Part shown: in pieces, positions 1-64,000 of the stretch
Layout: the number at the start of each line of letters is the position of its first letter
Position numbering within the stretch: the first letter of the stretch is position 1
Sequence record: MT446396.1
Length of the DNA stretch: 64,000 nucleotides
Direction: 5' to 3' (one strand)
Source: Escherichia virus TH22
Program-made: the position numbers and the translations under genes
Notes under the pieces: model-generated
What the model saw: only the letters and a program-made list of their open reading frames with translations
Databases searched by the model: none
What the model was told of the DNA's origin: nothing

Positions 1-144
1 GTATGATTTTGATAAATGTGTGGCATCAAAATCATATGAATAAAGGATACCGTGGACGAGTTAAAGAGTGGGAACAAAAATGTGTTTCCCTACAAGAAGA
101 GCACAAAATTAAATGTGCCGAAGAATTTATTAAGGAGGTTCGTA

Positions 145-498
145 ATGGAACGGCCTAGTCTTGCATCACATGTTTATCAATTGGCTGAATATGATATTGG
201 TGCCAATTTATTATTAGGAATTGTCACCGCTATGCTCGGGGGGCTGGTTGGCCTGGTAATGACCACAGTTATGGCTGCAATCGAGGGAGTCATGCCTATT
301 GAGATGGGCTTCTTTATGATAATTGCTCCGGCTGTTGTGGCTTATTTTATCCCGGTTGTGTATGATATCTGTCACACAAATGCCTTGAATGCTCCTAGCC
401 GCAAGAGATACGCTTCGGCAATGGCTGAGTATAATAAGTTCCTAGACAAAACAAAACGCAATGACCTTGAAACCTTTATTAAGGAATGTAAATCATGA
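145..498 (+). CDS. hypothetical membrane protein
   Basis: ATG at 145 preceded by AAGGAGG; hydrophobic segments (LLLGIVTAMLGGLVGLVMTTVMAAI, FFMIIAPAVVAYFIPVV); track ORF 52..498 starts at GTG. Confidence 0.5.
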   Translation: MERPSLASHVYQLAEYDIGANLLLGIVTAMLGGLVGLVMTTVMAAIEGVMPIEMGFFMIIAPAVVAYFIPVVYDICHTNALNAPSRKRYASAMAEYNKFLDKTKRNDLETFIKECKS

Positions 499-785
499 AT
501 AAAATTGAAATTGCTATCCCCAAGTATTATGATGAGAAATCTGCAGAAAAAGCTATCTATTCTCTTCTAAATAAGACCTCTGAAATTGAAAAACACTGTG
601 AAGAAATCGCAGATGAATATGGTATCGAATTCAGCACTGGTGATTACGGCACCGGCCGTACATATCACCCAGTCGGTTATGGATGCTCTGAATGGTTCGC
701 TCACCATATTGAAAACAACGGCGGGCAAGTTGAAAACGGCATTGTTACTGTTGGTGCCTGGGTTTCCTCTTCTGAGGTGTGCTAA
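495..785 (+). CDS. small protein, WVSSS-x-EC C-terminal family, member 1
   Basis: ATGA overlap with upstream gene; C-terminus GAWVSSSEVC shared with next three genes. Confidence 0.55.
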   Translation: MNKIEIAIPKYYDEKSAEKAIYSLLNKTSEIEKHCEEIADEYGIEFSTGDYGTGRTYHPVGYGCSEWFAHHIENNGGQVENGIVTVGAWVSSSEVC

Positions 786-786
786 T

Positions 787-1068
787 ATGATGAATGATTA
801 CCGTAAAAATAAAGAACTGGCTAACGCAGTAAATGACATCCATAAAGCTATTCGTCGTGCCGAGGAAATTGCAAACAAATATGAGACTCATTTTAATATA
901 TACCCTGCTCGCGGTATGGGCGGTGACTATTATTCTCCTGGCGCCTTGAAAACTGACCTTGCTCATTGGGAAGAACATGGTGAAGCTCAATACGCTATTG
1001 TTAACCAACACGACTACACAACAAGCCTAGAGCATGGTGGTTGGGTGTCCTCTTCTTCTGAATGTTAA
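787..1068 (+). CDS. small protein, WVSSS-x-EC C-terminal family, member 2
   Basis: In-frame ATG at 787 directly after stop of member 1; ends GGWVSSSSEC; N-terminal region resembles member 1. Confidence 0.55.
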   Translation: MMNDYRKNKELANAVNDIHKAIRRAEEIANKYETHFNIYPARGMGGDYYSPGALKTDLAHWEEHGEAQYAIVNQHDYTTSLEHGGWVSSSSEC

Positions 1069-1076
1069 GGAATTAT

Positions 1077-1274
1077 ATGTCTCGTGAATTAGATTGTGCA
1101 ATCCGTACTGCTGCGGCAGCTATTGAAAACGTTATCCAGATTTGCAAAGAAGAACGCGAAGAAGCTGATATCTACATTGATGGTGTTCGTGACTTAGAAC
1201 GACATATCACGCTTTATAACGGTTGTATTACTATTAGTGGTACCTCTTGGGTATCATCCTCTTACGAATGCTAA
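1077..1274 (+). CDS. small protein, WVSSS-x-EC C-terminal family, member 3
   Basis: ATG 1077 with AAGGA upstream; ends TSWVSSSYEC. Confidence 0.55.
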   Translation: MSRELDCAIRTAAAAIENVIQICKEEREEADIYIDGVRDLERHITLYNGCITISGTSWVSSSYEC

Positions 1275-1284
1275 GGAAATAAAA

Positions 1285-1509
1285 ATGTCTGATATTAATG
1301 AATTAGAAAAAGCAGCACTTGAACTGGCTGCATTGTATAAGAAAGTAAAAGATATGGCTTCTGCTCAAGATTTTGGTGTCGAGCTCGATGATTATGACGG
1401 CGAAGTCCGACTTGAAGACTGGTTGAACAGCTCTTGTTATGGTGAAGAAGCTGGCCGTACCTTCGTTGCTCGTGCCGATGGTAAAATCTGGTACCCGAGC
1501 AGCTGCTAA
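1285..1509 (+). CDS. small protein, divergent member 4 of C-terminal Cys family
   Basis: ATG 1285 with AAGGAA SD; ends KIWYPSSC (W-x-x-SS-C, terminal Cys). Confidence 0.5.
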   Translation: MSDINELEKAALELAALYKKVKDMASAQDFGVELDDYDGEVRLEDWLNSSCYGEEAGRTFVARADGKIWYPSSC

Positions 1510-1539
1510 AATTATCACAAGGATGTGATAGGAGGACTT

Positions 1540-1869
1540 ATGCACAGAGATTCAGTATTTAAATATCTTTTAAAAACAGATAAAGAATTTTATATGGATG
1601 GACAAGCATTCTTGTTCGTTCGCGGTAAGCGTGAAATGTTTTATAAATGCGACCTCTCCATGCATCATCACATGTACCATACCCATGGCGAGTCCATACT
1701 AGGGTTCTCTGGTGATGAGACTAAACATATAGCTATGTATTATGACCATTTCAAGCTTAATGATTGTGGTGATAATGCTTTGGTCTGGAATCCATCTTGG
1801 TGTCGGTGGGATACAATAGACAACAATAAATTATTTTTAGAATATTGCAGAAGTAGTATACAACTCTAG
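1540..1869 (+). CDS. hypothetical His/Cys-rich protein
   Basis: ATG 1540 after SD ATAGGAGGA; His-rich stretch MHHHMYHTHGE. Confidence 0.45.
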   Translation: MHRDSVFKYLLKTDKEFYMDGQAFLFVRGKREMFYKCDLSMHHHMYHTHGESILGFSGDETKHIAMYYDHFKLNDCGDNALVWNPSWCRWDTIDNNKLFLEYCRSSIQL

Positions 1870-1933
1870 AAAATCGTGTTACTATTCTCTTATCAACTGA
1901 TGACACTCACGTTATCAGAACAGGAGAATAAAA

Positions 1934-2134
1934 ATGTCTATCGCAAACGAATTAATCAAAGTTCTGAACGAAGCCAAAGCCAACCAACTGGAGGTTAATC
2001 TCCAGGAAGTTTCAGATGGCATTAAAGTAACCATCAGCGGCGATGGCGTTCCAGGCACTACAGAGGTTTACGATTCTTTGGAAGAAGTGGTTTCTTGCAT
2101 TAAAAGAGCCGTTTACTTATATGGTATAATTTGA
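1934..2134 (+). CDS. hypothetical protein
   Basis: ORF with SD AGGAGAATAAAA upstream. Confidence 0.45.
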   Translation: MSIANELIKVLNEAKANQLEVNLQEVSDGIKVTISGDGVPGTTEVYDSLEEVVSCIKRAVYLYGII

Positions 2135-2325
2135 GGAAAATATTATGTATAATGTTCTTATTGTTTTTGTCACTCATCCGCAAGGTGGAGTAAGACAGAA
2201 TACTTCTCAAGTGGTTCAATTTTCTTCACTAGAGGCCGCCAATCTTGCTGCCTCACGAATTGAAGCGAAAAAATCGGCACTTGGAAAATATGAAGTAACT
2301 CGTCTTTACTAATGAGGAAAATATT

Positions 2326-3285
2326 ATGATGTTAGTTATTGGCTCTCGCGCATTGCATAACGCCGGTCTGATTGAAAGTAAGAAAATTGAAAACTCTGAT
2401 TGGGACTTTATAGCAGACCAAGGTTCCTGGAACAACTTTAAAACCCAGATGATGGGGCAGCATGTTCCTGTGGATAACCCAGATGTGCAAGCTTTTAAGT
2501 GTATGCACAACGGTAAAGAAACCTATTTTGAAGCATACATCGTCCGAGCCCTGACAAGTGTTCGTGAGCTGACTGATGAGCTACAAGAGGAAGATTTTAC
2601 TTCCAGTTATCGTCTGCTCAAATATGCGAAGGCGAATATTCAGAAAGACCGTCTATCTGGTTTTTACTGGGCGACTCCTGATATTTGTCTGGCAATTAAA
2701 CTGTCTCATCGTTACCTGAAGAACAATCCATTCTTCCTGAAGACCATGAGTCATATTAATTACCTTCGTAATAAGGGTGTTGTTCTTAATGATGAACTGC
2801 AGAAAATCATGCTGCAACGCCAGGCAGAAACATTGTCATATAGCCACCCTAAACTAGACGTGGGCAAGAAAACTTTCTTTAATGATACAATCTATACCCT
2901 TGACCATGACTCCATCCACGAGGCCGTGGCACTTGCTGATAAGCCTGCATATAAGTTCTATATGAAGGATGATTCAGAAGTCATGACCTCACGTGAAAAA
3001 TTTGAAGCACTCCCTGATGTTATTAAACTGGCAGGGGTTTATGAAGAAGCATGTGTGCTTGCTCTGGAACGTTCACAGGTTCCTAATGAGTTCAATATCT
3101 CTCCATCCGTGAGCTTCCATATTGCTCTGGAAAAAGTCTGTACCTCCATTACTTCTGGATGGTTCCGTGAGTATGCCTGGGAACATTACCAGGATGTGGT
3201 TAATATGTACAACACCCTGGGACACGAAGACTATGTTAAACGTTTCAAAGCTAACCAACATTTAATTCGTCCTTTCGAAAAATAA
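2326..3285 (+). CDS. hypothetical protein, possible nucleotidyltransferase fold
   Basis: N-terminal GS-x16-SDWDF pattern reminiscent of Pol-beta NTase motif; SD GAGGAAAAT. Confidence 0.5.
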   Translation: MMLVIGSRALHNAGLIESKKIENSDWDFIADQGSWNNFKTQMMGQHVPVDNPDVQAFKCMHNGKETYFEAYIVRALTSVRELTDELQEEDFTSSYRLLKYAKANIQKDRLSGFYWATPDICLAIKLSHRYLKNNPFFLKTMSHINYLRNKGVVLNDELQKIMLQRQAETLSYSHPKLDVGKKTFFNDTIYTLDHDSIHEAVALADKPAYKFYMKDDSEVMTSREKFEALPDVIKLAGVYEEACVLALERSQVPNEFNISPSVSFHIALEKVCTSITSGWFREYAWEHYQDVVNMYNTLGHEDYVKRFKANQHLIRPFEK

Positions 3286-3286
3286 G

Positions 3287-3344
3287 TGTGTACAACCAAA
3301 TGGGGCTATGACATAATGGTCCCACAATCAATGAGGAAAATATT
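3287..3344 (+). promoter_or_regulatory. early (sigma70-like) promoter plus leader
   Basis: GTGTACAA -35, 17-nt spacer, CATAAT -10, leader CAATGAGGAAAAT. Confidence 0.5.
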
Positions 3345-4031
3345 ATGAACGGTCCTAAAACTTTTAATAGTCAAGCTCGTGCAGTAGGTGGTTTTGCCGG
3401 CGGTATTTCTAATGATAAAATCAAGAACGAGCCTATGTTCTTCAACTGTAGTTTAGAATTTGCTTATAATAACGGCGGTCCTATTACTCGCAGCTTCATC
3501 ATGAACTTGCCAGATGATTGGAACACCGACCAGGTTGTATTTGATTCTCGGGTTCATATGCTGATGCCTGGTTGGTATCCTGCTATCCCAGGTTATCACC
3601 ATGACGATGTACCACGCCCGGATATTCCGGTTGGTCAACACTTTATTACTGCAGGGCAACCTGATTATGATAATCCTCGTTACCATTCTGAACATATTCT
3701 TGGTCTTGTTAACGCTGATGTGTGTCCTACTTATTTTGCAACCGGAACTGCACAATTTAGTCAGATTCCTGAAGGCGAACTTATCTATCGCCAGTGGCAT
3801 AAAGAAGTTCTGGAAAAAATTGAGTCCAATGAATTAACCAAGTGGGATGCTCCTGACCGCACGTTGCTCCAGTTTGATTGGCAGACATGGCATACAGGTT
3901 CTCGCGCAGTAAGTAACGGTTGGCGCTGGTTTGGTCGCGTGTCTCGTAATACCGACCGTGTTAAAAAGATTACAAATGAAATCCGCGTTAATGCTCAAGT
4001 ATATCTGGAATTCCCTATGGAGGGATGGTAA
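3345..4031 (+). CDS. hypothetical protein
   Basis: Early promoter (GTGTACAA -35, CATAAT -10) and SD upstream; 228 aa. Confidence 0.5.
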   Translation: MNGPKTFNSQARAVGGFAGGISNDKIKNEPMFFNCSLEFAYNNGGPITRSFIMNLPDDWNTDQVVFDSRVHMLMPGWYPAIPGYHHDDVPRPDIPVGQHFITAGQPDYDNPRYHSEHILGLVNADVCPTYFATGTAQFSQIPEGELIYRQWHKEVLEKIESNELTKWDAPDRTLLQFDWQTWHTGSRAVSNGWRWFGRVSRNTDRVKKITNEIRVNAQVYLEFPMEGW

Positions 4032-4606
4032 TGATGTATGAACCCGGTTGCATGGGTGATATGAAAGGTCCACAAGGATGTGCAGGTATTCCAGTTCCAA
4101 GAGATGAATTTATGATTACCAAAAGATATTGGGCAGACCTTGATGATGGCGATGAAGGAATCAAGGTGGAAAACGTTGATTGGTCGCGATGCAATCGCCA
4201 TATGAAAGAGCTTTTAATTGAGGAATATAAAATGAAGCACATCGTTAAAGGTTGGCAACCAGAACCACATAAAGAACAAACACCTGACCCATTGATTTGT
4301 TATAGTGAAAAATATGGTTTTCGTACATGGAGCGATGAATATGACAAGTTAGTGTGCTCCAGATTCTATGCCTGGATGGGAATACTATTTTTTCCAATCC
4401 TGTGGTTTTTCCTGACAACGAAAAATGACTTGCCAGTTTGCATATTCGGGGCAGCAGTGACTGCGGCCATTGCAGGTATTATCGCCTCATTTTTATGGAC
4501 TGCGATTATTGAAGTACCTTTTCGTATTTCTAAAGTTAAAAAGGTATATGACAATATCACAAAGAAAAATACATTGAACTCTTTTATTGAGGAATGTCGC
4601 AAATGA
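4025..4606 (+). CDS. hypothetical membrane protein
   Basis: C-terminal hydrophobic segments (WMGILFFPILWFFL, IFGAAVTAAIAGIIASFLW). Confidence 0.45.
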   Translation: MVMMYEPGCMGDMKGPQGCAGIPVPRDEFMITKRYWADLDDGDEGIKVENVDWSRCNRHMKELLIEEYKMKHIVKGWQPEPHKEQTPDPLICYSEKYGFRTWSDEYDKLVCSRFYAWMGILFFPILWFFLTTKNDLPVCIFGAAVTAAIAGIIASFLWTAIIEVPFRISKVKKVYDNITKKNTLNSFIEECRK

Positions 4607-4839
4607 GTATTGCAATTTATATTAAATCCGAGTCATGTGATTCTTACCTGTATTCCTATGATAAAGGTACGCCCGAAGTTGAAATCAAAGATGATTTAGA
4701 AATTGACCTGGACTTGTTCCGCCCAATTTCTGAATACAGAGTTCAAACTTCTAGTAGTGAATCACCTTCAACAGAAACACGCATTGAAATTATTATGGCT
4801 GAAATCTTTAAAAAATCTTGGGAACGTGATGATGAGTAA
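4603..4839 (+). CDS. hypothetical acidic protein
   Basis: ATGA overlap with upstream gene; start could be 4594. Confidence 0.4.
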   Translation: MSIAIYIKSESCDSYLYSYDKGTPEVEIKDDLEIDLDLFRPISEYRVQTSSSESPSTETRIEIIMAEIFKKSWERDDE

Positions 4840-5290
4840 GAAAAACGTGGTGAAAGAATTATCTGCTGGCATTATTTTCATGACTGAAGATAAAGAGTTA
4901 TTCATGGGGCGCGTGACTGGTTCTCGCAAACCGGGTATGCCTGCGCATAAATGGGATATCCCTAAGGGTCATGTTGAAGCCGGTGAATCCCCGATTGAAG
5001 CAGCTATGCGTGAATGTGAAGAAGAAACAGGCTTTACCCAGTATGACCCGGCATTCTTAAAAGACCTAGGCGAGTTCCGTTATTCAGATAACAAAAACCT
5101 TCACCTGTTTTTGTACACGGCCCCGGTCGAGCATGAGCAGTTCAGACATAGTAAATGCTCTGCCTATCATACCTTCCCGGATGGTAGTTCGGCCCCCGAG
5201 TTTGATGCATTTGCTCTGATTAAACCGAGCCAATGGCAATACGTAATGGGTAAATCGATGTACAAGGTTTTGACTCAAATTTTCGGATAA
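4829..5290 (+). CDS. nudE: Nudix hydrolase NudE-like
   Basis: Nudix box GHVEAGESPIEAAMRECEEETG; sits directly upstream of lysozyme e as in T4. Confidence 0.8.
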   Translation: MMSKKNVVKELSAGIIFMTEDKELFMGRVTGSRKPGMPAHKWDIPKGHVEAGESPIEAAMRECEEETGFTQYDPAFLKDLGEFRYSDNKNLHLFLYTAPVEHEQFRHSKCSAYHTFPDGSSAPEFDAFALIKPSQWQYVMGKSMYKVLTQIFG

Positions 5291-5316
5291 TAAATACCCC
5301 TATATAAGGGGGTATT

Positions 5317-5808
5317 ATGAATATATTCGAAATGTTACGCATAGATGAAGGTTGTAAGTTGGATTTGTACCGTGACACCGAAGGCTTTTGGACCATCGGC
5401 ATCGGTCAATTGATAACTAAGAACCCATCGAAAGACGTTGCTCGCGCTGAGCTGGACAAATTAATGGGTCGTGTTTGCAACGGTAGGATTACCCAGATTG
5501 AAGCTGAAACCTTGTTTAACCGTTCAGTGGAAAAAGCTAAAGCCGGAATCTTGAAACATCCTGTCTTAAAACCTGTTTATGATGTACTGGATGAAGTTCG
5601 TCGTTGCGCACTCATTAATATGGTATTCCAAATGGGTGTAGCTGGTGTAGCTGGTTTTCCTAAGGGGCTGCGATTGCTCAAGGCTAAATCATGGGAAGCT
5701 GCTGCTAAGGAACTGGCTGACTCAAGATGGTATAAAGTCCAGACTCCGAACCGGGCCAAACGAGTTATTGAAACTTTCCGTACTGGAACTTTTGACGCAT
5801 ACAAATGA
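5317..5808 (+). CDS. e: lysozyme (endolysin) e
   Basis: 163 aa; [12 protein letters not shown]...GFWTIGIG matches T4 lysozyme nearly residue for residue over the N-terminus. Confidence 0.95.
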
Positions 5809-5864
5809 GTTTACATCTCCAAACGATAGGGTTATAATGACCCTATCAACTACGGAGAACAAAC
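5809..5864 (+). promoter_or_regulatory. early promoter with -10 inside inverted repeat, upstream of denV
   Basis: GTTTACA -35, TATAAT -10 within GATAGGG..CCCTATC, leader ATCAACTACGGAG. Confidence 0.55.
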
Positions 5865-6281
5865 ATGACTCGCATTAATTTAACCCTGGTATCTGAACTT
5901 GCTGACCAACACCTTATGGCTGAATACCGTGAGCTTCCTCGCGTGTTTGGTGCTGTTCGTAAGCATGTGCAAAATGGTAAAAAGGTGTCTGACTTTAAAA
6001 TCCCATCATCTTTTCTTTTAGGAACTGGTCATGTCACCTTCTTTTATGATAAGCTTTTGTTCCTTAAAAACCGTCATCAAGAACTTATTGCTGAATGTTT
6101 AAAGCGAGGGTTTAATATAAAAGATATTTCTACCCAAGATTTAAATGATATTCCTGATGAATGGAAGAATGATTATCAACCATCAATCTGGTCAATTGAA
6201 ATCAGTCAATCCAGACTGAATGAGAAAATTTCTCAAAAGCCTACCTGGTACAAATACTATGGGAAAGCTGTGTACGCTTAA
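5865..6281 (+). CDS. denV: endonuclease V (pyrimidine dimer DNA glycosylase)
   Basis: 138 aa; [35 protein letters not shown] near-identical to T4 endo V. Confidence 0.95.
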
Positions 6282-6329
6282 CTAAAAAGGTTGTATAATG
6301 ATTTTATCAACCAAACAATGGAATATAAA

Positions 6330-6644
6330 ATGAAAACTTATCAAGAATTTATTACTGAATCTACTCAACAACGTGTTGAAGGTGGTTATGTCTGGATTGA
6401 ACAGTTAACCCCACCAAGTGAAACAAGCACTGGTTCGTGGAAAATTACTGTTGATGGTCCTGGTGGAAAACGCAAGACTATTAAAGAAATTAAAGGTTAT
6501 TATGACGAAGCTAAATCATGGGCTGGTAGTCATGTAATGCAGATTAAAATTGCAAACCCAGATAACGTTCATGCGGCAAAAGCGTTCCGTCGCATTGGTA
6601 ATAAACTTTATGATGCGTTTTTGCGCGATTTCCCTAAAGCTTAA
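6330..6644 (+). CDS. internal protein with capsid-targeting sequence
   Basis: N-terminus MKTYQEFITES matches T4 IP capsid-targeting sequence MKTYQEFIAE; track ORF starts 39 nt earlier. Confidence 0.7.
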   Translation: MKTYQEFITESTQQRVEGGYVWIEQLTPPSETSTGSWKITVDGPGGKRKTIKEIKGYYDEAKSWAGSHVMQIKIANPDNVHAAKAFRRIGNKLYDAFLRDFPKA

Positions 6645-6657
6645 CTAAAGAGCCATT

Positions 6658-6921
6658 ATGAAAACTTATCAAGAATTTATTACTGAATCCGCTAAAGCTC
6701 CTGCTGGTTCCTTTAAAGTCCGCGCCTTCGCTGGTGATGCTGAAGACTTTGGTACCATGAAGCGCAATGGTTATTCTTTCTTTGGCGGCGATGGCAAAGA
6801 AATTGTTACCTATGCAAAACGCCGCGAAATCGCATTTGTGGTTGCTGGTAAGAAAGTTGATGTTGACGATATTGAATGGGACTTTGAGACCTTTGGTATT
6901 GTTTCTGGCGGTAAAGCGTAA
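6658..6921 (+). CDS. internal protein with capsid-targeting sequence
   Basis: N-terminus MKTYQEFITESAKA; cargo domain unrelated to the neighbouring IP. Confidence 0.75.
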   Translation: MKTYQEFITESAKAPAGSFKVRAFAGDAEDFGTMKRNGYSFFGGDGKEIVTYAKRREIAFVVAGKKVDVDDIEWDFETFGIVSGGKA

Positions 6922-7063
6922 TAATTAAATGGGAATAACCTGGACCTCAATCCTGAGGGACTCCCGCCAACCTGTAATAAGGTCGAGCCCGCGGCGGTAA
7001 TGGGTAATACAGGAAGGGATGAATTAATGTGCCAAGGAACGGCCCCACAACTAAGAGACAACT

Positions 7064-7591
7064 ATGAAATTTTTAACTCCAATTTATCTAACCTTAATGC
7101 ACGCCTTCGCTGAACGCGCCATTGAACGCTTAGATTCAGACCAATACACCTGGTATGAACCTACTTCAAGAATGCAAGAGTTTGGTACTCTTAGACTTGA
7201 TGGTGGAAGACAAACAGGTAAAACAAGTGCCATTGCACAGTTCGCCGCAGATTGGGTTTCTAAGGGTAATGATGTGATTGTTATGTCGAGTTCTTCGCAT
7301 CGCTCACGAGAAATCTGTGATATAATAAAGCGGGTTTCTAAAGCACAACCACATCTTAATGTTGAACGACCTGGTTTTGTTGTATATGATACCGTTCGTT
7401 CATTTTTAGACGAAGATAATTTCCATAAGTATCGTGGGTTATCTGTTACTCGATTATTGATTATTATCGAAGAGCCTATTCGCCTTCCAGCGATGGATAA
7501 GTTCTATGAAGCTTACCAGGTAATGCTGAATAAATTTATGTGTCAAGGTTCTAAACCTCTGCCGTTATTCTTTGTGATAGGAATGCAATAA
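7064..7591 (+). CDS. hypothetical protein with P-loop-like motif
   Basis: GGRQTGKTS (Walker A-like) and LLIIIEEP (Walker B-like). Confidence 0.45.
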   Translation: MKFLTPIYLTLMHAFAERAIERLDSDQYTWYEPTSRMQEFGTLRLDGGRQTGKTSAIAQFAADWVSKGNDVIVMSSSSHRSREICDIIKRVSKAQPHLNVERPGFVVYDTVRSFLDEDNFHKYRGLSVTRLLIIIEEPIRLPAMDKFYEAYQVMLNKFMCQGSKPLPLFFVIGMQ

Positions 7592-7887
7592 TGACTCATG
7601 AAGAGCTTTTTGACCAAATCTATTTTATTCCAAAGGTTAGGTCTGAAGATTTCGTAAAGAATTTTGAAATCTTTAATAAAGCAAATTTCTTTGAGTACGT
7701 GTTTTTGTCTGGACCTTTTATTGGGTCCAGATTTCGTTGCACTGCTCCGAGTATTCGCTTGATGAAGTTGGTTCCTTACTTTACTCTGGAATTTATTTCT
7801 GGACCATGTAGGGGTATTATAACTCGTAGCCTCCTGACGTATGACCAGGATGTGCGATTAATTAGTGACTGGAAAAAATATGTCTAA
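7591..7887 (+). CDS. hypothetical protein
   Basis: ORF in compact operon, ATGA overlap with upstream gene. Confidence 0.4.
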   Translation: MTHEELFDQIYFIPKVRSEDFVKNFEIFNKANFFEYVFLSGPFIGSRFRCTAPSIRLMKLVPYFTLEFISGPCRGIITRSLLTYDQDVRLISDWKKYV

Positions 7888-8094
7888 ACTGACGATTGAA
7901 GGCTCTGATGCAGCCTTGAAAAGATTCGTTGAATGGTTTAATGGCCCTGGCGAACAAGACTTTCTGGAAGTCTGGGACGGTGGTCAATGGAACGGTAAAG
8001 AACTGGTTTATCCTAGCACTTATATCTCCGTACAAGGTTGGACGGATGGGCTTCGTTTGGTAGAATATGATATCGCAACCGGCGAGGAAGTGAA

Positions 8095-8098
<4 letters not shown>
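7880..8098 (+). CDS. hypothetical protein
   Basis: ATG 7880 (track ORF starts at GTG 7865). Confidence 0.4.
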
Positions 8099-8677
<579 letters not shown>

Positions 8678-8678
<1 letters not shown>

Positions 8679-8734
8679 TGTACAAGCAGGTTGAAATGAG
8701 TTATGATTATCCCATCAAACAAAAGGAGATAATC
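8678..8734 (+). promoter_or_regulatory. early promoter plus leader upstream of regB
   Basis: GTGTACAAG -35, TATGAT -10, leader CCCATCAAACAAAAGGAG. Confidence 0.5.
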
Positions 8735-9193
8735 ATGACTACTATCGATTCAAGTGTTTACATTCGCCGCAATAAACTTCGTCGTATTTTTGAAACGGAG
8801 TTCCTCAAAATTAATAATGCTATCAACAAGGCTTGTAAAGAAGCAGGTCTTGAAGCATTCTTCATTAAGTACAGTCCACACCTGTTGGACCGTGCAATCC
8901 AACGTGAAATTGACGAACAATATGTTTTTGACTTGTTTGGAAAAATCACACCACATGTAAAAGAAATCGTTGAATTCCTGGAGATGAAACCACTCCCGGA
9001 AGTTGAAGCACAAATTGACCCGAGTGTGAACTACCGTCCACTTCGTCTGGAAATCACAGACAAGAACCTATGGTTAGGAATGACAGTTAACCCAGCTCTT
9101 CCTGGGAAGTCTCCAACCATGTGTTGTCGTATGGCGTTTGTTAACTCTAATCGTCTTGAAGGAAAAATTAGCACAAAAGTGATTTATATCTAA
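8735..9193 (+). CDS. regB: RegB site-specific endoribonuclease
   Basis: VYIRRNKLRR...YSPHLLDRAIQREIDEQYVFDLF...LEITDKNLWLG aligns with T4 RegB; early promoter upstream. Confidence 0.9.
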   Translation: MTTIDSSVYIRRNKLRRIFETEFLKINNAINKACKEAGLEAFFIKYSPHLLDRAIQREIDEQYVFDLFGKITPHVKEIVEFLEMKPLPEVEAQIDPSVNYRPLRLEITDKNLWLGMTVNPALPGKSPTMCCRMAFVNSNRLEGKISTKVIYI

Positions 9194-9203
9194 TGGGGAA
9201 TTC

Positions 9204-9746
9204 ATGAAAAAAGTAATCGCCACCTTACTATTGACAGTTAGTATGTCTGCCCATAGCGTAGAGCCTACTTTCAGTAATGAACAGATGGAAAATCTTCAAT
9301 ATGCTTATGCGTTTGGAGAACAGTTCCAGAAAAATGGTAAGTACAAAGAAAATCCGCACCAACATAATGGTTTGGGATATATCATGGCTGGTTTAACCTG
9401 GCAGGAATCATCTGCTGGTGTTAATACAGGATTAAATAAAGATAAGCATCATGCATATGGTATATTCCAAAATTATCTTCCAACCGTGCGCGAGCGCGTA
9501 AAACAGGTTGGGTGGACAATGACAGATAAAGAAATAATCAAGATGATAAGCAAGAGAGAGAACAGTGCACGCTGGGCTTATATTGAGTTTTCATACTGGT
9601 TAAACATTCACAAGGGGGACATAAGAAAAACACTATCATCATATAACGCAGGGTGGAATGTGAAAGCTGGAAATACGTATGCTTCGCAAGTCCTAGAAAA
9701 AGCTAACTACTTAAAATCACGAGGCCTATTAAAAACGGTGGATTAA
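9204..9746 (+). CDS. secreted lytic-transglycosylase-like protein
   Basis: Signal peptide MKKVIATLLLTVSMSAHS; QESS, YGIFQ and SYNAG motifs resemble SLT domain. Confidence 0.55.
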   Translation: MKKVIATLLLTVSMSAHSVEPTFSNEQMENLQYAYAFGEQFQKNGKYKENPHQHNGLGYIMAGLTWQESSAGVNTGLNKDKHHAYGIFQNYLPTVRERVKQVGWTMTDKEIIKMISKRENSARWAYIEFSYWLNIHKGDIRKTLSSYNAGWNVKAGNTYASQVLEKANYLKSRGLLKTVD

Positions 9747-10106
9747 ATGGTAAGAGTCATAACTTTAGCCATAGGGTTAGTATTCAGCACGGGAGGAATA
9801 GCTTCAGTACAGAGCGATGACAATAATAGCATCATAGAATATGCAACGAGGACGGCCAAAGATTATTGCGCATCAAGCAATGTGGATTGTGTAATCCGGT
9901 TCAGTGCCAAGCTCACCGCGGCATATAAAGACGGTCAAAATGATGTTGAACACACTCTTATGAAAAAGAGCACTTTATCCAACAAATATGAAAAGAAACT
10001 ATTTGAAATGGATTGTATTCTGTCGAGTGCCAAATATAAAGCGGCCTGCACCAGTATGGTTGACAGGTTAGTCGATTCCTATAACAGAGGATTGAACTCT
10101 AAATGA
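9747..10106 (+). CDS. hypothetical secreted protein
   Basis: N-terminal signal-like segment MVRVITLAIGLVFSTGGIASV. Confidence 0.45.
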   Translation: MVRVITLAIGLVFSTGGIASVQSDDNNSIIEYATRTAKDYCASSNVDCVIRFSAKLTAAYKDGQNDVEHTLMKKSTLSNKYEKKLFEMDCILSSAKYKAACTSMVDRLVDSYNRGLNSK

Positions 10107-10567
10107 TTGTTAACTATATTAAGGGCGATATTGTCGCCCTTTTTCTCGAAGGAAACATCATAGCTCATGGCTGTAACTGCTTCCATACAATGGGTTCAGG
10201 CGTTGCTGGCCAACTGGCAAAGGCTTACCCAAAAATTTTAGAAATGGATAAGACAACAACTGAATACGGTTCCCGAGAAAAACTCGGTGATATGTCTATT
10301 GTTTTTAAACATAAGCCAACTGGATTTGGTATGTGCTATAACCTTTATACCCAGTATGAACCGGGTCCAAATCTGGATTATGGCGCTTTAGTAAATTGTA
10401 TGATAGAATTAAATCTACAAGCAGAAACCCTTTTGTTTAAACCGGTAATTTATATTCCCAGGATTGGCTGTGGTATTGCAGGTGGTGATTGGGATAAGGT
10501 TTCCCGGTTAATTGATATGTTTACTCCTGATATTGATTTGATAGTGGTGGATTATGAGTCAAACTAG
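10103..10567 (+). CDS. macro-domain protein (putative ADP-ribose binding/hydrolase)
   Basis: GDI...NIIAHGCNCFHTMGSGVAGQL and IPRIGCGIAGG follow the macro-domain motif pattern. Confidence 0.6.
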   Translation: MIVNYIKGDIVALFLEGNIIAHGCNCFHTMGSGVAGQLAKAYPKILEMDKTTTEYGSREKLGDMSIVFKHKPTGFGMCYNLYTQYEPGPNLDYGALVNCMIELNLQAETLLFKPVIYIPRIGCGIAGGDWDKVSRLIDMFTPDIDLIVVDYESN

Positions 10568-10760
10568 TATTCTTAAAAATGCTCACTGTGAAAAGTGTAA
10601 ATGGCCAGTTGTTTTTGCTTTATGCAACGATGAAATGATATGTGATTTTGATTATTGGTGCTATTGTTCTAATAAAGGGTGTGTGAATCATGCAGGCGCC
10701 GGTTTCTATTCCGGGTTTCAACCGTATCCAGACTTTGTAAAACAAGGTGAACCGAAATGA
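10554..10760 (+). CDS. hypothetical Cys-rich protein
   Basis: Multiple Cys pairs (CEKCKW, CYCSNKGC). Confidence 0.4.
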   Translation: MSQTSILKNAHCEKCKWPVVFALCNDEMICDFDYWCYCSNKGCVNHAGAGFYSGFQPYPDFVKQGEPK

Positions 10761-10942
10761 GTTTAAGTATTAGTCAGAAAAGTAGATTGTTTGAGCTTAT
10801 CCATGAGCTTTTGGACGAGCATACGGAAGCGAACGCTTTTTATGATGAATACGGCCCGATAGATGCCGAGCATCAGGAAGAATTTGCTAATCGGTTTGAT
10901 GAGAAAGAAAACGAATTAATTGCTTATGTGAATACTCTTTAA
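10757..10942 (+). CDS. hypothetical protein
   Basis: ATGA overlap with upstream gene. Confidence 0.4.
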   Translation: MSLSISQKSRLFELIHELLDEHTEANAFYDEYGPIDAEHQEEFANRFDEKENELIAYVNTL

Positions 10943-10951
10943 GAAGGTGAT

Positions 10952-11524
10952 ATGGCGAGTTTAATTTATCATTACGCGGCAATGAATGCAGGCAAAACAG
11001 CTTCATTGCTGACTGCAGCTTATTCCTATAAAGAGCGTGGAATGAGTGTGCTTTTGCTAAAACCTGTTATTGATAATCGGGACTCGGAATCTGAAATTAA
11101 ATCACGTATTGGTATTAGCCAGGAAGCAAACCTGGTAACGGCCGACATGAACCTGTTTGAATTCTATAAATGGGCCGAGTCTCAAAAGGATATCCATTGT
11201 GTCCTGGTCGATGAAGCTCAATTTTTGTTACCAGAGCAAATTGACCAGTTAGCACGAGTGGTTGATAATTATAATATCCCCGTTATGTGTTACGGGCTAA
11301 GAACAGATTTTCGGGGTCAGTTATTTCCCGGTTCGGCCAGACTTCTGGCTATTTCGGATAAACTGGTTGAATTAAAGGGCGTCTGCCATTGCGGCCGGAA
11401 AGCAACCATGACCGCTCGAGTAATCGACGGTGCTGCTGTAAAGGTCGGCGAGCAAGTATTGGTCGGTGGGAATGAATCGTACGTATCTTTATGCAGGAAA
11501 CATTGGCTCGAATTGACAAGCTGA
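10952..11524 (+). CDS. tk: thymidine kinase
   Basis: MASLIYHYAAMNAGKTASLL P-loop and C-terminal zinc motif CHCGRKATMTAR match T4 Tk. Confidence 0.95.
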   Translation: MASLIYHYAAMNAGKTASLLTAAYSYKERGMSVLLLKPVIDNRDSESEIKSRIGISQEANLVTADMNLFEFYKWAESQKDIHCVLVDEAQFLLPEQIDQLARVVDNYNIPVMCYGLRTDFRGQLFPGSARLLAISDKLVELKGVCHCGRKATMTARVIDGAAVKVGEQVLVGGNESYVSLCRKHWLELTS

Positions 11525-11531
11525 GGTCCTT

Positions 11532-11807
11532 ATGATATATAAGATTTGGACGTATATCTCTATTTTTGTTATTGCTGGAATTGCATTTATCCCCACACAA
11601 ACAGATAGCGAGAGATATGAAAGGGAAATTGAAATAGTAGCAAGCACGTACCATTCTGTTAATAAAGAATGCCCGAATAAAAATGGAATAAATTTACAAA
11701 AAGCACATTATATGCTGACTGTTACTAGCCCAGTGCAAAGAATATGGGTTGATAGACATTTTTCTGATTTATTTGCAATATATTGTTTCAAGTTTAAAAG
11801 ATTATAA
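11532..11807 (+). CDS. hypothetical membrane protein
   Basis: N-terminal TM segment IWTYISIFVIAGIAFIP. Confidence 0.45.
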   Translation: MIYKIWTYISIFVIAGIAFIPTQTDSERYEREIEIVASTYHSVNKECPNKNGINLQKAHYMLTVTSPVQRIWVDRHFSDLFAIYCFKFKRL

Positions 11808-11810
11808 ATA
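11803..11810 (+). promoter_or_regulatory. late promoter TATAAATA upstream of rI
   Basis: Exact TATAAATA octamer. Confidence 0.5.
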
Positions 11811-11881
11811 CAGTTACTAACTAGTATTCCGCTATGTTAAGGCTGCAAAGCGTAATCATGACCAACAATAAGGAGTCCTTT

Positions 11882-12178
11882 ATGGACCTTATTCGAGGAC
11901 TTTCTCTAAGTCTATTACTAATGGGCTGTTTAGGCCCAAATCTGTCCTCTGCTACAGATGGTAAATTTACCCAGTACGCAGATAGTGCGATGCAAATCTA
12001 TTCGCAATTCAAAGAACCCAGCGTCGAGCAGTCCGAACAATTTTGGGCTTTTATTAAAACCGAATGGAACAATAAGAGTCAATGTGTAAATGAAATCACA
12101 TGTCAAATTGATGGCCGGGCTGCTGCAGTCGAATACGCTAAATTAATGAAGGTAAAATTGGAAGATGAAATTCGATGA
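11882..12178 (+). CDS. rI: lysis inhibition regulator RI (antiholin)
   Basis: VEQSEQFWAFIKTEWNNKSQC...AAAVEYAKLMKVKLE aligns with T4 RI; late promoter TATAAATA at 11803; start could be 11834 or 11858. Confidence 0.8.
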   Translation: MDLIRGLSLSLLLMGCLGPNLSSATDGKFTQYADSAMQIYSQFKEPSVEQSEQFWAFIKTEWNNKSQCVNEITCQIDGRAAAVEYAKLMKVKLEDEIR

Positions 12179-12548
12179 TTTCGTAACAGGTCGTGGGTCT
12201 GAGGTGGATTCATACATTGGGTGGCTATTAGTCTCTTTAGCATATTTTAAGTCCGCCCATCTTGAAACCAAAAGTTACGCCCGCCATAAAGCTTATGATT
12301 TCTACTTCACAGAAATCCAAGGTCCACTCGACCAGTTCAGTGAGCAATGGTTAGGTTACAGCGGGAAACAATACAAAGCTGCATTACCGTCCGCCTCGGA
12401 CTTGCCGAAAGATACAATTTTGTTTTTAGATGAAATGATTAAAAGCTCTGAAAGAGTCTATAAAGTTGTGCCCAAGGCTATTCAATCGACTCTGGACGAT
12501 ATCGTTGGCGTTTTCTTTCAAACCAAGTACCTGTTAACATTAGAGTAA
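12165..12548 (+). CDS. hypothetical protein
   Basis: ORF followed by UUCG-tetraloop terminator. Confidence 0.45.
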   Translation: MKFDDFVTGRGSEVDSYIGWLLVSLAYFKSAHLETKSYARHKAYDFYFTEIQGPLDQFSEQWLGYSGKQYKAALPSASDLPKDTILFLDEMIKSSERVYKVVPKAIQSTLDDIVGVFFQTKYLLTLE

Positions 12549-12552
12549 TTCA

Positions 12553-12586
12553 AAAGGTCTGCCTTCGGGTGGACCTTTTTTCATTT
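12553..12586 (+). terminator. rho-independent terminator (UUCG tetraloop)
   Basis: GGTCTGCC-TTCG-GGTGGACC stem then T-run. Confidence 0.6.
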
Positions 12587-12590
12587 AGGG

Positions 12591-12648
12591 GTTTACATCC
12601 TCATCAAAAGGGTGTACTATTATCCCATCAACTACTGAGGAGAATACA
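12591..12648 (+). promoter_or_regulatory. early promoter plus conserved leader
   Basis: GTTTACA -35, TACTAT -10, leader ATCAACTACTGAGGAG. Confidence 0.55.
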
Positions 12649-12852
12649 ATGAGAATTAAAAATATCAAGATTGATGCAGTTAATACTGGTGATGAGGTTG
12701 TTATCTATCTTAATGATTATGCAATCTTTATGGACAGTGCCACTGATGAAGAAGTGGTTGAACTCTTACAGAAAGCTCCATTTGAACTGTGTGAAGAAGA
12801 TGCTACCCATCTTTCATCAGCAATTTTCTCATTATCATATGTGGTGGAATAA
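12649..12852 (+). CDS. hypothetical protein
   Basis: Early promoter and conserved leader with SD GAGGAG upstream. Confidence 0.45.
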   Translation: MRIKNIKIDAVNTGDEVVIYLNDYAIFMDSATDEEVVELLQKAPFELCEEDATHLSSAIFSLSYVVE

Positions 12853-13088
12853 TGAAACTTACAAATACCATGGTTTCATTGGAATATGAAACCAATAATC
12901 ATATTCTTGAAATTAAGATATTTGATGACGGAAGCATATTTGCTGATTACCGCGGATATAGAATTCGCCTGGAAAAGGAACAGCTTAAAGATGTTGAGCT
13001 TTTTAAAGAAACATTAAAAAGTTGTGGGTGTAAACTGAAAAATACTCAAGTCCAAGAATTAATTTCTACCATCAACAAATACTGGTGA
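12852..13088 (+). CDS. hypothetical protein
   Basis: Start overlaps upstream stop. Confidence 0.4.
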   Translation: MKLTNTMVSLEYETNNHILEIKIFDDGSIFADYRGYRIRLEKEQLKDVELFKETLKSCGCKLKNTQVQELISTINKYW

Positions 13089-13092
13089 TATT

Positions 13093-13275
13093 ATGTTAAC
13101 TACTGAACAAATTGAAAAAATTATTAAACTCGCCTGGCATATTGAAAATGCATCTAATGACCTGGCAGTGGAATTATGTGAAGGCTATTCATATTCTGGA
13201 ATAGAACAGTGTAAGCGTGATTTGAATAGTTCTAAAGCTAATTTGGTTGAATATCTGAATGGGTTGAAAGCATAA
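13093..13275 (+). CDS. hypothetical protein
   Basis: Compact operon ORF. Confidence 0.4.
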   Translation: MLTTEQIEKIIKLAWHIENASNDLAVELCEGYSYSGIEQCKRDLNSSKANLVEYLNGLKA

Positions 13276-13532
13276 TGGCTGTTGGATTTGCAAAAGATGG
13301 CGCTGAACAGTTAGAGATGGAAGCGGTTGTACAAGCCGCTATCACCCATGCGAGAGCACAGGTTGCAGTTGAAAGGGAGTCTGCTGAATTCTGTTTTGAC
13401 TGCGACGAAAAAATTCCTGAAGCGCGGAGACAAGCGATTAAGGGTGTGATATATTGTGTTGGTTGTCAATCAATGCATGATGAAATTTTTAAACGTGAGC
13501 CACGTAACTGTTGGCATAGGAGCATGAGATGA
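13275..13532 (+). CDS. TraR/DksA-like C4 zinc-finger protein
   Basis: C-x2-C-x17-C-x2-C (CFDCDEK...YCVGCQ). Confidence 0.5.
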   Translation: MAVGFAKDGAEQLEMEAVVQAAITHARAQVAVERESAEFCFDCDEKIPEARRQAIKGVIYCVGCQSMHDEIFKREPRNCWHRSMR

Positions 13533-13623
13533 TTTACTATCTTGAACCTTGGGCTTGGTTAATAATGGCTGTAGGGCCTGTTTTAATTGGTTTATTCTTT
13601 TCATGGTTAGCGAGGAAACTGTA

Positions 13624-13839
13624 ATGTTATACGACCCAAGTGGTAATTCTGAAAATGGTGTGATTGTTCTGGAGCCTGAGCATCCGACTGGTGAGGTGTA
13701 CCGTACCGTTGAAGTGTGTGAATGTAATTTCGTTGAAGGAAATACCGGTGGGATTTCCATTGAGCAAGATGATGATGTTATTTACCTGGATGCAAGCCAA
13801 GTAGAAGCTCTTTATAGTATTTTAAAACATAACCGTTAA
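13624..13839 (+). CDS. hypothetical protein
   Basis: ATG 13624 after SD GAGGAAA (track ORF begins 13549). Confidence 0.4.
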   Translation: MLYDPSGNSENGVIVLEPEHPTGEVYRTVEVCECNFVEGNTGGISIEQDDDVIYLDASQVEALYSILKHNR

Positions 13840-13851
13840 GAGGAAATTAAA

Positions 13852-14406
13852 ATGATTATTGAAAAATCTGGGTTGTTTGGTGACCTGACTGCCGATGTAA
13901 TTGATAATGCAATCGTGCTTAAACAAGAAGATGATACAGTCGTTTTGACCATTCAAGATATTCAGAACCTGTACAAGTTGTCTGTTATTGATGCAGAGCA
14001 GTATATTCGAACTCATAATCGTGTCTTTAAAATTAACGATGAAGTTGTGGCTTGGTTGTATCGAGGTGAAAATGGCTTTAATCTGGAAACCGAATGGGCT
14101 TGTTTATCCATTAAAAACCGTTCAGAATTTTTAGAGAAAATTTTTAAACTGTTCCAAGAAGAGTGTGTACCTGAGCTCGAATGGAAAATCCATGGTTGTG
14201 ATGCTATTATGCATTCAAGCGAAACCTTTGAAGGTGATGAAGAAGGTGATTATAATACTGAATTCAGTGTCCACCAACATCAAGGTCGCGATATGTTATC
14301 TATCATCCAGACCCACGATGGTGAAGCTGAAGTAGTATTCACTAAAGACGAATTAAAAGTTCTGGTAAAATACCTGAACACTGTTATCCCAACTATGAAC
14401 GCATAA
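13852..14406 (+). CDS. hypothetical acidic protein
   Basis: 184 aa, rich in D/E. Confidence 0.45.
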   Translation: MIIEKSGLFGDLTADVIDNAIVLKQEDDTVVLTIQDIQNLYKLSVIDAEQYIRTHNRVFKINDEVVAWLYRGENGFNLETEWACLSIKNRSEFLEKIFKLFQEECVPELEWKIHGCDAIMHSSETFEGDEEGDYNTEFSVHQHQGRDMLSIIQTHDGEAEVVFTKDELKVLVKYLNTVIPTMNA

Positions 14407-14415
14407 GGAATTACA

Positions 14416-14868
14416 ATGATTATTAATGAAAACGCCTGGCACGTTAAATTACACGACCGTTTTTATGGCCATTATTCTCGCCCACACTCTTTGTGTGCTT
14501 ACTTCTGGAAAATTGTATGGGTCTGCTTTATTTGTTCTGTGCTTGCAGGTAGTACAATCTTCGCCTTAACTGTTGCAGGTGCTGGTGTATTGGAGCAGTT
14601 CTTTGTATTAAGTACTCCTGTTGGTTTAGGGTTAGGGTTTATTTTAGGACTAGCTACAATGGCTCTTATTTTGGCGGTAGCATTTGGTTTAATATATGGT
14701 CTAATGAATTTATGGGCCTGGTATGATTTACGTAAAGAAGAAAAAGAATGGGAACGAATTAAAGCCAAACGCGAAGGAAAGGAAATTAAAGAAAACGTTT
14801 TCATTCAATATATCAAAGCTCGTAAATCTAAGATGTGTCCGGTAATCCATTTTGAGGCGAAGAAATGA
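14416..14868 (+). CDS. hypothetical membrane protein
   Basis: Several hydrophobic helices (VWVCFICSVLAGSTIFALTVAG; GLGLGFILGLATMALILAVAFGLIYGL). Confidence 0.45.
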   Translation: MIINENAWHVKLHDRFYGHYSRPHSLCAYFWKIVWVCFICSVLAGSTIFALTVAGAGVLEQFFVLSTPVGLGLGFILGLATMALILAVAFGLIYGLMNLWAWYDLRKEEKEWERIKAKREGKEIKENVFIQYIKARKSKMCPVIHFEAKK

Positions 14869-15875
14869 GAACAGTTATGAAGGGATATTTTGGGTCCCAT
14901 CTTTATGGAACAAGTACTCCGGAATCTGATGTCGATTTTAAGGAAATCTTTGTTCCACATCCACGTGATATTCTGTTAGGTACGGCAATGAATCATACAA
15001 ACTTGAACACGAATAACACGGCATCCAAAAACACTAAAGACGATGTTGACCACGAGCTTTATAGCCTGAAATATTTCTTTAAACTGGCGGCTGAAGGTGA
15101 AACTGTTGCTCTGGACATGATTCACACTCCGGCTAACCTGGTAGTCAAATCCGATTTACCAGATGTATGGAAGTTTATCCAAGACAACCGTTCACGGTTC
15201 TATACGACCAACATGAAAGCATATTTGGGGTACGTCCGTAAGCAAGCTTCAAAATATGGTGTTAAAGGTTCTAGACTGGCTGCTTTACGTGGTGTACTGG
15301 CAATTGTTAACCAGATTCCTGAACAGTGGGTTGACTACCAAGAAGATGGTTCGACTAAACAACGTCGCACTAAAGTTGAAGATATTAAGCATCGTCTCCC
15401 AGAGAATGAATTCTGTGAATGGGTATTCCATAACCATGAGAAAACCGGTCCTCAAACGTTTTATACTGTTCTCGGTCGCAAATACCAAACTACTTTGTCA
15501 TTAATCGAGCTTAAGCAATCTCTGAATAAACTTGATGCCGAATATGGTGAACGCGCTCGTAAGGCCGAAGCTAACGAAGGTATTGACTGGAAAGCTCTGA
15601 GCCACGCTTATCGTGCTGGATATCAGTTGAAGGAAATTTATATGACCGGTGACCTTCAATATCCTTTACGAACAGCCCCATTTATCCTTGAAATCAAACA
15701 AGGGCTACATGCTTTTAAAGATGTACAAGCTGAACTTGAAGCAATCGTCGATGAAGTCGAAACCAATGCCATCTGGGCGGCCAAGAACGGCATGCCCGAT
15801 AAGGTAGACATGAAGTTCTGGGACAAGTTTGTTGAAGAGGTATATCTTGACAACCACAATTCCTATTATCGTTAA
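14865..15875 (+). CDS. nucleotidyltransferase-fold protein (Pol-beta superfamily-like)
   Basis: N-terminal GSHLYGTSTPESDVDF fits the GS-x(9-13)-DhDh NTase motif; ATGA overlap with upstream gene. Confidence 0.55.
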   Translation: MRTVMKGYFGSHLYGTSTPESDVDFKEIFVPHPRDILLGTAMNHTNLNTNNTASKNTKDDVDHELYSLKYFFKLAAEGETVALDMIHTPANLVVKSDLPDVWKFIQDNRSRFYTTNMKAYLGYVRKQASKYGVKGSRLAALRGVLAIVNQIPEQWVDYQEDGSTKQRRTKVEDIKHRLPENEFCEWVFHNHEKTGPQTFYTVLGRKYQTTLSLIELKQSLNKLDAEYGERARKAEANEGIDWKALSHAYRAGYQLKEIYMTGDLQYPLRTAPFILEIKQGLHAFKDVQAELEAIVDEVETNAIWAAKNGMPDKVDMKFWDKFVEEVYLDNHNSYYR

Positions 15876-15884
15876 TGAAGAAAT

Positions 15885-16071
15885 GAAGGTCTTCTTATCA
15901 TATGGAAGACCCAATAAAGGTCGGCGCTGGTATCTCGAAGCAGTCTGTCGGAAAACTGGCAGACGAATCAACATTAAGTACACGTGTAAACCAACTTCCA
16001 AACAAACCAGGCGTTTTGTTAACTGGGCTATCAATATTATAAGATTCCATAATTTTTGGAGTGCAATCTAA
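15885..16071 (+). CDS. hypothetical small basic protein
   Basis: Short ORF ending just before terminator at 16071; weak SD. Confidence 0.3.
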
Positions 16072-16096
16072 GGACCCTTCGGGGTCCTTTTTTATT
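16071..16096 (+). terminator. rho-independent terminator (UUCG tetraloop)
   Basis: AGGACCC-TTCG-GGGTCCT then TTTTTATTTT. Confidence 0.7.
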
Positions 16097-16106
16097 TTAA
16101 AAAGTA

Positions 16107-16174
16107 GTGTACAACAAGATGGTCATGAGGCATAATGATTCCATACTGAGTTACCAAATAAACTGGAGAATAAA
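16107..16174 (+). promoter_or_regulatory. early promoter plus CATACTGAGTTACCAAA leader
   Basis: GTGTACAA -35, CATAAT -10. Confidence 0.5.
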
Positions 16175-16381
16175 ATGTTAGAATTAATCAAAGCTGCTGG
16201 TGAAAAAGGTCTGATGGTTAACACTCGTGACCCTGAACAACGTCAAGCATTTGGTGAGTTAAAAGCCAAAGGTCTGGTTAAAGCATCCCTTGGTATTGGT
16301 AATGCTTTGCGTGTGACTTTGACCCCTGCAGGTAAAGCAATGTTCTTCCCTAAACCATTACCAAAACGTCGTCGCAAGTGA
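16175..16381 (+). CDS. hypothetical protein
   Basis: Terminator then early promoter with CATACTGAGTTACCAAA leader upstream. Confidence 0.45.
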   Translation: MLELIKAAGEKGLMVNTRDPEQRQAFGELKAKGLVKASLGIGNALRVTLTPAGKAMFFPKPLPKRRRK

Positions 16382-16387
16382 GGAATT

Positions 16388-16690
16388 ATGAAAAAGTATG
16401 AAATTGACATGATTGATGCATGTCTGAAATCTGCTGACCATTTTAAATTGAAAATGCACAAGTTAAGAGGAATGGTCAAAACTCCAGAAGAGAAGAAACG
16501 TTATGCTCTGAAGGAGAAATGTAAAGCTCTTATCATGATGGATAAGCTGCAAATGGTCGCCGCAGAAGCTCACAGGACAAGAAAAGCAGAGGCTCTTGGT
16601 GTTTATATGGCTGAACAGATTCATCGCGCACAGCAAGCCGTTAAGAGCGCCTGGTTCAGTGGTGAAAATACTGAAAGAACTTTTAATTAA
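16388..16690 (+). CDS. hypothetical protein
   Basis: SD GAGGAATT upstream. Confidence 0.45.
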   Translation: MKKYEIDMIDACLKSADHFKLKMHKLRGMVKTPEEKKRYALKEKCKALIMMDKLQMVAAEAHRTRKAEALGVYMAEQIHRAQQAVKSAWFSGENTERTFN

Positions 16691-16692
16691 AT

Positions 16693-16760
16693 GTGTACAC
16701 AAGTATGGGAGCGTGGCATAATGTTCCTATACTGAGTTACCAAACAAACGGGAGAATAAA
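16693..16760 (+). promoter_or_regulatory. early promoter plus CATACTGAGTTACCAAA-type leader
   Basis: GTGTACAC -35, CATAAT -10, leader TATACTGAGTTACCAAA. Confidence 0.5.
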
Positions 16761-17285
16761 ATGGAAGCCAAATCAATCTTTAATCTGATTAATTACAATA
16801 ATGGTAATTTTAAATCAGAAGCACAAAGCAAGTTCTTTAATGATGTTGCTTGTGCAGGTGAGATTACAGTATCAGGTGGTCAAACTTATAAAAACGCCTG
16901 GAACTGGATTGTGACTGTTGATTCAGTTGGTATTGTTGATGTGTATAAAAACACTAACAAAAACCGCTCTTTGTTCTGGTCAAGAGAGACTAATGCTGAG
17001 TATCAAGCGGCAAGAGCAAAGAAAAATATGCCAACTGAATCTGATATCCAAAACATCAAATCAGATATCCAATATTATGATGGTCTGATTGCTGAACAAC
17101 AAGCAGTGCTTGATAAGTTCAATGAAATCAAAGCATGTAAAGAGATTCCTGAATTCATGCGGGAATCAGTTAATGAACAATACAATCTCACTTCAGAGCG
17201 TATTGAAACCTATACCAAACAAAGAGCAGAGCGCCAGGTACTCCTTCAGAAGTTTGAAGAGCGTTTAAAGACGGTTCTCGCATAA
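16761..17285 (+). CDS. hypothetical protein
   Basis: Early promoter with CATACTGAGTTACCAAA leader upstream. Confidence 0.45.
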   Translation: MEAKSIFNLINYNNGNFKSEAQSKFFNDVACAGEITVSGGQTYKNAWNWIVTVDSVGIVDVYKNTNKNRSLFWSRETNAEYQAARAKKNMPTESDIQNIKSDIQYYDGLIAEQQAVLDKFNEIKACKEIPEFMRESVNEQYNLTSERIETYTKQRAERQVLLQKFEERLKTVLA

Positions 17286-17348
17286 ACGCTTTATACCAAG
17301 GATGGTATAATGGTTCTGACCTTTGATTAATCTATTGAGGAAATTATT

Positions 17349-18197
17349 ATGTCACAAGCAATTAATGAAATTCGTTCTGAAGTTAAAAAAGTTGTTAAAT
17401 TTAACAGTATTCCAAGCACTAAAGATGTGGTTTTAAATGTTCTATATATGATGTGGAATAAGTTCAATGTTTGTACTAATTCTGCTGAATTCACTAAAAT
17501 CTTTAATAAAACAACGGGCTTGCTTACATTAGAAGACCGAGTCATGAAATCTCTTCAACGTTCAGGTATGTTGTCTCGTGCTAATGTCAAAATTTTACTT
17601 AAAAATTATAATAAAGGTTATGACCTTTATGGTCGTGCGATTAGCACCATGACATTTGATGAAGTGGTCAAAGACCTTCATACTAACCAACGACGTTTAT
17701 TAGCTCTTGGTGCTCGTTTAGCAAGCGGTCAAGATAAACAAATGACCTTTAAAACCAATAATTCTTTAGATTATAAACTATTTAATGTTATTAAAGGTCA
17801 AAATGAAGGCGAATACAGTATTTCTTCTTTTAGCGGATGTCAATACGAAAACTGGAAATTCCACCTCCGTTTGGCTTTGTCTGAACTCGAACATCATGGG
17901 GTTCTTACCTTCTATGATGTTAAAACTGGAGGTGTCCAGCGCATTAAACTATGTCAAATTAAAGACCGAGTTGTAGTTGAGAGTCCTTCAGAGCAAGCTC
18001 CTAAAATGGAACCTGTTCCAGTGCGAAGCAATGAAAAATATTCAGAGCAAATTGAGCTTTTCACTAAACAGATTGAAGAACTTAACATCACTATCCAGCA
18101 GCAAGATGATGAAATTTTCCGTCTGTCAGGACTGAACAATGCAGCGAAAGCCGAACGTCAGAAACTGATGAACGTTATTGAATTGCTTAAGGATTAA
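17349..18197 (+). CDS. hypothetical protein with C-terminal coiled coil
   Basis: Extended -10 promoter (AAGGATGGTATAAT) upstream; heptad-like C-terminus. Confidence 0.5.
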   Translation: MSQAINEIRSEVKKVVKFNSIPSTKDVVLNVLYMMWNKFNVCTNSAEFTKIFNKTTGLLTLEDRVMKSLQRSGMLSRANVKILLKNYNKGYDLYGRAISTMTFDEVVKDLHTNQRRLLALGARLASGQDKQMTFKTNNSLDYKLFNVIKGQNEGEYSISSFSGCQYENWKFHLRLALSELEHHGVLTFYDVKTGGVQRIKLCQIKDRVVVESPSEQAPKMEPVPVRSNEKYSEQIELFTKQIEELNITIQQQDDEIFRLSGLNNAAKAERQKLMNVIELLKD

Positions 18198-18198
18198 T

Positions 18199-18414
18199 AT
18201 GACCATTTTGATTATCAGTATTATTTTTGGTTATCTTTTGACGGGATTTATTACTACCCTGTTGCTCCACAAGTTTGATAGTCCCTACGAAAGTGGGGAC
18301 GAGTATGATGCGGTGTTCACAACATTTTGCTGGCCTATATTCTGGGTAGTCGCTGTTATAATGTGTGTGGCCTGGCCTTTTGCTAAACTCTATAAAAAAT
18401 TATTTGGATTATGA
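18199..18414 (+). CDS. hypothetical membrane protein
   Basis: TM segments ILIISIIFGYLLTGFITTLLL and WPIFWVVAVIMCVAWPF. Confidence 0.4.
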   Translation: MTILIISIIFGYLLTGFITTLLLHKFDSPYESGDEYDAVFTTFCWPIFWVVAVIMCVAWPFAKLYKKLFGL

Positions 18415-18415
18415 T

Positions 18416-19297
18416 ATGAACATTAAAACACGTAAAGAATATTCTCGATTTGAACAGCGTGAAGGTCGTGCAACCCGTCTTATCGCGATGAATTCTCTGG
18501 TTAACTTTGGTAAAATCAAATCAGGTTCTGCCACCCAGGGGTATGGGCAACGTATTGTAAGAATTAACTCTCTGAATGATTACTGCCGCCGCCCTGCGTT
18601 TTTGTTTGGTGCCACAGTTCGTAAGAGCATTAAGGAAATCCTGGCTGGCGGGCTTCGTATTCGCAAGGCTCCGGTTAACATCAAGAACTATAATTTTAAC
18701 TCTGACAACTTGATTATCAATATCAAGAATGATGGTATACAGATTAAGTTCAAACCAACCACCAAGGGCGACGTTGCTCTTTGTGATACCTTTAAAGAGG
18801 TTATGGGTATCGCGCTGTTTTATATGCGCCATGCTGTTGAAGCATACACGTTTGAAGAAGATACAAATTATATCCACCAAACGGAAAAATTCCTTAAAAC
18901 TATAGTCATTGATATTAAATTAACTAAAGAATATCTTTTGTCTTATGCACCTTATCAAGAGAAAAAGGAACCAGAAATGGCAGAACATATCCCTACTGCG
19001 ACATATAACCCAGCAGTTACAGGTCAGTTTAAATCTTACGACCAGGCTAAAATTTCACCACTGGAAGTTAAAAATATGTATCAATGGAAAATCCAGCCAA
19101 ACAGCTCTCTTGAAATCTTTAACCCACCAATGAAGCCTATTGAGAGCTATCATGCTGATGCTATCCAGGAATCAGTCAACCGCTTAAACGGTCTGATTGA
19201 AGATGAGAAAAAGGGTATTCAGGATGTTCTGAATCGCATCAAGAATATGGAAACACAACGCAATAAATTGCAGGCGGCGATTTTAGCATTAAAATAA
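18416..19297 (+). CDS. hypothetical protein with C-terminal coiled coil
   Basis: ATG overlapping upstream stop; C-terminal heptad-like segment. Confidence 0.5.
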   Translation: MNIKTRKEYSRFEQREGRATRLIAMNSLVNFGKIKSGSATQGYGQRIVRINSLNDYCRRPAFLFGATVRKSIKEILAGGLRIRKAPVNIKNYNFNSDNLIINIKNDGIQIKFKPTTKGDVALCDTFKEVMGIALFYMRHAVEAYTFEEDTNYIHQTEKFLKTIVIDIKLTKEYLLSYAPYQEKKEPEMAEHIPTATYNPAVTGQFKSYDQAKISPLEVKNMYQWKIQPNSSLEIFNPPMKPIESYHADAIQESVNRLNGLIEDEKKGIQDVLNRIKNMETQRNKLQAAILALK

Positions 19298-19355
19298 TGT
19301 TTACTTCCAAGGATGGAGGGAGTATAATGAATTCCTACTTTATGAGGAGAACACT

Positions 19356-20345
19356 ATGACACGTAACGAATATATCCAGGCCTTTAACACCACTATCGAT
19401 GCAAAAGTAAAACCATTAATAGGTGAATCGGCTATCCTTTTAATTATCAATTACTGGTTAAATCAGATTGACTCGACGATTGTTGCATCCGGGCGCTTCA
19501 AGAAAGACATTGCGACTATTGCGAGCCGTGCCGGTAAAGATGATATCAAGAAAACTTTTAAAGGTTCCCGAGTCCTGGCATACCTGGTTAATAAAGACCT
19601 TCTTAATAAGTTTGGCGTTGAATCCAGACATGGTAAAGGTACAATTGGATATCATTGGTTTGGTGATGTTGAAAAATACTACCTTGATAAACAAGGCTAT
19701 ACTGTTTCTGAATTCGCAAATTGCTGGGCTCGTGAATTCAGAGATAACAAAATGTCTATCATCAAATCAGCGACAAAATTGATGGGTAGCGATTATCGCA
19801 CTATCTCCCATTTGGCTGAGCACATGATAAATGTTAAAGAGTCTGGTGAAAACCAGGTAATTATTACAGTTAAGTATGAATTCTTTACGCCGGTAGCTAC
19901 TCCAGAAAATGTCAAAAAGTATCTTGATGCCGCGAGCACGCTTACTTCACAGATGCAGTGCGCCCTTAACTATATGCGCACTGTTGAAAAAATTAAAGTA
20001 GACCCTATCACCAGTACTCATGGTTGGAAAGGTTGGAAAATTGTGGTGACATTACGCGAAGTTAAATGCGCAAAACAACCAACTGATGCAGAAATTTATA
20101 AAAAGAAAAGTGAGGAAATTATGAATGCTCCGCAAGAAACCACCCTTGAAGACCTGATTGATAATCTGAATAATGAGCCAGTGGAACAAAAAGCGCCTGA
20201 AATTGTTGCTCTGGAAATGGCGTATAATAAAGCTCTTGCTGTTAATAAAAAGGCAACTGAAGACTATACCAAAGCCAAGCGACTTTGGGAAGAATCAACT
20301 AATCGTCTGGATAAACTGGAACAGGCTCTGGAGCTACTGAAATGA
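19356..20345 (+). CDS. hypothetical protein with C-terminal coiled coil
   Basis: Extended -10 promoter (GGAGTATAAT) upstream; C-terminal heptad-like segment. Confidence 0.5.
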   Translation: MTRNEYIQAFNTTIDAKVKPLIGESAILLIINYWLNQIDSTIVASGRFKKDIATIASRAGKDDIKKTFKGSRVLAYLVNKDLLNKFGVESRHGKGTIGYHWFGDVEKYYLDKQGYTVSEFANCWAREFRDNKMSIIKSATKLMGSDYRTISHLAEHMINVKESGENQVIITVKYEFFTPVATPENVKKYLDAASTLTSQMQCALNYMRTVEKIKVDPITSTHGWKGWKIVVTLREVKCAKQPTDAEIYKKKSEEIMNAPQETTLEDLIDNLNNEPVEQKAPEIVALEMAYNKALAVNKKATEDYTKAKRLWEESTNRLDKLEQALELLK

Positions 20346-20635
20346 AACAACGTTTAGCTGAAGATATTGCAGAAACTGCATTTCCAGAATGGACCCCCGC
20401 AGCGGGGTTTAATAAAGGTCTTATAAACTGGACTGATGATTATAGTCAGGTTCCCGATTGGGATATGGTAATGGCTATGGTTCGCCGCCGTGAACGTGCT
20501 TCTAAGAGCGTTCCTAACTGTCCAGAATGTGGAACTGAACAGGTCCAGTTAGTCCATTGGCAGACTAGTACTCTTCGTTACAAATGCAGACATTGTAAAC
20601 ACAAATTTGAGCGAGACGAAAATGGCAAAGCGTAA
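20342..20635 (+). CDS. hypothetical zinc-ribbon protein
   Basis: CPECG...CRHC pattern. Confidence 0.45.
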
Positions 20636-20864
20636 AGAATATCTTGAGACTGCTGATAAGGCGGTCCGTGAATTAACTCTGGCCTATTATAAAGAACACG
20701 GTAAACTTCCGGATAGTTATTCAGTATTGAAATCTGCTTTAACTCGTTCATATAATAATATGCGTTCAGAAGTTTATGGTATTATGGTCAAACATAAAGA
20801 ACAAACCGGTCAATACCCCGATTATACTGAGACCTTCAAACAAGTATTAGGAATTAAGGAATAA
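20607..20864 (+). CDS. hypothetical protein
   Basis: Start may be ATG 20622 instead. Confidence 0.4.
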
Positions 20865-20865
20865 T

Positions 20866-21129
20866 ATGTTTAAAGTATATGGTTATGATTCATCTATTCA
20901 TCGCTGTGTATTCTGCGATAATGCAAAACGTTTTTTGGATGTTAAAAAACAACCTTACGAGTTCATCAACGTTATGCCAGAAAAAGGTGTGTTTGATGAT
21001 GAGAAGATTGCCCAACTCCTGGCTGCACTTGGTCGCGAATCTCAAATTGGTTTGACCATGCCGCAAGTATTTGCTCCTGACGGAAGTCATATTGGCGGCT
21101 TTGACCAACTGCGAGAATATTTTAAATGA
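20866..21129 (+). CDS. nrdC: thioredoxin/glutaredoxin NrdC
   Basis: 87 aa; MFKVYGYDSSIHRCVFCDNAKR...GLTMPQVFAPDGSHIGGFDQLREYFK closely matches T4 NrdC. Confidence 0.9.
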   Translation: MFKVYGYDSSIHRCVFCDNAKRFLDVKKQPYEFINVMPEKGVFDDEKIAQLLAALGRESQIGLTMPQVFAPDGSHIGGFDQLREYFK

Positions 21130-21293
21130 TTGAATTATCGTTGGGTGTTTTGTATCTTATCATCGGTATTGGTTATGCTAAGACCCTAGCTAAATTAGAT
21201 GATTTCGGTGCAGGTGACTTTTGCTGGTGGCTGACGTCTATGATTTGTTGGCCTTTATTTCTGGTTGGTGCTTCATTCTGGAACTTTAAATGA
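21126..21293 (+). CDS. hypothetical small membrane protein
   Basis: 55-aa ORF with ATGA overlap; hydrophobic. Confidence 0.35.
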   Translation: MIELSLGVLYLIIGIGYAKTLAKLDDFGAGDFCWWLTSMICWPLFLVGASFWNFK

Positions 21294-21466
21294 CCGAATT
21301 TGATATGGCTTATAAAACCTGCGCAAGAGAGTTTGATACTCCTGCGCCTAGTAAAGAAACCGTATTGGCAAATCTCCCGGATTGGTTAAAAGAAGAAGCC
21401 AACGAATGGGGTTGGACTGATACTTGTGTACGCGACCAGTTATTTGAATTTATGGTGGAATTATGA
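21290..21466 (+). CDS. hypothetical protein
   Basis: 58-aa ORF, ATGA overlaps both neighbours. Confidence 0.35.
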   Translation: MTEFDMAYKTCAREFDTPAPSKETVLANLPDWLKEEANEWGWTDTCVRDQLFEFMVEL

Positions 21467-21771
21467 GTGAATTAGACGGACAAACAATTTATCTGGGCGA
21501 TGGCAACGAAGACGACCTGGAATATAAACTATACGAATACATGGTCGCCCTGGCAAAGGAAGAAGGTATTGACTTTGCTGTGGCTAACCCGTATGGTGAG
21601 AACACTGTTGTAATTGGTGGCACTGCTTATGAAGTCCAATGGCAATACGTTGGGCTTGAATCTATAGAATATGAAGAAGATAAGCATGGCGATTGGCATC
21701 CGGTGGGTCCCTGGTACTGGGACGACGGCGAGCCTGATTTTGAAGTATCAAGCTATTGGAGTGACCAATGA
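21463..21771 (+). CDS. hypothetical acidic protein
   Basis: ATGA overlap chain. Confidence 0.4.
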   Translation: MSELDGQTIYLGDGNEDDLEYKLYEYMVALAKEEGIDFAVANPYGENTVVIGGTAYEVQWQYVGLESIEYEEDKHGDWHPVGPWYWDDGEPDFEVSSYWSDQ

Positions 21772-22088
21772 CTATTGAAAATGAATTAGATGTTGATGCT
21801 GTTTTAAGCGAAATCATTGAAGACCATGATGCGTTTACTGAATCATACGAGTTTGAATTTTCGGACTACCTGGTTCCGGTTGAATTAGGCGAATGGACAC
21901 AAACCGGCAAATACCAATATCGCCAGGCAATTTATTTCAGCAAAAAACATAATGTGCATGTGGCTGTAAACGAAACTCGTACCGGTTCTTATCATACCGA
22001 CTGGGACCATATGGTCCCGACTGTTGAACTGGTTAAGCTCCAAGAACGTGTCGTAACCCAAACTATCAGAGAATGGATTACGCTATAA
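21768..22088 (+). CDS. hypothetical protein
   Basis: ATGA overlap chain. Confidence 0.4.
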   Translation: MTIENELDVDAVLSEIIEDHDAFTESYEFEFSDYLVPVELGEWTQTGKYQYRQAIYFSKKHNVHVAVNETRTGSYHTDWDHMVPTVELVKLQERVVTQTIREWITL

Positions 22089-22205
22089 AACCATGGTATA
22101 CCGCTCGATGGGAAACCGTCGAGCCAGAGGAACCTGTTTACAACGATTCCGAAATAGATTATAATGAACCTTCAAACAATGATTTAATCGATATGGAGTT
22201 TGGAT

Positions 22206-22379
22206 ATGAGTACCAAAATTGAAATTGGCCGTCATAAAGGCCGCCTGATTGAAAAATCACTTTATGAACTGTCGGATTCCCGTAAGTTACCTGATGAAGA
22301 ATCTGCTTTAATTTTTGCCGCGGCGGATTATATCCATTGGCTTGAAGCTCAACTTCGCTTTGCTGATGAGGCCTTCTGA
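22206..22379 (+). CDS. hypothetical protein
   Basis: 57-aa ORF, stop overlaps next start. Confidence 0.3.
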   Translation: MSTKIEIGRHKGRLIEKSLYELSDSRKLPDEESALIFAAADYIHWLEAQLRFADEAF

Positions 22380-22681
22380 TGAATTTATTTGAATTTGAAG
22401 GTAAAACTGTTCGTATTACTGAAGAAGATGTTGACCATTATGTTGACTGGCCTGAATTAAACGGCAATCGCGGTTTTGAGTCAGGCGAGCTCTGTGAAGG
22501 TGCTGAAGTTAAAATCTTGAAGGTGGAGATTTCTCCATGGGGCAATCCTGAAATCATTGGCGTAACTGCTATCGAATTCAATGGTAAGGTATACGAATAC
22601 ACTAAAGAAATGTTTGAAGATACTAAAGCTTCATTCTGGTGTTTTTGGACTAACGATGATAATGAATTTGAGGTCGCATGA
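22379..22681 (+). CDS. hypothetical protein
   Basis: ATGA overlap chain. Confidence 0.4.
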   Translation: MNLFEFEGKTVRITEEDVDHYVDWPELNGNRGFESGELCEGAEVKILKVEISPWGNPEIIGVTAIEFNGKVYEYTKEMFEDTKASFWCFWTNDDNEFEVA

Positions 22682-22854
22682 AAACTGCATTAGTCTATAC
22701 CGAAAAGTTAAATGGTGTCAAGGTCTGGAAACTTCTTATTAAAGGAAGTCCTACCGACCAGTTTATGGCCACCTGTGTAGGATTGTATACTCGTCCTACT
22801 AAAAAGATGATTCGTCAATTTAAACGGTTACACCGCGCGTTTTATAAGATTTAA
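22678..22854 (+). CDS. hypothetical small basic protein (RPTK-x-IRQ tail family)
   Basis: 58 aa; C-terminus RPTKKMIRQFKRLHR shared with ORFs at 44599 and 45991. Confidence 0.35.
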   Translation: MKTALVYTEKLNGVKVWKLLIKGSPTDQFMATCVGLYTRPTKKMIRQFKRLHRAFYKI

Positions 22855-22889
22855 TAAATACCCTTATCTAATAATGGTAAGGGTTTATT

Positions 22890-23363
22890 ATGTTGTTGAC
22901 TGGCAAATTATACAAAGAAGAAAAACAAAAACTTTATGATGCACAAGCTGGTAAGTGTCCAATTTGCCACCGTGATTTGGACTCCGATGTTCAGGCCAAC
23001 CATCTTGACCATGACCACGAATTGAACGGGCCAAAAGCTGGTAAGGTTCGCGGGTTACTATGCAATCTGTGCAATGGGACAGAAGGACAAATGAAGCATA
23101 AGTTCAGCCGTTCGGGTCTGAAAAGTCGCGATGTTGACTACCTGGAATGGTTAGAGAGTTTGCTTGTCTATCTGAAATCTGATTATACCGAAAACAATAT
23201 TCACCCCAATTTTGTAACAGACAAAGCCAAAGAGTTCGGTCGTCTGGGGAAAGAAGAAATGATTCGGGAAATGCTTTTGAATGGTATGACTTATAATGAA
23301 TCTGACACCAAAACACAATTAATGGCTTCATTTAAGAAGCAGCTTAGAAAGAGTTTAAAATGA
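22890..23363 (+). CDS. 49: endonuclease VII (Holliday junction resolvase)
   Basis: 157 aa; MLLTGKLYKEEKQKLYDAQAGKCPICHRDLDSDVQANHLDHDHELNGPKAGKVRGLLCNLCN near-identical to T4 gp49. Confidence 0.95.
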   Translation: MLLTGKLYKEEKQKLYDAQAGKCPICHRDLDSDVQANHLDHDHELNGPKAGKVRGLLCNLCNGTEGQMKHKFSRSGLKSRDVDYLEWLESLLVYLKSDYTENNIHPNFVTDKAKEFGRLGKEEMIREMLLNGMTYNESDTKTQLMASFKKQLRKSLK

Positions 23364-25177
23364 CAATTGAAAACGAAATTGAAGGATTGATTCATAAAAC
23401 TAATAAAGACCTTTTAAACGAGAATGCTAATAAAGATTCTCGTGTTTTTCCAACTCAACGGGACCTTATGGCTGGTATTGTATCTAAACACATTGCCAAA
23501 AATATGGTCGCGTCTTTTATTATGAAAGCACATGAAAGTGGAATTATTCATTTCCATGATATTGATTATTCCCCTGCTCTTCCATTTACTAATTGCTGTT
23601 TAGTAGATTTAAAAGGAATGCTTGAGAACGGATTTAAGCTTGGTAATGCACAGATTGAAACTCCTAAATCAATCGGTGTTGCTACTGCAATTATGGCACA
23701 AATTACTGCACAGGTTGCTTCTCACCAATATGGCGGAACGACTTTTGCTAATGTAGACAAAGTATTTTCTCCTTATGTTAAACGTACATACGCAAAACAT
23801 ATTGAAGATGCAGAAAAATGGCAAATCACTGATGCATTGAATTATGCCCAATCTAAAACAGAAAAAGACGTATACGATGCATTCCAAGCTTATGAATATG
23901 AAGTAAATACGCTCTTTAGTTCAAATGGGCAAACGCCTTTTGTGACAATTACGTTTGGCACGGGAACTGACTGGACTGAACGAATGATTCAGAAAGCAAT
24001 TCTGAAAAATCGTATCAAAGGTCTTGGTCGCGATGGGATAACTCCTATTTTCCCTAAACTTGTTATGTTCGTTGAAGAAGGTGTTAATCTTTATAAAGAC
24101 GACCCGAACTATGATATTAAGCAGCTTGCTCTAGAGTGTGCAAGCAAAAGAATGTATCCTGATATTATTTCAGCTAAGAACAATAAAGCTATCACTGGTT
24201 CATCTATTCCTGTTTCTCCAATGGGTTGCCGTAGTTTCTTGGGCGTATGGAAAGATTCGACTGGTAATGAAATTCTTGATGGACGTAATAATCTTGGTGT
24301 TGTAACACTGAATCTTCCTCGCATTGCGTTAGATTCTTATATTGGAACACAGTTCAATGAACAGAAATTTATCGAATTGTTCAATGAGCGAATGGATTTG
24401 TGTTTTGAAGCTTTGATGTGTAGAATTAGTTCTTTAAAAGGAGTTAAAGCGACTGTTGCTCCTATTCTTTACCAAGAAGGTGCATTCGGGGTTCGTCTTA
24501 AACCTGATGATGATATAATTGAGTTATTTAAAAACGGTAGAAGTTCAGTGTCTTTGGGATACATTGGTATTCACGAATTGAATATTCTTGCCGGTCGTGA
24601 TATTGGGCAAGAAATTTTAACTAAAATGAATGCTCGTCTTAAGCAGTGGACTGAAAGAACCGGTTTTGCTTTTAGTTTGTATTCTACACCTGCTGAAAAC
24701 CTTTGTTATCGCTTCTGTAAACTTGATACTGAAAAATATGGAAGTGTAAAAGATGTTACCGATAAAGGATGGTACACTAACAGTTTCCACGTTTCAGTAG
24801 AAGAAAATATTACTCCGTTTGAAAAGATTTCTCGCGAAGCCCCATATCATTTCATTGCGACAGGTGGTCACATTTCTTATGTTGAACTTCCTGATATGAA
24901 AAATAACTTAAAAGGTCTTGAGGCTGTATGGGATTATGCCGCGCAACATTTAGATTATTTTGGTGTTAATATGCCAGTAGATAAATGTTTTACGTGTGGA
25001 AGTACCCATGAAATGACTCCTACTGAAAACGGATTTGTTTGTTCTATTTGTGGAGAAACTGACCCTAAAAAGATGAACACAATAAGAAGAACTTGCGGTT
25101 ATTTGGGAAATCCGAACGAACGTGGATTTAATCTCGGCAAAAATAAAGAAATCATGCATAGGGTTAAACACCAATGA
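23360..25177 (+). CDS. nrdD: anaerobic ribonucleoside-triphosphate reductase
   Basis: 605 aa; C-terminal glycyl-radical region RTCGYLGNP; uninterrupted (no intron). Confidence 0.95.
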   Translation: MTIENEIEGLIHKTNKDLLNENANKDSRVFPTQRDLMAGIVSKHIAKNMVASFIMKAHESGIIHFHDIDYSPALPFTNCCLVDLKGMLENGFKLGNAQIETPKSIGVATAIMAQITAQVASHQYGGTTFANVDKVFSPYVKRTYAKHIEDAEKWQITDALNYAQSKTEKDVYDAFQAYEYEVNTLFSSNGQTPFVTITFGTGTDWTERMIQKAILKNRIKGLGRDGITPIFPKLVMFVEEGVNLYKDDPNYDIKQLALECASKRMYPDIISAKNNKAITGSSIPVSPMGCRSFLGVWKDSTGNEILDGRNNLGVVTLNLPRIALDSYIGTQFNEQKFIELFNERMDLCFEALMCRISSLKGVKATVAPILYQEGAFGVRLKPDDDIIELFKNGRSSVSLGYIGIHELNILAGRDIGQEILTKMNARLKQWTERTGFAFSLYSTPAENLCYRFCKLDTEKYGSVKDVTDKGWYTNSFHVSVEENITPFEKISREAPYHFIATGGHISYVELPDMKNNLKGLEAVWDYAAQHLDYFGVNMPVDKCFTCGSTHEMTPTENGFVCSICGETDPKKMNTIRRTCGYLGNPNERGFNLGKNKEIMHRVKHQ

Positions 25178-25644
25178 ATTATGATAGATTTTATCCTTGT
25201 GATTTTGTGAATGGCCCTGGATGCAGGGTCGTTCTTTTCGTTACAGGTTGTTTGCATAAATGTGAAGGGTGTTATAATAAATCAACATGGAATGCTAGAA
25301 ATGGGGTTCCATTCACTGGTGAAACACTAGAACAATTAATTGAATGTTTGAATAATGATTATATAGAAGGATTAACTATAACTGGAGGAGACCCTCTCTA
25401 TCCTGATAACCGAGATGTTATTCACTCTGTGGTTCAAACTGTTAAAAATCTTTATCCAAATAAAAGCATTTGGATGTGGACAGGATATAAGTTTGAAGAT
25501 ATTAAACAACTAGAAATGCTTAAATATGTTGATGTTATTATTGATGGGAAGTATGAGAAAAATCTTCCGACCAAAAAACTGTGGCGAGGGTCAGATAATC
25601 AGCGACTTTGGTCAAATACCGATGGGGTGTGGAAACATGATTAA
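25174..25644 (+). CDS. nrdG: anaerobic RNR activating protein (radical SAM)
   Basis: 156 aa; CxxxCxxC radical-SAM-type cluster (CLHKCEGC); ATGA overlap with nrdD. Confidence 0.95.
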   Translation: MNYDRFYPCDFVNGPGCRVVLFVTGCLHKCEGCYNKSTWNARNGVPFTGETLEQLIECLNNDYIEGLTITGGDPLYPDNRDVIHSVVQTVKNLYPNKSIWMWTGYKFEDIKQLEMLKYVDVIIDGKYEKNLPTKKLWRGSDNQRLWSNTDGVWKHD

Positions 25645-25758
25645 ATTTAATTATATTATGGATACTATAAATGATATGATTTTTCATTTTGGTCCAGAAT
25701 TTTATTCGCAGTATAGTTTAGTGCTTATCAATGCTTGGTTAATCAATTAAGGGTAAAT

Positions 25759-25974
25759 ATGAATAAATTTCGTAATGCTGTTTCTGATATCCTGGCCAAT
25801 ATTACATTTGTCCTGTTTATTGTGTGCCTTTTAATCCTGGTTATCCCATTTGGATTGCTGTTTGTGATGATTGGTGCCCTGAGTACTGAAAAGGGCCTTG
25901 AAGGGTCTGAGTTCGACAAACGAATCCAGGCTGTCCATAGTGTTATTGCTAAAATGATGAAGGTGAAAGAATGA
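25759..25974 (+). CDS. hypothetical membrane protein
   Basis: TM segment ITFVLFIVCLLILVIPFGLLFVMIGAL. Confidence 0.4.
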   Translation: MNKFRNAVSDILANITFVLFIVCLLILVIPFGLLFVMIGALSTEKGLEGSEFDKRIQAVHSVIAKMMKVKE

Positions 25975-26270
25975 AACGTTTCGAAGAATATGTAGCTACT
26001 AATTGGACCGCATGGGACAAGTTCGGTGATGAATGGTACTTCCATGACTGTGACTTGGACCCGAAATTCTTTGCTGATAAAGAAGAAGACCTTAAAGATA
26101 TCTATGCTCTATCTGAGATTCATGGAATCAAACCGACGGTTTATTTCTCTTTCGATGACACAGGTTTCCTTATTCAGGTTTATGTCCCGTATGCAACCGC
26201 CAGCGATGAAGAAGTTATTAAAACCTGGAACTACCAAGGAGTGATTTCCTGTGGGCCAAAACTCGACTAA
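25971..26270 (+). CDS. hypothetical acidic protein
   Basis: ATGA overlap with upstream gene. Confidence 0.4.
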   Translation: MKRFEEYVATNWTAWDKFGDEWYFHDCDLDPKFFADKEEDLKDIYALSEIHGIKPTVYFSFDDTGFLIQVYVPYATASDEEVIKTWNYQGVISCGPKLD

Positions 26271-26568
26271 GATTGAAATCTATGGTATCCCCGAAGAAGT
26301 CGGTCGATGCCCTGGTTGTATGCACGTCAGGAGCCTTCTGGGCTCCTTAAACCTTCCTTATACATTCTATTCAGTCCTTAACAAACAAGGCTCTGAAATC
26401 GCTTATGACAGGCCTTTAATCGTGTCTTTGGCTAAGCGTGGTGGATATCCTACTCTTAACATTCGTTACCCGGTGATTTTTGTCAATGATGAAAAAATGA
26501 CCAATATTCCTGCCTTTAAAACAAAACTGATATCCCTGGGGTACGACCAGGACTTAATTGAAGATTAA
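26251..26568 (+). CDS. nrdH: glutaredoxin-like protein NrdH
   Basis: CPGC redox motif; GTG start with AAGGAG 9 nt upstream; position next to nrdG. Confidence 0.6.
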   Translation: MGQNSTKIEIYGIPEEVGRCPGCMHVRSLLGSLNLPYTFYSVLNKQGSEIAYDRPLIVSLAKRGGYPTLNIRYPVIFVNDEKMTNIPAFKTKLISLGYDQDLIED

Positions 26569-26635
26569 AAAGGGGTGTACAAGCCCCTTTGAACGGTGTA
26601 TCATTATCCCATCAACTACTGATGAGGAAAACAAA
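26567..26635 (+). promoter_or_regulatory. stem-loop carrying early promoter -35, plus conserved leader
   Basis: AAAGGGG-TGTACAAG-CCCCTTT hairpin with -35 in loop; leader ATCAACTACTGATGAGG. Confidence 0.5.
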
Positions 26636-26812
26636 ATGGTTATTGAAGATAAAGAAATTAAAGTCAACCAGTATTATTCAATCAACGGCAAAGCTGTTTT
26701 AGTAACTGAAATATCTAGCCTGGATGTGTGGTATACCATAATTGACCTTGGTATTAAAATGATTTGTGACCGTGGAGTGTTTTGTTCGATAGCTAAGGAA
26801 ATTAAATTATGA
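26636..26812 (+). CDS. hypothetical protein
   Basis: Early promoter and conserved leader upstream. Confidence 0.35.
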   Translation: MVIEDKEIKVNQYYSINGKAVLVTEISSLDVWYTIIDLGIKMICDRGVFCSIAKEIKL

Positions 26813-27063
26813 GCCTGAAATTACACTCAATGAAAAATATCATTACCCTTAATCTGGATGATGAGCGCCTAATTTTTCTCACCGTCACTGATAAGAATAT
26901 TGAAATTGCAAATGGTCCTAAGACTTATTGTTGCCCAGTGAAGAATTGGAAGCATGTAACCTTTTTGACCCTGTGCGACCGTCTGAAAGACCTTAAGTTG
27001 GATTTGGATGTCAAAGATATTCAGTACATTAAAAATCTTATTGGATACAAACTGTTGAGGTAA
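26809..27063 (+). CDS. hypothetical protein
   Basis: ATGA overlap with upstream gene. Confidence 0.4.
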   Translation: MSLKLHSMKNIITLNLDDERLIFLTVTDKNIEIANGPKTYCCPVKNWKHVTFLTLCDRLKDLKLDLDVKDIQYIKNLIGYKLLR

Positions 27064-27065
27064 CT

Positions 27066-27359
27066 ATGGGTAAAACTATTCGTCGTAAAGATTTGTCTTC
27101 TAAAGATTTTAATTGCATAGCTAGACGTAAAGCGCCTGATGGTGTATCAGAAGAAACTTTAAACGAAAATATCTTCCGTTCAGACAAATGGAAGCGTATG
27201 CGTGGCGTTGATTCAGAAGTCAAGAATGAGATGAATCGTCAACTGCGTAAAGAAGTTCGTCAGTTGAAAAAAGATGTATACGTTGAGGATGATTTGGATT
27301 ATAATACTTCTCATCTTGTTGCAAAACGTAAATCAAACGAGTGCTATCGTTACAGCTGA
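27066..27359 (+). CDS. hypothetical basic protein
   Basis: ORF rich in K/R. Confidence 0.4.
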   Translation: MGKTIRRKDLSSKDFNCIARRKAPDGVSEETLNENIFRSDKWKRMRGVDSEVKNEMNRQLRKEVRQLKKDVYVEDDLDYNTSHLVAKRKSNECYRYS

Positions 27360-27366
27360 GGAAAAC

Positions 27367-27498
27367 ATGAATATCAAACGAATGCTTTTTAAACAAGGAT
27401 TATACGCTTTAAATTCTGCTCCAAAAGGCGATACAACTAAGTGGTCAGTAAATGACTGGATTAAATTTATTGATGAAAACGGTAACTGGAAAATTTAA
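27367..27498 (+). CDS. hypothetical small protein
   Basis: 43-aa ORF, ATG 27367 with SD GAGGAAAA. Confidence 0.3.
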   Translation: MNIKRMLFKQGLYALNSAPKGDTTKWSVNDWIKFIDENGNWKI

Positions 27499-27696
27499 AT
27501 GAATCCTGAATCTAAATTATCACAGCGAATTGTTGAATCTCGTCGTCAGTTCTTTGAAAATATGATAGCTCAAGGTATTGATGATGAAGTTTTTCTGAAC
27601 TGGTTTTGGAATCTCTATTATTCAAAATGTGCAGGAACAATATTATTATCGGCCGCATTGATGTACGAAGGCTGGAAAGGCGCTAAAGCGCAGTAA
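27499..27696 (+). CDS. hypothetical protein
   Basis: Start overlaps upstream stop. Confidence 0.4.
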   Translation: MNPESKLSQRIVESRRQFFENMIAQGIDDEVFLNWFWNLYYSKCAGTILLSAALMYEGWKGAKAQ

Positions 27697-27768
27697 AAAC
27701 CAACGGGGTCATGGTATAATGACCCTAGGATAATAAAATTTTAATTTAATGAGACTGAGGAATATATC

Positions 27769-28095
27769 ATGACTGCATCTATCACTAACATCATCGCTAA
27801 TTTCGCATTTGCTAAAGTTAACACTCTGATGAAATCTGGTTTTGTTACTCCTGAGATTCTGGACCAGTGGGAAGGCGATGTACAGAAACTGATTATTGCA
27901 GAAGGTCAGACAATGGGCAAAGCGCGTATTCGTGAAAGCCTTGTCCAGTATATCCTGAATGAATTTGATGTAGTAGCGTTTGGTTTACCGCTTCTGCGTG
28001 AAAACAAAGAAGTTTCTGATAAAGCTATCAAGCGTATGAAGGCCCAGCGCAAGAAGGGGTTTGTTGACCTGAAAATTGTTAAGGGTGCGAAATGA
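27769..28095 (+). CDS. hypothetical protein
   Basis: Early promoter in inverted repeat GGGGTCATGGTATAATGACCC upstream. Confidence 0.45.
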   Translation: MTASITNIIANFAFAKVNTLMKSGFVTPEILDQWEGDVQKLIIAEGQTMGKARIRESLVQYILNEFDVVAFGLPLLRENKEVSDKAIKRMKAQRKKGFVDLKIVKGAK

Positions 28096-28349
28096 TGTGT
28101 CCTGCTATTGAATTACCTGAAGGTGTTGCGGTAATAGTATCTTACAAGTATGCTAATGGAATTCGCCGAGCTCATAAAATTAGTCACGGTTACTATTTAC
28201 AAAGGATTTTAAATTATTTCATTTCAATGGGATATGAATTCAGAATCTATCCTATGTGTACTAAAACCAAGTACACTAAAATCGATGCTTGGGAAGCTTG
28301 GGGGGAAGGTATGACATTAGACGAATTCCTGGACTACTTAAATGATTAA
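28092..28349 (+). CDS. hypothetical protein
   Basis: ATGA overlap with upstream gene. Confidence 0.4.
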   Translation: MMCPAIELPEGVAVIVSYKYANGIRRAHKISHGYYLQRILNYFISMGYEFRIYPMCTKTKYTKIDAWEAWGEGMTLDEFLDYLND

Positions 28350-28608
28350 AATTAAACTCTCTCATTATGAGAAAAACCTGGAAATGATTGCTATGAAAGA
28401 AGAACTCCTGAATGATGTACGTCTGGCAGGTTATGCTGTTTGTGTCAATGATGTTGGTGTCCTCCAGATTGAAGGTGACCACTTTATTATTGAATATGAA
28501 TTTCATCAGTATTGGTTGTATGCTAAAGATGAAGTAGGTGGGATTGATTATGTTGACCAGTTTGATAAGCTTGACGATGTTTTAGAAGCTGCTCAGATGG
28601 TGTACTGA
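28342..28608 (+). CDS. hypothetical protein
   Basis: Overlapping start/stop chain. Confidence 0.4.
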   Translation: MIKIKLSHYEKNLEMIAMKEELLNDVRLAGYAVCVNDVGVLQIEGDHFIIEYEFHQYWLYAKDEVGGIDYVDQFDKLDDVLEAAQMVY

Positions 28609-28874
28609 TGCACATCAATCATACAATGATATCCGTCCAGGACCTGGGAACGTTTTGGGTGGATGAATTTATGAAAATAACATTCTTCCCGCACGCAGAA
28701 GGGTACGGCTCTTGGGAGTCCCATATTAGTATGCTGAATGAAGGGCAATACCGCAACGAACATGACCGCCTGATGGAATTCATTAGCGATGCCGAGGTTA
28801 TCCCTTATATTGACATTCATGAATTTAAGGCAATTATGGAGAAGGTCTTTCAGGCTTACTGTTTACTTCGCTAA
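28608..28874 (+). CDS. hypothetical protein
   Basis: Overlapping start/stop chain. Confidence 0.4.
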   Translation: MHINHTMISVQDLGTFWVDEFMKITFFPHAEGYGSWESHISMLNEGQYRNEHDRLMEFISDAEVIPYIDIHEFKAIMEKVFQAYCLLR

Positions 28875-28922
28875 TGCTTTGTATTAAGGATGATATAATA
28901 TTCATATACTAAGCGAGGCGAT

Positions 28923-29480
28923 ATGAACGAAATTAAATTAACCAAGAATAACTATGTAAATAATAAAGAGCTTCTGAAAGCTATTTCGGAGTGGAAACAG
29001 AAGCTGAATGCGAACACCGACCCGAATAAAATTATTCGCCAGAACGACGTTATTGGTCTGGCAATTATGCTTATAGCCGAAGGTCTTAGCAAACGTTTCA
29101 ACTTCTCCGGATATACCCAATCCTGGAAGCAAGAAATGATTGCAGACGGAATTGAGGCCGCAATAAAAGGTCTTCACAACTTCGACGAAACAAAATACGA
29201 TAATCCACATGCTTACATAACAATGGCTTGCTTCAATGCTTTCGTTCAGCGTATCAAAAAAGAACGTAAAGAAATGGCAAAGAAATATAGCTACTTCGTC
29301 CATAACGTGTATGATTCACGTGATGACGATATGGTGGCTCTGGCTGATGAAACATTTATCCAGGACATCTATGACAAAATGACACAGTACGAATCCTCTT
29401 TAGTTAAAGCGCCAGGGTCTGATAAGAGCGCCAAAGATAAAGAAGGTGATTTGGATTTTTTATATGGAACATCAATTTGA
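28923..29480 (+). CDS. 55: late-transcription sigma factor gp55
   Basis: 185 aa; [12 protein letters not shown]...[36 protein letters not shown]...[16 protein letters not shown] near-identical to T4 gp55. Confidence 0.95.
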
Positions 29481-29697
29481 TATTACCGATTTTTTAGATA
29501 AAATCGAGGAAGACTTTACTGCGCTCCCATATTTCATTAAACTTTATCTGCGAGACATAAAAGGTCTTCCAATTGATATCGACCCTTTAAACGTCCGGAA
29601 TCTGGAATTTACTTCACCGGATAATAACGTTGATTACCGTTATCATGTAGATAATGCTAATCTATATTTTACAATTGAGTTAACTCCCAAGGATTAA
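29464..29697 (+). CDS. hypothetical protein
   Basis: ATG 29464 overlapping end of gene 55 (track ORF starts at GTG 29446). Confidence 0.4.
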
Positions 29698-29698
29698 T

Positions 29699-30010
29699 AT
29701 GCAAGCTCCAGATATTTCTCAACTGACCGATAAGCAGATTGAAGAAGCACAGGAACGTCTCGAAGAAGCGAACGCACTCGAAGCACAGAGTCAAGCGGCA
29801 AAGATTCTGAAAAAGAATGCTCGTGAAATTGCACGACTGAATAAGCATGCTCAAGGGGCAGTGCTGGAAAACAATTTTGAAGCATACAAATATGCTTTAG
29901 TTAAACTGCGTGGAATTTACCGCCAACCAGTTACGGAAGACCTGATTAAGTTGATGTGGGAAACTACTCGCAAACAAATTTGGGAAATCGTAAATGGCAT
30001 TAGTAAATAA
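29699..30010 (+). CDS. hypothetical protein
   Basis: Start immediately after upstream stop. Confidence 0.4.
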   Translation: MQAPDISQLTDKQIEEAQERLEEANALEAQSQAAKILKKNAREIARLNKHAQGAVLENNFEAYKYALVKLRGIYRQPVTEDLIKLMWETTRKQIWEIVNGISK

Positions 30011-30194
30011 ACCTTTTAAACGGCTTCTTGTTGGAGCCGCTTTCAGACTTCGCTCATATGGTAATATCTGTATCAAGCAGACTGAAACCGAATATAAAAT
30101 GGTTGGGCAGTATTCCGATGAAATTTTTCGGATTGAGCCTGTAGCCAAGGTTTGGGTGGATTCACATCAACTTAAGAAGTGGTGGCAACGATGA
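29994..30194 (+). CDS. hypothetical protein
   Basis: ORF overlapping upstream gene end. Confidence 0.3.
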   Translation: MALVNKPFKRLLVGAAFRLRSYGNICIKQTETEYKMVGQYSDEIFRIEPVAKVWVDSHQLKKWWQR

Positions 30195-30511
30195 TAACAT
30201 GGACTGCCGGTTAATGAATGACGAATACGAAAAAGTTTAAGAGGTGTATTATGACTATTGATGATGTAAATATTCTTACTTCCGACGAATTAAAACGATT
30301 GGGTAATATATTTCAAGACGAACATCCTGATTTTTAAGAGGTCATATGAATGACGAATTCGACGGATTTTGATAAGATTAAATCTGATAAAAATGAGATG
30401 ATACTTCAATTTGAAGCCGCTCGTATTAAAGCAGAAAATGAAGGTACTATTACCCATAAGAAAATCAAGTTCAAGTCTAATCGCGAACCTCTGTATGGTG
30501 TATTAATTGGA

Positions 30512-30540
30512 AAGGAAGCCTAGTGCTTCCTTTTTGCTTT
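30512..30540 (+). terminator. rho-independent terminator
   Basis: GGAAGC-CTAGT-GCTTCC then TTTTTGCTTT. Confidence 0.6.
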
Positions 30541-30719
30541 ATATTCGGGATGATAAAATGAACCAACTGAGGAGATTATATGGAATTATTTTTAGGATAT
30601 GTTGTGTTATTCATGGCATTCTACACATTCACACGAGCTTGTTGGATAGGATTCTTTTCTACTCCTGACGGGTTCATTTCAATAATTTTATTTTGCACTG
30701 CGATAACGGCGCTTGGCTT

Positions 30720-31739
30720 ATGAAAATTTTAAATTTAGGTGATTGGCACTTGGGTGTCAAAGCTGACGACCCATGGGCTCAAAACATTCAACGTGATGGT
30801 ATTTTACAGGCGATTGCATATTCCAAAGCAAATGGAATTAAAGTCTGGATTCAATATGGTGATATTTTTGACGTCCGTAAGGCTGTAACGCATAAGACAA
30901 TGGAATTCAGCCGCGAGATTATGGAACTCCTTCGTGAAGCAGGAATTACTATGCACACGATAGTCGGGAACCATGACATGAATCTGAAGAATAAGATTCA
31001 TCCTAATGCTATCACCGAACTCCTGAATAAGTATGACCATGTTAAAATCTACGACAAGCCAACGACTGTTGATTTTGACGGTTGTCAGATTGATATGATT
31101 CCATGGATGTGTGACGAGAACGCGACTGACATTCATCAACACATCAAAACTTCTGGTGCCGAATATTGCATCGGTCACTGGGAATTAACCGGGTTTTATT
31201 TCTATAAAGGATTGAAATCCCACGGGCTTGAGCCTGATTTCCTTAAGAAGTACAAGCAAGTTTGGTCTGGGCACTTCCATACCATTTCGGAAGCTGCGAA
31301 CGTTAAGTACATAGGAACGCCATGGACATTAACAGCAGGTGATGAGAATGACCCGCGCGGATTCTGGGAATTTGATACAGAAACCGAAGAGATGAAATTT
31401 ATTCCGAATGAAACCACTTGGCATCGGAAGATTTTCTATCCAAACGAAACTATTAACTACGACGACTTCAAAGACTTATCAGTCCGTGTTATTGTAGAAA
31501 AAGTCGATAAAGACCTGACCAAGTTCGAATCTGAATTAGAAAAGCGTGTACATGAATTGCGTGTTGTCAATAAGGTTGATAACAGTGTTGATACGACTGA
31601 CTCCGAAGAAGAGTTAGACATAAAACGCTTAACTGATATGATGGCAGAATATATTGATGCATTACCTGACACCAATGAGAAAGAATCAAAAGCTCTTAAA
31701 GCATTGGCCAACAAATTATATCTTGAGGTGCAACCGTGA
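30720..31739 (+). CDS. 47: recombination endonuclease subunit gp47 (Mre11-like)
   Basis: 339 aa; MKILNLGDWHLGVKADD and phosphoesterase motifs GDIFD, GNHD match T4 gp47. Confidence 0.95.
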   Translation: MKILNLGDWHLGVKADDPWAQNIQRDGILQAIAYSKANGIKVWIQYGDIFDVRKAVTHKTMEFSREIMELLREAGITMHTIVGNHDMNLKNKIHPNAITELLNKYDHVKIYDKPTTVDFDGCQIDMIPWMCDENATDIHQHIKTSGAEYCIGHWELTGFYFYKGLKSHGLEPDFLKKYKQVWSGHFHTISEAANVKYIGTPWTLTAGDENDPRGFWEFDTETEEMKFIPNETTWHRKIFYPNETINYDDFKDLSVRVIVEKVDKDLTKFESELEKRVHELRVVNKVDNSVDTTDSEEELDIKRLTDMMAEYIDALPDTNEKESKALKALANKLYLEVQP

Positions 31740-31999
31740 GACTTTATGATTTTAATGAAGCGGGGCTTGAACATATCCGCGAATGTGATGTGGTTGACGA
31801 CGATAATCAACCGAATACTATTAAGTATTGGTTTGAAGCTATCACTGACCGGGAAACCGGTCAACTTATCAAAGTCTATGTAGTCACCGATTGGGCCGTA
31901 GAATTTAGTTTTAATGTAATGGAAGATGATACTCCAGAGACATTAATTCATATGGCTGAATCATGCATCAAGGATGCTTATTACGATGAAGACTTTTGA
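31736..31999 (+). CDS. hypothetical protein
   Basis: ORF between genes 47 and 46. Confidence 0.45.
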   Translation: MRLYDFNEAGLEHIRECDVVDDDNQPNTIKYWFEAITDRETGQLIKVYVVTDWAVEFSFNVMEDDTPETLIHMAESCIKDAYYDEDF

Positions 32000-32192
32000 A
32001 TTTAATCTTGATGATGAATTTGTAGCAAATATTGATTATACCGAAGAAGATTCTAGATATGTCGGAATAATTTATATCACATCAAAAACGGCGCAGGGAG
32101 TGGTTTGCATGGCTGAATTTGATGAATGCTTTTTAGATTATGATGATATGATAGAATGGTCTAAAAGATACATTAAAAGGAATCTTTTGTGA
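31986..32192 (+). CDS. hypothetical protein
   Basis: ORF between genes 47 and 46; start may be 31974. Confidence 0.4.
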   Translation: MKTFEFNLDDEFVANIDYTEEDSRYVGIIYITSKTAQGVVCMAEFDECFLDYDDMIEWSKRYIKRNLL

Positions 32193-33871
32193 AGACTTTT
32201 AAGCTTAAGAAAGTTATCTATAAAAATATTATGTCGGTTGGTGCTCAACCGATTACTGTTGAACTGGATAAAGTCCAGAAAACTCTTGTAACTGGCAAGA
32301 ATGGCGCAGGTAAATCTACGTTCCTTGAAGCGGTTACCTTTGCTATGTTCGGTAAGCCTTTCCGTGATGTAAAGAAAGGTCAGCTGATTAACTCGAGCAA
32401 CAAAAAAGATATGCTCGTTGAATTGTGGATGGAATATGATGGAAAAGAATACTATATCAAACGCGGGCAAAAACCCAATGTTTTTGAAATCTCTTGTGGC
32501 GGTAAACGTCTTGATGAATCTGCCAGCAGTAAAGACTTCCAAGCGGAATTTGAACAGCTTATCGGAATGTCCTACGCAAGCTTCAAACAAATTGTCGTAC
32601 TCGGCACAGCTGGATATACCCCTTTTATGGGCCTATCCACTCCTGCAAGAAGAAAACTCGTCGAAGACCTGTTAGAGGTTTCTGTACTGGCCGATATGGA
32701 TAAGCTGAACAAATCTCTTATCCGCGAAGTCAATAGTCAAATCCAGGTAATGGATGTGCAGCATGATGGTATCGTTCAACAGATTAAAATCTATCAGGAC
32801 AACGAAGACCGTCAAAGAAAATTGTCAGGTGATAATCTGTTGCGGCTGCAAACGATGTATGATGAACTTGCTACAGAAGCACGTGGAATCAAGGCAACTA
32901 TCGAAGAAGCAACAACAAGACTGACCGAGATAATTTTGGGAGAAGACCCCGAGCACGAACTCACAAAGTTAAAGCAGGAATCATTCCTGATTAAATCGAA
33001 GATTGACGATTACCGAAAGGTTGTTGGTCTGTACGAGAAGGGCGGTTGTTGTCAGACTTGTGCCAGTCAGTTGCATCCAGGAGACCCTATTGTCGCCAGG
33101 ATTGAGTCAAAGATTGAAGAATGTAATGCATCAGCTGATAAGCATAAAGCTCGCCAGAATGCTGTTCAAGAGCAATTTGATGCGTATACCAAGGCAAGAC
33201 AAAACCAGCGTACAATAGCTCAAGACATTCAAACTAAGAAACAAACCTTAGTCCAGACTGTCGAAAAAGCTAAAAAGGTTAAAGCATTAATCGAGCAAGC
33301 TAAGTCAGAATTTATTGACCATGCAGCAGACATTAAAATGCTTCAAGACCAGCTTGATAAAATAGTCAAACAGAAATCCGACCTTGTGATGGAAAAATAT
33401 CAACGTGGTATCCTAACGGATATGCTGAAAGATTCTGGTATTAAGGGCGCGATTATTAAGAAATATATTCCTATCTTTAATAAGCAGATAAACGCTTATC
33501 TTAAAGTTATGGAAGCTGATTATAGCTTTACGTTAGATGAAGAGTTCAACGAAACGATTAAATCTCGTGGTCGTGAAGACTTTAGTTATGCATCATTTAG
33601 CCAGGGTGAAAAAGCTCGTATAGATATTGCATTGCTGTTTACATGGCGCGATATTGCTGCGAAAGTATCTGGTGTTAATATTAACACATTGATTCTGGAT
33701 GAAGTTTTTGACTCGGCCACTGACGTAGAGGGTGTTAAAGCAATTGCTACCATCCTGAACAAATTGGAAGACACCAACATCTTTATCATCAGCCACCGAG
33801 ACCATGACCCGGAAGCATACGGGCAACATCTCCAGATGAAAAAAGTTGGTCGATTCACTGTTATGGAATAA
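32189..33871 (+). CDS. 46: recombination endonuclease subunit gp46 (Rad50-like ATPase)
   Basis: 560 aa; Walker A GKNGAGKST, central coiled coil with CxxC hook (GGCCQTC), C-terminal signature and Walker B ILDEVFD. Confidence 0.95.
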   Translation: MKTFKLKKVIYKNIMSVGAQPITVELDKVQKTLVTGKNGAGKSTFLEAVTFAMFGKPFRDVKKGQLINSSNKKDMLVELWMEYDGKEYYIKRGQKPNVFEISCGGKRLDESASSKDFQAEFEQLIGMSYASFKQIVVLGTAGYTPFMGLSTPARRKLVEDLLEVSVLADMDKLNKSLIREVNSQIQVMDVQHDGIVQQIKIYQDNEDRQRKLSGDNLLRLQTMYDELATEARGIKATIEEATTRLTEIILGEDPEHELTKLKQESFLIKSKIDDYRKVVGLYEKGGCCQTCASQLHPGDPIVARIESKIEECNASADKHKARQNAVQEQFDAYTKARQNQRTIAQDIQTKKQTLVQTVEKAKKVKALIEQAKSEFIDHAADIKMLQDQLDKIVKQKSDLVMEKYQRGILTDMLKDSGIKGAIIKKYIPIFNKQINAYLKVMEADYSFTLDEEFNETIKSRGREDFSYASFSQGEKARIDIALLFTWRDIAAKVSGVNINTLILDEVFDSATDVEGVKAIATILNKLEDTNIFIISHRDHDPEAYGQHLQMKKVGRFTVME

Positions 33872-33905
33872 TGCTTTAAACAAGGATGTTATAATAGAGG
33901 CTATT

Positions 33906-34097
33906 ATGGCTGACTTCTTAACCGGGCAGCATTTACTGGCTGTCCCTGAAATTAAACGGTATGTGTTAGTTAATACCTTTTCGAAAGATGAACACCTTGT
34001 CACTGAACGTGACTTGCAAAACGCTTTCGGTGAAGAATATGTTAAAATAATCGCGAACAGACACAATGCCTGGTTCGCATATGAATACTTTGATTAA
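33906..34097 (+). CDS. hypothetical protein
   Basis: ATG 33906 with SD (track ORF starts at 33846). Confidence 0.4.
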   Translation: MADFLTGQHLLAVPEIKRYVLVNTFSKDEHLVTERDLQNAFGEEYVKIIANRHNAWFAYEYFD

Positions 34098-34121
34098 TTG
34101 ATAATGAATAGAGAGAATATT

Positions 34122-34529
34122 ATGAACAACGTAACTGCTAAAGATATCCAAGTTAAAACCATCCGCACCGACGCTAACCCACATAACCAAAACCGTGTGC
34201 GCAAATCCTGGGTTCTGGCCTGTGATGAAGCATCTGCTACCCGTCTGCAGTCTCTGCCGCAAGAAATTAAATTCATGCTGTACGGTGTGATTGATACTGA
34301 TGTATCTGATAAGTGGATTGAACTGATGCGTAATCACTACAACGATTCACTGGCTGCTGGTGCTAAACTGGTTATCGACCGTGACGGTTCCGAACGTCTT
34401 GAAGATGATTATTGTGTTAATTCTGACGACCATCTGGTGCAAGCTGGTTCTATTATTGCTGCGCAACTTCCAGAGTATATTGAATCTCTTCCGGAAGCTA
34501 TCCGCAAACAAATGGCAGTTGTTGCTTAA
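34122..34529 (+). CDS. RpbA-like protein
   Basis: ~135 aa ORF between genes 46 and 45, where T4 has rpbA; called by synteny and size only. Confidence 0.45.
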   Translation: MNNVTAKDIQVKTIRTDANPHNQNRVRKSWVLACDEASATRLQSLPQEIKFMLYGVIDTDVSDKWIELMRNHYNDSLAAGAKLVIDRDGSERLEDDYCVNSDDHLVQAGSIIAAQLPEYIESLPEAIRKQMAVVA

Positions 34530-34559
34530 TTAATTTTGATTTGAATAAAAGGTAATTAA

Positions 34560-35255
34560 ATGAAATTCTCTAAAGACACTATCACAGTTCTGAAAAACTT
34601 CACTTCCATTTACTCTGGCATTATGCTTAAGCCAGGTAATACCATCCTGACTCGTTCCGTAACTGGAGCGTCATACGGCGAAGCCGAAATCAATGATACA
34701 ATTGACTTTGAAGCTGCAATTTATGACTTGAACGGCTTCTTAAGTATTCTTAGCCTGGTAACTGACCAAGCTGAAGTATCTCTGGCTGAAGACGCATCAA
34801 ACATCATTATCAAAGACCAACGTTCAACGATTCACTGGCCTGCAGCAGACCCGAGCACTATCGTGTTCCCTGCTAAGAAGATTCCTTTCCCGGTAGCTAA
34901 GGTTATCTTCGACCTGAAAGGTAGTGACCTGCAGCAGCTTCTGCGTGTGGCTGGTGGTTTGTCTCTGGATACTTTTGCAATCACCAACAAAGACGGTAAG
35001 ATTGTTATCCATGGTTATAATCAGCTCGAAGATAAAGAGTTAGCGCGTCCATTGTATTCCCTGGTGTGCGGCGACTACGAAGGTGATGCAGCGTTTAAAT
35101 TTATCATTAACAAACTGAACATGAAAATGATTCCGGCCGATTACCGTGTTATGCTTTGGGCGAAAGATGATAAATTTGCTACGAAGTTTGAAGGCACACA
35201 AGCAAGCTATGTGATTGCAATGGAACAAGGCTCTAGCCACGAATTCCAAGATTAA
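34560..35255 (+). CDS. 45: sliding clamp gp45
   Basis: MKFSKDTITVLKNFTSIYSGIMLKPG...IHWPAADPSTIVFPAKKIPFPVA...KMIPADYRVMLWAKD aligns with T4 gp45. Confidence 0.95.
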   Translation: MKFSKDTITVLKNFTSIYSGIMLKPGNTILTRSVTGASYGEAEINDTIDFEAAIYDLNGFLSILSLVTDQAEVSLAEDASNIIIKDQRSTIHWPAADPSTIVFPAKKIPFPVAKVIFDLKGSDLQQLLRVAGGLSLDTFAITNKDGKIVIHGYNQLEDKELARPLYSLVCGDYEGDAAFKFIINKLNMKMIPADYRVMLWAKDDKFATKFEGTQASYVIAMEQGSSHEFQD

Positions 35256-35311
35256 TAAATGGGGCTTCGGCCCCATGGAGTACAAAGTAGAAACTAATAT
35301 GAGGAAAATAT

Positions 35312-36271
35312 ATGTTAACGGTTAATGACAAAGAATTCATGTGGGAACAAAAATACCGCCCAGGTACATTATCAGAGTGTATTCTTCCGGCTCATGATAA
35401 AGAAACATTAGAGGCGATTGTTAAAAAAGGTTTGATTCCCAACTTGATTCTGGTCAGTAGTTCCCCTGGTACTGGTAAGACAACAGTTGCGAAAGCTATG
35501 TGTGCGGATACAAATTCCGATATGCTGTTTGTTAACGGCTCCGATTGCCGAATTGACTTTGTGCGTAATGAATTGACTCGCTTTGCATCATCTAAATCAA
35601 TCGAAGGTCGCCGCAAGGTAATCGTTATCGATGAGTTCGACCGCGCGGGTCTGGCTGAATCACAACGACACCTTCGTAGCTTTATGGAAGCTTATTCGAG
35701 CAACTGTTCAATCATTATGACCGCGAACAATATCGATGGCATCATCACTCCGCTGCAGTCTCGTTGTCGCGTAATTAAGTTTGGTGAAGCAACTCCAGCT
35801 GACCAGACCACTATGATGAAAGAGATGATTCATCGTGCAGTCGCGATATGTAAAAACGAAGGCGTTGAAATCGAAGACCTGAAAGTTGTTGCTGCTCTGG
35901 TTAAGCATAATTTCCCGGACCTGCGTAAGACAATTAATGAGCTTGACCGTTACTCCGCAAAGGGTGTTATCGATTCTGGTATTCTAAGCATCGTGACAAA
36001 CAATCGCACACCAATTGATGATGTGATTGATGCCCTTAAAGACCGTAACTTTAAAGTTCTCCGTGGCCTGGCTCCTAAGCATGCAAATGATTATTCAAGC
36101 TTCATTGCAAAGCTGGCTGATGAAATGTATGGCAAACTGACTGGTGCAAGCATCATCCGTATGTATGAGATTGTGGGTGAGAATAATCAGTACCATGGCA
36201 TTGCAGCCAATACCGAAGTTCACTTGACTTATCTGTTTGCTCAACTGGCTGGGGAAATGAAATGGCTGTAA
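35312..36271 (+). CDS. 44: clamp loader large subunit gp44
   Basis: 319 aa; Walker A SSPGTGKTT and Walker B VIVIDEFD; strong match to T4 gp44. Confidence 0.95.
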   Translation: MLTVNDKEFMWEQKYRPGTLSECILPAHDKETLEAIVKKGLIPNLILVSSSPGTGKTTVAKAMCADTNSDMLFVNGSDCRIDFVRNELTRFASSKSIEGRRKVIVIDEFDRAGLAESQRHLRSFMEAYSSNCSIIMTANNIDGIITPLQSRCRVIKFGEATPADQTTMMKEMIHRAVAICKNEGVEIEDLKVVAALVKHNFPDLRKTINELDRYSAKGVIDSGILSIVTNNRTPIDDVIDALKDRNFKVLRGLAPKHANDYSSFIAKLADEMYGKLTGASIIRMYEIVGENNQYHGIAANTEVHLTYLFAQLAGEMKWL

Positions 36272-36840
36272 GTCTCTTTGATGATGACGTTCAATTAAAC
36301 GAACATGAGGTTGCGTGGAAATCACGCGACTTTAACAAAATTCAGGAATTGTCCGATTCATACAAAGAGAAAGCAGAAAATGAATTGTTCGCGATTCTTA
36401 ATGACATAACCGTTAGTAAAAAACCACGAAACCTGATTCAATCGGAAAACTACAATAAATTCTGGTTAGAAAACGCATTGAGCCAACATGTCGATTGCAT
36501 CATGCAGGTGAACGTGATGAACTTAATCGGTTCCGGGTTAACAGACCAACAGCATTATAATTATTTGCTGCATGCGGTTCCACAAGGCAAGCGTTATGGC
36601 AAATGGGCTAAGGCTGAGCCGGATGTAGTCAGCGTCCAGCTTGTGTTAAAGCTTTTAATGAAATATTATACAATTAATGCAGATGATGCTTTGATGTATA
36701 TGGAAACATTGAAAGTCAAAGGTAGTCTTAAAGATGTTTTGAAAAAGACAAAAGGTCTGGTGACGGATGAATTCTTAAAGACCGTTACCAGTAATGTGAA
36801 AGAACAAAAAGAAATTAAAAAACAAATATTGGAATGGTAA
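36262..36840 (+). CDS. 62: clamp loader small subunit gp62
   Basis: NEHEVAWKSRDF...KGLVTDEFLKTVTSNVKEQK resembles T4 gp62; overlaps gene 44 stop. Confidence 0.9.
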   Translation: MAVSLFDDDVQLNEHEVAWKSRDFNKIQELSDSYKEKAENELFAILNDITVSKKPRNLIQSENYNKFWLENALSQHVDCIMQVNVMNLIGSGLTDQQHYNYLLHAVPQGKRYGKWAKAEPDVVSVQLVLKLLMKYYTINADDALMYMETLKVKGSLKDVLKKTKGLVTDEFLKTVTSNVKEQKEIKKQILEW

Positions 36841-36841
36841 A

Positions 36842-37210
36842 ATGATTGAAATTACATTAAAGCAACCTGAAGACTTCCTGAAAGTTAAAGAAACTCTGAC
36901 CCGTATGGGCATCGCAAATAATAAAGACCGTGTACTTTACCAGAGCTGTCACATCCTCCAAAAGCAAGGCCGTTACTATATTGTTCACTTCAAAGAAATG
37001 CTGCGCATGGATGGCCGCCAGGTGGATATTGATGGTGAAGACTATCAGCGCCGTGATTCCATCGCTCAACTGCTCGAAGACTGGGGCTTAATCACTATCA
37101 AAGAAGAAGAGCATAATGAATTGTTTGCAGTAACAAACAACTTCCGTGTTATCTCCTTTAAACAAAAAGACGACTGGAAGCTCGTAGCCAAATACACAAT
37201 TGGCAATTAA
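36842..37210 (+). CDS. regA: translational repressor RegA
   Basis: 122 aa; MIEITLKQPEDFLKVKETLTRMGIANNKD...YIVHFKEMLRMDGRQV near-identical to T4 RegA. Confidence 0.95.
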   Translation: MIEITLKQPEDFLKVKETLTRMGIANNKDRVLYQSCHILQKQGRYYIVHFKEMLRMDGRQVDIDGEDYQRRDSIAQLLEDWGLITIKEEEHNELFAVTNNFRVISFKQKDDWKLVAKYTIGN

Positions 37211-37217
37211 TTTAAAG

Positions 37218-37239
37218 CAAAGGGACTTCGGTCCCTTTT
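37218..37239 (+). terminator. rho-independent terminator (UUCG tetraloop) between regA and gene 43
   Basis: AAGGGAC-TTCG-GTCCCTT then TTTG. Confidence 0.6.
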
Positions 37240-37299
37240 GTAGTATAATAACATCAAGTCATAAACAAAAGTCAATCACTCGACTATAAAGGAAACCAA

Positions 37300-40014
37300 A
37301 TGCAAGAATTTTATTTAACTATCGAACAAATCGGTGACAACCTACTCGAACGATACATTGACAAGAATGGTCATGAACGTGTTCGTGAAATCCCCTATGC
37401 CCCGTGCCTGTTTATGCATGCCCGCGAAGACCAAGCTGCAAAATATACAGACATCTATAATAAAGGTTGCGTGAAAAAAGAATTCGATTCCATGCGTGAT
37501 GCATCCCAGTGGATGAAGCGAATGAATGACATGGGTCTCGAAGCTATGGGTATGGATGACTTTAAACTCGCATACTTGTCCGACCGTTACCCGCACGAAA
37601 TCAAATACGATTCAAGTAAAATCCGTGTGGCTAACTTCGATATCGAGGTGACATCTCCTGATGGGTTCCCTGAGCCGTCTGAAGCACGTCACCCTATTGA
37701 TGCCCTGACGCACTATGATTCGATAGACGATAAATTCTATGTCTTTGACCTTTTGGGCTCACCATACGCCACTGTGGAGCAATGGTCTATCGATATTGCT
37801 GCTAAGCTGCAAGAAGATGGCGGTGATGAAGTCCCTGAAGAAATCCTGGAAAAAATTGTTTATATGGCTTTCGATTCAGAAGAAGAAATGCTCCAACAGT
37901 ATTTGGTATTCTGGAACGAGAAAACTCCGGTTATGTTAACTGGTTGGAACATCGAGAAGTTTGATATTCCATATATCTACAACCGCCTTAAAAATGTATT
38001 TGGTGAAGCTACGGCAAAACGTTTGAGTCCACATCGTCGTACAAAAGTTAAGGTCATTAACAACGGTTTCGGTGAAGAACAAGAAATCGTTCAGATTCTG
38101 GGTATCTCTGTTCTGGATTATCTGGACCTGTATAAAAAGTTCAGCTTCACAAACCAACCGTCTTATTCGTTGGATTATGTTGCGGAATCTGAGCTGGGTG
38201 TTGGTAAACTCCCGTATGATGGCCCGATTTCTAAACTGCGCGAATCAAATCACCAACGGTATATTTCTTATAACATCATCGATGTTTATCGTGTTGTACA
38301 GATTGACCGTAAGCGTCAGTTTATTAACCTTAGCCAGTCAATGGGTTATTATGCAAAAATGCAGATTCAGTCTGTATTCAGCCCAATCAAAACTTGGGAT
38401 GCGATTATCTTTAACAGCCTGAAGACTCAAAATAAAGTCATTCCGGAAACCAAATCACATGTTCGTCAATCGTTCCCAGGTGCATTTGTTAAGGAACCGA
38501 TTCCGAACGCATACAAATACGTTATGAGCTGTGACTTAACATCTCTGTATCCGAGCATCATCCGACAGATTAACATTAGTCCAGAAACGATTGCCGGGTC
38601 ATTTACACCAGCGCCAATGTACGAATACATCGCAGGAACTGCTGACCGTCCATCTGATACATTTAGTTGTGCTCCAAACGGTATGATGTATTTTAAAGAT
38701 GTTGCGGGTATTATTCCAACAGAAGTCACCAAGGTGTTTAATCAGCGTAAAGAGCACAAAGGTTATATGCTTGCGGCTCAACGTAATGGTGAACTGATTA
38801 AGGAAGCCCTGCGTAATCCAGGAACTGGTACAACCGAGCCTGAAGTTGATTATCGTTATGACTTTGATGATAATATGAAAACAACCTTGCATGGTCTGAA
38901 TCAAACAGTTCTGAATGGTATGTTGTACAAAGCGCAGATGGAAGAAGTTGCAGGCATGACCGCACAGATTAACCGTAAACTGCTTATCAACAGTTGTTAT
39001 GGCGCTCTGGGTAATATCTGGTTCCGTTACTTTGACCTGCGAAATGCAACCGCGATTACATCTTTCGGACAACTTACATTGCAGTGGATTGAGCGTAAAG
39101 TTAACGAATATTTTGATAGTGTTTGTGGTACAAGTGGTGAAACATATGTATTCTATGGCGATACTGACTCCATTTATATCCAGTGCGATAACCTGATTAA
39201 AAAGGTTGGTGGCGAATCTAAATTCCGCGATACAAACCACCTGGTTGACTTCATGGACAAGTTTGCGAAAGACCGTCTGGAACCAGCAATCGATAAAGCT
39301 TTCCGTGAGCTGGCTGAATACATGAACAACAAACAGCACCTTATGTTTATGGACCGTGAAGCGATTGCATGTCCTCCGTTGGGTTCTAAAGGTGTTGGTG
39401 GATTCTGGACGGCGAAGAAGCGTTATGCTCTGAACGTGTACGATATGGAAGGCACCCGATATGCTGTTCCGAAACTGAAAATCATGGGTCTGGAAACTCA
39501 AAAGTCGAGTACGCCAAAAGCATGTCAGAAAGCCCTGAAAGAATGTATCCGTCGCATGCTGCAAGAAGGTGAAGAATCTCTGCAGACATACTTCAAGGAA
39601 TTCAATAAGGAATTTAATGAGCTTAACTACATGACAATCGCAGGTGTATCATCGGTTAACAACATCCAGAAATATAATGAGGGTGGTTTCCCTGGATTTA
39701 AGTGTCCGGCTCATATCAAAGGCGTGCTCGCTTACATGCGTGCAACCAAAGGGTTGAAGACTGTTCCACAAATCATGGAAGGGGAAAAGGTGTATGTGCT
39801 TCCTCTTAAAGTTGGTAACCCGTTTGGCGAAACTGTGATTGCATGGCCATCAGGGATTGAACTCCCGATTGAAATTCGTGACCAGGTTCTGCAGTGGATG
39901 GACTACAACACACTGTTCCAGAAGACTTTTGTCAAACCGTTAACGGGGTTCTCTGAAGCAGCAAAGGTTGATTACGAAAAGAAAGCAACTCTTTTTGATA
40001 TGTTTGACTTTTAA
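37300..40014 (+). CDS. 43: DNA polymerase gp43 (family B)
   Basis: 904 aa; exonuclease motifs (FDIEV) and polymerase motifs (SLYPSII, YGDTDS) aligned with T4 gp43. Confidence 0.97.
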   Translation: MQEFYLTIEQIGDNLLERYIDKNGHERVREIPYAPCLFMHAREDQAAKYTDIYNKGCVKKEFDSMRDASQWMKRMNDMGLEAMGMDDFKLAYLSDRYPHEIKYDSSKIRVANFDIEVTSPDGFPEPSEARHPIDALTHYDSIDDKFYVFDLLGSPYATVEQWSIDIAAKLQEDGGDEVPEEILEKIVYMAFDSEEEMLQQYLVFWNEKTPVMLTGWNIEKFDIPYIYNRLKNVFGEATAKRLSPHRRTKVKVINNGFGEEQEIVQILGISVLDYLDLYKKFSFTNQPSYSLDYVAESELGVGKLPYDGPISKLRESNHQRYISYNIIDVYRVVQIDRKRQFINLSQSMGYYAKMQIQSVFSPIKTWDAIIFNSLKTQNKVIPETKSHVRQSFPGAFVKEPIPNAYKYVMSCDLTSLYPSIIRQINISPETIAGSFTPAPMYEYIAGTADRPSDTFSCAPNGMMYFKDVAGIIPTEVTKVFNQRKEHKGYMLAAQRNGELIKEALRNPGTGTTEPEVDYRYDFDDNMKTTLHGLNQTVLNGMLYKAQMEEVAGMTAQINRKLLINSCYGALGNIWFRYFDLRNATAITSFGQLTLQWIERKVNEYFDSVCGTSGETYVFYGDTDSIYIQCDNLIKKVGGESKFRDTNHLVDFMDKFAKDRLEPAIDKAFRELAEYMNNKQHLMFMDREAIACPPLGSKGVGGFWTAKKRYALNVYDMEGTRYAVPKLKIMGLETQKSSTPKACQKALKECIRRMLQEGEESLQTYFKEFNKEFNELNYMTIAGVSSVNNIQKYNEGGFPGFKCPAHIKGVLAYMRATKGLKTVPQIMEGEKVYVLPLKVGNPFGETVIAWPSGIELPIEIRDQVLQWMDYNTLFQKTFVKPLTGFSEAAKVDYEKKATLFDMFDF

Positions 40015-40086
40015 GTGTTTACAACGGCAAAGGATTGCCGTATGATTACTCCATCAACTACTGATGATTAAATTAAGGATATTAAA

Positions 40087-40329
40087 ATGGAAACATTAAT
40101 TGCAGGTACTGTTGTTCTTGGTGCTGGTTCTTTCTTCCTGGCTGCACTGGCATATTTTCTGCCGTGGATTATCGCGCTACTGCGAGGAACCAAAAGTAAT
40201 TGCGGAATCTTCTTTGTTAACCTCCTGTTAGGTTGGACAATGGTCGGGTGGTTTATTGCATTTATCTGGGCACTCGTTGCTGAACGTAAATCAAACGCAC
40301 AAGTAATTATCATCAAGGAAACCAAATGA
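40087..40329 (+). CDS. imm: superinfection immunity protein Imm-like
   Basis: 80-aa two-TM protein with LLGWTMVGWFIAFIWAL segment; directly downstream of gene 43 as in T4. Confidence 0.7.
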   Translation: METLIAGTVVLGAGSFFLAALAYFLPWIIALLRGTKSNCGIFFVNLLLGWTMVGWFIAFIWALVAERKSNAQVIIIKETK

Positions 40330-40469
40330 AGATGATTACAATTATTGTACTGATTGCATTTTTTGGTATGTCAATCTATTGGGCAATAATGACTCCACAT
40401 ATGATTCCAACTTTAATTTTGGGTTGGGTATTTTTGGGGCTCCAAGCCCGCTATGAATGTTTTAATTGA
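40326..40469 (+). CDS. hypothetical small membrane protein
   Basis: 47-aa hydrophobic ORF, ATGA overlap with imm. Confidence 0.4.
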   Translation: MKMITIIVLIAFFGMSIYWAIMTPHMIPTLILGWVFLGLQARYECFN

Positions 40470-40479
40470 GGAAAATACA

Positions 40480-40983
40480 ATGAAAAAGTTAGCTATCGCA
40501 GCTGTTATACTGTTATCTGGTTGTGCTTACCAGGGTGATGTAGTTAATGCCAGTGAGATTGGTAAAGCGCGAATTGCTGCAGACCGTCAGGTGCATAATG
40601 GTTCCTTTGATTTCAAAGGTGGTACTGGACTTATCTACAAACGCGACAACAATCAATGTGGAAATAACTGCGCGAAATATGCTCAACAAGAAATTGAGTA
40701 CAAACGCGAGCAAGCTGCGAAGCATGATGAAGTAATCGCTAAATTAGAAGCAGAAACTAAGCGACAAAATGACTTGGATACTGTTAACCAGATTTCACAG
40801 GTCTGTATGTCATACATCAATATGCAGATAAACATCATGCGCGCGGAAGCTTATCAGGCAGCAGAGGCTGGTTCTCCAAAAGCTAATGAGTATCGCGATA
40901 TGTATCAGCGTTCTGCTCAAAACCGTCTGAGCTATATTAATAAATGTGTAGCTAAAGAGAAAGCACGCCAAGGTATTAACTAA
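40480..40983 (+). CDS. putative lipoprotein
   Basis: Signal peptide with lipobox (MKKLAIAAVILLSGC); SD GAGGAAAAT. Confidence 0.55.
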   Translation: MKKLAIAAVILLSGCAYQGDVVNASEIGKARIAADRQVHNGSFDFKGGTGLIYKRDNNQCGNNCAKYAQQEIEYKREQAAKHDEVIAKLEAETKRQNDLDTVNQISQVCMSYINMQINIMRAEAYQAAEAGSPKANEYRDMYQRSAQNRLSYINKCVAKEKARQGIN

Positions 40984-41068
40984 CATTAATTGCTCTAAAA
41001 ATACAGTGATATAATTATCCTATCTTAAACCTGTGAGAAAAATATAATGGTGCCTATGGAAAAAATGA

Positions 41069-42247
41069 ATGTCTATTGCAGATTTGAAATCCCGTTTGAT
41101 TAAAGCTTCTACATCCAAAATGACTGCGACTCTTACTAAGTCCAAGTTTTTTAATGATAAAGATGTAGTTCGTACAAAAATCCCGATGCTGAACATTGCA
41201 ATCAGCGGTGCACTAGATGGTGGTATGCAGTCAGGTTTGACTATTTTTGCTGGTCCGTCAAAACACTTTAAATCCAATATGGGTTTAACGATGGTCTCTG
41301 CATATATGAACAAATACCCCGATGCAATCTGTTTGTTCTATGATTCAGAATTTGGTATCACAGAAGCATATCTTCGTGCAATGAAAGTTGACCCGGAACG
41401 TGTTATTCACACACCAATCCAGTCGGTTGAACAATTGAAAGTTGATATGGTTAACCAGCTTGAAGCAATTGAGCGTGGTGAAAAAGTCATTATCTTTATT
41501 GACTCAATCGGTAACATGGCGTCTAAAAAAGAAACAGAAGATGCGATGAACGAAAAAGTCGTTGGCGATATGACTCGCGCTAAATCCCTGAAATCTCTAT
41601 TCCGTATTGTTACCCCATATTTTAGTATCAAGGATATCCCTTGTGTCGCGGTTAACCATACAATTGAGACGATTGAGATGTACAGCAAAACCGTTATGAC
41701 CGGTGGTACAGGTGTTATGTATTCTGCAGACACCGTATTCATTATCGGTAAACGTCAGATTAAAGAAACTGGTAAAGAACTTGAAGGTTTCCAATTTGTT
41801 CTGAACGCCGAAAAATCTCGTATGGTCAAAGAGAAAAGTAAATTCTTCATTGATGTAAAATTCGATGGGGGTATTGACCCGTATTCTGGCCTGCTTGATA
41901 TGGCAATGGAAATTGGATTTGTGGTGAAACCGAAAGTTGGTTGGTATAACCGTGAATATCTTGATGTTGAGACCGGTGAAATGGTCCGCGAAGAAAAATC
42001 ATGGCGTGCAAAAGATACTAACTGTACCGAATTCTGGGGTCCATTGTTCAAGCACGAACCTTTCCGTGATGCAATCAAACGACATTACCAGCTGGGTGCA
42101 ATCGATAGCAATGCTGTTGTTGACGCCGAAGTTGATGCGCTTATTGCCTCCAAGGTTGAAAAATACTCTGCCCCTGAAGGTAAGGCAAAACCATCTGCGG
42201 CAGATATCGAAAACGATTTAGATATGATGGAAGACCTTGATGAATGA
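41069..42247 (+). CDS. uvsX: RecA-like recombinase UvsX
   Basis: 392 aa; Walker A GPSKHFKS; strong match to T4 UvsX along full length. Confidence 0.95.
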   Translation: MSIADLKSRLIKASTSKMTATLTKSKFFNDKDVVRTKIPMLNIAISGALDGGMQSGLTIFAGPSKHFKSNMGLTMVSAYMNKYPDAICLFYDSEFGITEAYLRAMKVDPERVIHTPIQSVEQLKVDMVNQLEAIERGEKVIIFIDSIGNMASKKETEDAMNEKVVGDMTRAKSLKSLFRIVTPYFSIKDIPCVAVNHTIETIEMYSKTVMTGGTGVMYSADTVFIIGKRQIKETGKELEGFQFVLNAEKSRMVKEKSKFFIDVKFDGGIDPYSGLLDMAMEIGFVVKPKVGWYNREYLDVETGEMVREEKSWRAKDTNCTEFWGPLFKHEPFRDAIKRHYQLGAIDSNAVVDAEVDALIASKVEKYSAPEGKAKPSAADIENDLDMMEDLDE

Positions 42248-42581
42248 TATCGATTTATCTGATTTAGATAATTTCGAGAAAGATGCGGAGGGAGCTAAGG
42301 CTCCTTCTGTGCCTTACTACGAAAAAAGTTTGGAGATTATCCGGCAATCCATGGGAACCGTACGACAGGAAATTCTGTTATCACTCCCTGATGGGTCCAA
42401 TCACATTGTGTACGTAACCGGAATTAAAATTGAACCATCTGGAAAAGTTTCAGTTGATTTCGGCACCCCTTCTGAAGACCGCAAAGCGGAGCTTGCAGTG
42501 CATGTAGAAAAGTGTGTTACAATGCAAATACAAGATGAAATTGATAAGATTAAAATGAAAAAGAGGTGGTGGAAGTGGTAG
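42237..42581 (+). CDS. hypothetical protein (gene 40 position)
   Basis: ORF between uvsX and gene 41; called by synteny only. Confidence 0.4.
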   Translation: MMNDIDLSDLDNFEKDAEGAKAPSVPYYEKSLEIIRQSMGTVRQEILLSLPDGSNHIVYVTGIKIEPSGKVSVDFGTPSEDRKAELAVHVEKCVTMQIQDEIDKIKMKKRWWKW

Positions 42582-44005
42582 AAACTATTTTATCCCAGCT
42601 ACTCTTTAACAAGGAATATTTTGTTAAAGTCTGGCCATATCTGAATAGCACATATTTTGAAAAGGGTCCCGCGAAGACCCTTTTTAATACGATTAACGAA
42701 CACGTAAAAGAATATCAAGCTGTACCAACTAAGACTGCACTTGATATTGCACTTGACAACTCTGACCTTTCTGAAGTCGAATATGAAGGCACAAAGAAAC
42801 TTTTAGGAGTCCTGGCCGATACTCCAGAAGACCAGGAATGGTTGGTTAGAGAAACCGAAAAGTATGTACAGAAGTCTGCGATGTTCAATGCCACATCCAG
42901 GATTATCGAAATCCAGAGTAATGCCGAACTTCCTAAAGATAAACGTGATAAACGAATCCCGGATATCGGTGCTATCCCTGACATCATGCGTGATGCATTG
43001 TCCATCTGTTTTGATTCTGCCCTTGGTCATGACTGGTTAAACGATTACGAGGCTCGATTCCAGACTTATCTGAACAAATCGAAGAAAGTTCCGTTCCGCA
43101 TTAACATCCTGAATAAAATTACGAAAGGCGGGGTTGAGTACGGTACAGAGAACGTTTTACTAGCCGGGACGAATGTCGGTAAATCTCTGGGGCTTTGTTC
43201 GTTAGCGGCTGACTATCTTCAGACTGGTCATAACGTTCTTTATATAAGCATGGAAATGGCCGAAGAAGTATGTGCCAAACGTATTGATGCCAACTTGCTG
43301 GATGTATCTCTGGATGATATTGATGAAGGTCATATATCATGGGCGGAATATAAAGCTAAGATGGAAAAATGGCGTGCTTCCGGGACTCTCGGGACTCTGA
43401 AGATAAAACAATATCCAACTGGTGGTGCTCATGCGGATACCTTCCGTGCATTACTGAACGAGTACAAACTGAAGCAAGGGTTTGTACCGGATGTGATTAT
43501 TGTTGACTACCTGGCAATCTGTGCAAGCTCAAGACTGAAAACGTTTACCGAAAACAGTTACGGCCTGATTAAGATGGTTGCAGAAGAACTTCGTGGTCTG
43601 GCAGTTGAGAAAAATGTGGTCTTGTGGACTGCAGCGCAGACAACCAGGGGCGCGAACGTTGCAGCCGAGATTGATATGGCTGACATTGCAGAATCCTTTG
43701 GTATTGCTCACACGGCTGACTTTATGCTGGGTGTTGTTGAGACCGAAGAATTCGCTCAAATGGGGCTGCAGTTAATCAAACAGCTTAAGTCTCGTTATGG
43801 TGATAAGAACTACTATAATAAATTCAAGATGGGTGTTAAGAAAGGTAATCAGCGCTGGTATGAGGTTGATGATGATTCGGCTCCTAAACAAGGCCCTACG
43901 GTTAAAGAAGCCACCGGTGAGATGAATCGCCAGGCCGAAATGAATCGACAAACCAGGGTCAACAGGAGCGACCTGGATGACCTTGCTGCTCAAATGAAAT
44001 TTTAA
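42566..44005 (+). CDS. 41: replicative DNA helicase gp41 (DnaB-like)
   Basis: Walker A GTNVGKS; KQLKSRYGDKN; apparent GTG start overlapping upstream gene; matches T4 gp41. Confidence 0.95.
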   Translation: MVEVVETILSQLLFNKEYFVKVWPYLNSTYFEKGPAKTLFNTINEHVKEYQAVPTKTALDIALDNSDLSEVEYEGTKKLLGVLADTPEDQEWLVRETEKYVQKSAMFNATSRIIEIQSNAELPKDKRDKRIPDIGAIPDIMRDALSICFDSALGHDWLNDYEARFQTYLNKSKKVPFRINILNKITKGGVEYGTENVLLAGTNVGKSLGLCSLAADYLQTGHNVLYISMEMAEEVCAKRIDANLLDVSLDDIDEGHISWAEYKAKMEKWRASGTLGTLKIKQYPTGGAHADTFRALLNEYKLKQGFVPDVIIVDYLAICASSRLKTFTENSYGLIKMVAEELRGLAVEKNVVLWTAAQTTRGANVAAEIDMADIAESFGIAHTADFMLGVVETEEFAQMGLQLIKQLKSRYGDKNYYNKFKMGVKKGNQRWYEVDDDSAPKQGPTVKEATGEMNRQAEMNRQTRVNRSDLDDLAAQMKF

Positions 44006-44014
44006 AATATTTTA

Positions 44015-44038
44015 AAAGGGGCTTACGGCCCCTTTTTC
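44015..44038 (+). terminator. rho-independent terminator after gene 41
   Basis: AAAGGGGC-TTAC-GGCCCCTTT then TTCTT. Confidence 0.65.
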
Positions 44039-44076
44039 TTATGTTATAATGACCCTATCAACTACTGGAGAATAAA

Positions 44077-44394
44077 ATGAAAACTATTGATTGCAAGGCG
44101 GAATACAAAGTTTATTATCATGGCTCAAGCTCTAATGCTGGAATCCAAAATATGCTTTGCCCTCCTGATGCAACTGGTGTTCTGTCAGAAGTTGGGCGTA
44201 AGAAAAATTTAGGGCGTGTGTTTTTTACTGAAGATATTGGTTTGGCGCGTATCTATGCAGGAAGAGCAGCTCGCTCATATGGAGGAGAACCCCGTCTTTA
44301 TCGTGTGATTGCACCTGTTGACGTGGTTTGTTTAAATGATACTAAAGGCGCAACCGTTTATCACGCCGCCTGGGCCTTCTGTGAGGAAATCTAA
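44077..44394 (+). CDS. hypothetical protein
   Basis: Terminator, promoter and conserved leader upstream. Confidence 0.45.
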   Translation: MKTIDCKAEYKVYYHGSSSNAGIQNMLCPPDATGVLSEVGRKKNLGRVFFTEDIGLARIYAGRAARSYGGEPRLYRVIAPVDVVCLNDTKGATVYHAAWAFCEEI

Positions 44395-44598
44395 ATGTAT
44401 AAATTAGAGAACGTAGTGTTTATTGGTTGGTTTGAAAATGGTAATATGTTTACCAAAGAAACCGCGCTGGATGTTAGTGACCAAAATATGATTGAATGGG
44501 TTACAGTGCAGTATGCAGAAGTGAATAATGCGCTGGTTAAAGCCTTTGTTAATGACAATAAAGTTTTTGAATATGATGCCCGCATTGAGGAAATTTAA
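44395..44598 (+). CDS. dmd: Dmd antitoxin (discriminator of mRNA degradation)
   Basis: VVFIGWFENGNMFTKE...VQYAEVNNALVKAFVNDNKVFEYD aligns with T4 Dmd. Confidence 0.85.
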   Translation: MYKLENVVFIGWFENGNMFTKETALDVSDQNMIEWVTVQYAEVNNALVKAFVNDNKVFEYDARIEEI

Positions 44599-44838
44599 AT
44601 GAATATCACATTAATGAAACCTACCCCTAGTTCTTTTTGGAATAAATCTTTTGGTAAGCATAATATGTTTATCCAACGCACCGTAAGCAGCTGGGAACTA
44701 GTTCTTTCGGAAGACCATGGCGGTTATGAACAAGAATACGTAGAGTTCTTCGAATTTCCTGTGAAACCTACCAAGCGTCAGATTCGTCAGACAAAACGCA
44801 AATTCCGTAAAATTTATCTGGAAGATGCATTAAAATAG
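44599..44838 (+). CDS. hypothetical protein (RPTK-x-IRQ tail family)
   Basis: C-terminal KPTKRQIRQTKRKFRK. Confidence 0.45.
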   Translation: MNITLMKPTPSSFWNKSFGKHNMFIQRTVSSWELVLSEDHGGYEQEYVEFFEFPVKPTKRQIRQTKRKFRKIYLEDALK

Positions 44839-44895
44839 TGTACAACAAAGGGATAATGCTGTATATTATCCATATCAACTACTGAGGAGATTGAA
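44838..44895 (+). promoter_or_regulatory. early promoter plus conserved leader upstream of sp
   Basis: GTGTACAAC -35, TATATT -10, leader ATCAACTACTGAGGAG. Confidence 0.5.
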
Positions 44896-45189
44896 ATGAA
44901 AAAGTTATTAATCGCGGCAATTCTTACCGTAGCATCATGTGGTACAGCTCCAGTTACTGCTGGACTTGATAAAAACCTTTGTGAGTGGTCTATGACTGCG
45001 GACCAAACTGATGTTGAAACTCAAATTCGCGCTGACATCATGAATATTACTAAACGTGACCGCCCTGATATGGTTAAAGAAGTATCTGACCAATTGACTT
45101 CTGGTGACGTTATGCAGTATAACTATGTTCTGTATTGCGATGCTTCATTTGACAATAGCAAAATTGTTCAATGGGTTACAGGTGAATAA
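44896..45189 (+). CDS. sp: Spackle periplasmic protein
   Basis: 97 aa with signal peptide; DKNLCEWSMTADQTDVETQIRADIMNITKRDRP...VMQYNYVLYCD matches T4 Sp. Confidence 0.85.
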   Translation: MKKLLIAAILTVASCGTAPVTAGLDKNLCEWSMTADQTDVETQIRADIMNITKRDRPDMVKEVSDQLTSGDVMQYNYVLYCDASFDNSKIVQWVTGE

Positions 45190-45190
45190 A

Positions 45191-45628
45191 ATGATTAACA
45201 GAAATTTGGTTATCAAAAAACTTCGTTGTAAAAATCCAAATGCGCAGGCATACAGGGTGTTTTGGAGCGACGAAATTCAATATCTGGGTTATTTTCTTGT
45301 TGATAGTGATGATAGAATTACGTTTGCTCATAAACTTCTTAACAAAGAATTAAACCATTGGAAAGAACTTATTGCAGTCAAGTCTAAATTATTTTCGCGC
45401 AATACAATGCACCAATTGGTTTATTTTTTCGCTGATGGTATTCCTGACAAGGTTGAGTTTGAAGGGTTTGAATTTAAAGACATCAACCCTGACAATGAAT
45501 TGAATGACAGTATTGTTAATATGGGTATCCCTGGCAAGTACATCAAAAACAGTCTTTTGAAAATTCTGGAAAATCCTGTTTATTCAGTTGACGACCAGAT
45601 TTTTAATGCCTTCATGAAGCGAGATTAG
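45191..45628 (+). CDS. hypothetical protein
   Basis: ATG 45191; C-terminal 11 aa DDQIFNAFMKR identical to next gene. Confidence 0.45.
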   Translation: MINRNLVIKKLRCKNPNAQAYRVFWSDEIQYLGYFLVDSDDRITFAHKLLNKELNHWKELIAVKSKLFSRNTMHQLVYFFADGIPDKVEFEGFEFKDINPDNELNDSIVNMGIPGKYIKNSLLKILENPVYSVDDQIFNAFMKRD

Positions 45629-45629
45629 T

Positions 45630-45989
45630 ATGAGTTATTATAATTTTCTGAATTTTGAACTGGTGAGCAATAATAATGGTAATGCTCACTATGAATTTCG
45701 TGAGCCCCGTTATAATCAGGCGATTGGTTATATCATCGTTAAAGATGGTGTTATCATAAAGGCTCGTTCGTTTATGACAATGAATGGGCCTTGTGAAGAT
45801 AATCGTGGTTATCCATTTGATAAAAAGAACGTACGCGATTGTGCAGTATGGATAACCGGAAACCCTGAAATTGGGGTCATGATATCTACTGAAGCAAATG
45901 ACATTCTGGAAGGGGCTTGGGTTAAAGCTCAAGAACCGCCTACTGATATTGATGACCAGATTTTTAATGCCTTCATGAAGCGAGGTTAA
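45630..45989 (+). CDS. hypothetical protein
   Basis: C-terminal DDQIFNAFMKRG, identical tail to upstream gene. Confidence 0.45.
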   Translation: MSYYNFLNFELVSNNNGNAHYEFREPRYNQAIGYIIVKDGVIIKARSFMTMNGPCEDNRGYPFDKKNVRDCAVWITGNPEIGVMISTEANDILEGAWVKAQEPPTDIDDQIFNAFMKRG

Positions 45990-45990
45990 T

Positions 45991-46212
45991 ATGTTTGTTT
46001 TGACCCAATTCTCTAAAGCAATATATAGTTACTCTTGTCAGTGGGAAGTCTTTATTGATACTCCGTCTCCCAAGTATGGAGTTTTTGGACGAGTAACTAC
46101 TCAAGCTTATGTTGCACGACCGACCAAACGTCAGATTCGTAAACTTAAAAAGGCACATCGTCAATTGATTAAAAGAAGGGAACAATATGAGTGCAATGTG
46201 TACGGGCTCTAA
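45991..46212 (+). CDS. hypothetical protein (RPTK-x-IRQ tail family)
   Basis: C-terminal RPTKRQIRKLKKAHRQLIKRR. Confidence 0.4.
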   Translation: MFVLTQFSKAIYSYSCQWEVFIDTPSPKYGVFGRVTTQAYVARPTKRQIRKLKKAHRQLIKRREQYECNVYGL

Positions 46213-46378
46213 GATTTCGGTCTTCCAGATTTTTGAAGAATATGAAATCGTGTCGCAAGACCAAGAAGCAATCCATGTTATCGCTGATGATGGTGTTACC
46301 TGGATTATTCCGTTGTATCATGAAGACACTTATGAAGTGACTGATGCAAATGGTGATAAAGCTATCTTCGTTGTATAA
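46187..46378 (+). CDS. hypothetical acidic protein
   Basis: 63-aa ORF overlapping upstream stop. Confidence 0.35.
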   Translation: MSAMCTGSKISVFQIFEEYEIVSQDQEAIHVIADDGVTWIIPLYHEDTYEVTDANGDKAIFVV

Positions 46379-46397
46379 ATAGCGGAAAGGGGGTGTT

Positions 46398-46565
46398 ATG
46401 AAAACATTCAAAGATTTTATCAACGAAGATATGGCTGCCGGTGATGCAGGTGGAAACCCAACTAATATCGCAACAGGTACCACTTCCGGGGCAGTTGTCA
46501 ATAAAGGCCCTGAACAAATCCCATCAAAAAAGCGTAAGAATAAAGACGATAAACCTACAGTATAA
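46398..46565 (+). CDS. hypothetical small protein with CTS-like N-terminus
   Basis: 55 aa; N-terminus MKTFKDFINED resembles internal-protein capsid-targeting sequence; SD GGAAAGGGGG. Confidence 0.4.
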   Translation: MKTFKDFINEDMAAGDAGGNPTNIATGTTSGAVVNKGPEQIPSKKRKNKDDKPTV

Positions 46566-46597
46566 TGGTCCTTCGGGGCCATTGAAATGAGGAAACT

Positions 46598-47626
46598 ATG
46601 TCATATATTGATAGAGAATTTGCAGTCAGAGCTTTATCGTATCAACCACGTTATAGAGAAGTCACCGGGAGCACATTTAAGGCAAACTGTCGTTGCAAGG
46701 TTTGTGGTGACTCCCAGAAAGATTCGCACAAGGCTCGATTCTGGGCGTATACCAATCCGTCTGATGGTGCGGTTTACGTGAAATGTTTTAACTGTGACTA
46801 CTCCACGCATATAAGCAAATACATAAAAGAGTTTGAGCCGGATTTGCACCGGGAATATATGGTTGAGAAGTACAAGGAAAACGCCTTCGGTCGACAACGT
46901 AATGAAGTTGCAGAAGCTCCGAAAGAACAAGAAAAAACTCCGGTTATTGAAGAGCTTGCTTTTTGCGAAAGAATCGATACTTTACCAGAAGCGCATCCGA
47001 TAGTTAAGTATGTGAAAAGTCGGTGTATTCCGAGCAATGTTTGGAACCGGTTATGGTTTACAAACAAATGGCCTGCATTAGTTAACTCCGTTAATCCTGG
47101 GACGTATAAGAATGAAACGAATGAACCACGCTTGGTTATTCCTATCTTCAACGGCAAAAAAGAAATCGAATCTTTCCAAGGACGAGCTCTTCGCAAAGAT
47201 GCACCACAAAAATATATCACAATCAAAGCTCACCCAGAAGCTTCCAAAGTCTATGGCGTAGACAAGATTGATGAGCGCAAGCGCGTGTGGGTAATGGAAG
47301 GTCCGATTGATAGTTTGTTTATCCCTAACAGCATTGCGATAACCGGTGGAACATTAGCATTGGAAGCCGTTCCTTATGCTGAAACCCGAGTATGGGTAAT
47401 GGACAACGAGCCAAGACATCCGGATACGATTAAACGTATGAAGAAGCTCGTTGAAGCGGGTGAAGCCGTTATGTTCTGGGACAATGCACCATGGCATACG
47501 AAAGACATAAATGAGATGGTTAAATCGGAGGGCGCAACCCCTGAACAAATCGAATCATATATGGCCGATAACATTGCTCAAGGGTTGATGGCGAGAATGC
47601 GACTTTCGAAGTACGCAAAAGTTTAG
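46598..47626 (+). CDS. 61: DNA primase gp61
   Basis: 342 aa; N-terminal zinc-binding region CRCKVCGDS...CFNC and Toprim-like core; matches T4 gp61. Confidence 0.95.
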   Translation: MSYIDREFAVRALSYQPRYREVTGSTFKANCRCKVCGDSQKDSHKARFWAYTNPSDGAVYVKCFNCDYSTHISKYIKEFEPDLHREYMVEKYKENAFGRQRNEVAEAPKEQEKTPVIEELAFCERIDTLPEAHPIVKYVKSRCIPSNVWNRLWFTNKWPALVNSVNPGTYKNETNEPRLVIPIFNGKKEIESFQGRALRKDAPQKYITIKAHPEASKVYGVDKIDERKRVWVMEGPIDSLFIPNSIAITGGTLALEAVPYAETRVWVMDNEPRHPDTIKRMKKLVEAGEAVMFWDNAPWHTKDINEMVKSEGATPEQIESYMADNIAQGLMARMRLSKYAKV

Positions 47627-47747
47627 GAAGGGATTCCGGTAAGTTCCACAGAAAAACATCAAGAGCTAAAAAGCCCATGATGTTTCTTGTCTTTCTTACT
47701 GGTTAATTTCCAAATCCGATGGAATAATATTCACATTATTCCATCTA

Positions 47748-47942
47748 TATAAGGCCGATTAATGCCAGTAAAATATCTACAACTGATTCGAGTGCAATGA
47801 CTGGTAATATAACACCATGTGTCAATGCAACAGGGGCAACAACGAAGTTCCAGAGTAGAACTAAACAGAGTATCGAAAGGACCAGAATCGTTCGCTTACG
47901 ACTGCCTTTGATGGCTTGAATTAGACTAGATAGTTTGAGCAT
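47748..47942 (-). CDS. hypothetical small hydrophobic protein
   Basis: Only non-overlapped minus-strand ORF; ATG preceded by AAGGAGG; two hydrophobic segments. Confidence 0.45.
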
Positions 47943-47961
47943 ATATCCTCCTTCCGTGTAT

Positions 47962-47990
47962 TTATGCTTCAAACCAATATGATATAATTA
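47962..47990 (+). promoter_or_regulatory. middle promoter (MotA box) upstream of gene 56
   Basis: TATGCTTCA MotA-box-like about 12 bp upstream of TATAAT. Confidence 0.5.
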
Positions 47991-48027
47991 ACATACAAAA
48001 TAACATGAATTGATAAGGAAAAATATA

Positions 48028-48546
48028 ATGGCTCATTTTAATGAATGTTCACAACTGATTGCCGGTGTTGATAAAGCTGAAGAAGCTTATGACAATGCAA
48101 TTACAAAAGGTACTGACCCGCTGCAGATTATGCTTGATATGCAGAAATCATTGCAAGTTCGTCTGGCTACTGAAAAACCAGAATATAACTCACATCCAGA
48201 TGAATTGGCTACTGCAGGTGATGTTGTTGCATGGCTTCGTAACCAGAAAGATTATGTCGACGACGAATTCCGTGAACTTCTGACTTCTCTCGGTGGTATG
48301 TCTAATGGCGAGAAAGCTGCATCTAGTGTATGGAAACCATGGAAAGTCCAACATGCTGAATTCCGTAATCGTCGTATTGATGAGTTGTCTCCCGAAGACC
48401 AGCTCGAAATTAAATTTGAGATGATTGATATCCTGCACTTTGTTCTGAACATGTTCCATGGCCTTGGACTGACTGCAGAAGAAATCTTTAAATTGTATTA
48501 CCTGAAAAACGCTGAGAACTTTGCTCGTCAGGACCGGGGTTATTAA
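48028..48546 (+). CDS. 56: dCTPase/dUTPase gp56-like (all-alpha NTP pyrophosphatase)
   Basis: MAHFNEC...DPLQIMLDMQ...ETAGDVVAWLRNQKD...IDILHFVLNMF...IFKLYYLKNAENFARQDRGY closely matches T4 gp56. Confidence 0.9.
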   Translation: MAHFNECSQLIAGVDKAEEAYDNAITKGTDPLQIMLDMQKSLQVRLATEKPEYNSHPDELATAGDVVAWLRNQKDYVDDEFRELLTSLGGMSNGEKAASSVWKPWKVQHAEFRNRRIDELSPEDQLEIKFEMIDILHFVLNMFHGLGLTAEEIFKLYYLKNAENFARQDRGY

Positions 48547-48548
48547 GT

Positions 48549-48556
48549 TATAAATA
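48549..48556 (+). promoter_or_regulatory. late promoter TATAAATA upstream of soc
   Basis: Exact TATAAATA about 30 nt upstream of soc ATG. Confidence 0.6.
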
Positions 48557-48587
48557 CACCCGTAATTAAACAACAAAGGAGTTAATT

Positions 48588-48821
48588 ATGGGTGGTTTCG
48601 TTAATATCAAAACCTTTACGCATCCAGCTGGTGAAGGTAAAGAAGTTAAAGGTGTTGAAGTATCTGTTCCGTTTGAAATCTATTCAAATGAGCATCGTAT
48701 TGCAAATGCACACTATCAGACTTTTCCTTCCGAAAAGGCCGCTTATGTCACCGTAGCGTCTAGTGCAGCTGATTGGCGAACTAAGAACGCGGCGATGTTT
48801 ACGCCTACCCCAGTAGTTTAA
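48588..48821 (+). CDS. soc: small outer capsid protein Soc
   Basis: GFVNIKTF...AHYQTFPSEKAAY matches T4 Soc; late promoter TATAAATA 30 nt upstream. Confidence 0.85.
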   Translation: MGGFVNIKTFTHPAGEGKEVKGVEVSVPFEIYSNEHRIANAHYQTFPSEKAAYVTVASSAADWRTKNAAMFTPTPVV

Positions 48822-48825
48822 TTAT

Positions 48826-48852
48826 AGGGACTCTTCGGAGTCCCTTTTTGCT
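48826..48852 (+). terminator. rho-independent terminator after soc
   Basis: GGGACTC-TTCG-GAGTCCC then TTTTTGC. Confidence 0.7.
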
Positions 48853-48897
48853 TTTAATAGAAGCGGTATAATTATTTCAATTACAGAGGAGAATACT

Positions 48898-49095
48898 ATG
48901 TTAAACCGTTGGATTAAACCAAACAAAGCTTTAGATGAAATTATTGCGCATGATGTCCATTTTAAGTATGGTCTGGGTGTGTTTGATGAAGTTATCGTAC
49001 ATTCATTCATGATGCATGACGATGACTCTTTAGAATTCAATATTGAAATCAGTTATGATGATGGTCAAGTTGAATTTAAACGAGGTTTCCTATGA
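48898..49095 (+). CDS. hypothetical protein
   Basis: Follows terminator at 48826; SD GAGGAGAATA. Confidence 0.4.
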   Translation: MLNRWIKPNKALDEIIAHDVHFKYGLGVFDEVIVHSFMMHDDDSLEFNIEISYDDGQVEFKRGFL

Positions 49096-49433
49096 TTAGT
49101 TGGCTCAAGAATTTATTCAAGACTAAACCAAACGAGGGCGTGGTTCCAGTTAGCCCGCCAGATGTTAAGCTAAGAGAATATGCTTACATGGGTGATGGTA
49201 TGATGGAAGAAGTGGTCAAATCGAAATCAAAAGACCTATATTCTACAATGTCAGAAGAAGACTTACAAAAACGTTTAACTCGACTGCAAGAACAAAGAGC
49301 CCAAGCGCAAAGCAGTATCGATACTACTTCGATTGTGGTCACCGCTGCCGCAGTTAGTTCGTGGACCGGTGATTCGTCTTATTCCTCCTATGATTCGGGA
49401 AGCTGTGATTCGTCTTCCAGCTCGTGTGATTAA
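49092..49433 (+). CDS. hypothetical protein with Ser/Cys-rich C-terminus
   Basis: C-terminal SSWTGDSSYSSYDSGSCDSSSSSCD. Confidence 0.4.
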   Translation: MISWLKNLFKTKPNEGVVPVSPPDVKLREYAYMGDGMMEEVVKSKSKDLYSTMSEEDLQKRLTRLQEQRAQAQSSIDTTSIVVTAAAVSSWTGDSSYSSYDSGSCDSSSSSCD

Positions 49434-49628
49434 ATGAGAATTACAAGTTGGCTTAAAGATTGGTTGGTTACTCCAGGGATTGATGATTCCTGGGTGGCCA
49501 GAGCCGAGGAAGAAATGCAGCGCGAAGCCGAAGAATGGGCCGTTAACGGGCTTAAAGCCATGCAGGAAAAGAAGACCGAACGAGCAGCGCTTAAACTGAT
49601 GCGTGATATCTACGGAGATAAATCATGA
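49434..49628 (+). CDS. hypothetical protein
   Basis: Start immediately after upstream stop. Confidence 0.4.
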
Positions 49629-49774
49629 CACAAGAAGATGCTGAACGCCGAGCAAAAGAAGCACTGGATTTGCTTTTGAAAATTGGCAGTAAAATGATGG
49701 AAGAAAACGAAAAGTACATCAAGGAAAATAAAGTTCCTGATGGTCCATTAGTCGGTAAGAGGAAAACATTATGA
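49625..49774 (+). CDS. hypothetical small protein
   Basis: 49-aa ORF with ATGA overlaps both sides. Confidence 0.3.
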
Positions 49775-50253
49775 AAGTATATGAATTAGAATTCTATGTC
49801 CGTGATTCGGCAGGTCAAACACGACCTTACGATGCTACCGCATGCCTTATCATGGTTTACAATGGCATGGATTCGGTCACTGCATTGGAAACAAAATTAA
49901 TGAACTTGACGATGCCAGAAAACGTTATGCTGAAGGTATTTCATAGAAAAAACGTTGATGTTGCCGAAGGGTGTCCGTTTACTGTTTCTGAAGCTCTGCA
50001 CATCAAAGGCTATCGTCACCCAGACCTTTATGGCGAAGATACCATTTTCTATAAAGATAGAGATAAAATGGCCACTGAACGTCTTCAAGGTCGCACATAT
50101 CTGATTTCCACTACCGACGACCTTGCTGAAGTCGAACGTCAGATTTGGAAACACTTTGATATTGGTCTGCGCTTTACTTTAACAGAAGAAGCTCTGCACG
50201 ATACTAAAGTCCGAGCTCGTATGTATGGTTACGGCCCTATCGGTGGTTACTAA
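49771..50253 (+). CDS. hypothetical protein
   Basis: 160-aa ORF; in the T4 mrh/srh region by synteny, no sequence assignment. Confidence 0.45.
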
Positions 50254-50432
50254 TGGATTTATTTGAACTTTTTGAAGAGCCTAAAGCTCCTACGGAAGCC
50301 CGTGTGGACCTAGTTGACGAACTTGATGCGATTATACAGAAGCACGGTTTTAGCCTCCCAATGGAAGTTCTACGCGACCTGGCCTCATATTACGATGACC
50401 CACCTCCATGGGCACCATGGGTGAAACAATGA
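50253..50432 (+). CDS. hypothetical small protein
   Basis: 59-aa ORF with overlapping start/stop. Confidence 0.3.
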   Translation: MDLFELFEEPKAPTEARVDLVDELDAIIQKHGFSLPMEVLRDLASYYDDPPPWAPWVKQ

Positions 50433-50677
50433 ACTGGTTAACAAATATTCCCACATCGGCGCTGGATATCGACCGTAAACATGCTCATAAGGAAATCGAG
50501 CAACAAAAAATTAATCGTTTACAAAGGCTTAAGACTGAATCCGAGACAATTAAAGTCGAAACCCCGATAAAATCGAAAAGTTCTTACTCATCATATCAAT
50601 CTCCATCATACCAATCTCCGATTGGTATGGCCGTAGACATTGCAGTCTTTGGCGTTCCACTTGGAGTGTTTAAGTAG
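50429..50677 (+). CDS. hypothetical protein with Ser/Tyr-rich segment
   Basis: KSSYSSYQSPSYQSP followed by hydrophobic C-terminus. Confidence 0.4.
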   Translation: MNWLTNIPTSALDIDRKHAHKEIEQQKINRLQRLKTESETIKVETPIKSKSSYSSYQSPSYQSPIGMAVDIAVFGVPLGVFK

Positions 50678-50733
50678 TTTACTTACTCCCCTCCTAATGA
50701 CATAATGGTCTTTCTTACAACAGAGAGACCATT

Positions 50734-51294
50734 ATGAACATCATCAAATCTGATACCGAACCCAACCAGTTAAAATTTAGTGAAATGGAGATAGCTTCAT
50801 TATTTGAATGCCGTACATCAAAGGTTGATAAGACCTTGCATTCAAATGTCAACTCAATCATCAAGTCAAGGTTGTCTATACCCGATACAGTCTTGTGGCG
50901 CGGGGTAACCCAGCAAGAGATTGATTTGTTAGATGAAGCAAAAGAATCAATGCAACCTTTTGAATTTGGACGGATAACCTCCTTTACAGAAGACTATGGT
51001 ATTGCCAGGGATTTTGCTGCAATGGAATATGTGACTAGGACTATCGTCAGATTGAATCAGACCAAAGCTTTTTGTTACCATGATGCGATGCGCAAAATCG
51101 CACTTGATGTTCCACTTGAATTCTTCAATACAGCTTCTGGTTCCGCACGGGCAGCTACATTAAGGCGTGAAGAATACATGGACATGATTGATTCCGAGCT
51201 TGAATGGTTTGTTCCAGTTGACCAGAAATTCGTGGTAGTTGATGCTGGATTTATTGATGATTATTATGTTCTTGACTGTGTACAAGAGCAATAA
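50734..51294 (+). CDS. ADP-ribosyltransferase, ModA/ModB family
   Basis: R-S-E signature: LWRG, SFTEDYGIARDFA (STS-like), ELEWFVP (ExE-like). Confidence 0.55.
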   Translation: MNIIKSDTEPNQLKFSEMEIASLFECRTSKVDKTLHSNVNSIIKSRLSIPDTVLWRGVTQQEIDLLDEAKESMQPFEFGRITSFTEDYGIARDFAAMEYVTRTIVRLNQTKAFCYHDAMRKIALDVPLEFFNTASGSARAATLRREEYMDMIDSELEWFVPVDQKFVVVDAGFIDDYYVLDCVQEQ

Positions 51295-51338
51295 GACACG
51301 TTAAGATGTTCCTATCAACTACTGATGAGGATAATAAA

Positions 51339-51953
51339 ATGCTGTACACTGATGACGTTTTGAATGGAATTATTGACACTGCCGCTTCTAGTGAGTCTTT
51401 TCGTAACCAATGCCAAGCGGAGATTGATGCTCTTTATACAGATAATGAGCAATCAGTACTCTGGCAGTGTATGGAAAATAAACCTGACCTGATTCAAGAA
51501 GACTTGTCCAGGATTATCCGCAACAATCTGAATACTGCACCACCCCCGGCGTTGTTCCGTGGTATATCAAAGAAAACTATGGAATACCTGGAAGATTTAA
51601 GATATGTTGGTGCAACGATTGAATTCAATCGTGTAATGAGTTTTTCCAGGGACTGGCAGGTTGCAAGAAATTTCGCATCATACAGTTTCTATGGAACAAG
51701 GAATATTTTCTGCATAAACAATGCACCATATGCGTATAACTATCAGGAAGCAATCTTCAAAATGATTTGTGGTGCTCCTCCTGAAGAGTTCAATGGTGCA
51801 TATCCAGAAGCAACCAGGAAGTCAAACTTGCACCTGGTTAATGATGAAGATGAGTTTATGTTTCCCGCTGGGACTACGCTCCGCGTAGACTTGATTGAAA
51901 CACACCCATTGAATAACCTGTATACTGTTTGGCATTTGACTGTTTTGAACTAA
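51339..51953 (+). CDS. ADP-ribosyltransferase, ModA/ModB family
   Basis: LFRG, SFSRDWQVARNFA, EDEFMFP; paralog of upstream gene. Confidence 0.55.
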   Translation: MLYTDDVLNGIIDTAASSESFRNQCQAEIDALYTDNEQSVLWQCMENKPDLIQEDLSRIIRNNLNTAPPPALFRGISKKTMEYLEDLRYVGATIEFNRVMSFSRDWQVARNFASYSFYGTRNIFCINNAPYAYNYQEAIFKMICGAPPEEFNGAYPEATRKSNLHLVNDEDEFMFPAGTTLRVDLIETHPLNNLYTVWHLTVLN

Positions 51954-52088
51954 CCAAAGACCTTAGAACCATTATACACAGTAAAAATAAAAGCGTTAAA
52001 GGCGAAAAAGTGGTGTACATGAAAGATGAACGGTGTATAATAATTTCATACTGAGTTACCAAATCGTCCGTAAGATGAGAAAAATATC

Positions 52089-52835
52089 ATGACTTTATCA
52101 AAAACCAAAACGCTGAAAGTTAAACGTCGCCTGGAACACACTCAAGCTTCTGCTAAACGTCGTGGCAAGGACTTTAACCTGGATTTCAATTACCTGGTTA
52201 ACATTCTTGACCAAAAAGTTTGTGCTTATTCTGGTGAAACATTTAATAACTCTATTGAAGGTGAGAAGTTATCATTAGAGCGTTTTAACAATGACATTGG
52301 TTATATCAAAGGTAATGTTATTCCTGTTAAAAAGAAATACAACACCATGCGTTCTGATTGGTCCCTGGATGAGCTTAAACAACGTCGTGATGATGTTGCT
52401 GTAAAAATTGCTCGTCCATCTGTCAAGAAGATTGAAAAGTTAAATCTGACTGCAGAGAAATGGGAACAGATTAAAAAGTCATATACCCATATCAAGAACA
52501 TCCAACACAAACGTGAGAATCGCGTTAAGCATTATGCTCAAATGAGTAAATCAGAGCAGTCCAAAGAAAACCAATTAAAAATGGTTGCTCTGAAGGCTCG
52601 CATTGATGGTTCCCGTATTGCGGAAGGTCATGAGCTTACTAAATTGAACGTCTTGCTCAAAGGTAATGACTGGAAAGTTACCAAGAAATTAACTAATGCT
52701 GAAACGCTTTTTGATTGCTATGATAAAATCATTCAAGGTCTTGAGCGTTTTGAGAAGATTGGTTTTATTGGTAAATTAAAACTGAAACGTGGTCTGCCTT
52801 TGAACGCGTCAATTTTTAAACTGATTAGAGGTTAA
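52089..52835 (+). CDS. hypothetical protein with degenerate HNH-like motif (Srd position)
   Basis: CAYSGETF...LSLERFNNDIGYIKGNVIPVKKKYNTMRSD resembles an HNH pattern with Cys/His replaced. Confidence 0.45.
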   Translation: MTLSKTKTLKVKRRLEHTQASAKRRGKDFNLDFNYLVNILDQKVCAYSGETFNNSIEGEKLSLERFNNDIGYIKGNVIPVKKKYNTMRSDWSLDELKQRRDDVAVKIARPSVKKIEKLNLTAEKWEQIKKSYTHIKNIQHKRENRVKHYAQMSKSEQSKENQLKMVALKARIDGSRIAEGHELTKLNVLLKGNDWKVTKKLTNAETLFDCYDKIIQGLERFEKIGFIGKLKLKRGLPLNASIFKLIRG

Positions 52836-52839
52836 TGTG

Positions 52840-53136
52840 ATGTACTACGCATATGTGCTGGTCCACAAAGATAAAGATGGTTTTGAACACCCATTGGAGT
52901 ATGATGGAAAGGTTACCTTATACACCACAAAAGTGGGCGCAGAATATGAACTTGCCAACTATTCATATACTACAAGCCGCTATTTACGCATGGGACGTAT
53001 TGAAACAGTATGCACACCTAGAAAATGGTGGTTTGATAAGTGGGAAACAAAAACTGTTTTTCCTACTGAAGAACACGCACGAGAATTGAAATTAATTTTA
53101 GATACTTTATATGTTAAGCGAGTAAAATTGGCATGA
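52840..53136 (+). CDS. hypothetical protein
   Basis: ATG 52840 (track start GTG 52837); directly upstream of dda. Confidence 0.4.
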   Translation: MYYAYVLVHKDKDGFEHPLEYDGKVTLYTTKVGAEYELANYSYTTSRYLRMGRIETVCTPRKWWFDKWETKTVFPTEEHARELKLILDTLYVKRVKLA

Positions 53137-54461
53137 TTAAATTTGAAGACTTGAACACAGGACAAAAAGAAGCTTTTGATTATATTACTGAAGCTATTCA
53201 GCGACGTTCAGGGGAATGTATCACTCTGAATGGTCCAGCTGGCACAGGTAAGACCACTCTGACAAAATTTGTCATTGACCACTTAGTGCGTAATGGAGTT
53301 ATGGGAATTGTGCTTGCTGCACCAACTCACCAGGCGAAAAAAGTTTTATCTAAATTGTCTGGTCAAACAGCGAATACAATCCATAGTATCTTGAAGATTA
53401 ACCCAACGACATATGAAGACCAAAACGTTTTTGAACAGCGCGAAATGCCTGACATGTCAAAATGCAATGTTCTGGTTTGTGATGAAGCAAGTATGTATGA
53501 CGGGTCTCTGTTTAAGATTATTCTTAACTCTGTTCCTGAATGGTGCACTATTCTTGGAATTGGTGATATGCACCAGCTGCAGCCAGTTGACCCGGGAAGC
53601 ACACAGCAAAAGATAAGCCCGTTCTTTACGCATCCTAAGTTCAAACAGATTCATCTGACTGAGGTCATGCGAAGCAATGCTCCTATCATTGAAGTGGCGA
53701 CAGAAATTCGCAATGGCGGCTGGTTCCGTGACTGTATGTATGAAGGTCATGGCGTGCAAGGTTTCACCTCACAAACCGCTTTAAAGGATTTCATGGTAAA
53801 CTATTTCAGTATTGTAAAAGATGCTGATATGTTGATGGAAAACAGGATGTATGCATACACGAATAAATCAGTTGAAAAACTGAACAATATTATTCGTCGC
53901 AAGCTCTATGAAACGGATAAAGCATTTTTACCGTATGAAGTCCTGGTTATGCAAGAGCCGCACATGAAAGAGCTGGAATTTGAAGGTAAGAAATTCAGCG
54001 AAACCATTTTTAATAATGGTCAGTTGGTTCGCATCAAGGATTGCAAATACACTTCCACTATTCTCCGCTGTAAAGGCGAATCGCACCAGTTAGTGATTAA
54101 TTACTGGGACCTGGAAGTTGAGTCAATTGATGAAGATGAAGAATATCAGGTTGACCGCATCAAAGTTTTACCAGAAGACCAGCAACCAAAATTCCAGGCA
54201 TATCTGGCGAAAGTTGCTGACACATACAAACAGATGAAAGCCGCTGGTAAACGTCCAGAGTGGAAAGACTTCTGGAAAGCGCGCAGGACCTTCTTGAAAG
54301 TCCGTGCTCTTCCGGTCAGTACAATCCACAAGGCCCAAGGCGTTTCAGTGGACAAAGCATTCATCTATACTCCATGCATCCATATGGCCGAAGCTTCATT
54401 AGCGAGCCAGTTGGCTTATGTTGGAATCACACGAGCGAGGTACGACGCATATTATGTATAA
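53133..54461 (+). CDS. dda: DNA helicase Dda (SF1B)
   Basis: Walker A GPAGTGKTT, LAAPTHQAKKVLSKLSG, C-terminal YVGITRARYD; matches T4 Dda. Confidence 0.95.
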   Translation: MIKFEDLNTGQKEAFDYITEAIQRRSGECITLNGPAGTGKTTLTKFVIDHLVRNGVMGIVLAAPTHQAKKVLSKLSGQTANTIHSILKINPTTYEDQNVFEQREMPDMSKCNVLVCDEASMYDGSLFKIILNSVPEWCTILGIGDMHQLQPVDPGSTQQKISPFFTHPKFKQIHLTEVMRSNAPIIEVATEIRNGGWFRDCMYEGHGVQGFTSQTALKDFMVNYFSIVKDADMLMENRMYAYTNKSVEKLNNIIRRKLYETDKAFLPYEVLVMQEPHMKELEFEGKKFSETIFNNGQLVRIKDCKYTSTILRCKGESHQLVINYWDLEVESIDEDEEYQVDRIKVLPEDQQPKFQAYLAKVADTYKQMKAAGKRPEWKDFWKARRTFLKVRALPVSTIHKAQGVSVDKAFIYTPCIHMAEASLASQLAYVGITRARYDAYYV

Positions 54462-54699
54462 AGTACATAAAGAAGATTTAGATAATCTTATCTATGGTAT
54501 TCAGGACGCGGTTGAATTTTTCGAAGATAATCCGACTATCGTCGTGCAGGGTAATTACGTTTTGCTGGAACTGAATCTTATTCGGAAACGTATGGCCGCG
54601 ATTGAATATTTTAACAATGAAGAGCCAGGGATTTTTATCTCCGACTATGTTGCTGGTGAAATTCAGAAATTAAAAGAGATGTGCGATGGTTGCTGGTGA
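54454..54699 (+). CDS. hypothetical protein
   Basis: C-terminus altered by 40-bp tandem duplication at 54649-54728. Confidence 0.4.
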   Translation: MYKVHKEDLDNLIYGIQDAVEFFEDNPTIVVQGNYVLLELNLIRKRMAAIEYFNNEEPGIFISDYVAGEIQKLKEMCDGCW

Positions 54700-54728
54700 A
54701 ATTCAAAAATTAAAAGAGATGTGCGATG
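54649..54728 (+). repeat. 40-bp tandem direct duplication (2 copies, 1 mismatch)
   Basis: GTTGCTGGTGAAATTCA(G/A)AAATTAAAAGAGATGTGCGATG twice in tandem; second copy ends in dexA ATG. Confidence 0.85.
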
Positions 54729-55409
54729 ATTGATGCTATTATTGACTTTGAAACTCTGGGAAACGGCTCGAAGGGAGCCGTTATTGACCTGGCTCTGATT
54801 ACATTCGAATCTGACCCTGCTATTGTGGAATCATTCGAAACCCTGGTTAATCGCGGCAAACGTATCAAGTTTAGCCTTGAATACCAAAAAGGTAAGCGTC
54901 TGTTCGATACAACAACCATGGGTTGGTGGAAAAAGCAATCAGCAGAAGCCCGTGTTAACTTGGCTCCTTCTGCGCAAGATGTTGATACTCTGACCGGTAT
55001 CCAACAGGCAATTGATTATCTGAATGGTAATGGAATTAACAAATACGAAAGCCTTATGTGGTGTCGTGGAATGTCTTTTGACTTCCCGTTGTTTGTTGAC
55101 CTTATCCGTGACCTACAGCGCAATGAGGGTATTCCCGAGCGTGAATTGAATACCTATGGCCTGGAGCCGGTTGTATTCTGGAACCAGCGAGATATCAGGA
55201 CAGCAATCGAAGCCCTATCACTCGTCCGTAAGATGTGTGAAACTCCATTACCAAAGGGGACTTTAGATGGATTTGTGGCGCATGATTCGGTGCATGACTG
55301 CGCGAAAGATATTTTGATGCTTAAGTACGCCCAGCGCTATGCTCTTGGTTTAGATGAAGTTCCTTCCGAAGAAGATGCAGACCCGTTATCTTTACCGAAA
55401 AAACGATAA
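54726..55409 (+). CDS. dexA: exonuclease A (DexA)
   Basis: 227 aa; DEDDh-like N-terminus MIDAIIDFETLG; position after dda as in T4. Confidence 0.9.
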   Translation: MIDAIIDFETLGNGSKGAVIDLALITFESDPAIVESFETLVNRGKRIKFSLEYQKGKRLFDTTTMGWWKKQSAEARVNLAPSAQDVDTLTGIQQAIDYLNGNGINKYESLMWCRGMSFDFPLFVDLIRDLQRNEGIPERELNTYGLEPVVFWNQRDIRTAIEALSLVRKMCETPLPKGTLDGFVAHDSVHDCAKDILMLKYAQRYALGLDEVPSEEDADPLSLPKKR

Positions 55410-55415
55410 AAAGTA

Positions 55416-55476
55416 GTGTACAAGGCCAATGGAAAGAGACATAATCATCTCATCAACTACTGATGAGGATAACAAA
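55416..55476 (+). promoter_or_regulatory. early promoter plus conserved leader
   Basis: GTGTACAAG -35, CATAAT -10, leader ATCAACTACTGATGAGG. Confidence 0.5.
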
Positions 55477-55734
55477 ATGATTACTTCTTTTGAAATTGGC
55501 CAACAATATGAAATGTCTGCTCTTCAAGCTGCTGAAGCAGGTCTGACTGAAGCGTTTGAATGTGCATTTACAAATATTCGTGGTAAAATCTTTACTGTCA
55601 ATAAAATTGCGGTATATGATAAAGAAACAGACATGAACAAAGGCATCTACCTGAACGTGTCAAACGCCAAAGGTCGTCGTGAAATTATGGTTGTACAACC
55701 TAATCAACTGGCGATGTTCAATAAGGTTGCATAA
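55477..55734 (+). CDS. hypothetical protein
   Basis: Early promoter and conserved leader upstream. Confidence 0.4.
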   Translation: MITSFEIGQQYEMSALQAAEAGLTEAFECAFTNIRGKIFTVNKIAVYDKETDMNKGIYLNVSNAKGRREIMVVQPNQLAMFNKVA

Positions 55735-56486
55735 TGAAACCAGAATTTATTGACTTTGATGTTGTAAGTATGTATGTTCGCCCAATTAAACCATTAAAAC
55801 TTGAGAAACAAAATATGACTATTGAAATTAACAAAACTTATCATCTGGTTAAACCTATTACTCAAAACGCAGCTATGATTTCTGGGTATAATACTCTGGC
55901 TGATGCTTTAGGTGAAGGTGAATTTATTGTTGAAACTTTTGTAAAAAGTAACTGGTTTTATAACGCATATATTCTGCATGCACGTCGCCTTGATACTAAT
56001 GAAGTAGAAAAAATTATTGTTTATGAAGCTGAGATTGAGCTCTTCAAGGAAGTTGAAGAAACTCCTATCAAAGTTGGCAAAATCTATCAACTTGTTGGAT
56101 ATGGTGATTTTGATAATACTAATGCATTGAATGCCGGTTGGCGCGTACTGAAAGGTATTTTTGGATTTGCTCCATTTACCGTTAAAACAGTTAAGTACCA
56201 CAATCACCAAAGCATCTTTGAATTTACTGCGGTCAATGAATCAGGTGACAATCTTGAAGCTATCCTTTATCCGCGTGAATCTGTACTGCTGGAAGAAGTT
56301 AGCGAACTGGGTGACCCTATTGACTTGTTATGTAAACCAGTTCAAATCAAACGCCCATTTAACAGTTCCATTTGTGGTTGGGTAACAGACCAGTGGATTG
56401 AAGATGGCGTTGAACTCCTGAACGTTGTTCATGCTGGTGAATTTACTGTTGTTCCACGTTCCATGGTTGTTGAAATTTTTAATTAA
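55734..56486 (+). CDS. hypothetical protein (paralog of 56565..57056)
   Basis: C-terminal GWVTDQWIEDGVELLNVVHAGEFTVVP shared with next gene. Confidence 0.45.
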   Translation: MKPEFIDFDVVSMYVRPIKPLKLEKQNMTIEINKTYHLVKPITQNAAMISGYNTLADALGEGEFIVETFVKSNWFYNAYILHARRLDTNEVEKIIVYEAEIELFKEVEETPIKVGKIYQLVGYGDFDNTNALNAGWRVLKGIFGFAPFTVKTVKYHNHQSIFEFTAVNESGDNLEAILYPRESVLLEEVSELGDPIDLLCKPVQIKRPFNSSICGWVTDQWIEDGVELLNVVHAGEFTVVPRSMVVEIFN

Positions 56487-56492
56487 ATTTAA

Positions 56493-56564
56493 GTGTACAA
56501 ACTCTTGGGGTCAGAGTATAATGACCCCACTGGAGAATAAACTTATTAACCAAGAGAGAAAATT
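56493..56564 (+). promoter_or_regulatory. early promoter with -10 inside perfect inverted repeat
   Basis: GTGTACAA -35; GGGGTCA-GAGTATAA-TGACCCC. Confidence 0.5.
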
Positions 56565-57056
56565 ATGAAAGTTGAAGCTGGTGATATTGTACGTGTTTCT
56601 AAAGAATCTCGTTCTAAAGCTGCTGGTCGTTTTGTTGAGGTTGTGGGTCTTCGCACTAATTTAGTAGGTGGAATTAAAGAAGTTAAAGTGCGTATTATTC
56701 CTAAAAATGGTCAGACTGAAACTCAATTGGCTTATGTGCATCCTAAATTCCTGGAATCAACCGAATTTACTGGGTACATCGCTCCTGTGACCGAAGAAGT
56801 TGAAACCATTGACCAGTCTCATGTTGGGGTTGATTTTAAATGGAAATTGGGCAAAGGTGTCTTTTTTGTTTCACCTAAACCGTTTGAATATGTTGACGAA
56901 CCTTTTGGTACTTATGAAACCACTAGCATGTCTGGTTACATCACAGACCAGTGGGTTGAAGAAGGCGTTAAGCTCTATAACATTGTGTTCCTTGGAACCT
57001 TTAAGGTGGTTCCTGAAAGCTTTATCGTTGAGTATGCTGATATTCATCGTGCCTAA
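56565..57056 (+). CDS. hypothetical protein (paralog of 55734..56486)
   Basis: C-terminal GYITDQWVEEGVKLYNIVFLGTFKVVP. Confidence 0.45.
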   Translation: MKVEAGDIVRVSKESRSKAAGRFVEVVGLRTNLVGGIKEVKVRIIPKNGQTETQLAYVHPKFLESTEFTGYIAPVTEEVETIDQSHVGVDFKWKLGKGVFFVSPKPFEYVDEPFGTYETTSMSGYITDQWVEEGVKLYNIVFLGTFKVVPESFIVEYADIHRA

Positions 57057-57104
57057 ATTATAAAAATGATAGGGTAATTTTGCCCTATCAATGAGGAGAA
57101 TATT

Positions 57105-57329
57105 ATGTTTAATGAAGATTGTGTGACCACTTCCCTGACCGCTGAAGAGTTTTGGGACACTGCTGAAAGTGATAAAGTGATTGTGAAGAAAAACATCAAT
57201 GAATTTCTTTGCACCACTGATATCATTTATGTGTATGCAGACAAAGACGCAGAATTACCTAGCTATGCGCTGTTCCGCGAAGAATCAGAAGATGGTACAG
57301 ATTTTTGGAAGGAGATTTATAATGTCTAA
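57105..57329 (+). CDS. hypothetical acidic protein
   Basis: Promoter in inverted repeat and leader upstream. Confidence 0.4.
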   Translation: MFNEDCVTTSLTAEEFWDTAESDKVIVKKNINEFLCTTDIIYVYADKDAELPSYALFREESEDGTDFWKEIYNV

Positions 57330-57693
57330 ATTTGAAACTGATAAGTGGTATTATTTTAAAGATAATGTTGCTGAAAGCAGATTCCGTTTGTTATGCACAG
57401 ATAATGATAATATAGCCAATGCTATAATCAATGGCGAGGGATTTAGACCAGTCAGAATTGAAGATGGTGATGTGTATAAAATGGAATTATCAACTGGTGA
57501 ATTTGTGAGTCTATTCATAAAGGAAGACGAATTCCGTTTCTTTGAAGAAGAAAAAGATGACGATACTGAAGATGAATGCGAAGACGCAGCTACATCTGAA
57601 CCAAGCGAATTCCCTTTGACTAAAATCACCATTTCTAATAACTCTGAAGCCTGGACCGTTTACCAGATGTTGAAAGCACACTTTAAGGAATAA
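57322..57693 (+). CDS. hypothetical acidic protein
   Basis: ATG 57322 with SD AAGGAGA. Confidence 0.4.
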   Translation: MSKFETDKWYYFKDNVAESRFRLLCTDNDNIANAIINGEGFRPVRIEDGDVYKMELSTGEFVSLFIKEDEFRFFEEEKDDDTEDECEDAATSEPSEFPLTKITISNNSEAWTVYQMLKAHFKE

Positions 57694-57694
57694 C

Positions 57695-57871
57695 ATGCCA
57701 CTTTATGATTACAAATGCCAATCTGATGACTGCGCGAAAGAATACGAAAAAATCAAGAAAATCTCTGAAAGAGATAATGATGTTTGTCCTGATTGTCATC
57801 GGCTGGCTGTTCGGTTAGTCTCGGCTCCCAAACATGTTAATGGCGGTTTTTACGACCTGCTGACTAAGTGA
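57695..57871 (+). CDS. FmdB-like zinc-ribbon protein
   Basis: 58 aa; MPLYDYKCQSDDC...CPDCH zinc-ribbon pattern. Confidence 0.45.
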   Translation: MPLYDYKCQSDDCAKEYEKIKKISERDNDVCPDCHRLAVRLVSAPKHVNGGFYDLLTK

Positions 57872-57877
57872 GAAATT

Positions 57878-58138
57878 ATGAAATACATTAATCGTTCTAT
57901 TGCTGCGCTGGTTCTGGCAGTTTCATTAGCTGGTTGTACTGATGCAGATAACGCCATTCGTGTATTAGATGCAAACGGCTATGAGCAAATCCAAATCACC
58001 GGATATAATTGGTTCTCTTGTGGTAAAGATGATTTCCAACACACAGGCTTTACGGCCGTGGGTCCAACTGGTAAGAAAGTTGAAGGAACTGTTTGTTCTG
58101 GTTTGTTGTTCAAGAATTCAACCATCCGATTTGAATGA
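57878..58138 (+). CDS. putative lipoprotein
   Basis: Signal peptide with lipobox LAGC. Confidence 0.45.
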   Translation: MKYINRSIAALVLAVSLAGCTDADNAIRVLDANGYEQIQITGYNWFSCGKDDFQHTGFTAVGPTGKKVEGTVCSGLLFKNSTIRFE

Positions 58139-58145
58139 GGATATT

Positions 58146-58550
58146 ATGTTTAAAATTGGAAAGAGTTATTGCATTAAAGATTTAGATGGCTTCCTTAAAC
58201 ATGTCGGTATGCCCGGTTGCATTTTGAACCAGCAAGGAACCTCTATTATTGATTTGATTACTACCAAAGAGTTTTCAGTCACCAAGATGGAAGCAAATGT
58301 TGTGACGGAATTTAGTACTATCGATGGAACTGGATTTTCTTTCCATAGTCGTAATGGAACCGGTCTTATTTTTGGTGATGAATTTAAATATTTTGAAGAA
58401 GCTCCGGTAAAGGAATGTGATTCTGAAATAACCGAACAGGAATCAAAAGAGGATATCGTTGTTACCGGTGGCGATGTTATTATTACGGTTAAAACTGAAG
58501 CCGGTCGCCTACAAGCTATTAAAATGTTAGAGCAGCTTCGATTCAAATAA
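58146..58550 (+). CDS. hypothetical protein
   Basis: ORF followed by UUCG terminator. Confidence 0.45.
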   Translation: MFKIGKSYCIKDLDGFLKHVGMPGCILNQQGTSIIDLITTKEFSVTKMEANVVTEFSTIDGTGFSFHSRNGTGLIFGDEFKYFEEAPVKECDSEITEQESKEDIVVTGGDVIITVKTEAGRLQAIKMLEQLRFK

Positions 58551-58572
58551 AAGGCCTTCGGGCCTTTTTGCT
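58550..58572 (+). terminator. rho-independent terminator upstream of gene 39
   Basis: AAGGCC-TTCG-GGCCTT then TTTGC. Confidence 0.65.
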
Positions 58573-58615
58573 TTAAAATATGTGACTTATAATACCTCCA
58601 TACACAAGAGGAAAG

Positions 58616-60448
58616 ATGATGATTAATAATGAAATTAAAGTACTCTCGGACGTCGAGCATATCAAAAAACGTTCCGGGATGTATATTGGTTCCAGTTCAA
58701 ATGAAGCGCATGAGCGATTCTTGTTTGGTGAATATAAGTCCGTAAGCTATGTTCCTGGTATTGTAAAACTGATTGATGAAATTATTGATAACTCTGTTGA
58801 TGAAGCAATTCGCACCAGTTTTAAATTTGCCAATAAAATTGATGTTCAAATTAAAGACAATCAGATTTCGGTTTCTGATAATGGCCGTGGTATTCCACAA
58901 GCAATGGTTACAGACCAAAACGGTGAACAAATCCCTGGCCCTGTTGCAGCATGGACTATTCCAAAAGCAGGTGGCAACTTCGGTGATGATGCTGAACGTA
59001 AAACTGGCGGGATGAATGGCGTCGGGTCTTCTCTGACCAATATTTTCTCTGTATTGTTCACCGGGATTACCGCTGATGGTGCAAATGAAATCACCGTTAA
59101 CTGCTCCAATGGTATGGAAAACAAAGGTTGGTCTACCAAGAAATCTAAGGGTAAAGGTACAACTGTTATTTTTGTTCCGGACTTCAGTCACTTTGAAGAA
59201 AATAGTCTGTCCCAGATTTATCTGGATATTACATTGGACCGTCTGCAGACTCTTGCGGTTGTTTATCCGGATATTCAGTTTACCTTTAATGGTAAAAAGG
59301 TTGATGGCAATTTCAAGAAGTTCGCCAAGCAATTCGGAACCGAAGTTGTTATCCAGGAAACTGATACAGTATCGATGGCCTTTACGACTAGCCCGGATGG
59401 TTTCCGCCAGTTGACTTATGTCAACAACATTCATACAAAGAATGGTGGGCACCACGTTGAATGTGTTATGGATGATATCTGTGAACATCTTCAGCCAGCC
59501 ATTAAACGCAAATATAAAGGCATTGAGGTGACAAAGGCACGAGTTAAAGAATGCCTCACCATGCTTATGTTCATCCGCGATATGAGCAACATGCGATTTG
59601 ATTCCCAGACTAAGGAGCGATTGACTTCTCCGGCTGGTGAAATTCGAAATCACATTAAGATTGATGCCAAGAAAATCGCACAAGCTATTCTGAAAAATGA
59701 ACCGCTGATTATGCCGATTGTTGAAGCTGCATTAGCCCGTAAATTGGCTGCAGAGAAAGCAGCAGAGACCAAGGCGAATAAGAAAGCTTCAAAGGCCAAG
59801 GTGCAAAAGCATATCAAGGCTAACGAATGGGGCAATGATAAGCTGGAAACGACTCTGTTCCTGACCGAAGGTGATTCTGCAACCGGTCCATTTATCAAGG
59901 TCCGCGACCGTGAATTACAAGGTGCTTATCCGTTACGTGGTAAGTTCAAAAACACATGGGGTCTGAAAGCTGTTGACGTTATGAAGAACGCCGAAGCCTT
60001 TGATGTTTGTGCGATTACTGGTTTAACGATTGGACAACCGGCCGAGAATATGAATTACCGAAACATTGCTATCATGACAGATGCGGATGTGGATGGTGTT
60101 GGTAGTATCTATCCATCGTTATTGGCGTTTTTCAGTAACTGGCCGGAGCTGTTCCATGAAGGGCGAATTCGCTTTGTGAAAACTCCTGTTATTATTGCGC
60201 AGCTCAAAGATAAACAAGAATGGTTTTATTCTCTTCCTGATTATGAAGAAGCTAAGGATAAACTTCCGAAGCATACTATCAGATATATAAAGGGACTTGG
60301 TTCTCTGGAAGATGCCGAGTACAAACGCGTATTGCTCGAACCGGTATTCGAAGTTGTTCAATTGCCCGACAACTGGAAAGAACTGTTCGAAATGCTCTTC
60401 GGTAAAGATTCCCAGCAGCGTAAAGATTGGATGAATGCAACACTATAA
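58616..60448 (+). CDS. 39: DNA topoisomerase II large subunit, fused gp39+gp60 form
   Basis: 610 aa; GHKL ATPase N-terminus and Toprim region in one uninterrupted ORF. Confidence 0.95.
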   Translation: MMINNEIKVLSDVEHIKKRSGMYIGSSSNEAHERFLFGEYKSVSYVPGIVKLIDEIIDNSVDEAIRTSFKFANKIDVQIKDNQISVSDNGRGIPQAMVTDQNGEQIPGPVAAWTIPKAGGNFGDDAERKTGGMNGVGSSLTNIFSVLFTGITADGANEITVNCSNGMENKGWSTKKSKGKGTTVIFVPDFSHFEENSLSQIYLDITLDRLQTLAVVYPDIQFTFNGKKVDGNFKKFAKQFGTEVVIQETDTVSMAFTTSPDGFRQLTYVNNIHTKNGGHHVECVMDDICEHLQPAIKRKYKGIEVTKARVKECLTMLMFIRDMSNMRFDSQTKERLTSPAGEIRNHIKIDAKKIAQAILKNEPLIMPIVEAALARKLAAEKAAETKANKKASKAKVQKHIKANEWGNDKLETTLFLTEGDSATGPFIKVRDRELQGAYPLRGKFKNTWGLKAVDVMKNAEAFDVCAITGLTIGQPAENMNYRNIAIMTDADVDGVGSIYPSLLAFFSNWPELFHEGRIRFVKTPVIIAQLKDKQEWFYSLPDYEEAKDKLPKHTIRYIKGLGSLEDAEYKRVLLEPVFEVVQLPDNWKELFEMLFGKDSQQRKDWMNATL

Positions 60449-60451
60449 ATA
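60444..60451 (+). promoter_or_regulatory. late promoter TATAAATA overlapping stop of gene 39
   Basis: Exact TATAAATA, followed by 16-bp palindrome. Confidence 0.45.
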
Positions 60452-60490
60452 GATGTGGGAGAATATTCTCCCGTCTTATAGGAGAAGTCC

Positions 60491-60643
60491 ATGAAAAAGT
60501 GGTGGGTTACGTTGTCAAATGGCGAATACGGTTATCTGTGGGCCGAGACTAAACCTCTGTTTGCATCCTTTGTCACCATTATGTGCGAGACCTGGGATGG
60601 TGAATACTATACCGCATATGGGCAAGTCTATAAAGTTGAGTAG
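60491..60643 (+). CDS. hypothetical small protein
   Basis: 50-aa ORF; TATAAATA at 60444, palindrome GGGAGAATATTCTCCC, SD and terminator. Confidence 0.35.
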   Translation: MKKWWVTLSNGEYGYLWAETKPLFASFVTIMCETWDGEYYTAYGQVYKVE

Positions 60644-60645
60644 CC

Positions 60646-60670
60646 AAAAGGACCTTCGGGTCCTTTTTTA
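60646..60670 (+). terminator. rho-independent terminator
   Basis: AAAGGACC-TTCG-GGTCCTTT then TTTATT. Confidence 0.7.
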
Positions 60671-60719
60671 TTATGTACAAGCCACAAAAATTGTGTTAAG
60701 ATATCCTTGAGGTGAACAT

Positions 60720-61004
60720 ATGATTATGTCTGACGGAAGTTTAGTTAATCTGCAGAATGTTGCACGTTGTATTATGGAAGCTGGTCTGAGGAAGGTACAG
60801 GAACTCCCAGATAGCGACAGGAAGCGAAGTTACTTGTTGGCTGTAAGAACAGCAGCCATGAGCATTAAGGCTGGTCAGAAGGTCCCTGAGGAGCGAATTG
60901 AAGCACTCCTTGCATTGATATACCATGGCCAAGAACATAAAGCTACCATGCGTAGTATGAGAAAAATATTGCAGGAGATTGGAAATGACAAACTTCAAAG
61001 TTAA
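60720..61004 (+). CDS. hypothetical protein
   Basis: Promoter-like sequence and SD upstream. Confidence 0.4.
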   Translation: MIMSDGSLVNLQNVARCIMEAGLRKVQELPDSDRKRSYLLAVRTAAMSIKAGQKVPEERIEALLALIYHGQEHKATMRSMRKILQEIGNDKLQS

Positions 61005-61188
61005 TATGGAACTGTTTGATAAAGCTGTCCATAAAGAATACCGTGTTATCCAACGATTTTTTGATATAAGAGAAGCTGAAGAGTTTAAAGAACGCTTCAA
61101 AGAAATCCGTATTAAAATAGCTTCAGACACCGCAACAAAGGATGAACTTCTTGAAGTTGCAGAATTAATCAAACGTAACATAAAGTGA
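60985..61188 (+). CDS. hypothetical protein
   Basis: ATG 60985 with SD AGGAGA. Confidence 0.4.
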   Translation: MTNFKVNMELFDKAVHKEYRVIQRFFDIREAEEFKERFKEIRIKIASDTATKDELLEVAELIKRNIK

Positions 61189-61195
61189 GAAAAAC

Positions 61196-63430
61196 ATGAT
61201 TTTAGAAACTGAAAAGGAAACAATCCTTGGTAATGGTGCCAAGGCATCAGCATTCACAATCCAGGCATCTCCAAAGGTGTTTAAGATTCTGACCAGTGAC
61301 CTTTATACAAATAAGGTGCGCGCGGTTGTTCGTGAGCTGATTACCAATATGATTGATGCTCATATGCTCAATGGTTGTCAGGATAAATTCATTGTTCAAG
61401 CTCCTGGTGAACTGGACCCACGCTTTGTGTGTCGTGACTTTGGTCCAGGTATGAGTGATTTCCAGATTCGTGGTGATGAAAACACTCCAGGTCTGTATAA
61501 CAGTTTCTTTGCATCATCCAAGGCCGAATCTAATGATTTTATTGGTGGCTTTGGTTTGGGCTCTAAATCTCCGTTCAGTTATACAGAGACGTTTAGCCTG
61601 ATTTCGTATCATGATGGTCAAGTTAATGGTTATGTCGCTTATATGGACGGCGATGGTCCACAGATTAAGCCAACCTTTAGCGAACCAATGAAACCTGGCG
61701 ACCGCACAGGGATTGAAGTTGTTGTCCCGGTTGATAGTAATGATTTTGGTAAGTTCCGCCACGAGATTGCATATATCATGCGCCCATTTGCTGGACTGGC
61801 TGAAGTACAAGGCGTAGGCGAAATTAATTATTTCCCGGAATTTGATGATTATTATGCTCCAGAGCGTATTAATTATAGCAGTCCAGAACGTTATGGGCTT
61901 TATGCAATTTACGGTGGAATTGTTTATCCAATTGCTGACGGTTATACAAAGAAAACCTGGATGACTGCCAAAAATGATGTTGTCTTTATTAAGTTCCCGA
62001 TGGGTTCGTTGGATATTGCACCTTCTCGCGAAGCATTATCACTGGACAAACGTACTGTAGCAAATATCGTTGAACGTATTGAATCGCTTGATAAGAAGGT
62101 CATGGAAGATGATTGTAAGAAATGGCAGGAAACAGAATGTATCCGCCATACGTATCGCGAATTGCAGAGTCTGAGTTATGAAGCTCGTAATTTTCTGAAA
62201 GCTCGTAATGCTGAAACGAAATTTACGAAATCGCAATTGACCTTTAACCAGATGTACGAAATGTTCGAGCTGGATAAAGACCTTATTAATGCCGGGGTTG
62301 TCTATGATATCTATAGCACTACCCGTCTGAAACGTCTGCGCAACTCAAGCTCGAACACGAATACTGCAAGTCTGACGAGCATGTTTGGTATTCAGAATAA
62401 TACCTTGAACATTGTTATTGACGATGCTAAAGGGCGAATTGCGATGATTCGTGGTATCAGTTCAATGCTATATGACACCAGCGCGAAAGCCAAAAAGCTC
62501 AAAGCATCTGGTAAAGTCCCGACTGTACAAGGTAGTAGTCTATTGTTCGTTGACCCAACCAGCGAAATTCAAACATGTCTGATGGTTCAACTTCAAGAAC
62601 GATTTAAAGGCGATACAGTTAATATCTATCGTACGTCTGAACTGACCGCCCTTGTAAAAGACTGGATTCCGGTTGCTGACCCGAAAGCGCGCGTTAAGTC
62701 AAAGACTCCATCATTGATTCGTTGGACTAAAACTAATGGCAAATGGCAGTCTGTTGAAGAATTTACATGTGCAGCTGATGCAGAGGAAATCGATGGTTAT
62801 GCTGTATTCATTAACCGCAGTAGCATTTCCCCGTTGAATCAAGAATATGGCACCACGACCTTCGGGACCCAGACATTGTGTAAACTGGCAAACCTGTTGG
62901 AAATCAATGAATTCTGTGTTATTCGTCCACAGCTTCAGAAAAAGATTACCAAGCTGGCGCAGTGTGATTGTCTGATTGAAGCTGCAGTCAATCGTTATGT
63001 GGAATTGATTGATGCGGTTGATGCGGACCAGTACATTGCCGCTTCAAGCCGTTCACGTTATTATATTCCTATCCTGTCTGAATATGCAGAACTGAATTTT
63101 ATGTTCAAGTATTTTTATGCAAAAGATGTTCAGAAAGATGTGAATACTGACTATGCCGAACTAATGCAGTTCAATAAGTTCTTTGCTTATAACGCATATA
63201 ACAGTGGAACAGTTGATAAGACCATGCAGGAAACTCTGGTCCTTTGTAATAAGATTTATGACGACCTGACCAAAAACGCTTCGGTAACAAGCGATAAAAT
63301 GGTTTTTGAATTTGAAAAGAATCACCCGATTGTTTCACACTTTTTATATAACCGTAACGCCATGTCAACTGAACAAGTACAGAACGTTGCTCAAATCATG
63401 AAGGCCGTGGAAGCGGCCAATAAGGAATAA
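61196..63430 (+). CDS. rIIA: rIIA protein (membrane-associated, GHKL ATPase-like)
   Basis: 744 aa; TEKETILGNG...FKILTSDLYTN...RAVVRELITNMIDAH...DFIGGFGLGSKSPFSYT...YVAYMDGDGPQIKPTF matches T4 rIIA. Confidence 0.95.
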   Translation: MILETEKETILGNGAKASAFTIQASPKVFKILTSDLYTNKVRAVVRELITNMIDAHMLNGCQDKFIVQAPGELDPRFVCRDFGPGMSDFQIRGDENTPGLYNSFFASSKAESNDFIGGFGLGSKSPFSYTETFSLISYHDGQVNGYVAYMDGDGPQIKPTFSEPMKPGDRTGIEVVVPVDSNDFGKFRHEIAYIMRPFAGLAEVQGVGEINYFPEFDDYYAPERINYSSPERYGLYAIYGGIVYPIADGYTKKTWMTAKNDVVFIKFPMGSLDIAPSREALSLDKRTVANIVERIESLDKKVMEDDCKKWQETECIRHTYRELQSLSYEARNFLKARNAETKFTKSQLTFNQMYEMFELDKDLINAGVVYDIYSTTRLKRLRNSSSNTNTASLTSMFGIQNNTLNIVIDDAKGRIAMIRGISSMLYDTSAKAKKLKASGKVPTVQGSSLLFVDPTSEIQTCLMVQLQERFKGDTVNIYRTSELTALVKDWIPVADPKARVKSKTPSLIRWTKTNGKWQSVEEFTCAADAEEIDGYAVFINRSSISPLNQEYGTTTFGTQTLCKLANLLEINEFCVIRPQLQKKITKLAQCDCLIEAAVNRYVELIDAVDADQYIAASSRSRYYIPILSEYAELNFMFKYFYAKDVQKDVNTDYAELMQFNKFFAYNAYNSGTVDKTMQETLVLCNKIYDDLTKNASVTSDKMVFEFEKNHPIVSHFLYNRNAMSTEQVQNVAQIMKAVEAANKE

Positions 63431-63431
63431 T

Positions 63432-64000
63432 ATGTTTAATATCAAATGTATGTCTAAAGCCGAACAAGCTGATGTGGTCCAGATGTATTCAACGGGCAAT
63501 TATACCCAGCCTGAATTGGCAGAATATTTTGCTGTGTCCGTTGACACCATTCGCCGCGTTTTGAAAAATGATAAAGAATCAAAATTAGCTAAAACCATTT
63601 CTGCATCACTGAAAGCAGCTGTTGGTGTGGCGATTAATGCTCCGGTGACAGTAACGGTTGAAGTCCCGGTTACTGATACAATCGGCGGAAGCCGACCGGA
63701 AATCGTATGGAATGCATCAAGCAAATTCGTTTCCATCACTGAAGGCCGTACAGTCTGGAACGCAACAAAAGACCATAAACACTTTGATGATATTATTCAG
63801 GCACTCAAAGAATCTCGTTTTGACGATGCTATCGAGTTTATCTCAATCAAAGCTGCAGTACAAAAATATGTGAAAGGCGATGTGCGTATTGAAGGCGGTA
63901 GTCTGTTCTATCAGGGAATTGAACTGCGCTCTGGTCTGGTTACTCGTATCATCGATTCAATGCAAAATGGCGAAGACTTTGAATTCTATCTGCCGTTCCT
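63432..64000 (+). CDS. rIIB: rIIB protein (5' partial, runs off window end)
   Basis: NIKC..K.EQA.VV..YS.GNYTQ.ELA and RIEGGSLFYQGIELRSGLV match T4 rIIB. Confidence 0.9.
   Translation, partial: MFNIKCMSKAEQADVVQMYSTGNYTQPELAEYFAVSVDTIRRVLKNDKESKLAKTISASLKAAVGVAINAPVTVTVEVPVTDTIGGSRPEIVWNASSKFVSITEGRTVWNATKDHKHFDDIIQALKESRFDDAIEFISIKAAVQKYVKGDVRIEGGSLFYQGIELRSGLVTRIIDSMQNGEDFEFYLPF

Follow-up and report, generated by a model that had tools for sequence, protein, structure and literature searches.

Genome organisation of the 55–47, imm–uvsX and 61–56 regions

The analysed window, a stretch of 64,000 nucleotides from Escherichia virus TH22 (sequence record MT446396.1), belongs to a T4-like coliphage of the genus Gaprivervirus, the VR7/SP18 group. 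The UvsX protein encoded in the window is 98.5% identical to that of phage VR7, and T4 UvsX shares 79% identity with its homolog in phage UPEC07. The complete genomes of phages UPEC07 (170,004 bp) and TH55 (170,389 bp) are about 99% identical to positions 14140–64000 of the window (about 50 kb), while the identity is only 90–93% in positions 1–14000; whole-genome searches were run on these two genomes as stand-ins for the window's own genome, and Dhakavirus (JS98) was taken as the sister genus for comparison.

The gene order around 55–47, imm–uvsX and 61–56 resembles that of phage T4 (Table 1). In the T4 record, a-gt, together with mobB, sits between 47.1 and a-gt.2 (order 47.1, a-gt, mobB, a-gt.2), b-gt and 42 are located between uvsX/segA and imm, and dam lies between 61 and 56. 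As originally predicted, the interval between genes 55 and 47 of the window holds small ORFs only, namely the homologs of a-gt.5, a-gt.4, a-gt.3, a-gt.2 and 47.1 and one further ORF of 39 aa, and between imm and uvsX there are just two ORFs, one for a membrane protein of 47 aa and one for a lipoprotein of 176 aa, as judged from the translations and the lipobox. A Pfam scan of the lipoprotein gave no match. JS98 carries a 4.5-kb RB69-type cytosine modification module exactly at the imm–uvsX site, where the window has approximately 230 bp; according to the blastn breakpoints against JS98, this replacement segment (about 40777–41004) includes the 3' part of the lipoprotein gene.

Table 1. Features of the three regions of the window and the basis of their assignment
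Feature	Position	Strand	Basis
gene 55 (late sigma factor), left border of the 55–47 interval	28923..29480	+	185-aa ORF; gp55 annotation in UPEC07, VR7, JS98
a-gt.5 homolog	29464..29697	+	tblastn with T4 a-gt.5: 39% identity, E 7e-13
a-gt.4 homolog	29699..30010	+	tblastn with T4 a-gt.4: 43% identity, E 7e-23
a-gt.3 homolog	29994..30194	+	tblastn with T4 a-gt.3: 43% identity, E 3e-14
39-aa ORF without T4 match	30218..30337	+	ORF list; hypothetical in UPEC07 annotation
a-gt.2 homolog	30350..30523	+	tblastn with T4 a-gt.2: 52% identity, E 1e-18
56-bp gap at the T4 a-gt and mobB site	30524..30579	.	T4 gene order; computed gap size
47.1 homolog, small membrane protein	30580..30723	+	tblastn with T4 gp47.1: 78% identity, E 8e-21
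gene 47 (recombination nuclease subunit), right border	30720..31739	+	ORF list; annotated in UPEC07, VR7
imm	40087..40329	+	tblastn with T4 Imm: 52% identity, E 3e-24
47-aa hydrophobic ORF (VR7 '42.1', JS98 orf44-like)	40326..40469	+	translation; tblastn with JS98 orf44: 59% identity, E 3e-11
176-aa lipoprotein, JS98 orf43 homolog	40453..40983	+	lipobox LSGC; 52% identity to JS98 orf43
uvsX	41069..42247	+	392-aa ORF; uvsX in VR7 annotation, RecA-like recombination protein in UPEC07
61–56 spacer, T4 dam site	47627..48027	.	only a small minus-strand ORF, 47745–47972
gene 56 (dCTPase/dUTPase)	48028..48546	+	68% identity to T4 gp56 over 172 aa, E 1e-78; Pfam dUTPase_2

Search for cytosine modification genes

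The tblastn searches of the window with T4 gp42, a-gt, b-gt and Dam gave no match (best E 0.2–0.8), and the window contains no ThyA-family ORF. The same queries revealed nothing in the complete genomes of UPEC07 and TH55 (best E 0.7 for gp42 and 0.8–3 for the glucosyltransferases), tblastn with JS98 orf38–42, the RB69-type module, produced no match, and no arn homolog was found. An unfiltered ThyA-family HMM search (hmmsearch --max) of the whole UPEC07 genome returned exactly one ORF (E 1.6e-132; next best 0.08), and a motif scan of UPEC07 for ThyX yielded no real gene, the sole match being a 48-aa antisense fragment. Two pathways are thus missing from the lineage, that of T4 (gp42 with the alpha- and beta-glucosyltransferases) and that of RB69/Dhakavirus, which consists of a 5-hydroxy-dCMP synthase, sugar-nucleotide enzymes and a transferase; earlier papers had already reported that the genus has no hmC-pathway genes (PMC8056088, PMC12115623).

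It was suggested initially that the modification genes might have moved, and T4-like genomes are indeed mosaic, with the first 14 kb of the window only 90–93% identical to genomes that otherwise match at 99%. Since no homolog of gp42, the glucosyltransferases or Dam occurs anywhere in UPEC07 (tblastn, HMM search) or TH55 (tblastn), the genes have not moved in these genomes; relocation is refuted for the sequenced relatives, the absence is genus-wide in the literature cited above, and an insertion lacking in all 32 relatives would be needed, which makes relocation of gene 42 and the glucosyltransferase genes extremely improbable.

The UPEC07 DNA without protein-level similarity to JS98 comprises only homing endonucleases, nrdD/nrdG and ORFs of at most 164 aa. 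Two Pfam scans covered 19 proteins, including gp56, the thymidylate synthase Td and 17 uncharacterised ORFs, and these 17 showed no methyltransferase, transferase or oxygenase; a genus-specific new enzyme was rejected, as the UPEC07-specific DNA offers no candidate and the Pfam scans were negative. A pair of genes encoding proteins of 319 and 228 aa (window 2326–4031) was dropped from consideration: one record names the products 'nucleotidyltransferase' and 'phytanoyl-CoA dioxygenase', Pfam gives only DUF7277/DUF7275 or nothing, and the pair is common to JS98 and RB69, so it cannot explain chemistry specific to Gaprivervirus.

Retained genes for host DNA discrimination

The predicted dCTPase homolog gp56 is present and intact. 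It is 85.5% identical to JS98 gp56, which places it among the best conserved proteins in the comparison with JS98, and its dN/dS against JS98 is 0.15. The UPEC07 annotation also includes denB, ndd, denA, alc, cd, frd and gp1; alc, denA and denB, which the original prediction had proposed to look for, and likewise ndd, are all retained as intact genes. Purifying selection is indicated by the dN/dS values between UPEC07 and VR7 for alc (0.10) and denA (0.05), and Cd is 87% identical to its T4 counterpart. UPEC07 gp1 is 47% identical to T4 gp1 over 241 aa, and all three pairwise comparisons of gp1, including that of T4 with JS98, fall at 47–51%. DenB is an outlier in divergence, with 46–48% identity to the T4 and JS98 proteins, compared with 71% between T4 and JS98; its Ser176 is conserved.

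Papers of 2021 and 2025 described the co-occurrence of dCTPase, Alc, DenB, DenA and Ndd in Gaprivervirus with no known enzyme for a non-canonical base as a puzzle, and for this reason their authors gave no advice on the transduction risk of these phages in phage therapy (PMC8056088, PMC12115623). A BREX study that digested DNA of VR7, the type phage of Gaprivervirus, with restriction enzymes concluded that 'VR7 has modified cytosines' and that its DNA is unglycosylated; the base is described there only in those words, and in an assay with T4 beta-glucosyltransferase VR7 DNA was labelled unlike hydroxymethylated T4147 (PMC6326788, Suppl. Fig. S4). A literature search found no paper connecting VR7 with methylcytosine, and restriction data only in the BREX paper (PMC6326788).

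Thymidylate synthase with an aspartate at position 177

The sole ThyA-family gene of the UPEC07 genome, annotated as td, adjoins frd and lies outside the window. Td is closely related to T4 Td, with about 65–70% identity, and the best solved structure is 1TIS. In Gaprivervirus Td, Asp replaces Asn at the position corresponding to E. coli ThyA 177, giving the motif GLPF-D-IGSYG, compared with GLPF-N-IASYA in E. coli ThyA, T4 Td and JS98 Td. The remaining active site is canonical at R21, E58, W80, Y94, R126, R127, L143, C146, H147, Q165, R166, S167, D169, H207 and Y209, so the phosphate-binding arginines and every catalytic residue are unchanged, and it is of the methyl type, with a hydrophobic residue at 143 (Leu), the catalytic Cys146 and Asp169 kept. 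Second-shell changes A148L, F149L, A179G and A182G are conserved across the genus. Asp177 was seen directly in the Td of VR7, TH40 and UPEC07, and all four Gaprivervirus Td protein clusters (P0001–P0004) have Asp, compared with Asn in 115 of the 120 nearest homologs; those 115 clusters come from hmC-type phages. The gene evolves under purifying selection (dN/dS 0.03 for UPEC07 against VR7 and 0.12 against TH40). This Td occurs at 85.7% identity or more in 32 phage records, all Gaprivervirus, with the next record at 69.9%; as all 32 of these related genomes carry the gene, the window's own genome presumably has a td with Asp177 as well.

Replacement of this asparagine, as N229D in the L. casei enzyme and N177D in that of E. 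coli, reportedly turned thymidylate synthase into a dCMP methylase in the hands of Liu and Santi and of Hardy and Nalivaika in 1992. According to the published specificity rules, Asp177 makes the enzyme prefer dCMP, and a bulky hydrophobic side chain at position 143 is linked to a methyl, not hydroxymethyl, product (bioRxiv 10.1101/2025.06.16.659550, PMC13326640). By these rules, Gaprivervirus Td is a predicted dCMP 5-methyltransferase. Among the assayed Asp177 homologs, five of seven made 5mdCMP and two did not; the Xp12 enzyme makes 5mdCMP too, and in Xp12 dT is supplied by a deaminase, making a second thymidylate synthase unneeded (bioRxiv 10.1101/2024.12.05.627091). Asp177 is found as well in the Td of Acinetobacter phages 133 and ZZ1, both of which lack gene 42; these phages are described as having no known modification enzymes but keeping DenB, Alc and dCTPase (PMC8056088).

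The original prediction allowed for a lineage that uses unmodified cytosine, with gp56 acting mainly as a dUTPase; in this reading the activity of Alc and DenB against cytosine DNA would also be altered or gone. The cytosine-DNA phages RB49 and RB43 do keep gp56 and denA, DenB of Gaprivervirus is unusually diverged, as noted above, and there is no hydroxymethylase. All this is opposed by the modified cytosines reported for VR7 (PMC6326788), by the strong conservation of gp56 relative to JS98 (86%), by the purifying selection on alc and denA and by the kept Ser176 of DenB. Moreover, the cytosine-DNA relatives of the Krischvirus/RB49 type have no alc or denB and their Td has Asn177, as seen in RB49, unlike Gaprivervirus, which has Asp177 and keeps alc and denB. 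Ordinary cytosine is accordingly very unlikely. What stands of the original prediction is that neither hmC nor glucosyl-hmC is made by this lineage and that gp56 is kept; of the two explanations offered there, that of moved genes is refuted by the genome searches, and that of unmodified cytosine is contradicted by the VR7 restriction data, by the retained alc, denB, denA and ndd, and by the Asp177 Td.

Possible route to 5-methylcytosine

Another cytosine modification, made by a retargeted td that the window does not include, accounts for the data better than either of the two original explanations. Gaprivervirus DNA probably carries 5-methylcytosine in place of cytosine, produced through Td(Asp177) as in phage Xp12. 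In such a scheme, gp56 would cut dCTP and dCDP to dCMP, keeping dCTP out of the pool; Td(Asp177) would methylate dCMP with methylene-tetrahydrofolate as the donor, with Frd recycling dihydrofolate; and 5-methyl-dCMP would be converted to the triphosphate by gp1 and the host NDP kinase. Incorporation of 5-methyl-dCTP by gp43 would then give virion DNA with 5-methylcytosine replacing cytosine and bearing no sugar. To supply dTMP, Cd could deaminate some of the 5-methyl-dC nucleotides, for which Xp12 is a precedent; host ThyA or salvage by Tk could serve instead. Cytosines marked in this way would let the phage keep Alc, DenB, DenA and Ndd directed against cytosine-containing host DNA.

Some points count against the 5-methylcytosine proposal. 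Strain BL21(DE3) is probably McrBC-positive, and fully 5-methylcytosine-substituted DNA should be an McrBC substrate. VR7 was propagated on BL21(DE3) (PMC6326788). Growth on this strain, combined with 5-methylcytosine DNA and the lack of an arn homolog, means that some activity countering McrBC would have to exist. A dedicated enzyme converting dUMP to dTMP would also be lacking, the deaminase route being suggested by precedent, and the Asp177 rule is not absolute, as the two homologs of seven without 5mdCMP illustrate.

The same observations can be read in favour of another cytosine modification, made by an unrecognised enzyme or as a non-methyl product of Td(Asp177), possibly processed later on DNA. 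Growth on BL21(DE3) would be unexpected for 5-methylcytosine DNA, two of the seven assayed Asp177 homologs gave no 5mdCMP (bioRxiv 10.1101/2024.12.05.627091), the restriction data say just 'modified' (PMC6326788), many of the small ORFs are without a Pfam match, and two papers propose that the genus has a non-canonical base (PMC8056088, PMC12115623). Nevertheless, 0 of the 17 uncharacterised ORFs match a methyltransferase, transferase or oxygenase in Pfam, the DNA specific to UPEC07 relative to JS98 has the limited content given above, and Td keeps Leu143 and Asp169, positions where changes mark hydroxymethyl and hydroxy products. A modification of this kind thus seems rather unlikely.

Comparison with other phages and engineered enzymes

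In Xp12 and in Pseudomonas phage PaMx74, 5-methylcytosine fully replaces cytosine through a dCMP methyltransferase of the ThyA family. Gaprivervirus resembles Xp12 in having a single thymidylate synthase homolog that carries Asp177 (E. coli numbering), in the pre-replicative, nucleotide-level modification proposed here with no sugar on the base, and in a deaminase gene able to supply dT, with no separate ThyA-family ORF and no ThyX in UPEC07. Xp12 is a Xanthomonas phage, whereas Gaprivervirus phages are T4-like myoviruses of E. coli whose Td, unlike the Xp12 enzyme, is close to T4 Td, and which add the T4 toolkit of gp56 dCTPase, gp1 kinase, Alc, DenA, DenB and Ndd. For Gaprivervirus, 5-methylcytosine is a prediction, with the modified cytosines of VR7 as indirect evidence.

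That toolkit is shared with the glucosyl-hmC system of T4 (gp56 with 68% and gp1 with 47% identity, Alc, DenA, DenB, Ndd), but Gaprivervirus lacks gp42, a-gt, b-gt, dam and arn and has no ThyA paralog of the gp42 type with Asp177 and Asp143; Gaprivervirus Td itself combines Asp177 with Leu143. In RB69/Dhakavirus, where the base is arabinosyl-5-hydroxycytosine and the 5hodCMP synthase is of the RB69 gp48 type, the module occupies the imm–uvsX site of the sister genus. Homologs of JS98 orf43 and orf44 flank this site in both genera, but the 4.5-kb module itself (JS98 orf38–42, including a synthase with L143E, D169N and N177D) is absent from Gaprivervirus. The engineered L. casei N229D and E. coli N177D enzymes share this one exchange with Gaprivervirus Td, the rest of the active site being canonical; unlike them, the phage enzyme is natural and has the additional second-shell changes conserved across the genus.

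The new element here is Asp177 in the only ThyA-family gene of the genome and its connection with retargeting to cytosine, the gene absence itself being already published. A one-residue signature in an annotated gene gives a concrete and cheaply testable answer to the Gaprivervirus puzzle, and it also applies to the Acinetobacter phages that pose the same question. If the proposal is true, easily grown coliphages would be a source of fully 5-methylcytosine-substituted DNA, the engineered thymidylate synthases would have a natural N177D counterpart for comparison, and a system would be available for studying how Alc and endonuclease IV distinguish cytosine from 5-methylcytosine and how phages of this kind escape McrBC. 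Wherever a T4-like genome is annotated with a 'thymidylate synthase', position 177 would then have to be inspected before inferences on nucleotide metabolism or DNA modification are made.

With the chances evenly balanced, several independent T4-like branches may have turned their sole thymidylate synthase into a dCMP methylase, with the T4 machinery for host DNA discrimination now working on 5-methylcytosine, thymidine coming from the deaminated methylated cytosine nucleotide and an inhibitor, possibly co-injected, shielding the fully methylated DNA against McrBC-type restriction. This multi-lineage reading would take in Gaprivervirus, the two Acinetobacter phages 133 and ZZ1, and one uncultured lineage.

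Affiliation of the window and its modification loci

Across positions 27000–33000, the window (G+C content 39.8%) is 100% identical to the Escherichia phages UPEC07 and TH55 and 93–97% identical to VR20, VR7, VR26 and SP18, all classified in the subfamily Tevenvirinae, genus Gaprivervirus. Identity to UPEC07 and TH55 is ~99% for 14140–64000 and 90–93% for 1–14000, where the phage collection contains no closer record; the source of the window is a mosaic genome. The anaerobic ribonucleotide reductase genes nrdD (605 aa) and nrdG (156 aa), located at 23360–25644, are also present in UPEC07; in VR7 and in JS98 (sister genus Dhakavirus), this site lacks them, 55.8 being directly followed by gene 49.

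The T4 record gives the gene orders uvsX, segA, β-gt, 42, imm; 47, 47.1, α-gt, mobB, α-gt.2 through α-gt.5, 55; and 61, dam, 56, and the T4 reference positions quoted in the original prediction agree with it. That prediction, that the window retains a close gp56 dCTPase homologue and carries only small ORFs where T4 encodes its hydroxymethylcytosine (hmC) enzymes, is confirmed in each part. The 55-to-47 interval contains six small ORFs, five of them homologous to T4 α-gt.5, α-gt.4, α-gt.3, α-gt.2 and 47.1 (E 7e-13 to 7e-23), and just 56 bp at the site of α-gt and mobB; the imm–uvsX interval contains a 47-aa hydrophobic ORF and an ORF of 176 aa that bears a lipoprotein signal and gave no match in a Pfam scan. 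The observation is correct, yet the lack of modification genes in the genus is already in print as an open puzzle (PMC8056088, PMC12115623).

Features of the window bordering or belonging to the loci discussed
Feature	Position	Remark
Tk	10952–11524	
Gene 55	28923–29480	Left border of the 55-to-47 interval
Gene 47	30720–31739	Right border of the 55-to-47 interval
imm	40087–40329	
uvsX	41069–42247	
gp56	48028–48546	68% identity to T4 gp56, 85.5% to JS98 gp56

The spacer between genes 61 and 56 (47627–48027), the site of dam in T4, is only ~400 bp long and contains a single small hydrophobic ORF on the minus strand (47745–47972); dam is also missing at this site in JS98. The genus contains two gp56 alleles, the window copy being 85.5% identical to that of JS98 but 71.5% identical to that of VR7 (VR7 locus L001, 15791–16309). 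A segF homing endonuclease gene adjoins gene 56 in VR7 and not in the window, which suggests allele exchange driven by the endonuclease.

In JS98, orf44 and orf43 in the imm–uvsX interval precede a block of 4.5 kb with an RB69-like annotation, which runs from orf42 to orf38. The orf39 product is distantly related to gp42 (24.5% identity, E 3e-8) and has the substitutions L143E, D169N and N177D (E. coli ThyA numbering here and below), a signature reported for the RB69 gp48-type 5-hydroxy-dCMP synthase, whose pathway reportedly reaches Dhakaviruses (bioRxiv 10.1101/2025.06.16.659550, PMC13326640). Homologues of orf44 and orf43 are kept in the window too, whereas JS98 21930–26504 is represented by only ~230 bp, so the entire JS98-type module, rather than one gene of it, is absent.

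Search for relocated or replacement enzymes

For the closest genomes that are complete, UPEC07 (170,004 bp) and TH55 (170,389 bp), both assembled from separate loci, the suggestion that the modification genes have moved is refuted. Searches with T4 gp42, α-gt, β-gt and Dam against the window and both whole genomes yielded no hit with an E value lower than 0.65. A ThyA-family HMM, built from E. coli ThyA, T4-type thymidylate synthase (Td), T4 gp42 and JS98 orf39 and run unfiltered against all UPEC07 stop-to-stop ORFs, found exactly one protein, the annotated td product (E 1.6e-132; runner-up E 0.08); no ThyX was found among these ORFs. Where UPEC07 has no protein-level resemblance to JS98, its DNA comprises only homing endonucleases, nrdD/nrdG and a small number of ORFs no longer than 164 aa, and two Pfam scans of 19 proteins, including 17 uncharacterised ORFs, gave no match to a methyltransferase, glycosyltransferase or oxygenase. 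The ORFs at 2326–3285 (319 aa) and 3345–4031 (228 aa), which carry the labels "nucleotidyltransferase" and "phytanoyl-CoA dioxygenase" in the annotation of phage EAWsc9, were rejected as candidates: Pfam gives only DUFs (DUF7277 and DUF7275 in the 319-aa protein) or nothing, and the pair has homologues in JS98 and RB69.

Evidence for modified cytosine

The other explanation offered, unmodified cytosine with gp56 acting mainly as a dUTPase, is unlikely. In the study by Gordeeva et al. (PMC6326788), DNA of VR7, the type member of Gaprivervirus, was digested with Eco32I, MboI, EcoRII, SalI and Csp6I, with or without T4 beta-glucosyltransferase; VR5 and T4 DNA were concluded to be glycosylated and T4147 hydroxymethylated, while VR7 "has modified cytosines", is called unglycosylated and is fully restricted by BREX. 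Since the authors do not label VR7 "hydroxymethylated" in an assay designed to reveal hmC, we infer from the wording, rather than from the gel, that the VR7 base is other than hmC. In addition, alc, denA and denB, which the original prediction named as genes to look for, are all present in UPEC07, along with ndd, cd, frd and gp1 (dN/dS between UPEC07 and VR7: alc 0.10, denA 0.05, cd 0.01); in T4 biology, cytosine DNA cannot coexist with active dCTPase, endonuclease IV and Alc (PMC8056088, PMC12115623).

Immediately upstream of alc lies a 77-aa ORF, also conserved in VR7, in which the ~34 N-terminal residues of Alc recur (50% identity to JS98 Alc), apparently through a partial duplication of the Alc N terminus (39098–39331, with alc at 39279–39848, in UPEC07 locus L002; VR7ORF243c, 7011–7244 in VR7 locus L020).

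Residue 177 of thymidylate synthase

The td gene lies outside the window, and its features are known from related genomes. An alignment of the sole UPEC07 ThyA homologue with E. coli ThyA, T4-type Td, JS98 Td, T4 gp42 and JS98 orf39 gave the motif QRSVDVFLGLPF-D-IGSYG for the Gaprivervirus Td, whereas all bona fide thymidylate synthases have ...GLPF-N-IASYA. The Asp occupies the position of E. coli Asn177 (L. casei Asn229); all other active-site residues examined (R21, E58, W80, Y94, R126, R127, A142, L143, C146, H147, Q165, R166, S167, D169, G173, H207 and Y209) are canonical, and second-shell changes comprise A148L, F149L, A179G and A182G. Engineering of this substitution (L. casei N229D, E. 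coli N177D) gave the classic dCMP methylases. By published rules, Asp177 confers dCMP preference, a bulky hydrophobic residue 143 accompanies a methyl product and Asp/Glu143 a hydroxymethyl product, D169N marking the 5-hydroxy enzymes (bioRxiv 10.1101/2025.06.16.659550, PMC13326640). A separate study used Asp177 as a predictor of enzymes converting dCMP to 5mdCMP; with T4 gp1 co-expressed, 5mdCMP was made by the Xp12 enzyme and five of seven Asp177 candidates, the rule failing for the other two (bioRxiv 10.1101/2024.12.05.627091).

Among the best 120 Td homologues, Asp is found in all four clusters with at least 86% identity (SP18, Yersinia phage P8 and others), and Asn in 115 others, all at most 70% identical. 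One more Asp-bearing protein, P0060, comes from an uncultured T4-like contig (Logan SRR24146912, 5417 bp; 292-aa Td at 3953–4831 of L019), where it lies beside frd.2, frd.1 and DHFR; sharing ~20 Gaprivervirus-specific residues at 67–69% identity, it probably represents a deeper-branching member of this Asp-type clade. The phage collection contains 32 records of Gaprivervirus-type Td at no less than 85.7% identity, including VR7, VR20, VR25, VR26 and SP18, the 33rd-ranked record having 69.9%; the Asp motif was read directly in VR7, TH40 and UPEC07. The low dN/dS of td (0.03 for UPEC07 against VR7, 0.12 against the 86% allele) indicates a functional gene under constraint.

DenB, Alc and dCTPase are likewise retained in two other T4-like phages for which no known modification enzyme is present, Acinetobacter phages 133 and ZZ1 (PMC8056088). 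Their Td proteins (L022 18517–19464 and L023 11347–12279, respectively), ~53% identical to Gaprivervirus Td, have Asp177, keep L143, C146, H147 and D169, and carry Met at 165, as in gp42; these phages may also have 5-methylcytosine DNA. RB49, the DNA of which contains ordinary cytosine and whose genus is without alc and denB (PMC12115623), has Asn177. Thus, all three lineages with the "puzzle" genotype have the Asp177 signature, which neither control class shows.

Proposed 5-methylcytosine pathway

The gene content, the residue pattern with its distribution, and the purifying selection are shown directly. The explanation with the best support is an Xp12-type 5-methylcytosine pathway in which a T4-type thymidylate synthase has been retargeted in nature; its enzymatic steps we infer. 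gp56 would convert dCTP and dCDP to dCMP, Td(Asp177) would methylate it, and Frd would recycle dihydrofolate; gp1 (47% identity to both T4 and JS98) and host NDK would yield 5mdCTP, which gp43 would incorporate into DNA, while dT would come from Cd (87% identity to T4 Cd), host ThyA or Tk. The 5mC would shield phage DNA from the phage's own Alc, DenB and DenA, and gp56 would be kept because it feeds Td(Asp177). An incomplete literature search found no paper linking Gaprivervirus Td to 5mC, and priority is not claimable.

The strain BL21(DE3) is presumably a McrBC carrier. The whole UPEC07 genome (loci L002–L005) contains homologues of arn.2 and arn.3 and none of arn, the T4 McrBC inhibitor. 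Since VR7 is reported to be propagated on BL21(DE3) (PMC6326788), the 5-methylcytosine reading calls for some anti-McrBC function to let DNA with modified, unglycosylated cytosines escape type IV restriction.

DenB (UPEC07 locus L002, 7161–7796) and MotA (12498–13106), both of which read DNA carrying the modified base, are divergence outliers, core proteins typically having 70–85% identity: DenB is 46–48% identical to each of the T4 and JS98 proteins (T4 against JS98, 71%) and MotA 33–40% (T4 against JS98, 51%). The divergence of DenB would fit retuned discrimination; its Ser176, which we take to be important for dC specificity, is conserved in the Gaprivervirus protein.

Follow-up and report, generated by a model that had tools for sequence, protein, structure and literature searches.

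The usual account of superinfection exclusion in T4 involves two proteins, Imm and Spackle. In Escherichia virus TH22, the imm gene is followed by two small genes, the second of which encodes a putative lipoprotein, and this raises the question of whether the imm neighbourhood holds a further envelope protein that acts against secondary phages. We asked what this lipoprotein is, whether T4 has a counterpart, and which role would fit its sequence, predicted structure, and neighbours. The analyses were done on a stretch of 64,000 nucleotides of sequence record MT446396.1 (the window). Positions 39800–41300 were 100% identical to Escherichia phages UPEC07 and TH55, and 93–98% identical to SP18, VR7, VR20, VR26, and other Gaprivervirus; by these identities, the window belongs to a T4-like Gaprivervirus (Tevenvirinae).

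The features of the region are shown in Table 1. The three open reading frames listed between gene 43 and uvsX in a preliminary description of this DNA, made from the sequence alone, were all found on the plus strand at the positions it gave. The order in the window is 43 – imm – 47-aa ORF – lipoprotein – uvsX, whereas in T4 it is 43 – imm.1 – imm – 42 – beta-gt – segA – uvsX. The search for gene 42 and beta-gt homologues across the whole 64-kb window found none, and a published survey lists Gaprivervirus as lacking known modified-base enzymes (PMC8056088).

Table 1. Features of the gene 43–uvsX region and flanking genes (positions in the window)
Feature	Position	Strand	Remarks
regA	5′ of gene 43	+	
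gene 43 DNA polymerase	37300–40014	+	
Promoter-like site TTTACA-17 nt-TATGAT	40018–40046	+	10/12 consensus matches
imm	40087–40329	+	Pfam PF14373 and phrog_1039 matches
47-aa ORF	40326–40469	+	phrog_3610 match; T4 Y02C homologue (by sequence)
Ribosome-binding site GAGGA	40468–40472	+	7 nt 5′ of the lipoprotein ATG; read from the sequence
Lipoprotein	40480–40983	+	phrog_1754 match
Signal peptide with lipobox L-S-G-C	40480–40524	+	Cys15 (40522–40524) predicted to be lipidated; Ala at +2
Beta-hairpin GGTGLIY (Tyr53), then QCGNNC with Cys60/Cys64	40600–40671	+	AlphaFold strands 41–46 and 50–55
Helical rod (predicted)	40660–40968	+	Helix 61–129; helices 135–147 and 149–163 folded back
Invariant Cys109	40804–40806	+	35/35 members
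Invariant Cys156	40945–40947	+	35/35 members
uvsX	41069–42247	+	
gene 40	42237–42581	+	
gene 41	42566–44005	+	
spackle (the window's own sp)	44896–45186	+	

The imm product has 80 aa and two hydrophobic segments in the hydropathy profile. It scored 64.2 bits with the Imm_superinfect model PF14373, above the cut-off of 27.9 (E 1e-17), matched phrog_1039 (E 2e-30), and was 52% identical to T4 Imm. By these matches, it is an inner-membrane superinfection immunity protein.

The 47-aa ORF, whose start overlaps the imm stop codon (ATGA), encodes an almost wholly hydrophobic protein with two membrane helices, in agreement with the hydrophobic ORF that had been described downstream of the Imm-like gene. 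It matched phrog_3610 over its full length (E 1e-26), and tblastn aligned it with a T4 ORF at 57% identity over 30 aa (E 4e-9). The T4 counterpart is the 49-aa ORF Y02C between imm and gene 42 (positions 6228–6377 of our T4 locus L004, minus strand), which has no annotation in the T4 RefSeq record NC_000866. The window ORF itself had no match in our local copy of Pfam; in a precomputed table, a 47-aa gene that occupies the corresponding place on a metagenome contig, next to a diverged lipoprotein of the family, carries PF26865 (Phage_T4_Y02C). Homologues were also present in JS98, CIP9, CHI14, PEi20, and ST0. Based on these alignments, the 47-aa ORF is a homologue of T4 Y02C.

The promoter-like site starts 4 nt past the gene 43 stop codon and ends 41 nt 5′ of imm. 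The scan, which was by consensus matching only, returned two sites in the region, where shuffled sequences led us to expect 3.5, and because this count is below expectation we gave the site weight for its position alone. Its -35 element, GTTTACA, resembles those of T4 early promoters. The site probably drives early transcription of imm, the 47-aa ORF, and the lipoprotein gene. These three genes are tightly packed, and no convincing terminator was found between them. The promoter-like site and the absence of a convincing terminator together suggest that imm, the Y02C-like ORF, and the lipoprotein gene are probably one early transcription unit.

The lipoprotein ORF encodes 167 aa with the N-terminus MKKLAIAAVILLSGC. 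In the mechanical ORF list, and in some GenBank records, the start is put at ATG 40453, giving a protein of 176 aa. We assigned the start to ATG 40480 because every homologue begins at an MKK/MKL start and GAGGA lies 7 nt upstream, which bears out the length of 167 aa given in the preliminary description. The protein is present in GenBank at 100% identity, and in the record of one relative, phage EAWsc9, it is already labelled "lipoprotein". A tblastn search found it in 124 phage records; among the matches listed, all were T4-like phages of ten host genera (Escherichia, Shigella, Salmonella, Enterobacter, Kosakonia, Serratia, Erwinia, Edwardsiella, Klebsiella, and Pectobacterium). Its dN/dS against three Gaprivervirus relatives was 0.055–0.082, similar to that of essential neighbour genes. 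Our results strongly indicate a real gene under purifying selection.

The family is narrow: an exhaustive HMMER search among 1.84 billion representative proteins gave 28 matches, 26 of which were small proteins or fragments of the lipoprotein's own family. The other two were long repeat proteins that matched only through the hairpin motif GGTGLxY...NxC, and we treated them as coincidental. A scan of IMG/VR returned 13 loci, mostly from the same isolate genomes. Searches with Pfam, NCBIfam, and PADLOC gave sub-threshold noise only (FerB, DUF553, and a T6SS immunity lipoprotein, the last aligned to the signal peptide only).

To which family does the lipoprotein belong? Residues 1–161 aligned with positions 2–147 of the 148 positions of phrog_1754 (E 9.1e-46), and T4 Imm.1 matched the same profile over its full length (E 6.1e-43). 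Profile–profile comparison of the two subfamilies gave E 9e-14 with signal peptides; the mature parts alone aligned end to end at E about 1e-6. With the signal peptides removed, Cys109 and Cys156 of the window protein aligned with Cys89 and Cys120 of T4 Imm.1. Two metagenome sequences (P0035 and P0038) bridge both subfamilies and carry DUF5481. The window protein had no match to Pfam DUF5481 (PF17578) at E ≤ 1, whereas a sequence of the T4 type (P0015) scored 234.6 bits; we therefore regard the window lipoprotein as related to DUF5481 but beyond the reach of the Pfam model, and not as a strict member. On the strength of these profile alignments, we place the 167-aa ORF in the T-even Imm.1 family (phrog_1754), as a diverged member. 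We are highly confident that the protein belongs to this family and sits in the periplasm.

The preliminary description had placed the lipoprotein where T4 has gene 42 and beta-gt. The position was correct, but reading it as an extra gene was misleading, as T4 has homologues of both the lipoprotein and the 47-aa protein beside imm. Judged by homology and position, the lipoprotein gene is a rearranged resident of the imm neighbourhood and not a new insertion, and the interval in the window is one that lacks the hmC genes and holds the conserved imm, Y02C, and Imm.1 group in rearranged order. In a time-resolved transcriptome and proteome of T4, imm.1 (P18057) is classed as "early RNA, early protein", as is sp (PMC9697503 supplement); the T4 member of the family is thus made as a protein soon after infection. 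Our literature search on imm.1, DUF5481, PF17578, and Y02C returned nothing on function or experiments.

The features of the family were counted in an alignment of 35 members. A lipobox is kept in 34 of them. In the window protein it is LSGC with Cys15 (the preliminary description had given LLSGC), and cleavage there would leave a mature protein of 153 aa. Residue +2 after the lipidated Cys was Ala in 17 members, Val in nine, Gln in seven, and His in one, and it was never Asp. Under the E. coli +2 sorting rule, a residue other than Asp at +2 predicts transfer to the outer membrane, so the Ala of the window protein and the lack of Asp in the family predict outer-membrane sorting. Tyr53, Cys109, and Cys156 are invariant (35/35). 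Cys60 and Cys64 were both present in 25 members, both absent in nine, and split in one; such co-occurrence is expected of a disulfide pair and points to an oxidising compartment, the periplasm. The cysteine pattern, from which disulfide geometry was deduced by conservation only, fits a disulfide-bonded periplasmic protein.

Two AlphaFold runs gave the same topology. The better model (m89f0a5c96504) had a mean pLDDT of 79.7, with values above 90 for residues 81–160. It predicts a flexible tether (16–23), a short helix (24–38), a beta-hairpin (41–55) that includes GGTGLIY, and a 69-residue helix (61–129) that would be about 10 nm long if straight, with the helices 135–147 and 149–163 folded back on its C-terminal half. 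The predicted shape is that of a helical rod, roughly 10 nm long, held by a short tether. The mature part had been called rich in coiled coil; it is predicted to be largely alpha-helical, but a canonical coiled coil is not supported, as no heptad register stood out in the long helix (at best, 7 of 20 a/d positions were hydrophobic). A Foldseek search of the PDB with the model returned nothing at E ≤ 0.001, and a fold search of BFVD returned family members only.

Gene order was mapped by local tblastn in 30 loci, and one genome (CHI14) was searched whole. The Imm.1 family spans at least seven genera of T4-like phages, beyond the reach of the Pfam model. The order was 43 – Lipo – Imm – Y02C – 42 in Tequatrovirus and a relative, 43 – Imm – Y02C – Lipo – uvsX in Gaprivervirus, and 43 – Imm – Y02C – Lipo – NTP-transferase cluster in Dhakavirus and a distant metagenome relative. 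Kanagawavirus, Winklervirus, and phage PM2 had 43 – Lipo – arabinose-5-P isomerase – Y02C, followed by other genes, with no imm at the locus. In Mosigvirus ST0, gene 43 is followed by the isomerase, Y02C, and further genes, and Imm.1 – Imm – Spackle lie together after gene 41 and dmd, far from gene 43. An Imm.1-type gene therefore adjoins imm, or is one tiny ORF (Y02C) away from it, in Tequatrovirus, Gaprivervirus, Dhakavirus, and Mosigvirus, and the pairing occurs in three different orders and two genome neighbourhoods. The order in Mosigvirus is the best evidence for a functional link to the exclusion genes.

Other loci loosen this association. The complete 171-kb genome of Serratia phage CHI14 encodes the lipoprotein, Y02C, and Spackle, and in its six frames no Imm was found (best E 0.34, against 1e-36 for the ST0 positive control); on this ground we rejected the idea that the lipoprotein needs Imm. 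Many phages with Imm, such as Klebsiella and Salmonella phages, gave no lipoprotein match. The gene 43–uvsX interval varies among relatives, with sharp borders at the gene 43 stop codon and the uvsX promoter. The window and VR25 are 90–100% identical up to the gene 43 stop codon and again from 40994, but only about 72% identical across 40020–40993. The Imm of VR25 is 88.5% identical to that of Dhakavirus JS98, while its lipoprotein is 76.6% identical to that of the window and 45% to that of JS98. We rejected the idea of a cassette that moves as one unit, since VR25 has a Dhakavirus-like Imm and a Gaprivervirus-like lipoprotein; this mixed ancestry implies that imm and the lipoprotein gene recombine independently and are not tightly co-adapted. 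Divergence of Spackle among Gaprivervirus does not track divergence of the lipoprotein. From these comparisons, the adjacency of imm and the lipoprotein gene could be partly positional.

The preliminary description had named the lipoprotein as a candidate second exclusion factor, and its gene neighbourhood makes a role in superinfection exclusion plausible. Our tentative reading, held with a little less than even confidence, is that of an early outer-membrane lipoprotein of the Imm.1 family that would act in the periplasm in response to secondary adsorption. The protein would be lipidated at Cys15, carried by the Lol pathway to the inner leaflet of the outer membrane, and, once anchored, would project into the periplasm of the infected cell. 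Its action may fall in the periplasmic stage of secondary adsorption, together with Imm in the inner membrane and Spackle in the periplasm: it could obstruct the tail tip or DNA conduit of the incoming phage, or shield the outer membrane and murein from damage inflicted from outside. It would mask no surface receptor and would not strictly depend on Imm. It is possible but somewhat doubtful that the protein serves exclusion or protects against secondary adsorption, and we favour this role because of gene neighbourhood and early timing. A stronger form, in which Imm.1-family lipoproteins would be an unrecognised third component of T-even superinfection exclusion and the rod would intercept the tail tip or DNA conduit of the secondary phage, seems to us quite unlikely. 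In 1989, Lu and Henning reportedly found that a plasmid carrying only imm of T4 is enough to exclude T4, and that disruption of imm abolishes immunity although imm.1 is intact. On that result, Imm.1 would be neither necessary nor sufficient for the classical phenotype; its part would be no more than accessory, or would concern another aspect.

A role by receptor masking, in the manner of Llp and Cor, had been suggested by analogy: the lipoprotein would bind an outer-membrane receptor from the periplasmic side and block adsorption or DNA entry of the same and related phages. This would suit a phage lipoprotein of the outer-membrane type, probably early, that lies beside a known exclusion gene, and the 24–46% identity between genera might suit the tracking of host surface proteins. 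The analogy is not supported, however, and we consider this role very unlikely. The Cor profile phrog_1119 matched the signal peptide only (residues 1–17, E 0.014), the generic lipoprotein family phrog_890 reached only E 0.049, the model had no specific fold match to any solved structure, and no similarity to the solved Llp fold was found. T2, T4, and T6 use different receptors, and yet T2 Imm.1 has 98% identity to T4 Imm.1, and of 657 records, 502 reach at least 95% identity to the T4 protein. Adsorption of superinfecting phage continues on cells infected by T4, and the DNA of these phages ends up in the periplasm, which also argues against masking. A spanin-like lysis pair, with the lipoprotein as the outer-membrane half and the 47-aa protein as its inner-membrane partner, is extremely improbable: a small membrane ORF is directly followed by the lipoprotein gene, as in such a pair, but the 47-aa protein has no domain in the periplasm that could span the envelope, the genes lie apart in Kanagawavirus, Winklervirus, and Mosigvirus, the homologue in T4 is made early and not late, and spanins of the T4 type (pseT.3 and pseT.2) have annotated genes at other positions, as in CHI14.

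The lipoprotein could also modify the envelope without any role in superinfection, and owe its place near imm simply to a tendency of the stretch after gene 43 to gather small non-essential early genes; tuning of the outer membrane or murein, vesiculation, lysis timing, and protection against unrelated phages or colicins are possible roles of this kind. CHI14 and the loci of Kanagawavirus and PM2 have the lipoprotein but no Imm, the interval is a sharply bordered mosaic whose genes have separate histories, and in relatives it also houses DNA-modification genes, homing endonucleases, and tiny ORFs, all of which agree with such a role. Against it, Imm.1 of Mosigvirus left the gene 43 region and now lies between dmd and imm – sp, while Y02C stayed, a move that is hard to explain by position alone; and all four genera with both genes keep the pair adjacent or one tiny ORF apart. 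We regard this explanation as a serious rival, although less likely than not; our tentative reading is still that of a periplasmic protein that responds to secondary adsorption.

Our results identify T4 imm.1 as an early lipoprotein gene whose product is predicted to be sorted to the outer membrane, link the window lipoprotein to it past the limits of the Pfam model, and reveal that the Imm.1 gene travels with imm and sp in Mosigvirus. If the third component described above were real, it would help to explain the release of excluded DNA in the periplasm and how Imm, in the inner membrane, acts on a process begun at the outer membrane. If the family has no role in exclusion, it is one more conserved early envelope gene family, and the practical gain would lie in better annotation: the start codon, the family link, and the Y02C missing from the T4 RefSeq record.

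Among known systems, Braun's lipoprotein Lpp offers an analogy of shape only. It is an outer-membrane lipoprotein whose mature part is mainly one long alpha-helix, about 8–10 nm, reaching toward the murein; the length in the window protein is deduced from its 69-residue helix. Homology was not detected. Unlike Lpp, the window protein has no clear heptad register in its helix and no C-terminal Lys for attachment to murein, two of its helices fold back, and its predicted fold appears to be stabilised by disulfides. T5 Llp and Cor (of phi80, N15, and T1) are likewise phage lipoproteins with a predicted orientation from the outer membrane into the periplasm, and a role against superinfection may be shared. 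The similarity does not extend beyond the signal peptide, with no specific match to a solved fold. The window protein, a predicted helical rod, is about two to three times larger than Llp and Cor, and the conservation of its family does not follow receptor specificity.

Spackle and Imm are early envelope proteins, as the window lipoprotein would also be, and the family gene adjoins imm in four genera and both imm and sp in Mosigvirus. The three differ in how they are held in the envelope: the window protein is predicted to be lipid-anchored, whereas Spackle is soluble in the periplasm and Imm is integral to the inner membrane. No similarity of the window protein to Spackle or Imm was found. 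Spackle (gp61.3), a soluble protein of the periplasm, inhibits the gp5 lysozyme (PMC7677548).

T4 Imm.1 (UniProt P18057, DUF5481/PF17578) shares with the window lipoprotein an N-terminal lipobox (LAGC in T4) and, directly after the lipidated Cys, the motif G-x-V-V-x-x-S/E-V/I-G-K (GPVVNQSDVGK in T4 and GDVVNASEIGK in the window). Both have the invariant Tyr and, in the helical C-terminal part, the two invariant Cys, and both are encoded beside imm in the interval between gene 43 and gene 42 or uvsX. The two are only about 24–32% identical. The window protein is longer (167 aa against 125–126 aa) and, unlike T4 Imm.1, has the GGTGLxY hairpin, the CxxxC pair, and a longer helical rod. Its gene lies downstream of imm and Y02C, whereas that of T4 Imm.1 lies upstream of imm.

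Sharp mosaic borders were found when window positions 40020-40993 were compared with the corresponding VR25 locus (L020 5617-6501): one coincides exactly with the stop codon of gene 43, and the other precedes uvsX by about 75 nt. VR25 Imm is 88.5% identical to the Imm of Dhakavirus JS98, and the VR25 lipoprotein is of Gaprivervirus type. Together, these borders and the mixed affinities of the two VR25 genes indicate recombination inside the small interval between gene 43 and uvsX.

The 47-aa ORF of this interval is a homologue of Y02C. In CHI14, PEi20, CIP9, and ST0, which carry an arabinosyl-type modification cluster, a 47-aa Y02C-like ORF always comes immediately after the arabinose-5-phosphate isomerase gene and ahead of the large NTP-transferase gene; in T4, the Y02C ORF is placed directly upstream of gene 42. 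Proximity to DNA-modification genes thus describes the placement of Y02C no less well than proximity to imm does. The T4 RefSeq record (NC_000866) contains no CDS for the 49-aa Y02C ORF. The same record names imm.1 "iduronate sulfatase", a label that looks like a spurious transfer. The term "immunity" is attached to Imm.1 in many further records, with no evidence behind it.

Neither gene 42 nor beta-gt of T4 has a homologue in the 64-kb window. A gp56-like dCTP pyrophosphatase is present in the UPEC07 annotation, with the dCTPase at about window 48028-48546. A published survey reported that Gaprivervirus retains homologues of DenB, Alc, DenA, and dCTPase and lacks a known base-modification enzyme, and suggested that an unknown one could exist (PMC8056088).

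The UPEC07 and RZ annotations begin the lipoprotein at an upstream ATG (window 40453-40479), giving a 176-aa product whose first codons lie over the 3' end of the 47-aa ORF. The true start is likely the conserved MKK at 40480, which is preceded by a GAGGA site.

The HMMER search with the lipoprotein family profile recovered a 135-aa member (P0034) that has an ordinary signal peptide in which the lipobox Cys is absent (…MVAFGVNAELMYKGG…). The protein of this lineage may be soluble in the periplasm, in which case the lipid anchor may be dispensable for function. Two long repeat proteins, P0037 (945 aa) and P0039 (542 aa), matched the profile only through a repeated GGTGL(T/I)Y...N.C hairpin motif, with seven and four stretches, respectively. 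The motif is similar to the hairpin conserved in the lipoprotein, a likeness that probably reflects convergence on a short beta-hairpin.

In several genomes of Gaprivervirus (RZ, TH40, MN01, VR7, and VR26, among others), the lipoprotein gene is separated from uvsX by an additional 140-260 bp. The window has no such insert.

Features around the imm-uvsX interval
Feature	Location	Strand	Details
Lipoprotein-uvsX insert in RZ	L003 2684-2947; equivalent window position ~40984-40993		two tiny hydrophobic ORFs, 35 and 42 aa
Candidate middle promoter 5' of uvsX	window 40989-41014		ATTGCTCTA, 12 nt, TATAAT
Y02C ORF of T4, 49 aa, between imm and gene 42	L004 6228-6377 = record 26227-26376 (NC_000866)	minus	

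The candidate promoter is 97-100% conserved with VR25, whereas the cassette just upstream is less so. This site resembles the MotA box plus -10 element of a T4 middle promoter.

Follow-up and report, generated by a model that had tools for sequence, protein, structure and literature searches.

Three small open reading frames (ORFs A, B and C) in the 64,000-nt stretch of phage DNA analysed here (the window) are three diverged paralogues of one small-protein family, TifA (DUF7279), and the basic motif that they share is a defined functional element of this family. The motif very probably marks the start of a basic RNA-binding C-terminal helix. This reading is supported by the DUF7279 matches of the three proteins, the dmd-sp synteny of one of them, the conserved residues, the structure models of ORFs B and C, and published mutants. 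No new explanation of the motif is required, since experiments on a known phage counter-defence protein have already defined it as the RNA-binding element of that protein. The TifA family, the motif and its function have already been published, and two of the three proteins are almost verbatim in print. The one small new point is the presence of three TifA paralogues in a single genome. Our literature search found no paper on TifA paralogues within one genome, and a search for "DUF7279" returned nothing.

The phage is a T4-like coliphage of the Tevenvirinae, whose nearest records stand under Gaprivervirus, with Dhakavirus relatives. The window was about 90-96% identical to the JS98/JS10-type T4-like coliphages, and 100% identical to phages UPEC07 and TH55 over the two stretches compared.

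Table 1. The three TifA-family ORFs, their motifs and the neighbouring genes (window coordinates).
Feature	Position	Strand	Basis or remark
ORF A, 79 aa, tifA (gene 61.4) orthologue	44599-44838	+	DUF7279, phrog_2375, synteny
ORF B, 73 aa, second TifA paralogue	45991-46212	+	DUF7279, phrog_3272
ORF C, 58 aa, third TifA paralogue (RB69 ORF087c / JS98 orf76 type)	22678-22854	+	DUF7279, phrog_3272
Motif KPTKRQIRQ in ORF A	44764-44790	+	equivalents of TifA K55, R56 and R59 plus the Pro-Thr helix cap
Motif RPTKRQIRK in ORF B	46117-46143	+	P44, T45, K46, R47, R50
Motif RPTKKMIRQ in ORF C	22792-22818	+	P40, T41, K42, K43, R46
dmd, antitoxin against RnlA/LsoA	44395-44598	+	Pfam Dmd, E=1.6e-20; upstream partner of tifA as in T4
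sp (spackle)	44896-45189	+	Pfam T4_Spackle, E=3.6e-43; downstream of ORF A as in T4
Two ORFs in the T4 adfA (61.2) position	45191-45628, 45630-45989	+	only the last ~15 residues common with AdfA

The regular expression [RK]PTK[RK]xIR[QK] was scanned against all six frames of the window. Exactly three matches were found, all on the + strand and all inside ORFs A, B and C, while only 8e-5 occurrences were expected by chance from residue frequencies. The repetition of the motif, noticed in a preliminary description made from the DNA letters, is thus real and far above chance; the three ORFs of that description, their coordinates and the quoted C-terminal sequences were all correct.

The same description regarded the three ORFs as unrelated, and this does not hold. 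The Pfam family PF23945 (DUF7279) has a profile of 53 positions and a curated cut-off of 24.5 bits. ORF A (E=2.4e-19, 69.4 bits), ORF B (E=3.3e-20, 72.2 bits) and ORF C (E=3.8e-16, 59.2 bits) all scored above this cut-off, with matches spanning profile positions 1/2 to 52/53. T4 TifA (gp61.4) matched the same profile with E=2.3e-20 and 72.7 bits, and RB69 ORF087c with E=8.5e-16. Pairwise BLASTP among the full proteins aligned only the tail of 18-20 residues (E=2e-5 to 4e-6), and no match was found by pairwise BLASTP between the N-terminal parts. Because the similarity at this level is confined to the tail, the proteins could be taken for unrelated by eye, and full-length homology could be established only by a profile test on sequences without the tail. 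Everything from the motif onwards was therefore deleted, and the N-terminal parts were rescanned against Pfam. The tail-less A, B and C still matched DUF7279 (E=6.5e-5, 2.8e-6 and 2.4e-4, respectively; 21-28 bits; positions 1/2 to 31/35) and no other Pfam family. This result indicates that the homology includes the β-sheet part of the proteins.

Consistently, ORF A fell into the PHROGs family phrog_2375 (E=1.8e-34), and ORFs B (E=4.7e-26) and C (E=4.7e-33) into phrog_3272, with cross-matches between the two families. In an alignment with T4 TifA, the residues P53, T54, K55, I58, R59, K62 and R66 were invariant in A, B, C and RB69 ORF087c, and position 56 was occupied by Arg in A and B and by Lys in C. 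When 45 family clusters were aligned, only W, P, T, K, R and R remained as nearly invariant columns. The overall identity to T4 TifA was 45-50% for A, 37% for B and 29% for C. No NCBIfam model was found for the TifA/DUF7279 family, and its Pfam name remains a DUF although the founder TifA has a published function.

The preliminary description had also suggested that the tail could be another mobile 3' module. The movement of a short basic tail between unrelated small genes, either as a 3' DNA module or by domain shuffling, would agree with the BLASTP alignments of the tail alone and with the lack of a match between the N-terminal parts. Such modules do occur in this region, where a real nucleotide-level 3' module is present on the neighbouring ORFs in the adfA position. 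However, the tail-less N-terminal parts match DUF7279 and nothing else, and B and C have the same predicted topology. At the nucleotide level, the longest exact match between any two of the three genes was 9-12 nt (12 nt for A versus B), and an alignment of the three 3' ends revealed no shared DNA module. The region of motif and helix showed 53-61% nucleotide identity among A, B and C, with a third-position identity of 47-59% and a pS of 0.5-0.7, which means that synonymous sites are near saturation. These values suggest that the three genes are old paralogues kept alike by protein-level selection. The tail-less profile matches plus the nucleotide divergence refute the mobile module, which we consider very improbable. 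Nothing was found in support of the localisation signal that had been offered as another explanation. All three genes look expressed and under selection, and each is preceded by a Shine-Dalgarno sequence and joined to its upstream gene by a tight junction in the style of T4.

The 12-nt match between A and B is an exact direct repeat, CGTCAGATTCGT, located at 44776-44787 and 46129-46140 in the same orientation and 1.35 kb apart. In T4, segments are amplified or deleted by way of 2-10 bp microhomologies (PMC9391042), so CGTCAGATTCGT could, as a speculation, mediate duplication or loss of the block formed by sp and the adfA-position ORFs.

A different kind of repeat was observed in the two adfA-position ORFs. 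These ORFs are otherwise dissimilar, and both end with DDQIFNAFMKR(D/G), as does T4 AdfA (gp61.2). Their ends (about 45593-45628 and 45954-45989) contain a 31-nt exact DNA repeat, GACCAGATTTTTAATGCCTTCATGAAGCGAG. Between the second copy and T4 61.2, the conserved stretch extends further and takes in the GAGG Shine-Dalgarno sequence together with the stop codon and the start codon that follows. Unlike the TifA motif, this repeat is a genuine nucleotide-level 3' junction module.

TifA was modelled as a three-stranded sheet packed on a basic C-terminal helix, in which a Pro-Thr pair conserved across homologues caps the helix (Guegler et al. 2023 NAR, PMC10853763). The AlphaFold (AF2) model of ORF B (pLDDT 75) has strands at residues 2-9, 16-25 and 32-40 and a helix at 46-71, and that of ORF C (pLDDT 91.8) has strands at 2-9, 15-22 and 31-36 and a helix at 42-54. 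Both models thus have the topology of three strands and a C-terminal helix published for TifA (PMC10853763), and in both the helix begins directly after the Pro-Thr of the motif. The motif had been called a tail; it is indeed shared, but it is not strictly terminal, as it opens a C-terminal helix of 13-26 residues. A PDB sequence search and a fold search found no solved relative of the TifA family. In a BFVD fold search all matches were uncharacterised proteins of phages, and most of them came from T4-like or other enterobacterial phages.

The function of this helix has been studied in the founder protein. Gene 61.4 was renamed tifA, for ToxN inhibitory factor A, in work on T4 escape from the type III toxin-antitoxin system toxIN, where the escape arose by amplification of dmd-tifA and TifA co-precipitated with the RNase ToxN (Srikant et al. 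2022 eLife, PMC9391042). The KD of TifA(RB69) for RNA is 0.36-2.3 μM, and the in vitro affinity of TifA for ssDNA and dsDNA is similar (PMC10853763). The substitutions P53A/T54A and K55A/R56A/R59A in TifA abolished RNA binding, ToxN neutralisation and ToxN co-precipitation (PMC10853763). In the published model, TifA sequesters ToxN on an abundant RNA, for example 16S rRNA (PMC10853763). RNA binding via the basic helix has been shown for TifA(RB69) and TifA(T4) only (PMC10853763). The preliminary idea that the shared sequence binds RNA agrees with the TifA(RB69) experiments, and A, B and C retain the corresponding residues. A, B and C share with TifA the family, the Pro-Thr cap and the following Lys, Arg/Lys and Arg.

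A working mechanism can be drawn from these data. The Pro-Thr pair caps the helix, and the side chains of the next Lys, Arg/Lys and Arg make up its basic face. It is with this face that the TifA of T4 and of RB69 binds RNA, and RNA binding is a prerequisite for binding ToxN; with ToxN trapped on an abundant RNA such as 16S rRNA, phage transcripts are spared from cleavage. The helix is therefore the conserved RNA anchor, and the variable sheet and loop are the likely specificity surface that engages the partner. Judged from their conserved residues, A, B and C each probably bind RNA.

ORF A is the syntenic orthologue of T4 tifA. It starts one base past the dmd stop codon, behind the Shine-Dalgarno sequence GAGGAAA. 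The position directly downstream of dmd and upstream of sp, which is also that of T4 tifA, is held by ORF A only and not by B or C, which unlike T4 TifA are encoded at other loci. In tblastn, ORF A was 45% identical to T4 gp61.4 and 92% identical to JS10 gp61.4; in the multiple alignment its identity to T4 TifA was 50%. The gene order in the window is gp41, an unknown ORF, dmd, A, sp, the two adfA-position ORFs, B, two small ORFs and the gp61 primase, and the order in the same place of T4 is dmd, 61.4, sp, 61.2 (adfA), 61.1 and 61.

The region holding A and B has been proposed as an anti-TA island (PMC9391042). Like TifA, Dmd and AdfA are small early accessory proteins that are encoded in this gene block and counteract toxin-antitoxin defences, Dmd acting on RnlA/LsoA and AdfA on DarT. 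They are unlike TifA in that their sequence and fold are unrelated to it, and Dmd inhibits directly as a protein, in contrast to the RNA-dependent complex through which TifA acts. The interval between gp41 and dmd, in which T4 has no gene, contains a conserved 105-aa ORF (44077-44394) that matched phrog_2110 (E=1.3e-58) and no Pfam family. This ORF adds one more uncharacterised gene to the proposed anti-toxin region.

ORF B is located between the ORFs with the AdfA tail and the 61.1-like ORFs. In phage DK-13, no CDS is annotated at its position, and in the window it overlaps the next ORF (46187) by 26 nt, which could mean that ORF B is a chance open frame and not a gene. The probability of this is practically negligible, since ORF B matches Pfam with the E-value given above, has a GAGG Shine-Dalgarno sequence 6 nt upstream of its start, and is called and conserved in metagenomic relatives. 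In one of them (L011), the orthologue lies in the same position with 70% identity and an overall dN/dS of 0.33. For the codons of motif and helix, pN was 0.02 and pS 0.32, and for the N-terminal part pN was 0.29 and pS 0.55. ORF B is therefore under purifying selection, with a nearly frozen helix and a diverging sheet and loop. Moreover, 71 of its 73 residues are identical to "tifA vB_EcoM_005" (Table S2, PMC10853763), a protein already cloned and studied in print. The Pfam match, the Shine-Dalgarno sequence, the conservation and this published near-identical protein together refute the chance frame.

The metagenomic relative L011 gave no Dmd or DUF7279 Pfam match between gp41 and sp, yet it keeps the B-type gene downstream. 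Three ORFs of 82, 100 and 108 aa were found there between gp41 and sp (L011 1814-2837), apparently as a replacement of the dmd-tifA pair. The combination of a retained B with a region devoid of dmd-tifA matches suggests that the copies are gained and lost independently.

ORF C is far from the other two, between pinA fragments and gene 49 (endonuclease VII). It has an ATGA overlap with the upstream ORF, and a hairpin follows it downstream. ORF C was 53% identical to RB69 ORF087c and 96% identical to its JS10 orthologue. Its orthologues are the uncharacterised hypothetical proteins of the RB69 ORF087c / JS98 orf76 / RB32 ORF078c type (phrog_3272), which are members of DUF7279 and occupy the same pin-gene 49 position. 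C-type genes were found in 339 phage records, usually beside pin; T4 has no C-type gene because pin abuts gene 49 there. Unlike TifA, ORF C has a short loop and no C-terminal extension, and with its 58 aa it is the shortest form. The C type was not found in the supplementary file of PMC10853763.

Next to ORF C, the Lon inhibitor PinA is apparently split into two ORFs in swapped order (window 22200-22681). The ORF at 22200-22379 corresponds to the C-terminal part of the PinA profile (positions 88-136), and the ORF at 22379-22681 to its N-terminal part (positions 3-74). Instead of two PinA-like fragments as in the window, T4 and RB69 have one undivided pin gene.

Which partners the paralogues would engage can be narrowed by published data. 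A- and B-type proteins have already been named TifA homologues (PMC10853763); "tifA JS98" in Table S2 of that study is about 92% identical to ORF A, and the near-identical protein of ORF B has been mentioned above. Homologues from phages other than T2, T4, T6 and RB69, including the TifA of JS98 and vB_EcoM_005, neutralised none of the six ToxN homologues and no TenpN (PMC10853763). Given these negative results for near-identical proteins, an anti-ToxN role of A and B is unsupported, and their targets are not the tested ToxN or TenpN proteins. Directly after its dmd, phage vB_EcoM_005 has an A-type gene as well (L014 4119-4358), which means that the "tifA vB_EcoM_005" in print is the B-type paralogue. 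The published specificity panel thus mixes orthologues and paralogues, and this matters when the panel is read.

We infer that A, B and C may each neutralise a different RNA-directed host toxin or defence nuclease. As a tentative extension, the co-resident paralogues could form a diversified panel of RNA-dependent toxin traps, with ORF C and the pinA fragments as a second small anti-toxin islet. In such a panel each paralogue would present the same RNA-anchoring helix with a different sheet/loop surface, and would act against a different host RNase toxin or RNA-directed defence outside the tested ToxN and TenpN.

Alternatively, B, C and possibly A could be general nucleic-acid binders with a housekeeping role in infection, such as mRNA/ribosome modulation or DNA binding, and ToxN inhibition would then belong to the T4/RB69 TifA lineage only. 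This would be in line with the failure of close homologues of A and B to neutralise type III toxins (0/7), with the binding of RNA, ssDNA and dsDNA by TifA without obvious sequence specificity, and with the location of ORF C outside the dmd-61 anti-toxin region; ORF C also gave a weak sub-threshold match to the chromatin protein Cren7 (E=0.13). However, the family is patchy, T4 being without the C type and L011 being without a Dmd or DUF7279 match in the gp41-sp interval while keeping B, and such a distribution is characteristic of accessory genes with anti-defence roles, not of housekeeping functions. The variable sheet and loop beside an almost frozen helix fit a specificity surface in an arms race, and A and B lie inside the proposed anti-TA island (PMC9391042). 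We consider a housekeeping role rather unlikely for these proteins.

The copy number was determined with a family HMM over all ORFs of the complete genome of the close relative TH55 (170,389 bp). Exactly the three members A, B and C were found, with E-values of about 1e-28 to 1e-31. No fourth copy was found in TH55, where the next match had E=0.16, with the qualification that this HMM was built from close relatives and could miss a very divergent copy. Two different proteins from each of the phages EcS1 and Merlin were matched by B in the BFVD fold search, suggesting that several copies per genome may be common.

An exhaustive search of 1.84 billion representative proteins gave 49 matches at E <= 0.001. 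The short matches among them that were aligned in the cluster comparison carry the family motif. Of the longer matches, P0019, P0033 and P0043 were inspected and rejected as false positives (eukaryotic repeat or copia-like sequences). A word-indexed protein search returned 12 close relatives only.

The practical value of these results lies in annotation, since the record of one close genome lacks ORF B and others misname the features of A and B. In UPEC07, the feature at the ORF A match bears the name "DNA polymerase"; in UPEC01 and AnYang, "nucleotidyltransferase" is among the names of the features at the ORF B match.

Follow-up and report, generated by a model that had tools for sequence, protein, structure and literature searches.

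Two adjacent genes of Escherichia virus TH22, referred to here as A and X, raise the question of how proteins that seem to have little else in common can come to end in the same peptide. They lie within the 64-kb stretch of DNA that was analysed (the window), and a first-pass annotation had described them as unrelated genes, dissimilar in the rest of their products, that share an identical C-terminus of 11 amino acids and a 3' end of about 28 nt; it suggested that the repeat could be either a recombination junction for module swapping or a shared functional tail. The window is that of a T4-like phage of the genus Gaprivervirus (Tevenvirinae), and the 2.6 kb surrounding the two genes are 100% identical to Escherichia phages TH55 and UPEC07 and ~95% identical to other members of the genus. 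A and X belong to the variable part of the genome that has gene 41 (helicase) on one side and gene 61 (primase) on the other (Table 1), a region that in T4 has been called an anti-toxin-antitoxin island and that there contains dmd, tifA (61.4) and adfA (61.2) (PMC9391042). Both genes follow sp, and in the gene 41-to-61 cluster the slot immediately after sp is that of AdfA (anti-DarT factor A, the product of T4 gene 61.2; PF23813). According to the literature AdfA has no homologues among known protein families; anti-DarT1 activity has been shown only for some of its alleles (PMC11825919), and toxin binding is no more than its presumed mechanism (PMC11257639/PMC11825919).

Table 1. Features of the gene 41-to-61 region of the window (positions are those of the whole stretch)
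Feature	Position	Strand	Remarks
Gene 41, helicase	end 44005		left border of the variable stretch
PeSL-like element	44014-44078		after gene 41
Small ORF	44077-44394
dmd	44395-44598
61.4/DUF7279 homologue	44599-44838
sp (spackle)	44896-45189	+	left neighbour of A; Pfam T4_Spackle, 3.6e-43; 28-locus survey
Gene A	45191-45628	+	145 aa; phrog_8539; JS98 orf30 family; C-terminus ...VDDQIFNAFMKRD, then stop
Tail repeat, copy 1	45588-45632	+	12 final codons of A, GAGA, TAG, ATG of X
31-mer core, copy 1	45593-45623
Gene X	45630-45989	+	119 aa; phrog_4122; T2 '61.2' family; C-terminus ...IDDQIFNAFMKRG, then stop
Tail repeat, copy 2	45949-45993	+	12 final codons of X, GAGG (Shine-Dalgarno-like), TAA, ATG of next gene
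31-mer core, copy 2	45954-45984
TifA2	45991-46212	+	right neighbour of X; second DUF7279 paralogue (T4 61.4/TifA family); Pfam DUF7279, 3.3e-20
o63	46187-46378		63-aa ORF
61.1	46398-46565
Gene 61, primase	start 46598		right border of the variable stretch

The boundaries and C-termini of A and X proved to be as first annotated, and the common 3' end is real, though longer than the 28 nt reported: it is a direct repeat of 45 nt, identical at 42 of 45 positions, whose copies are spaced 361 nt apart. Its exact core is the 31-mer GACCAGATTTTTAATGCCTTCATGAAGCGAG, which encloses the earlier 28-mer, and the protein ends that it encodes can also be written ...VYSVDDQIFNAFMKRD for A and ...TDIDDQIFNAFMKRG for X, each followed by the stop. 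The repeat contains the 12 final codons, a Shine-Dalgarno-like GAGG/GAGA, the stop codon and the ATG at which the following gene starts (GAG[A/G]TTA[G/A]TATG). Its copies differ at three sites: GAC/GAT is synonymous, GAT/GGT alters the final residue (D or G), and TAG/TAA changes the stop. The annotation had recommended looking for the 28-mer elsewhere. Within the 64-kb window the 31-mer has no copy beyond these two when up to three mismatches are allowed, and it found zero matches in 100 dinucleotide-preserving shuffles, so that a chance match is not expected; a blastn search with the 45-mer reached 755 places in 558 phage records. Outside the tail, no similarity between A and X was detectable at the DNA level, and the two proteins are only ~20-26% identical.

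That A and X look unrelated is due to sequence-to-profile searches, which detect the tail only. Against the Pfam AdfA profile, with its gathering cut-off of 27 bits, X scores 20.7 bits over the tail only (residues 106-119 against profile positions 198-211) and A of the window gives no match at E<=0.1; where the AdfA and phrog_3781 profiles match the window tail, they do so at their extreme C-terminal positions. Two Tequatrovirus relatives of X are above the cut-off (P0060 at 31.1 bits and P0065 at 32.6 bits), with residues 34-118 aligned to profile positions 129-211. A word-indexed homologue search with X alone found close relatives only, and an alignment of mixed families was needed to go further: a profile of three families, run with HMMER against 1.84 billion representatives, recovered seven full-length proteins and two C-terminal fragments (118-210 aa), all nine of which bear the tail. 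A tenth match (P0072, a 657-aa repeat protein) was judged spurious, its score being the sum of six low-scoring repeats.

The bodies of the proteins were compared profile to profile with hhalign after trimming of the last 14 residues (the tail), with column shuffles as the null. X scored 27.2 against A (shuffles 12.0 +/- 2.3, maximum 19.0) and 24.8 against AdfA (13.0 +/- 2.5, maximum 20.6), and A scored 23.5 against AdfA (12.4 +/- 1.8, maximum 16.2); in none of the three comparisons did any of 80 shuffles reach the score, while the hhalign probabilities, which come from shallow alignments, were 7-33%. The N-terminal half of AdfA scored 28.3 against the C-terminal half (shuffles 11.3 +/- 2.3), and for this reason we regard AdfA as an internal duplication of one module. 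X can be aligned to both halves, and it is the C-terminal module that the bodies of A and X match. A joint MAFFT alignment is collinear, with an invariant Gly and Val outside the tail in the pattern G-[YF]-I-x-V-K-D-x-x-I-I.

Predicted structures point the same way. The AF2 models of X (pLDDT 80.7) and A (pLDDT 72.2) have the same order and topology of elements, with predicted strands at residues 6-15, 18-25, 30-38, 41-47 and 55-57 of X and at 5-11, 18-25, 30-38, 42-51 and 56-59 of A (18-25 and 30-38 being common to both), and then a helix and a strand, at 65-76 and 82-85 in X and at 70-81 and 87-91 in A. After this core, the X model has a helix at 87-101, a pLDDT below 50 at 101-106 and a tail helix at 107-117; that of A has a pLDDT below 50 at 99-125, a helix at 115-127 and a tail helix at 133-142. 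In Foldseek searches of BFVD the best non-self match of X was the A-family protein of VR25 (E 2.4e-5, TM 0.61, probability 1.0) and that of A was the X family (E 2.6e-5, probability 1.0), scores that are partly due to the shared tail. X also matched a Yersinia phage protein of 157 aa (6e-5) and, at 4.8e-4, a protein whose 212 aa are the length of an AdfA. Against the PDB the X model gave nothing significant (best E = 0.027), and weak matches to an acetate-kinase N-domain and to GNAT-like folds were set aside.

These shallow profiles and predicted structures support, if indirectly, a common fold and ancestry for the modules of A, X and AdfA, and the first-pass description of A and X as unrelated gives way to one of remote homologues, with the same predicted fold, in the AdfA/gp61.2 superfamily. 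As modelled, each protein consists of one module of ~100 aa, made up of a beta sheet and a helix, which a variable and poorly predicted linker joins to the C-terminal peptide. In A the module leads into a disordered linker, which includes a second helix that is conserved (KYIKNSLLKILE), and then the tail ...DDQIFNAFMKRD, and in X into a short disordered linker and the tail ...DDQIFNAFMKRG; AdfA is two such modules fused, with a single tail. With one module each, A and X depart from the two-module architecture of AdfA (208-216 aa), and both are under the Pfam cut-off. We have filed them as divergent AdfA-like paralogues because they have the slot, the tail and apparently the module in common with AdfA, while failing that cut-off and the two-module layout. 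The annotation had set its readings against a simple duplication, in which the upstream parts would be homologous over their whole length; homology there is, and it is ancient, but a simple recent duplication is not what we see, since the bodies are saturated with changes whereas the tails are near-identical. The identical 11-residue ends would then be explained by A and X both being very diverged copies of adfA with a near-frozen C-terminal peptide.

The tail extends across phages and families. We surveyed 28 loci (19 IMG/VR loci anchored on sp, with nine more from GenBank phage records and this window), in which sp is followed by zero, one or two tail-bearing genes that start directly after it or a few nt downstream. 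The order after sp is A, X, TifA2 in Gaprivervirus; A, TifA2 in locus L034 and in the JS98-like Dhakavirus; AdfA, o63 in L035 and L036; AdfA, 61.1 in T4-like phages; AdfA, X, 61.1 in phiD1 and L037; and X, 61.1 in T2 and L040, while in the distant loci L041-L043 an unrelated 68-aa gene without the tail follows sp. Phage T4 gp61.2/AdfA ends in ...SIDDQIFNAFMNRG, as does JS98 orf30 of the A family. The T2 gene in the slot, which belongs to the X family and is 44% identical to X of the window, has the same C-terminal tail as T4 AdfA, and in T2-like phages the proteins related to X, at 44-47% identity, carry the tail as well. The signature of the superfamily is thus the C-terminal peptide [IV]DDQIFNAFM[NK]R[GD], which A and X both have at their very end. 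Two apparent exceptions to these simple gene orders were not accepted: the four tail copies of phage DCP80 come from a 141-kb record that is rearranged or misassembled and do not constitute a multi-cassette array, and an extra partial copy of X in phiD1 is full of N and probably reflects an assembly problem at the repeats.

Alignment of 36 tails from 25 loci, which represent three families and four lineages, bears on what is conserved in this repeat. The nine residues DDQIFNAFM are without a single amino-acid change in 36 of 36 tails, and six of the eight degenerate codons that encode them vary, in every case synonymously (GAC/GAT twice, CAA/CAG, ATT/ATA, GCC/GCT/GCA and TTT/TTC). Substitutions were seen only in four metagenomic proteins, with one apiece (DQQ, FKAFM, FNSFM and DVQ). 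Because the codons vary synonymously under an invariant peptide, we conclude that purifying selection acts on the peptide and not on the DNA or RNA. The segment that precedes the tail differs greatly between families in both length and sequence, and in both AF2 models the tail is a low-confidence helix after a poorly predicted stretch; such a linker-plus-tail appearance would be typical of a short linear interaction motif. The suggestion of a shared functional tail is supported by this strong selection, and the molecular role of the peptide may be docking to a common partner.

In their codons, tails group with others of the same phage lineage rather than with those of the same gene family. Over 33 nt, tails of different families in the same lineage differ on average at 1.5 positions, and tails of the same family in different lineages at 4.0; the corresponding means are 1.6 for X versus A in Gaprivervirus, 1.1 for X versus AdfA in Tequatrovirus, and 5.7 for X of Gaprivervirus versus X of Tequatrovirus. 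The tail of T2 X is the same as that of T4 AdfA from ATTGATGAC through the stop (39 nt; 45 of 48 printed nt), and it differs from that of the window X at five sites. Much of the DNA identity of the repeat is nevertheless owed to the identity of the peptide: given the same peptide and the codon usage of the window, 5.75 of 11 codons are expected to match. This window has 10 matching codons out of 11 (P about 0.006), and L002, L026 and phiD1 have all 11 (P about 5e-4), but VR7 has 8 and L003 has 7, neither of which is significant. Homogenisation of the tails appears, then, to be real but episodic, since the excess of matching codons is modest here and absent in some relatives.

Gene X constitutes a 361-nt unit that is present in some phages and absent from others. 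Loci L033 and L034 are 97-100% identical on both sides of the difference, and L034 is without exactly this unit; its single tail is that of L033 copy 1 through ...GATTAATATG (...GAT TAA TATG), followed by the gene that comes after copy 2. The breakpoints of a mosaic patch in L034 were looked for at the tail and proved to lie inside gene A, so that the tail holds the junction of the X deletion alone. The JS98-type phages likewise have no X and one tail, and then the same downstream gene (TifA2), and a parallel difference of one unit separates T4 (AdfA, 61.1) from phiD1 and L037 (AdfA, X, 61.1). The junctions of genomes that are without X thus fall inside the repeat, and we infer from the distribution whether X was lost or gained. 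Because a stop, a ribosome-binding site and the ATG of the following gene come with each unit, its removal or addition leaves reading frames and translational coupling intact. The notion of a recombination junction for module swapping survives in part: the presence or absence of X differs by one 361-nt unit with its junction in the repeat, and the alternative cassettes that were sought in related phages turned out to be paralogous modules gained and lost there, with no swapping of unrelated cassettes. Since codons cluster by lineage and the X-less junctions lie inside the repeat, the tail is to be seen as a recombination point as well as a functional peptide.

In our judgement the most satisfactory account of these data, and one that we hold to be probable, is that the AdfA superfamily is represented here by two tandem paralogues, A and X, which have diverged very far, and that their tail is at once a selected peptide and a recombination site at which copies are lost and gained. 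On this account the tail would be a short helix by which all members dock to the same partner. The same 12 codons would be obligatory in all paralogues, and the stretch also accommodates the stop, the ribosome-binding site and the start of the following gene, so that every module would carry, at its 3' end, an island of 40-45 nt in which the DNA is identical. This island would be used by T4-type recombination, with crossovers or gene conversion homogenising the tails within a lineage, and crossovers in the tail would delete or add exactly one unit of module plus tail, with the flanking frames and translational coupling unharmed. The bodies of the modules may meanwhile diverge under arms-race pressure. 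A specificity site of AdfA, R/H164 in RB69 numbering, has been described (PMC11825919); it is probably the His at T4 position 165, which in the alignment falls opposite variable residues of X and A.

Different weight would be given to the repeat if it were a pure recombination linker, with the 45-mer kept as a patch of DNA for the swapping of unrelated cassettes and the peptide devoid of function. The junctions of cassette presence and absence in the repeat and the clustering of tails by lineage are what such a linker would give, and non-coding PeSL motifs do this kind of work in T4-type phages (PMC2839356). Yet it is the DNA of the tail that varies and the nine-residue peptide that is fixed, an observation by which this reading is already disfavoured; moreover, the cassettes are related to one another, and the tail is present in every member of the superfamily that was found. 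We consider the pure linker quite improbable.

The conserved stretch might instead serve the downstream gene, as a translational-coupling or RNA element made up of a ribosome-binding site, stop and restart or of an RNA structure. The final 12 nt are always GAG[G/A]TTA[A/G]TATG, the next gene starts 1 nt past the stop, and the final codon tracks the gene downstream: GAT, which gives the weaker GAGA, is found mostly before X (L034 excepted), and GGT, which gives GAGG, before most other genes and also before X in T2 and L037. These features account for 10-12 nt at the end of the repeat but leave unexplained the 27 nt that encode DDQIFNAFM, where synonymous variation again indicates constraint on the peptide, and the tail has no RNA structure (z-scores +2.1, -0.3 and -0.9 against shuffles); an element of this sort is highly improbable as the explanation of the repeat. 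It can also be imagined that the tail was copied once, and recently, onto an unrelated neighbour in this lineage, with no wider meaning. The near-identity of codons within the window and its complete form in L002, L026 and phiD1 would fit, but the distribution of the tail over three families, four lineages and 558 phage records, including T2-like relatives of X that already have it, refutes a recent local event, to which we attach next to no probability.

The paralogue reading, with its selected peptide and recombination site, invites comparison with other systems of T4-type phages. PeSL are recombination cassettes whose intergenic motifs consist of an early promoter of sigma-70-like type plus a terminator stem-loop (PMC2839356; Comeau et al. 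2014, PMC4122927). A PeSL-like element occurs near the two genes, after gene 41 (Table 1), and is absent from the A/X junction. As with the tail, the short repeats of PeSL flank accessory genes in hyperplastic regions, where recombination between direct copies removes or adds a gene, and indels bounded by the repeat are found here too, the junction of X presence and absence being inside the tail. The tail is, however, coding sequence that is conserved as a peptide, has no stem-loop, promoter or terminator and so falls outside the definition of PeSL; at 45588-45632 and 45949-45993 neither promoter-like nor terminator-like sites nor a stable fold were found. A second parallel comes from T4 itself, in which homologies of only 6-10 bp suffice for recombination that deletes or amplifies segments of the region in question (Srikant et al. 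2022, PMC9391042). In both cases a segment between direct repeats is lost or gained and one repeat remains, but the laboratory events of T4 used chance microhomologies, whereas the repeat described here is 45 nt long, is selected as a peptide and recurs in natural isolates. A repeat of 45 nt should be an easier substrate for recombination than one of 6-10 bp and, if it is, the retention of X by many isolates suggests selection for it. By analogy with PeSL, an excised circle of one unit is conceivable.

The third comparison concerns the possible partner of the tail. The clamp-binding epitopes of T4-family gp43, gp55 and gp33 are short acidic and hydrophobic C-terminal peptides that follow divergent, unstructured linkers (PMC2988020) and by definition bind gp45 at its hydrophobic patch or at the interface of its subunits, and they resemble the tail in being a short C-terminal peptide, on a floppy linker, that is common to otherwise different proteins. 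In this phage gp43 ends in KKATLFDMFDF, and gp55 has DLDFLYG four residues from its end. The tail (QIFNAFMK) and the gp43 C-terminus have the same hydrophobic-F-[D/N]-x-F pattern, a likeness noted by eye that we do not put forward as a claim of membership, and the tail differs from the clamp epitopes in its basic end ([NK]R[GD]). The sliding clamp gp45 as partner of the tail is speculative, and we think unlikely the full reading in which the tail docks AdfA, A and X to one fixed partner at the replication fork, such as gp45, and the units are in-frame cassettes that can be stacked, fused (as in AdfA) or dropped.

The result is an incremental one, in that A and X are divergent members of a known family and not a new kind of system. 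What it adds is, first of all, the structure of that family: AdfA is a duplicated module, single-module paralogues of the X and A families fill the AdfA slot, often in tandem, in hundreds of T-even-like phages, and constraint in the superfamily is strongest on a C-terminal peptide of 12 residues that stands apart from the folded module. There are grounds, accordingly, for labelling phrog_4122 and phrog_8539 as AdfA-like, and the tail offers a testable handle on this anti-defence family, through mutation or the pull-down of partners. The DNA that encodes the peptide is, in addition, a natural hotspot for the loss and gain of anti-defence genes. If the docking-and-cassette reading that we think unlikely is true, phages that are said to be without adfA, such as T2, which has the X-type gene only and has been described as lacking an adfA homologue (PMC11825919), would hold a half-size paralogue, and units of module, tail and ribosome-binding site/stop/start would be a coding-sequence counterpart of PeSL or of integron cassettes. 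On that reading AdfA would also gain a mechanism, and the fast-evolving anti-defence modules would be tethered at the replication fork.

The slot directly after sp (spackle) has a fourth alternative occupant in L041-L043, the comparison loci from more distant T4-like phages whose sp is 48% identical, where a tail-less and unrelated 68-aa gene lies between sp and 61.1 (4295-4515). Elsewhere, in phage T2 (L007, LC348380, 1463-1492) and in locus L040 (4295-4306), the stretch between sp and the X-type gene contains AGAGGTTAGTATG, which resembles the last 13 nt of the tail, the repeat at the 3' ends of genes A, X and AdfA, and which may be the remnant of a deleted AdfA (anti-DarT factor A, T4 gp61.2). 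The C-terminus of sp is also frameshifted in this T2 record. AdfA itself, as examined in T4 (L006, 2633-3259) and in an alignment of AdfA proteins, is made up of an internal tandem duplication: comparison of its N-half with its C-half by hhalign gave 28.3, as against 11.3 +/- 2.3 for shuffles, and the motifs HK...FVKDN...HI..V.FDI occur repeated in the protein alignment.

Features of the window discussed in this part
Feature	Window position	Remark
gp55	28923-29480	DLDFLYG four residues before C-terminus
DNA polymerase gp43	37300-40014	C-terminus KKATLFDMFDF
Terminator-like stem-loop	44014-44036	directly after gene 41
Promoter-like site	44049-44078	3' of terminator-like stem-loop, after gene 41
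DUF7279 / T4 61.4 (TifA, anti-ToxN) family paralogue 1	44599-44838	
DUF7279 / T4 61.4 (TifA, anti-ToxN) family paralogue 2	45991-46212	

The gp43 C-terminus is the clamp-binding peptide of the RB69 type, and C-termini of the form hydrophobic-F-[D/N]-x-F are found in the window only in gp43 and in the A and X tails, barring one match in a non-coding reverse-strand ORF. The two DUF7279 paralogues, which belong to a single locus, both carry the motif PTKRQIR and share a repeat of 22 nt (44766-44787 and 46119-46140, 91% identical); the second paralogue is missing from phage pEC-M719-6WT.2 (L003), in which the junction shows AATATG microhomology. The stem-loop and promoter-like site that follow gene 41 (44014-44078) form an arrangement like that of PeSLs, the promoter and stem-loop cassettes of T4-type phages. 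A comparable promoter-like stretch precedes sp (44839-44884), and repeat D10 joins 44045-44067, after gene 41, to 44862-44884, before sp.

Yersinia phage phiD1 (L008, NC_027353) carries at 1850-2042 a partial, N-rich second copy of gene X flanked by two tails; the repeats have probably led here to faulty assembly or to heterogeneity within the population. The record of Escherichia phage DCP80 (L045, PQ671644), of 141 kb only, looks rearranged or misassembled; it has four copies of the tail, and its X tail adjoins genes 62/44 on the opposite strand. Product names given to small ORFs of UPEC07 (L001, MW250787), namely clamp loader subunit, DNA polymerase, nucleotidyltransferase and major capsid domain, appear spurious, and the NCBI name of one X-family cluster (P0004), a Limosilactobacillus reuteri MAG protein, is presumably explained by the mis-binning of a phage contig.

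Gene A has, over its middle part (window ~45250-45520), two allelic forms that are ~65% identical. When L034 (IMGVR_UViG_2706795394) was compared with L033 and the window, its gene A was found to contain a window-type patch within an otherwise L033-type backbone, which shows mosaic recombination inside gene A as well as at its tail.
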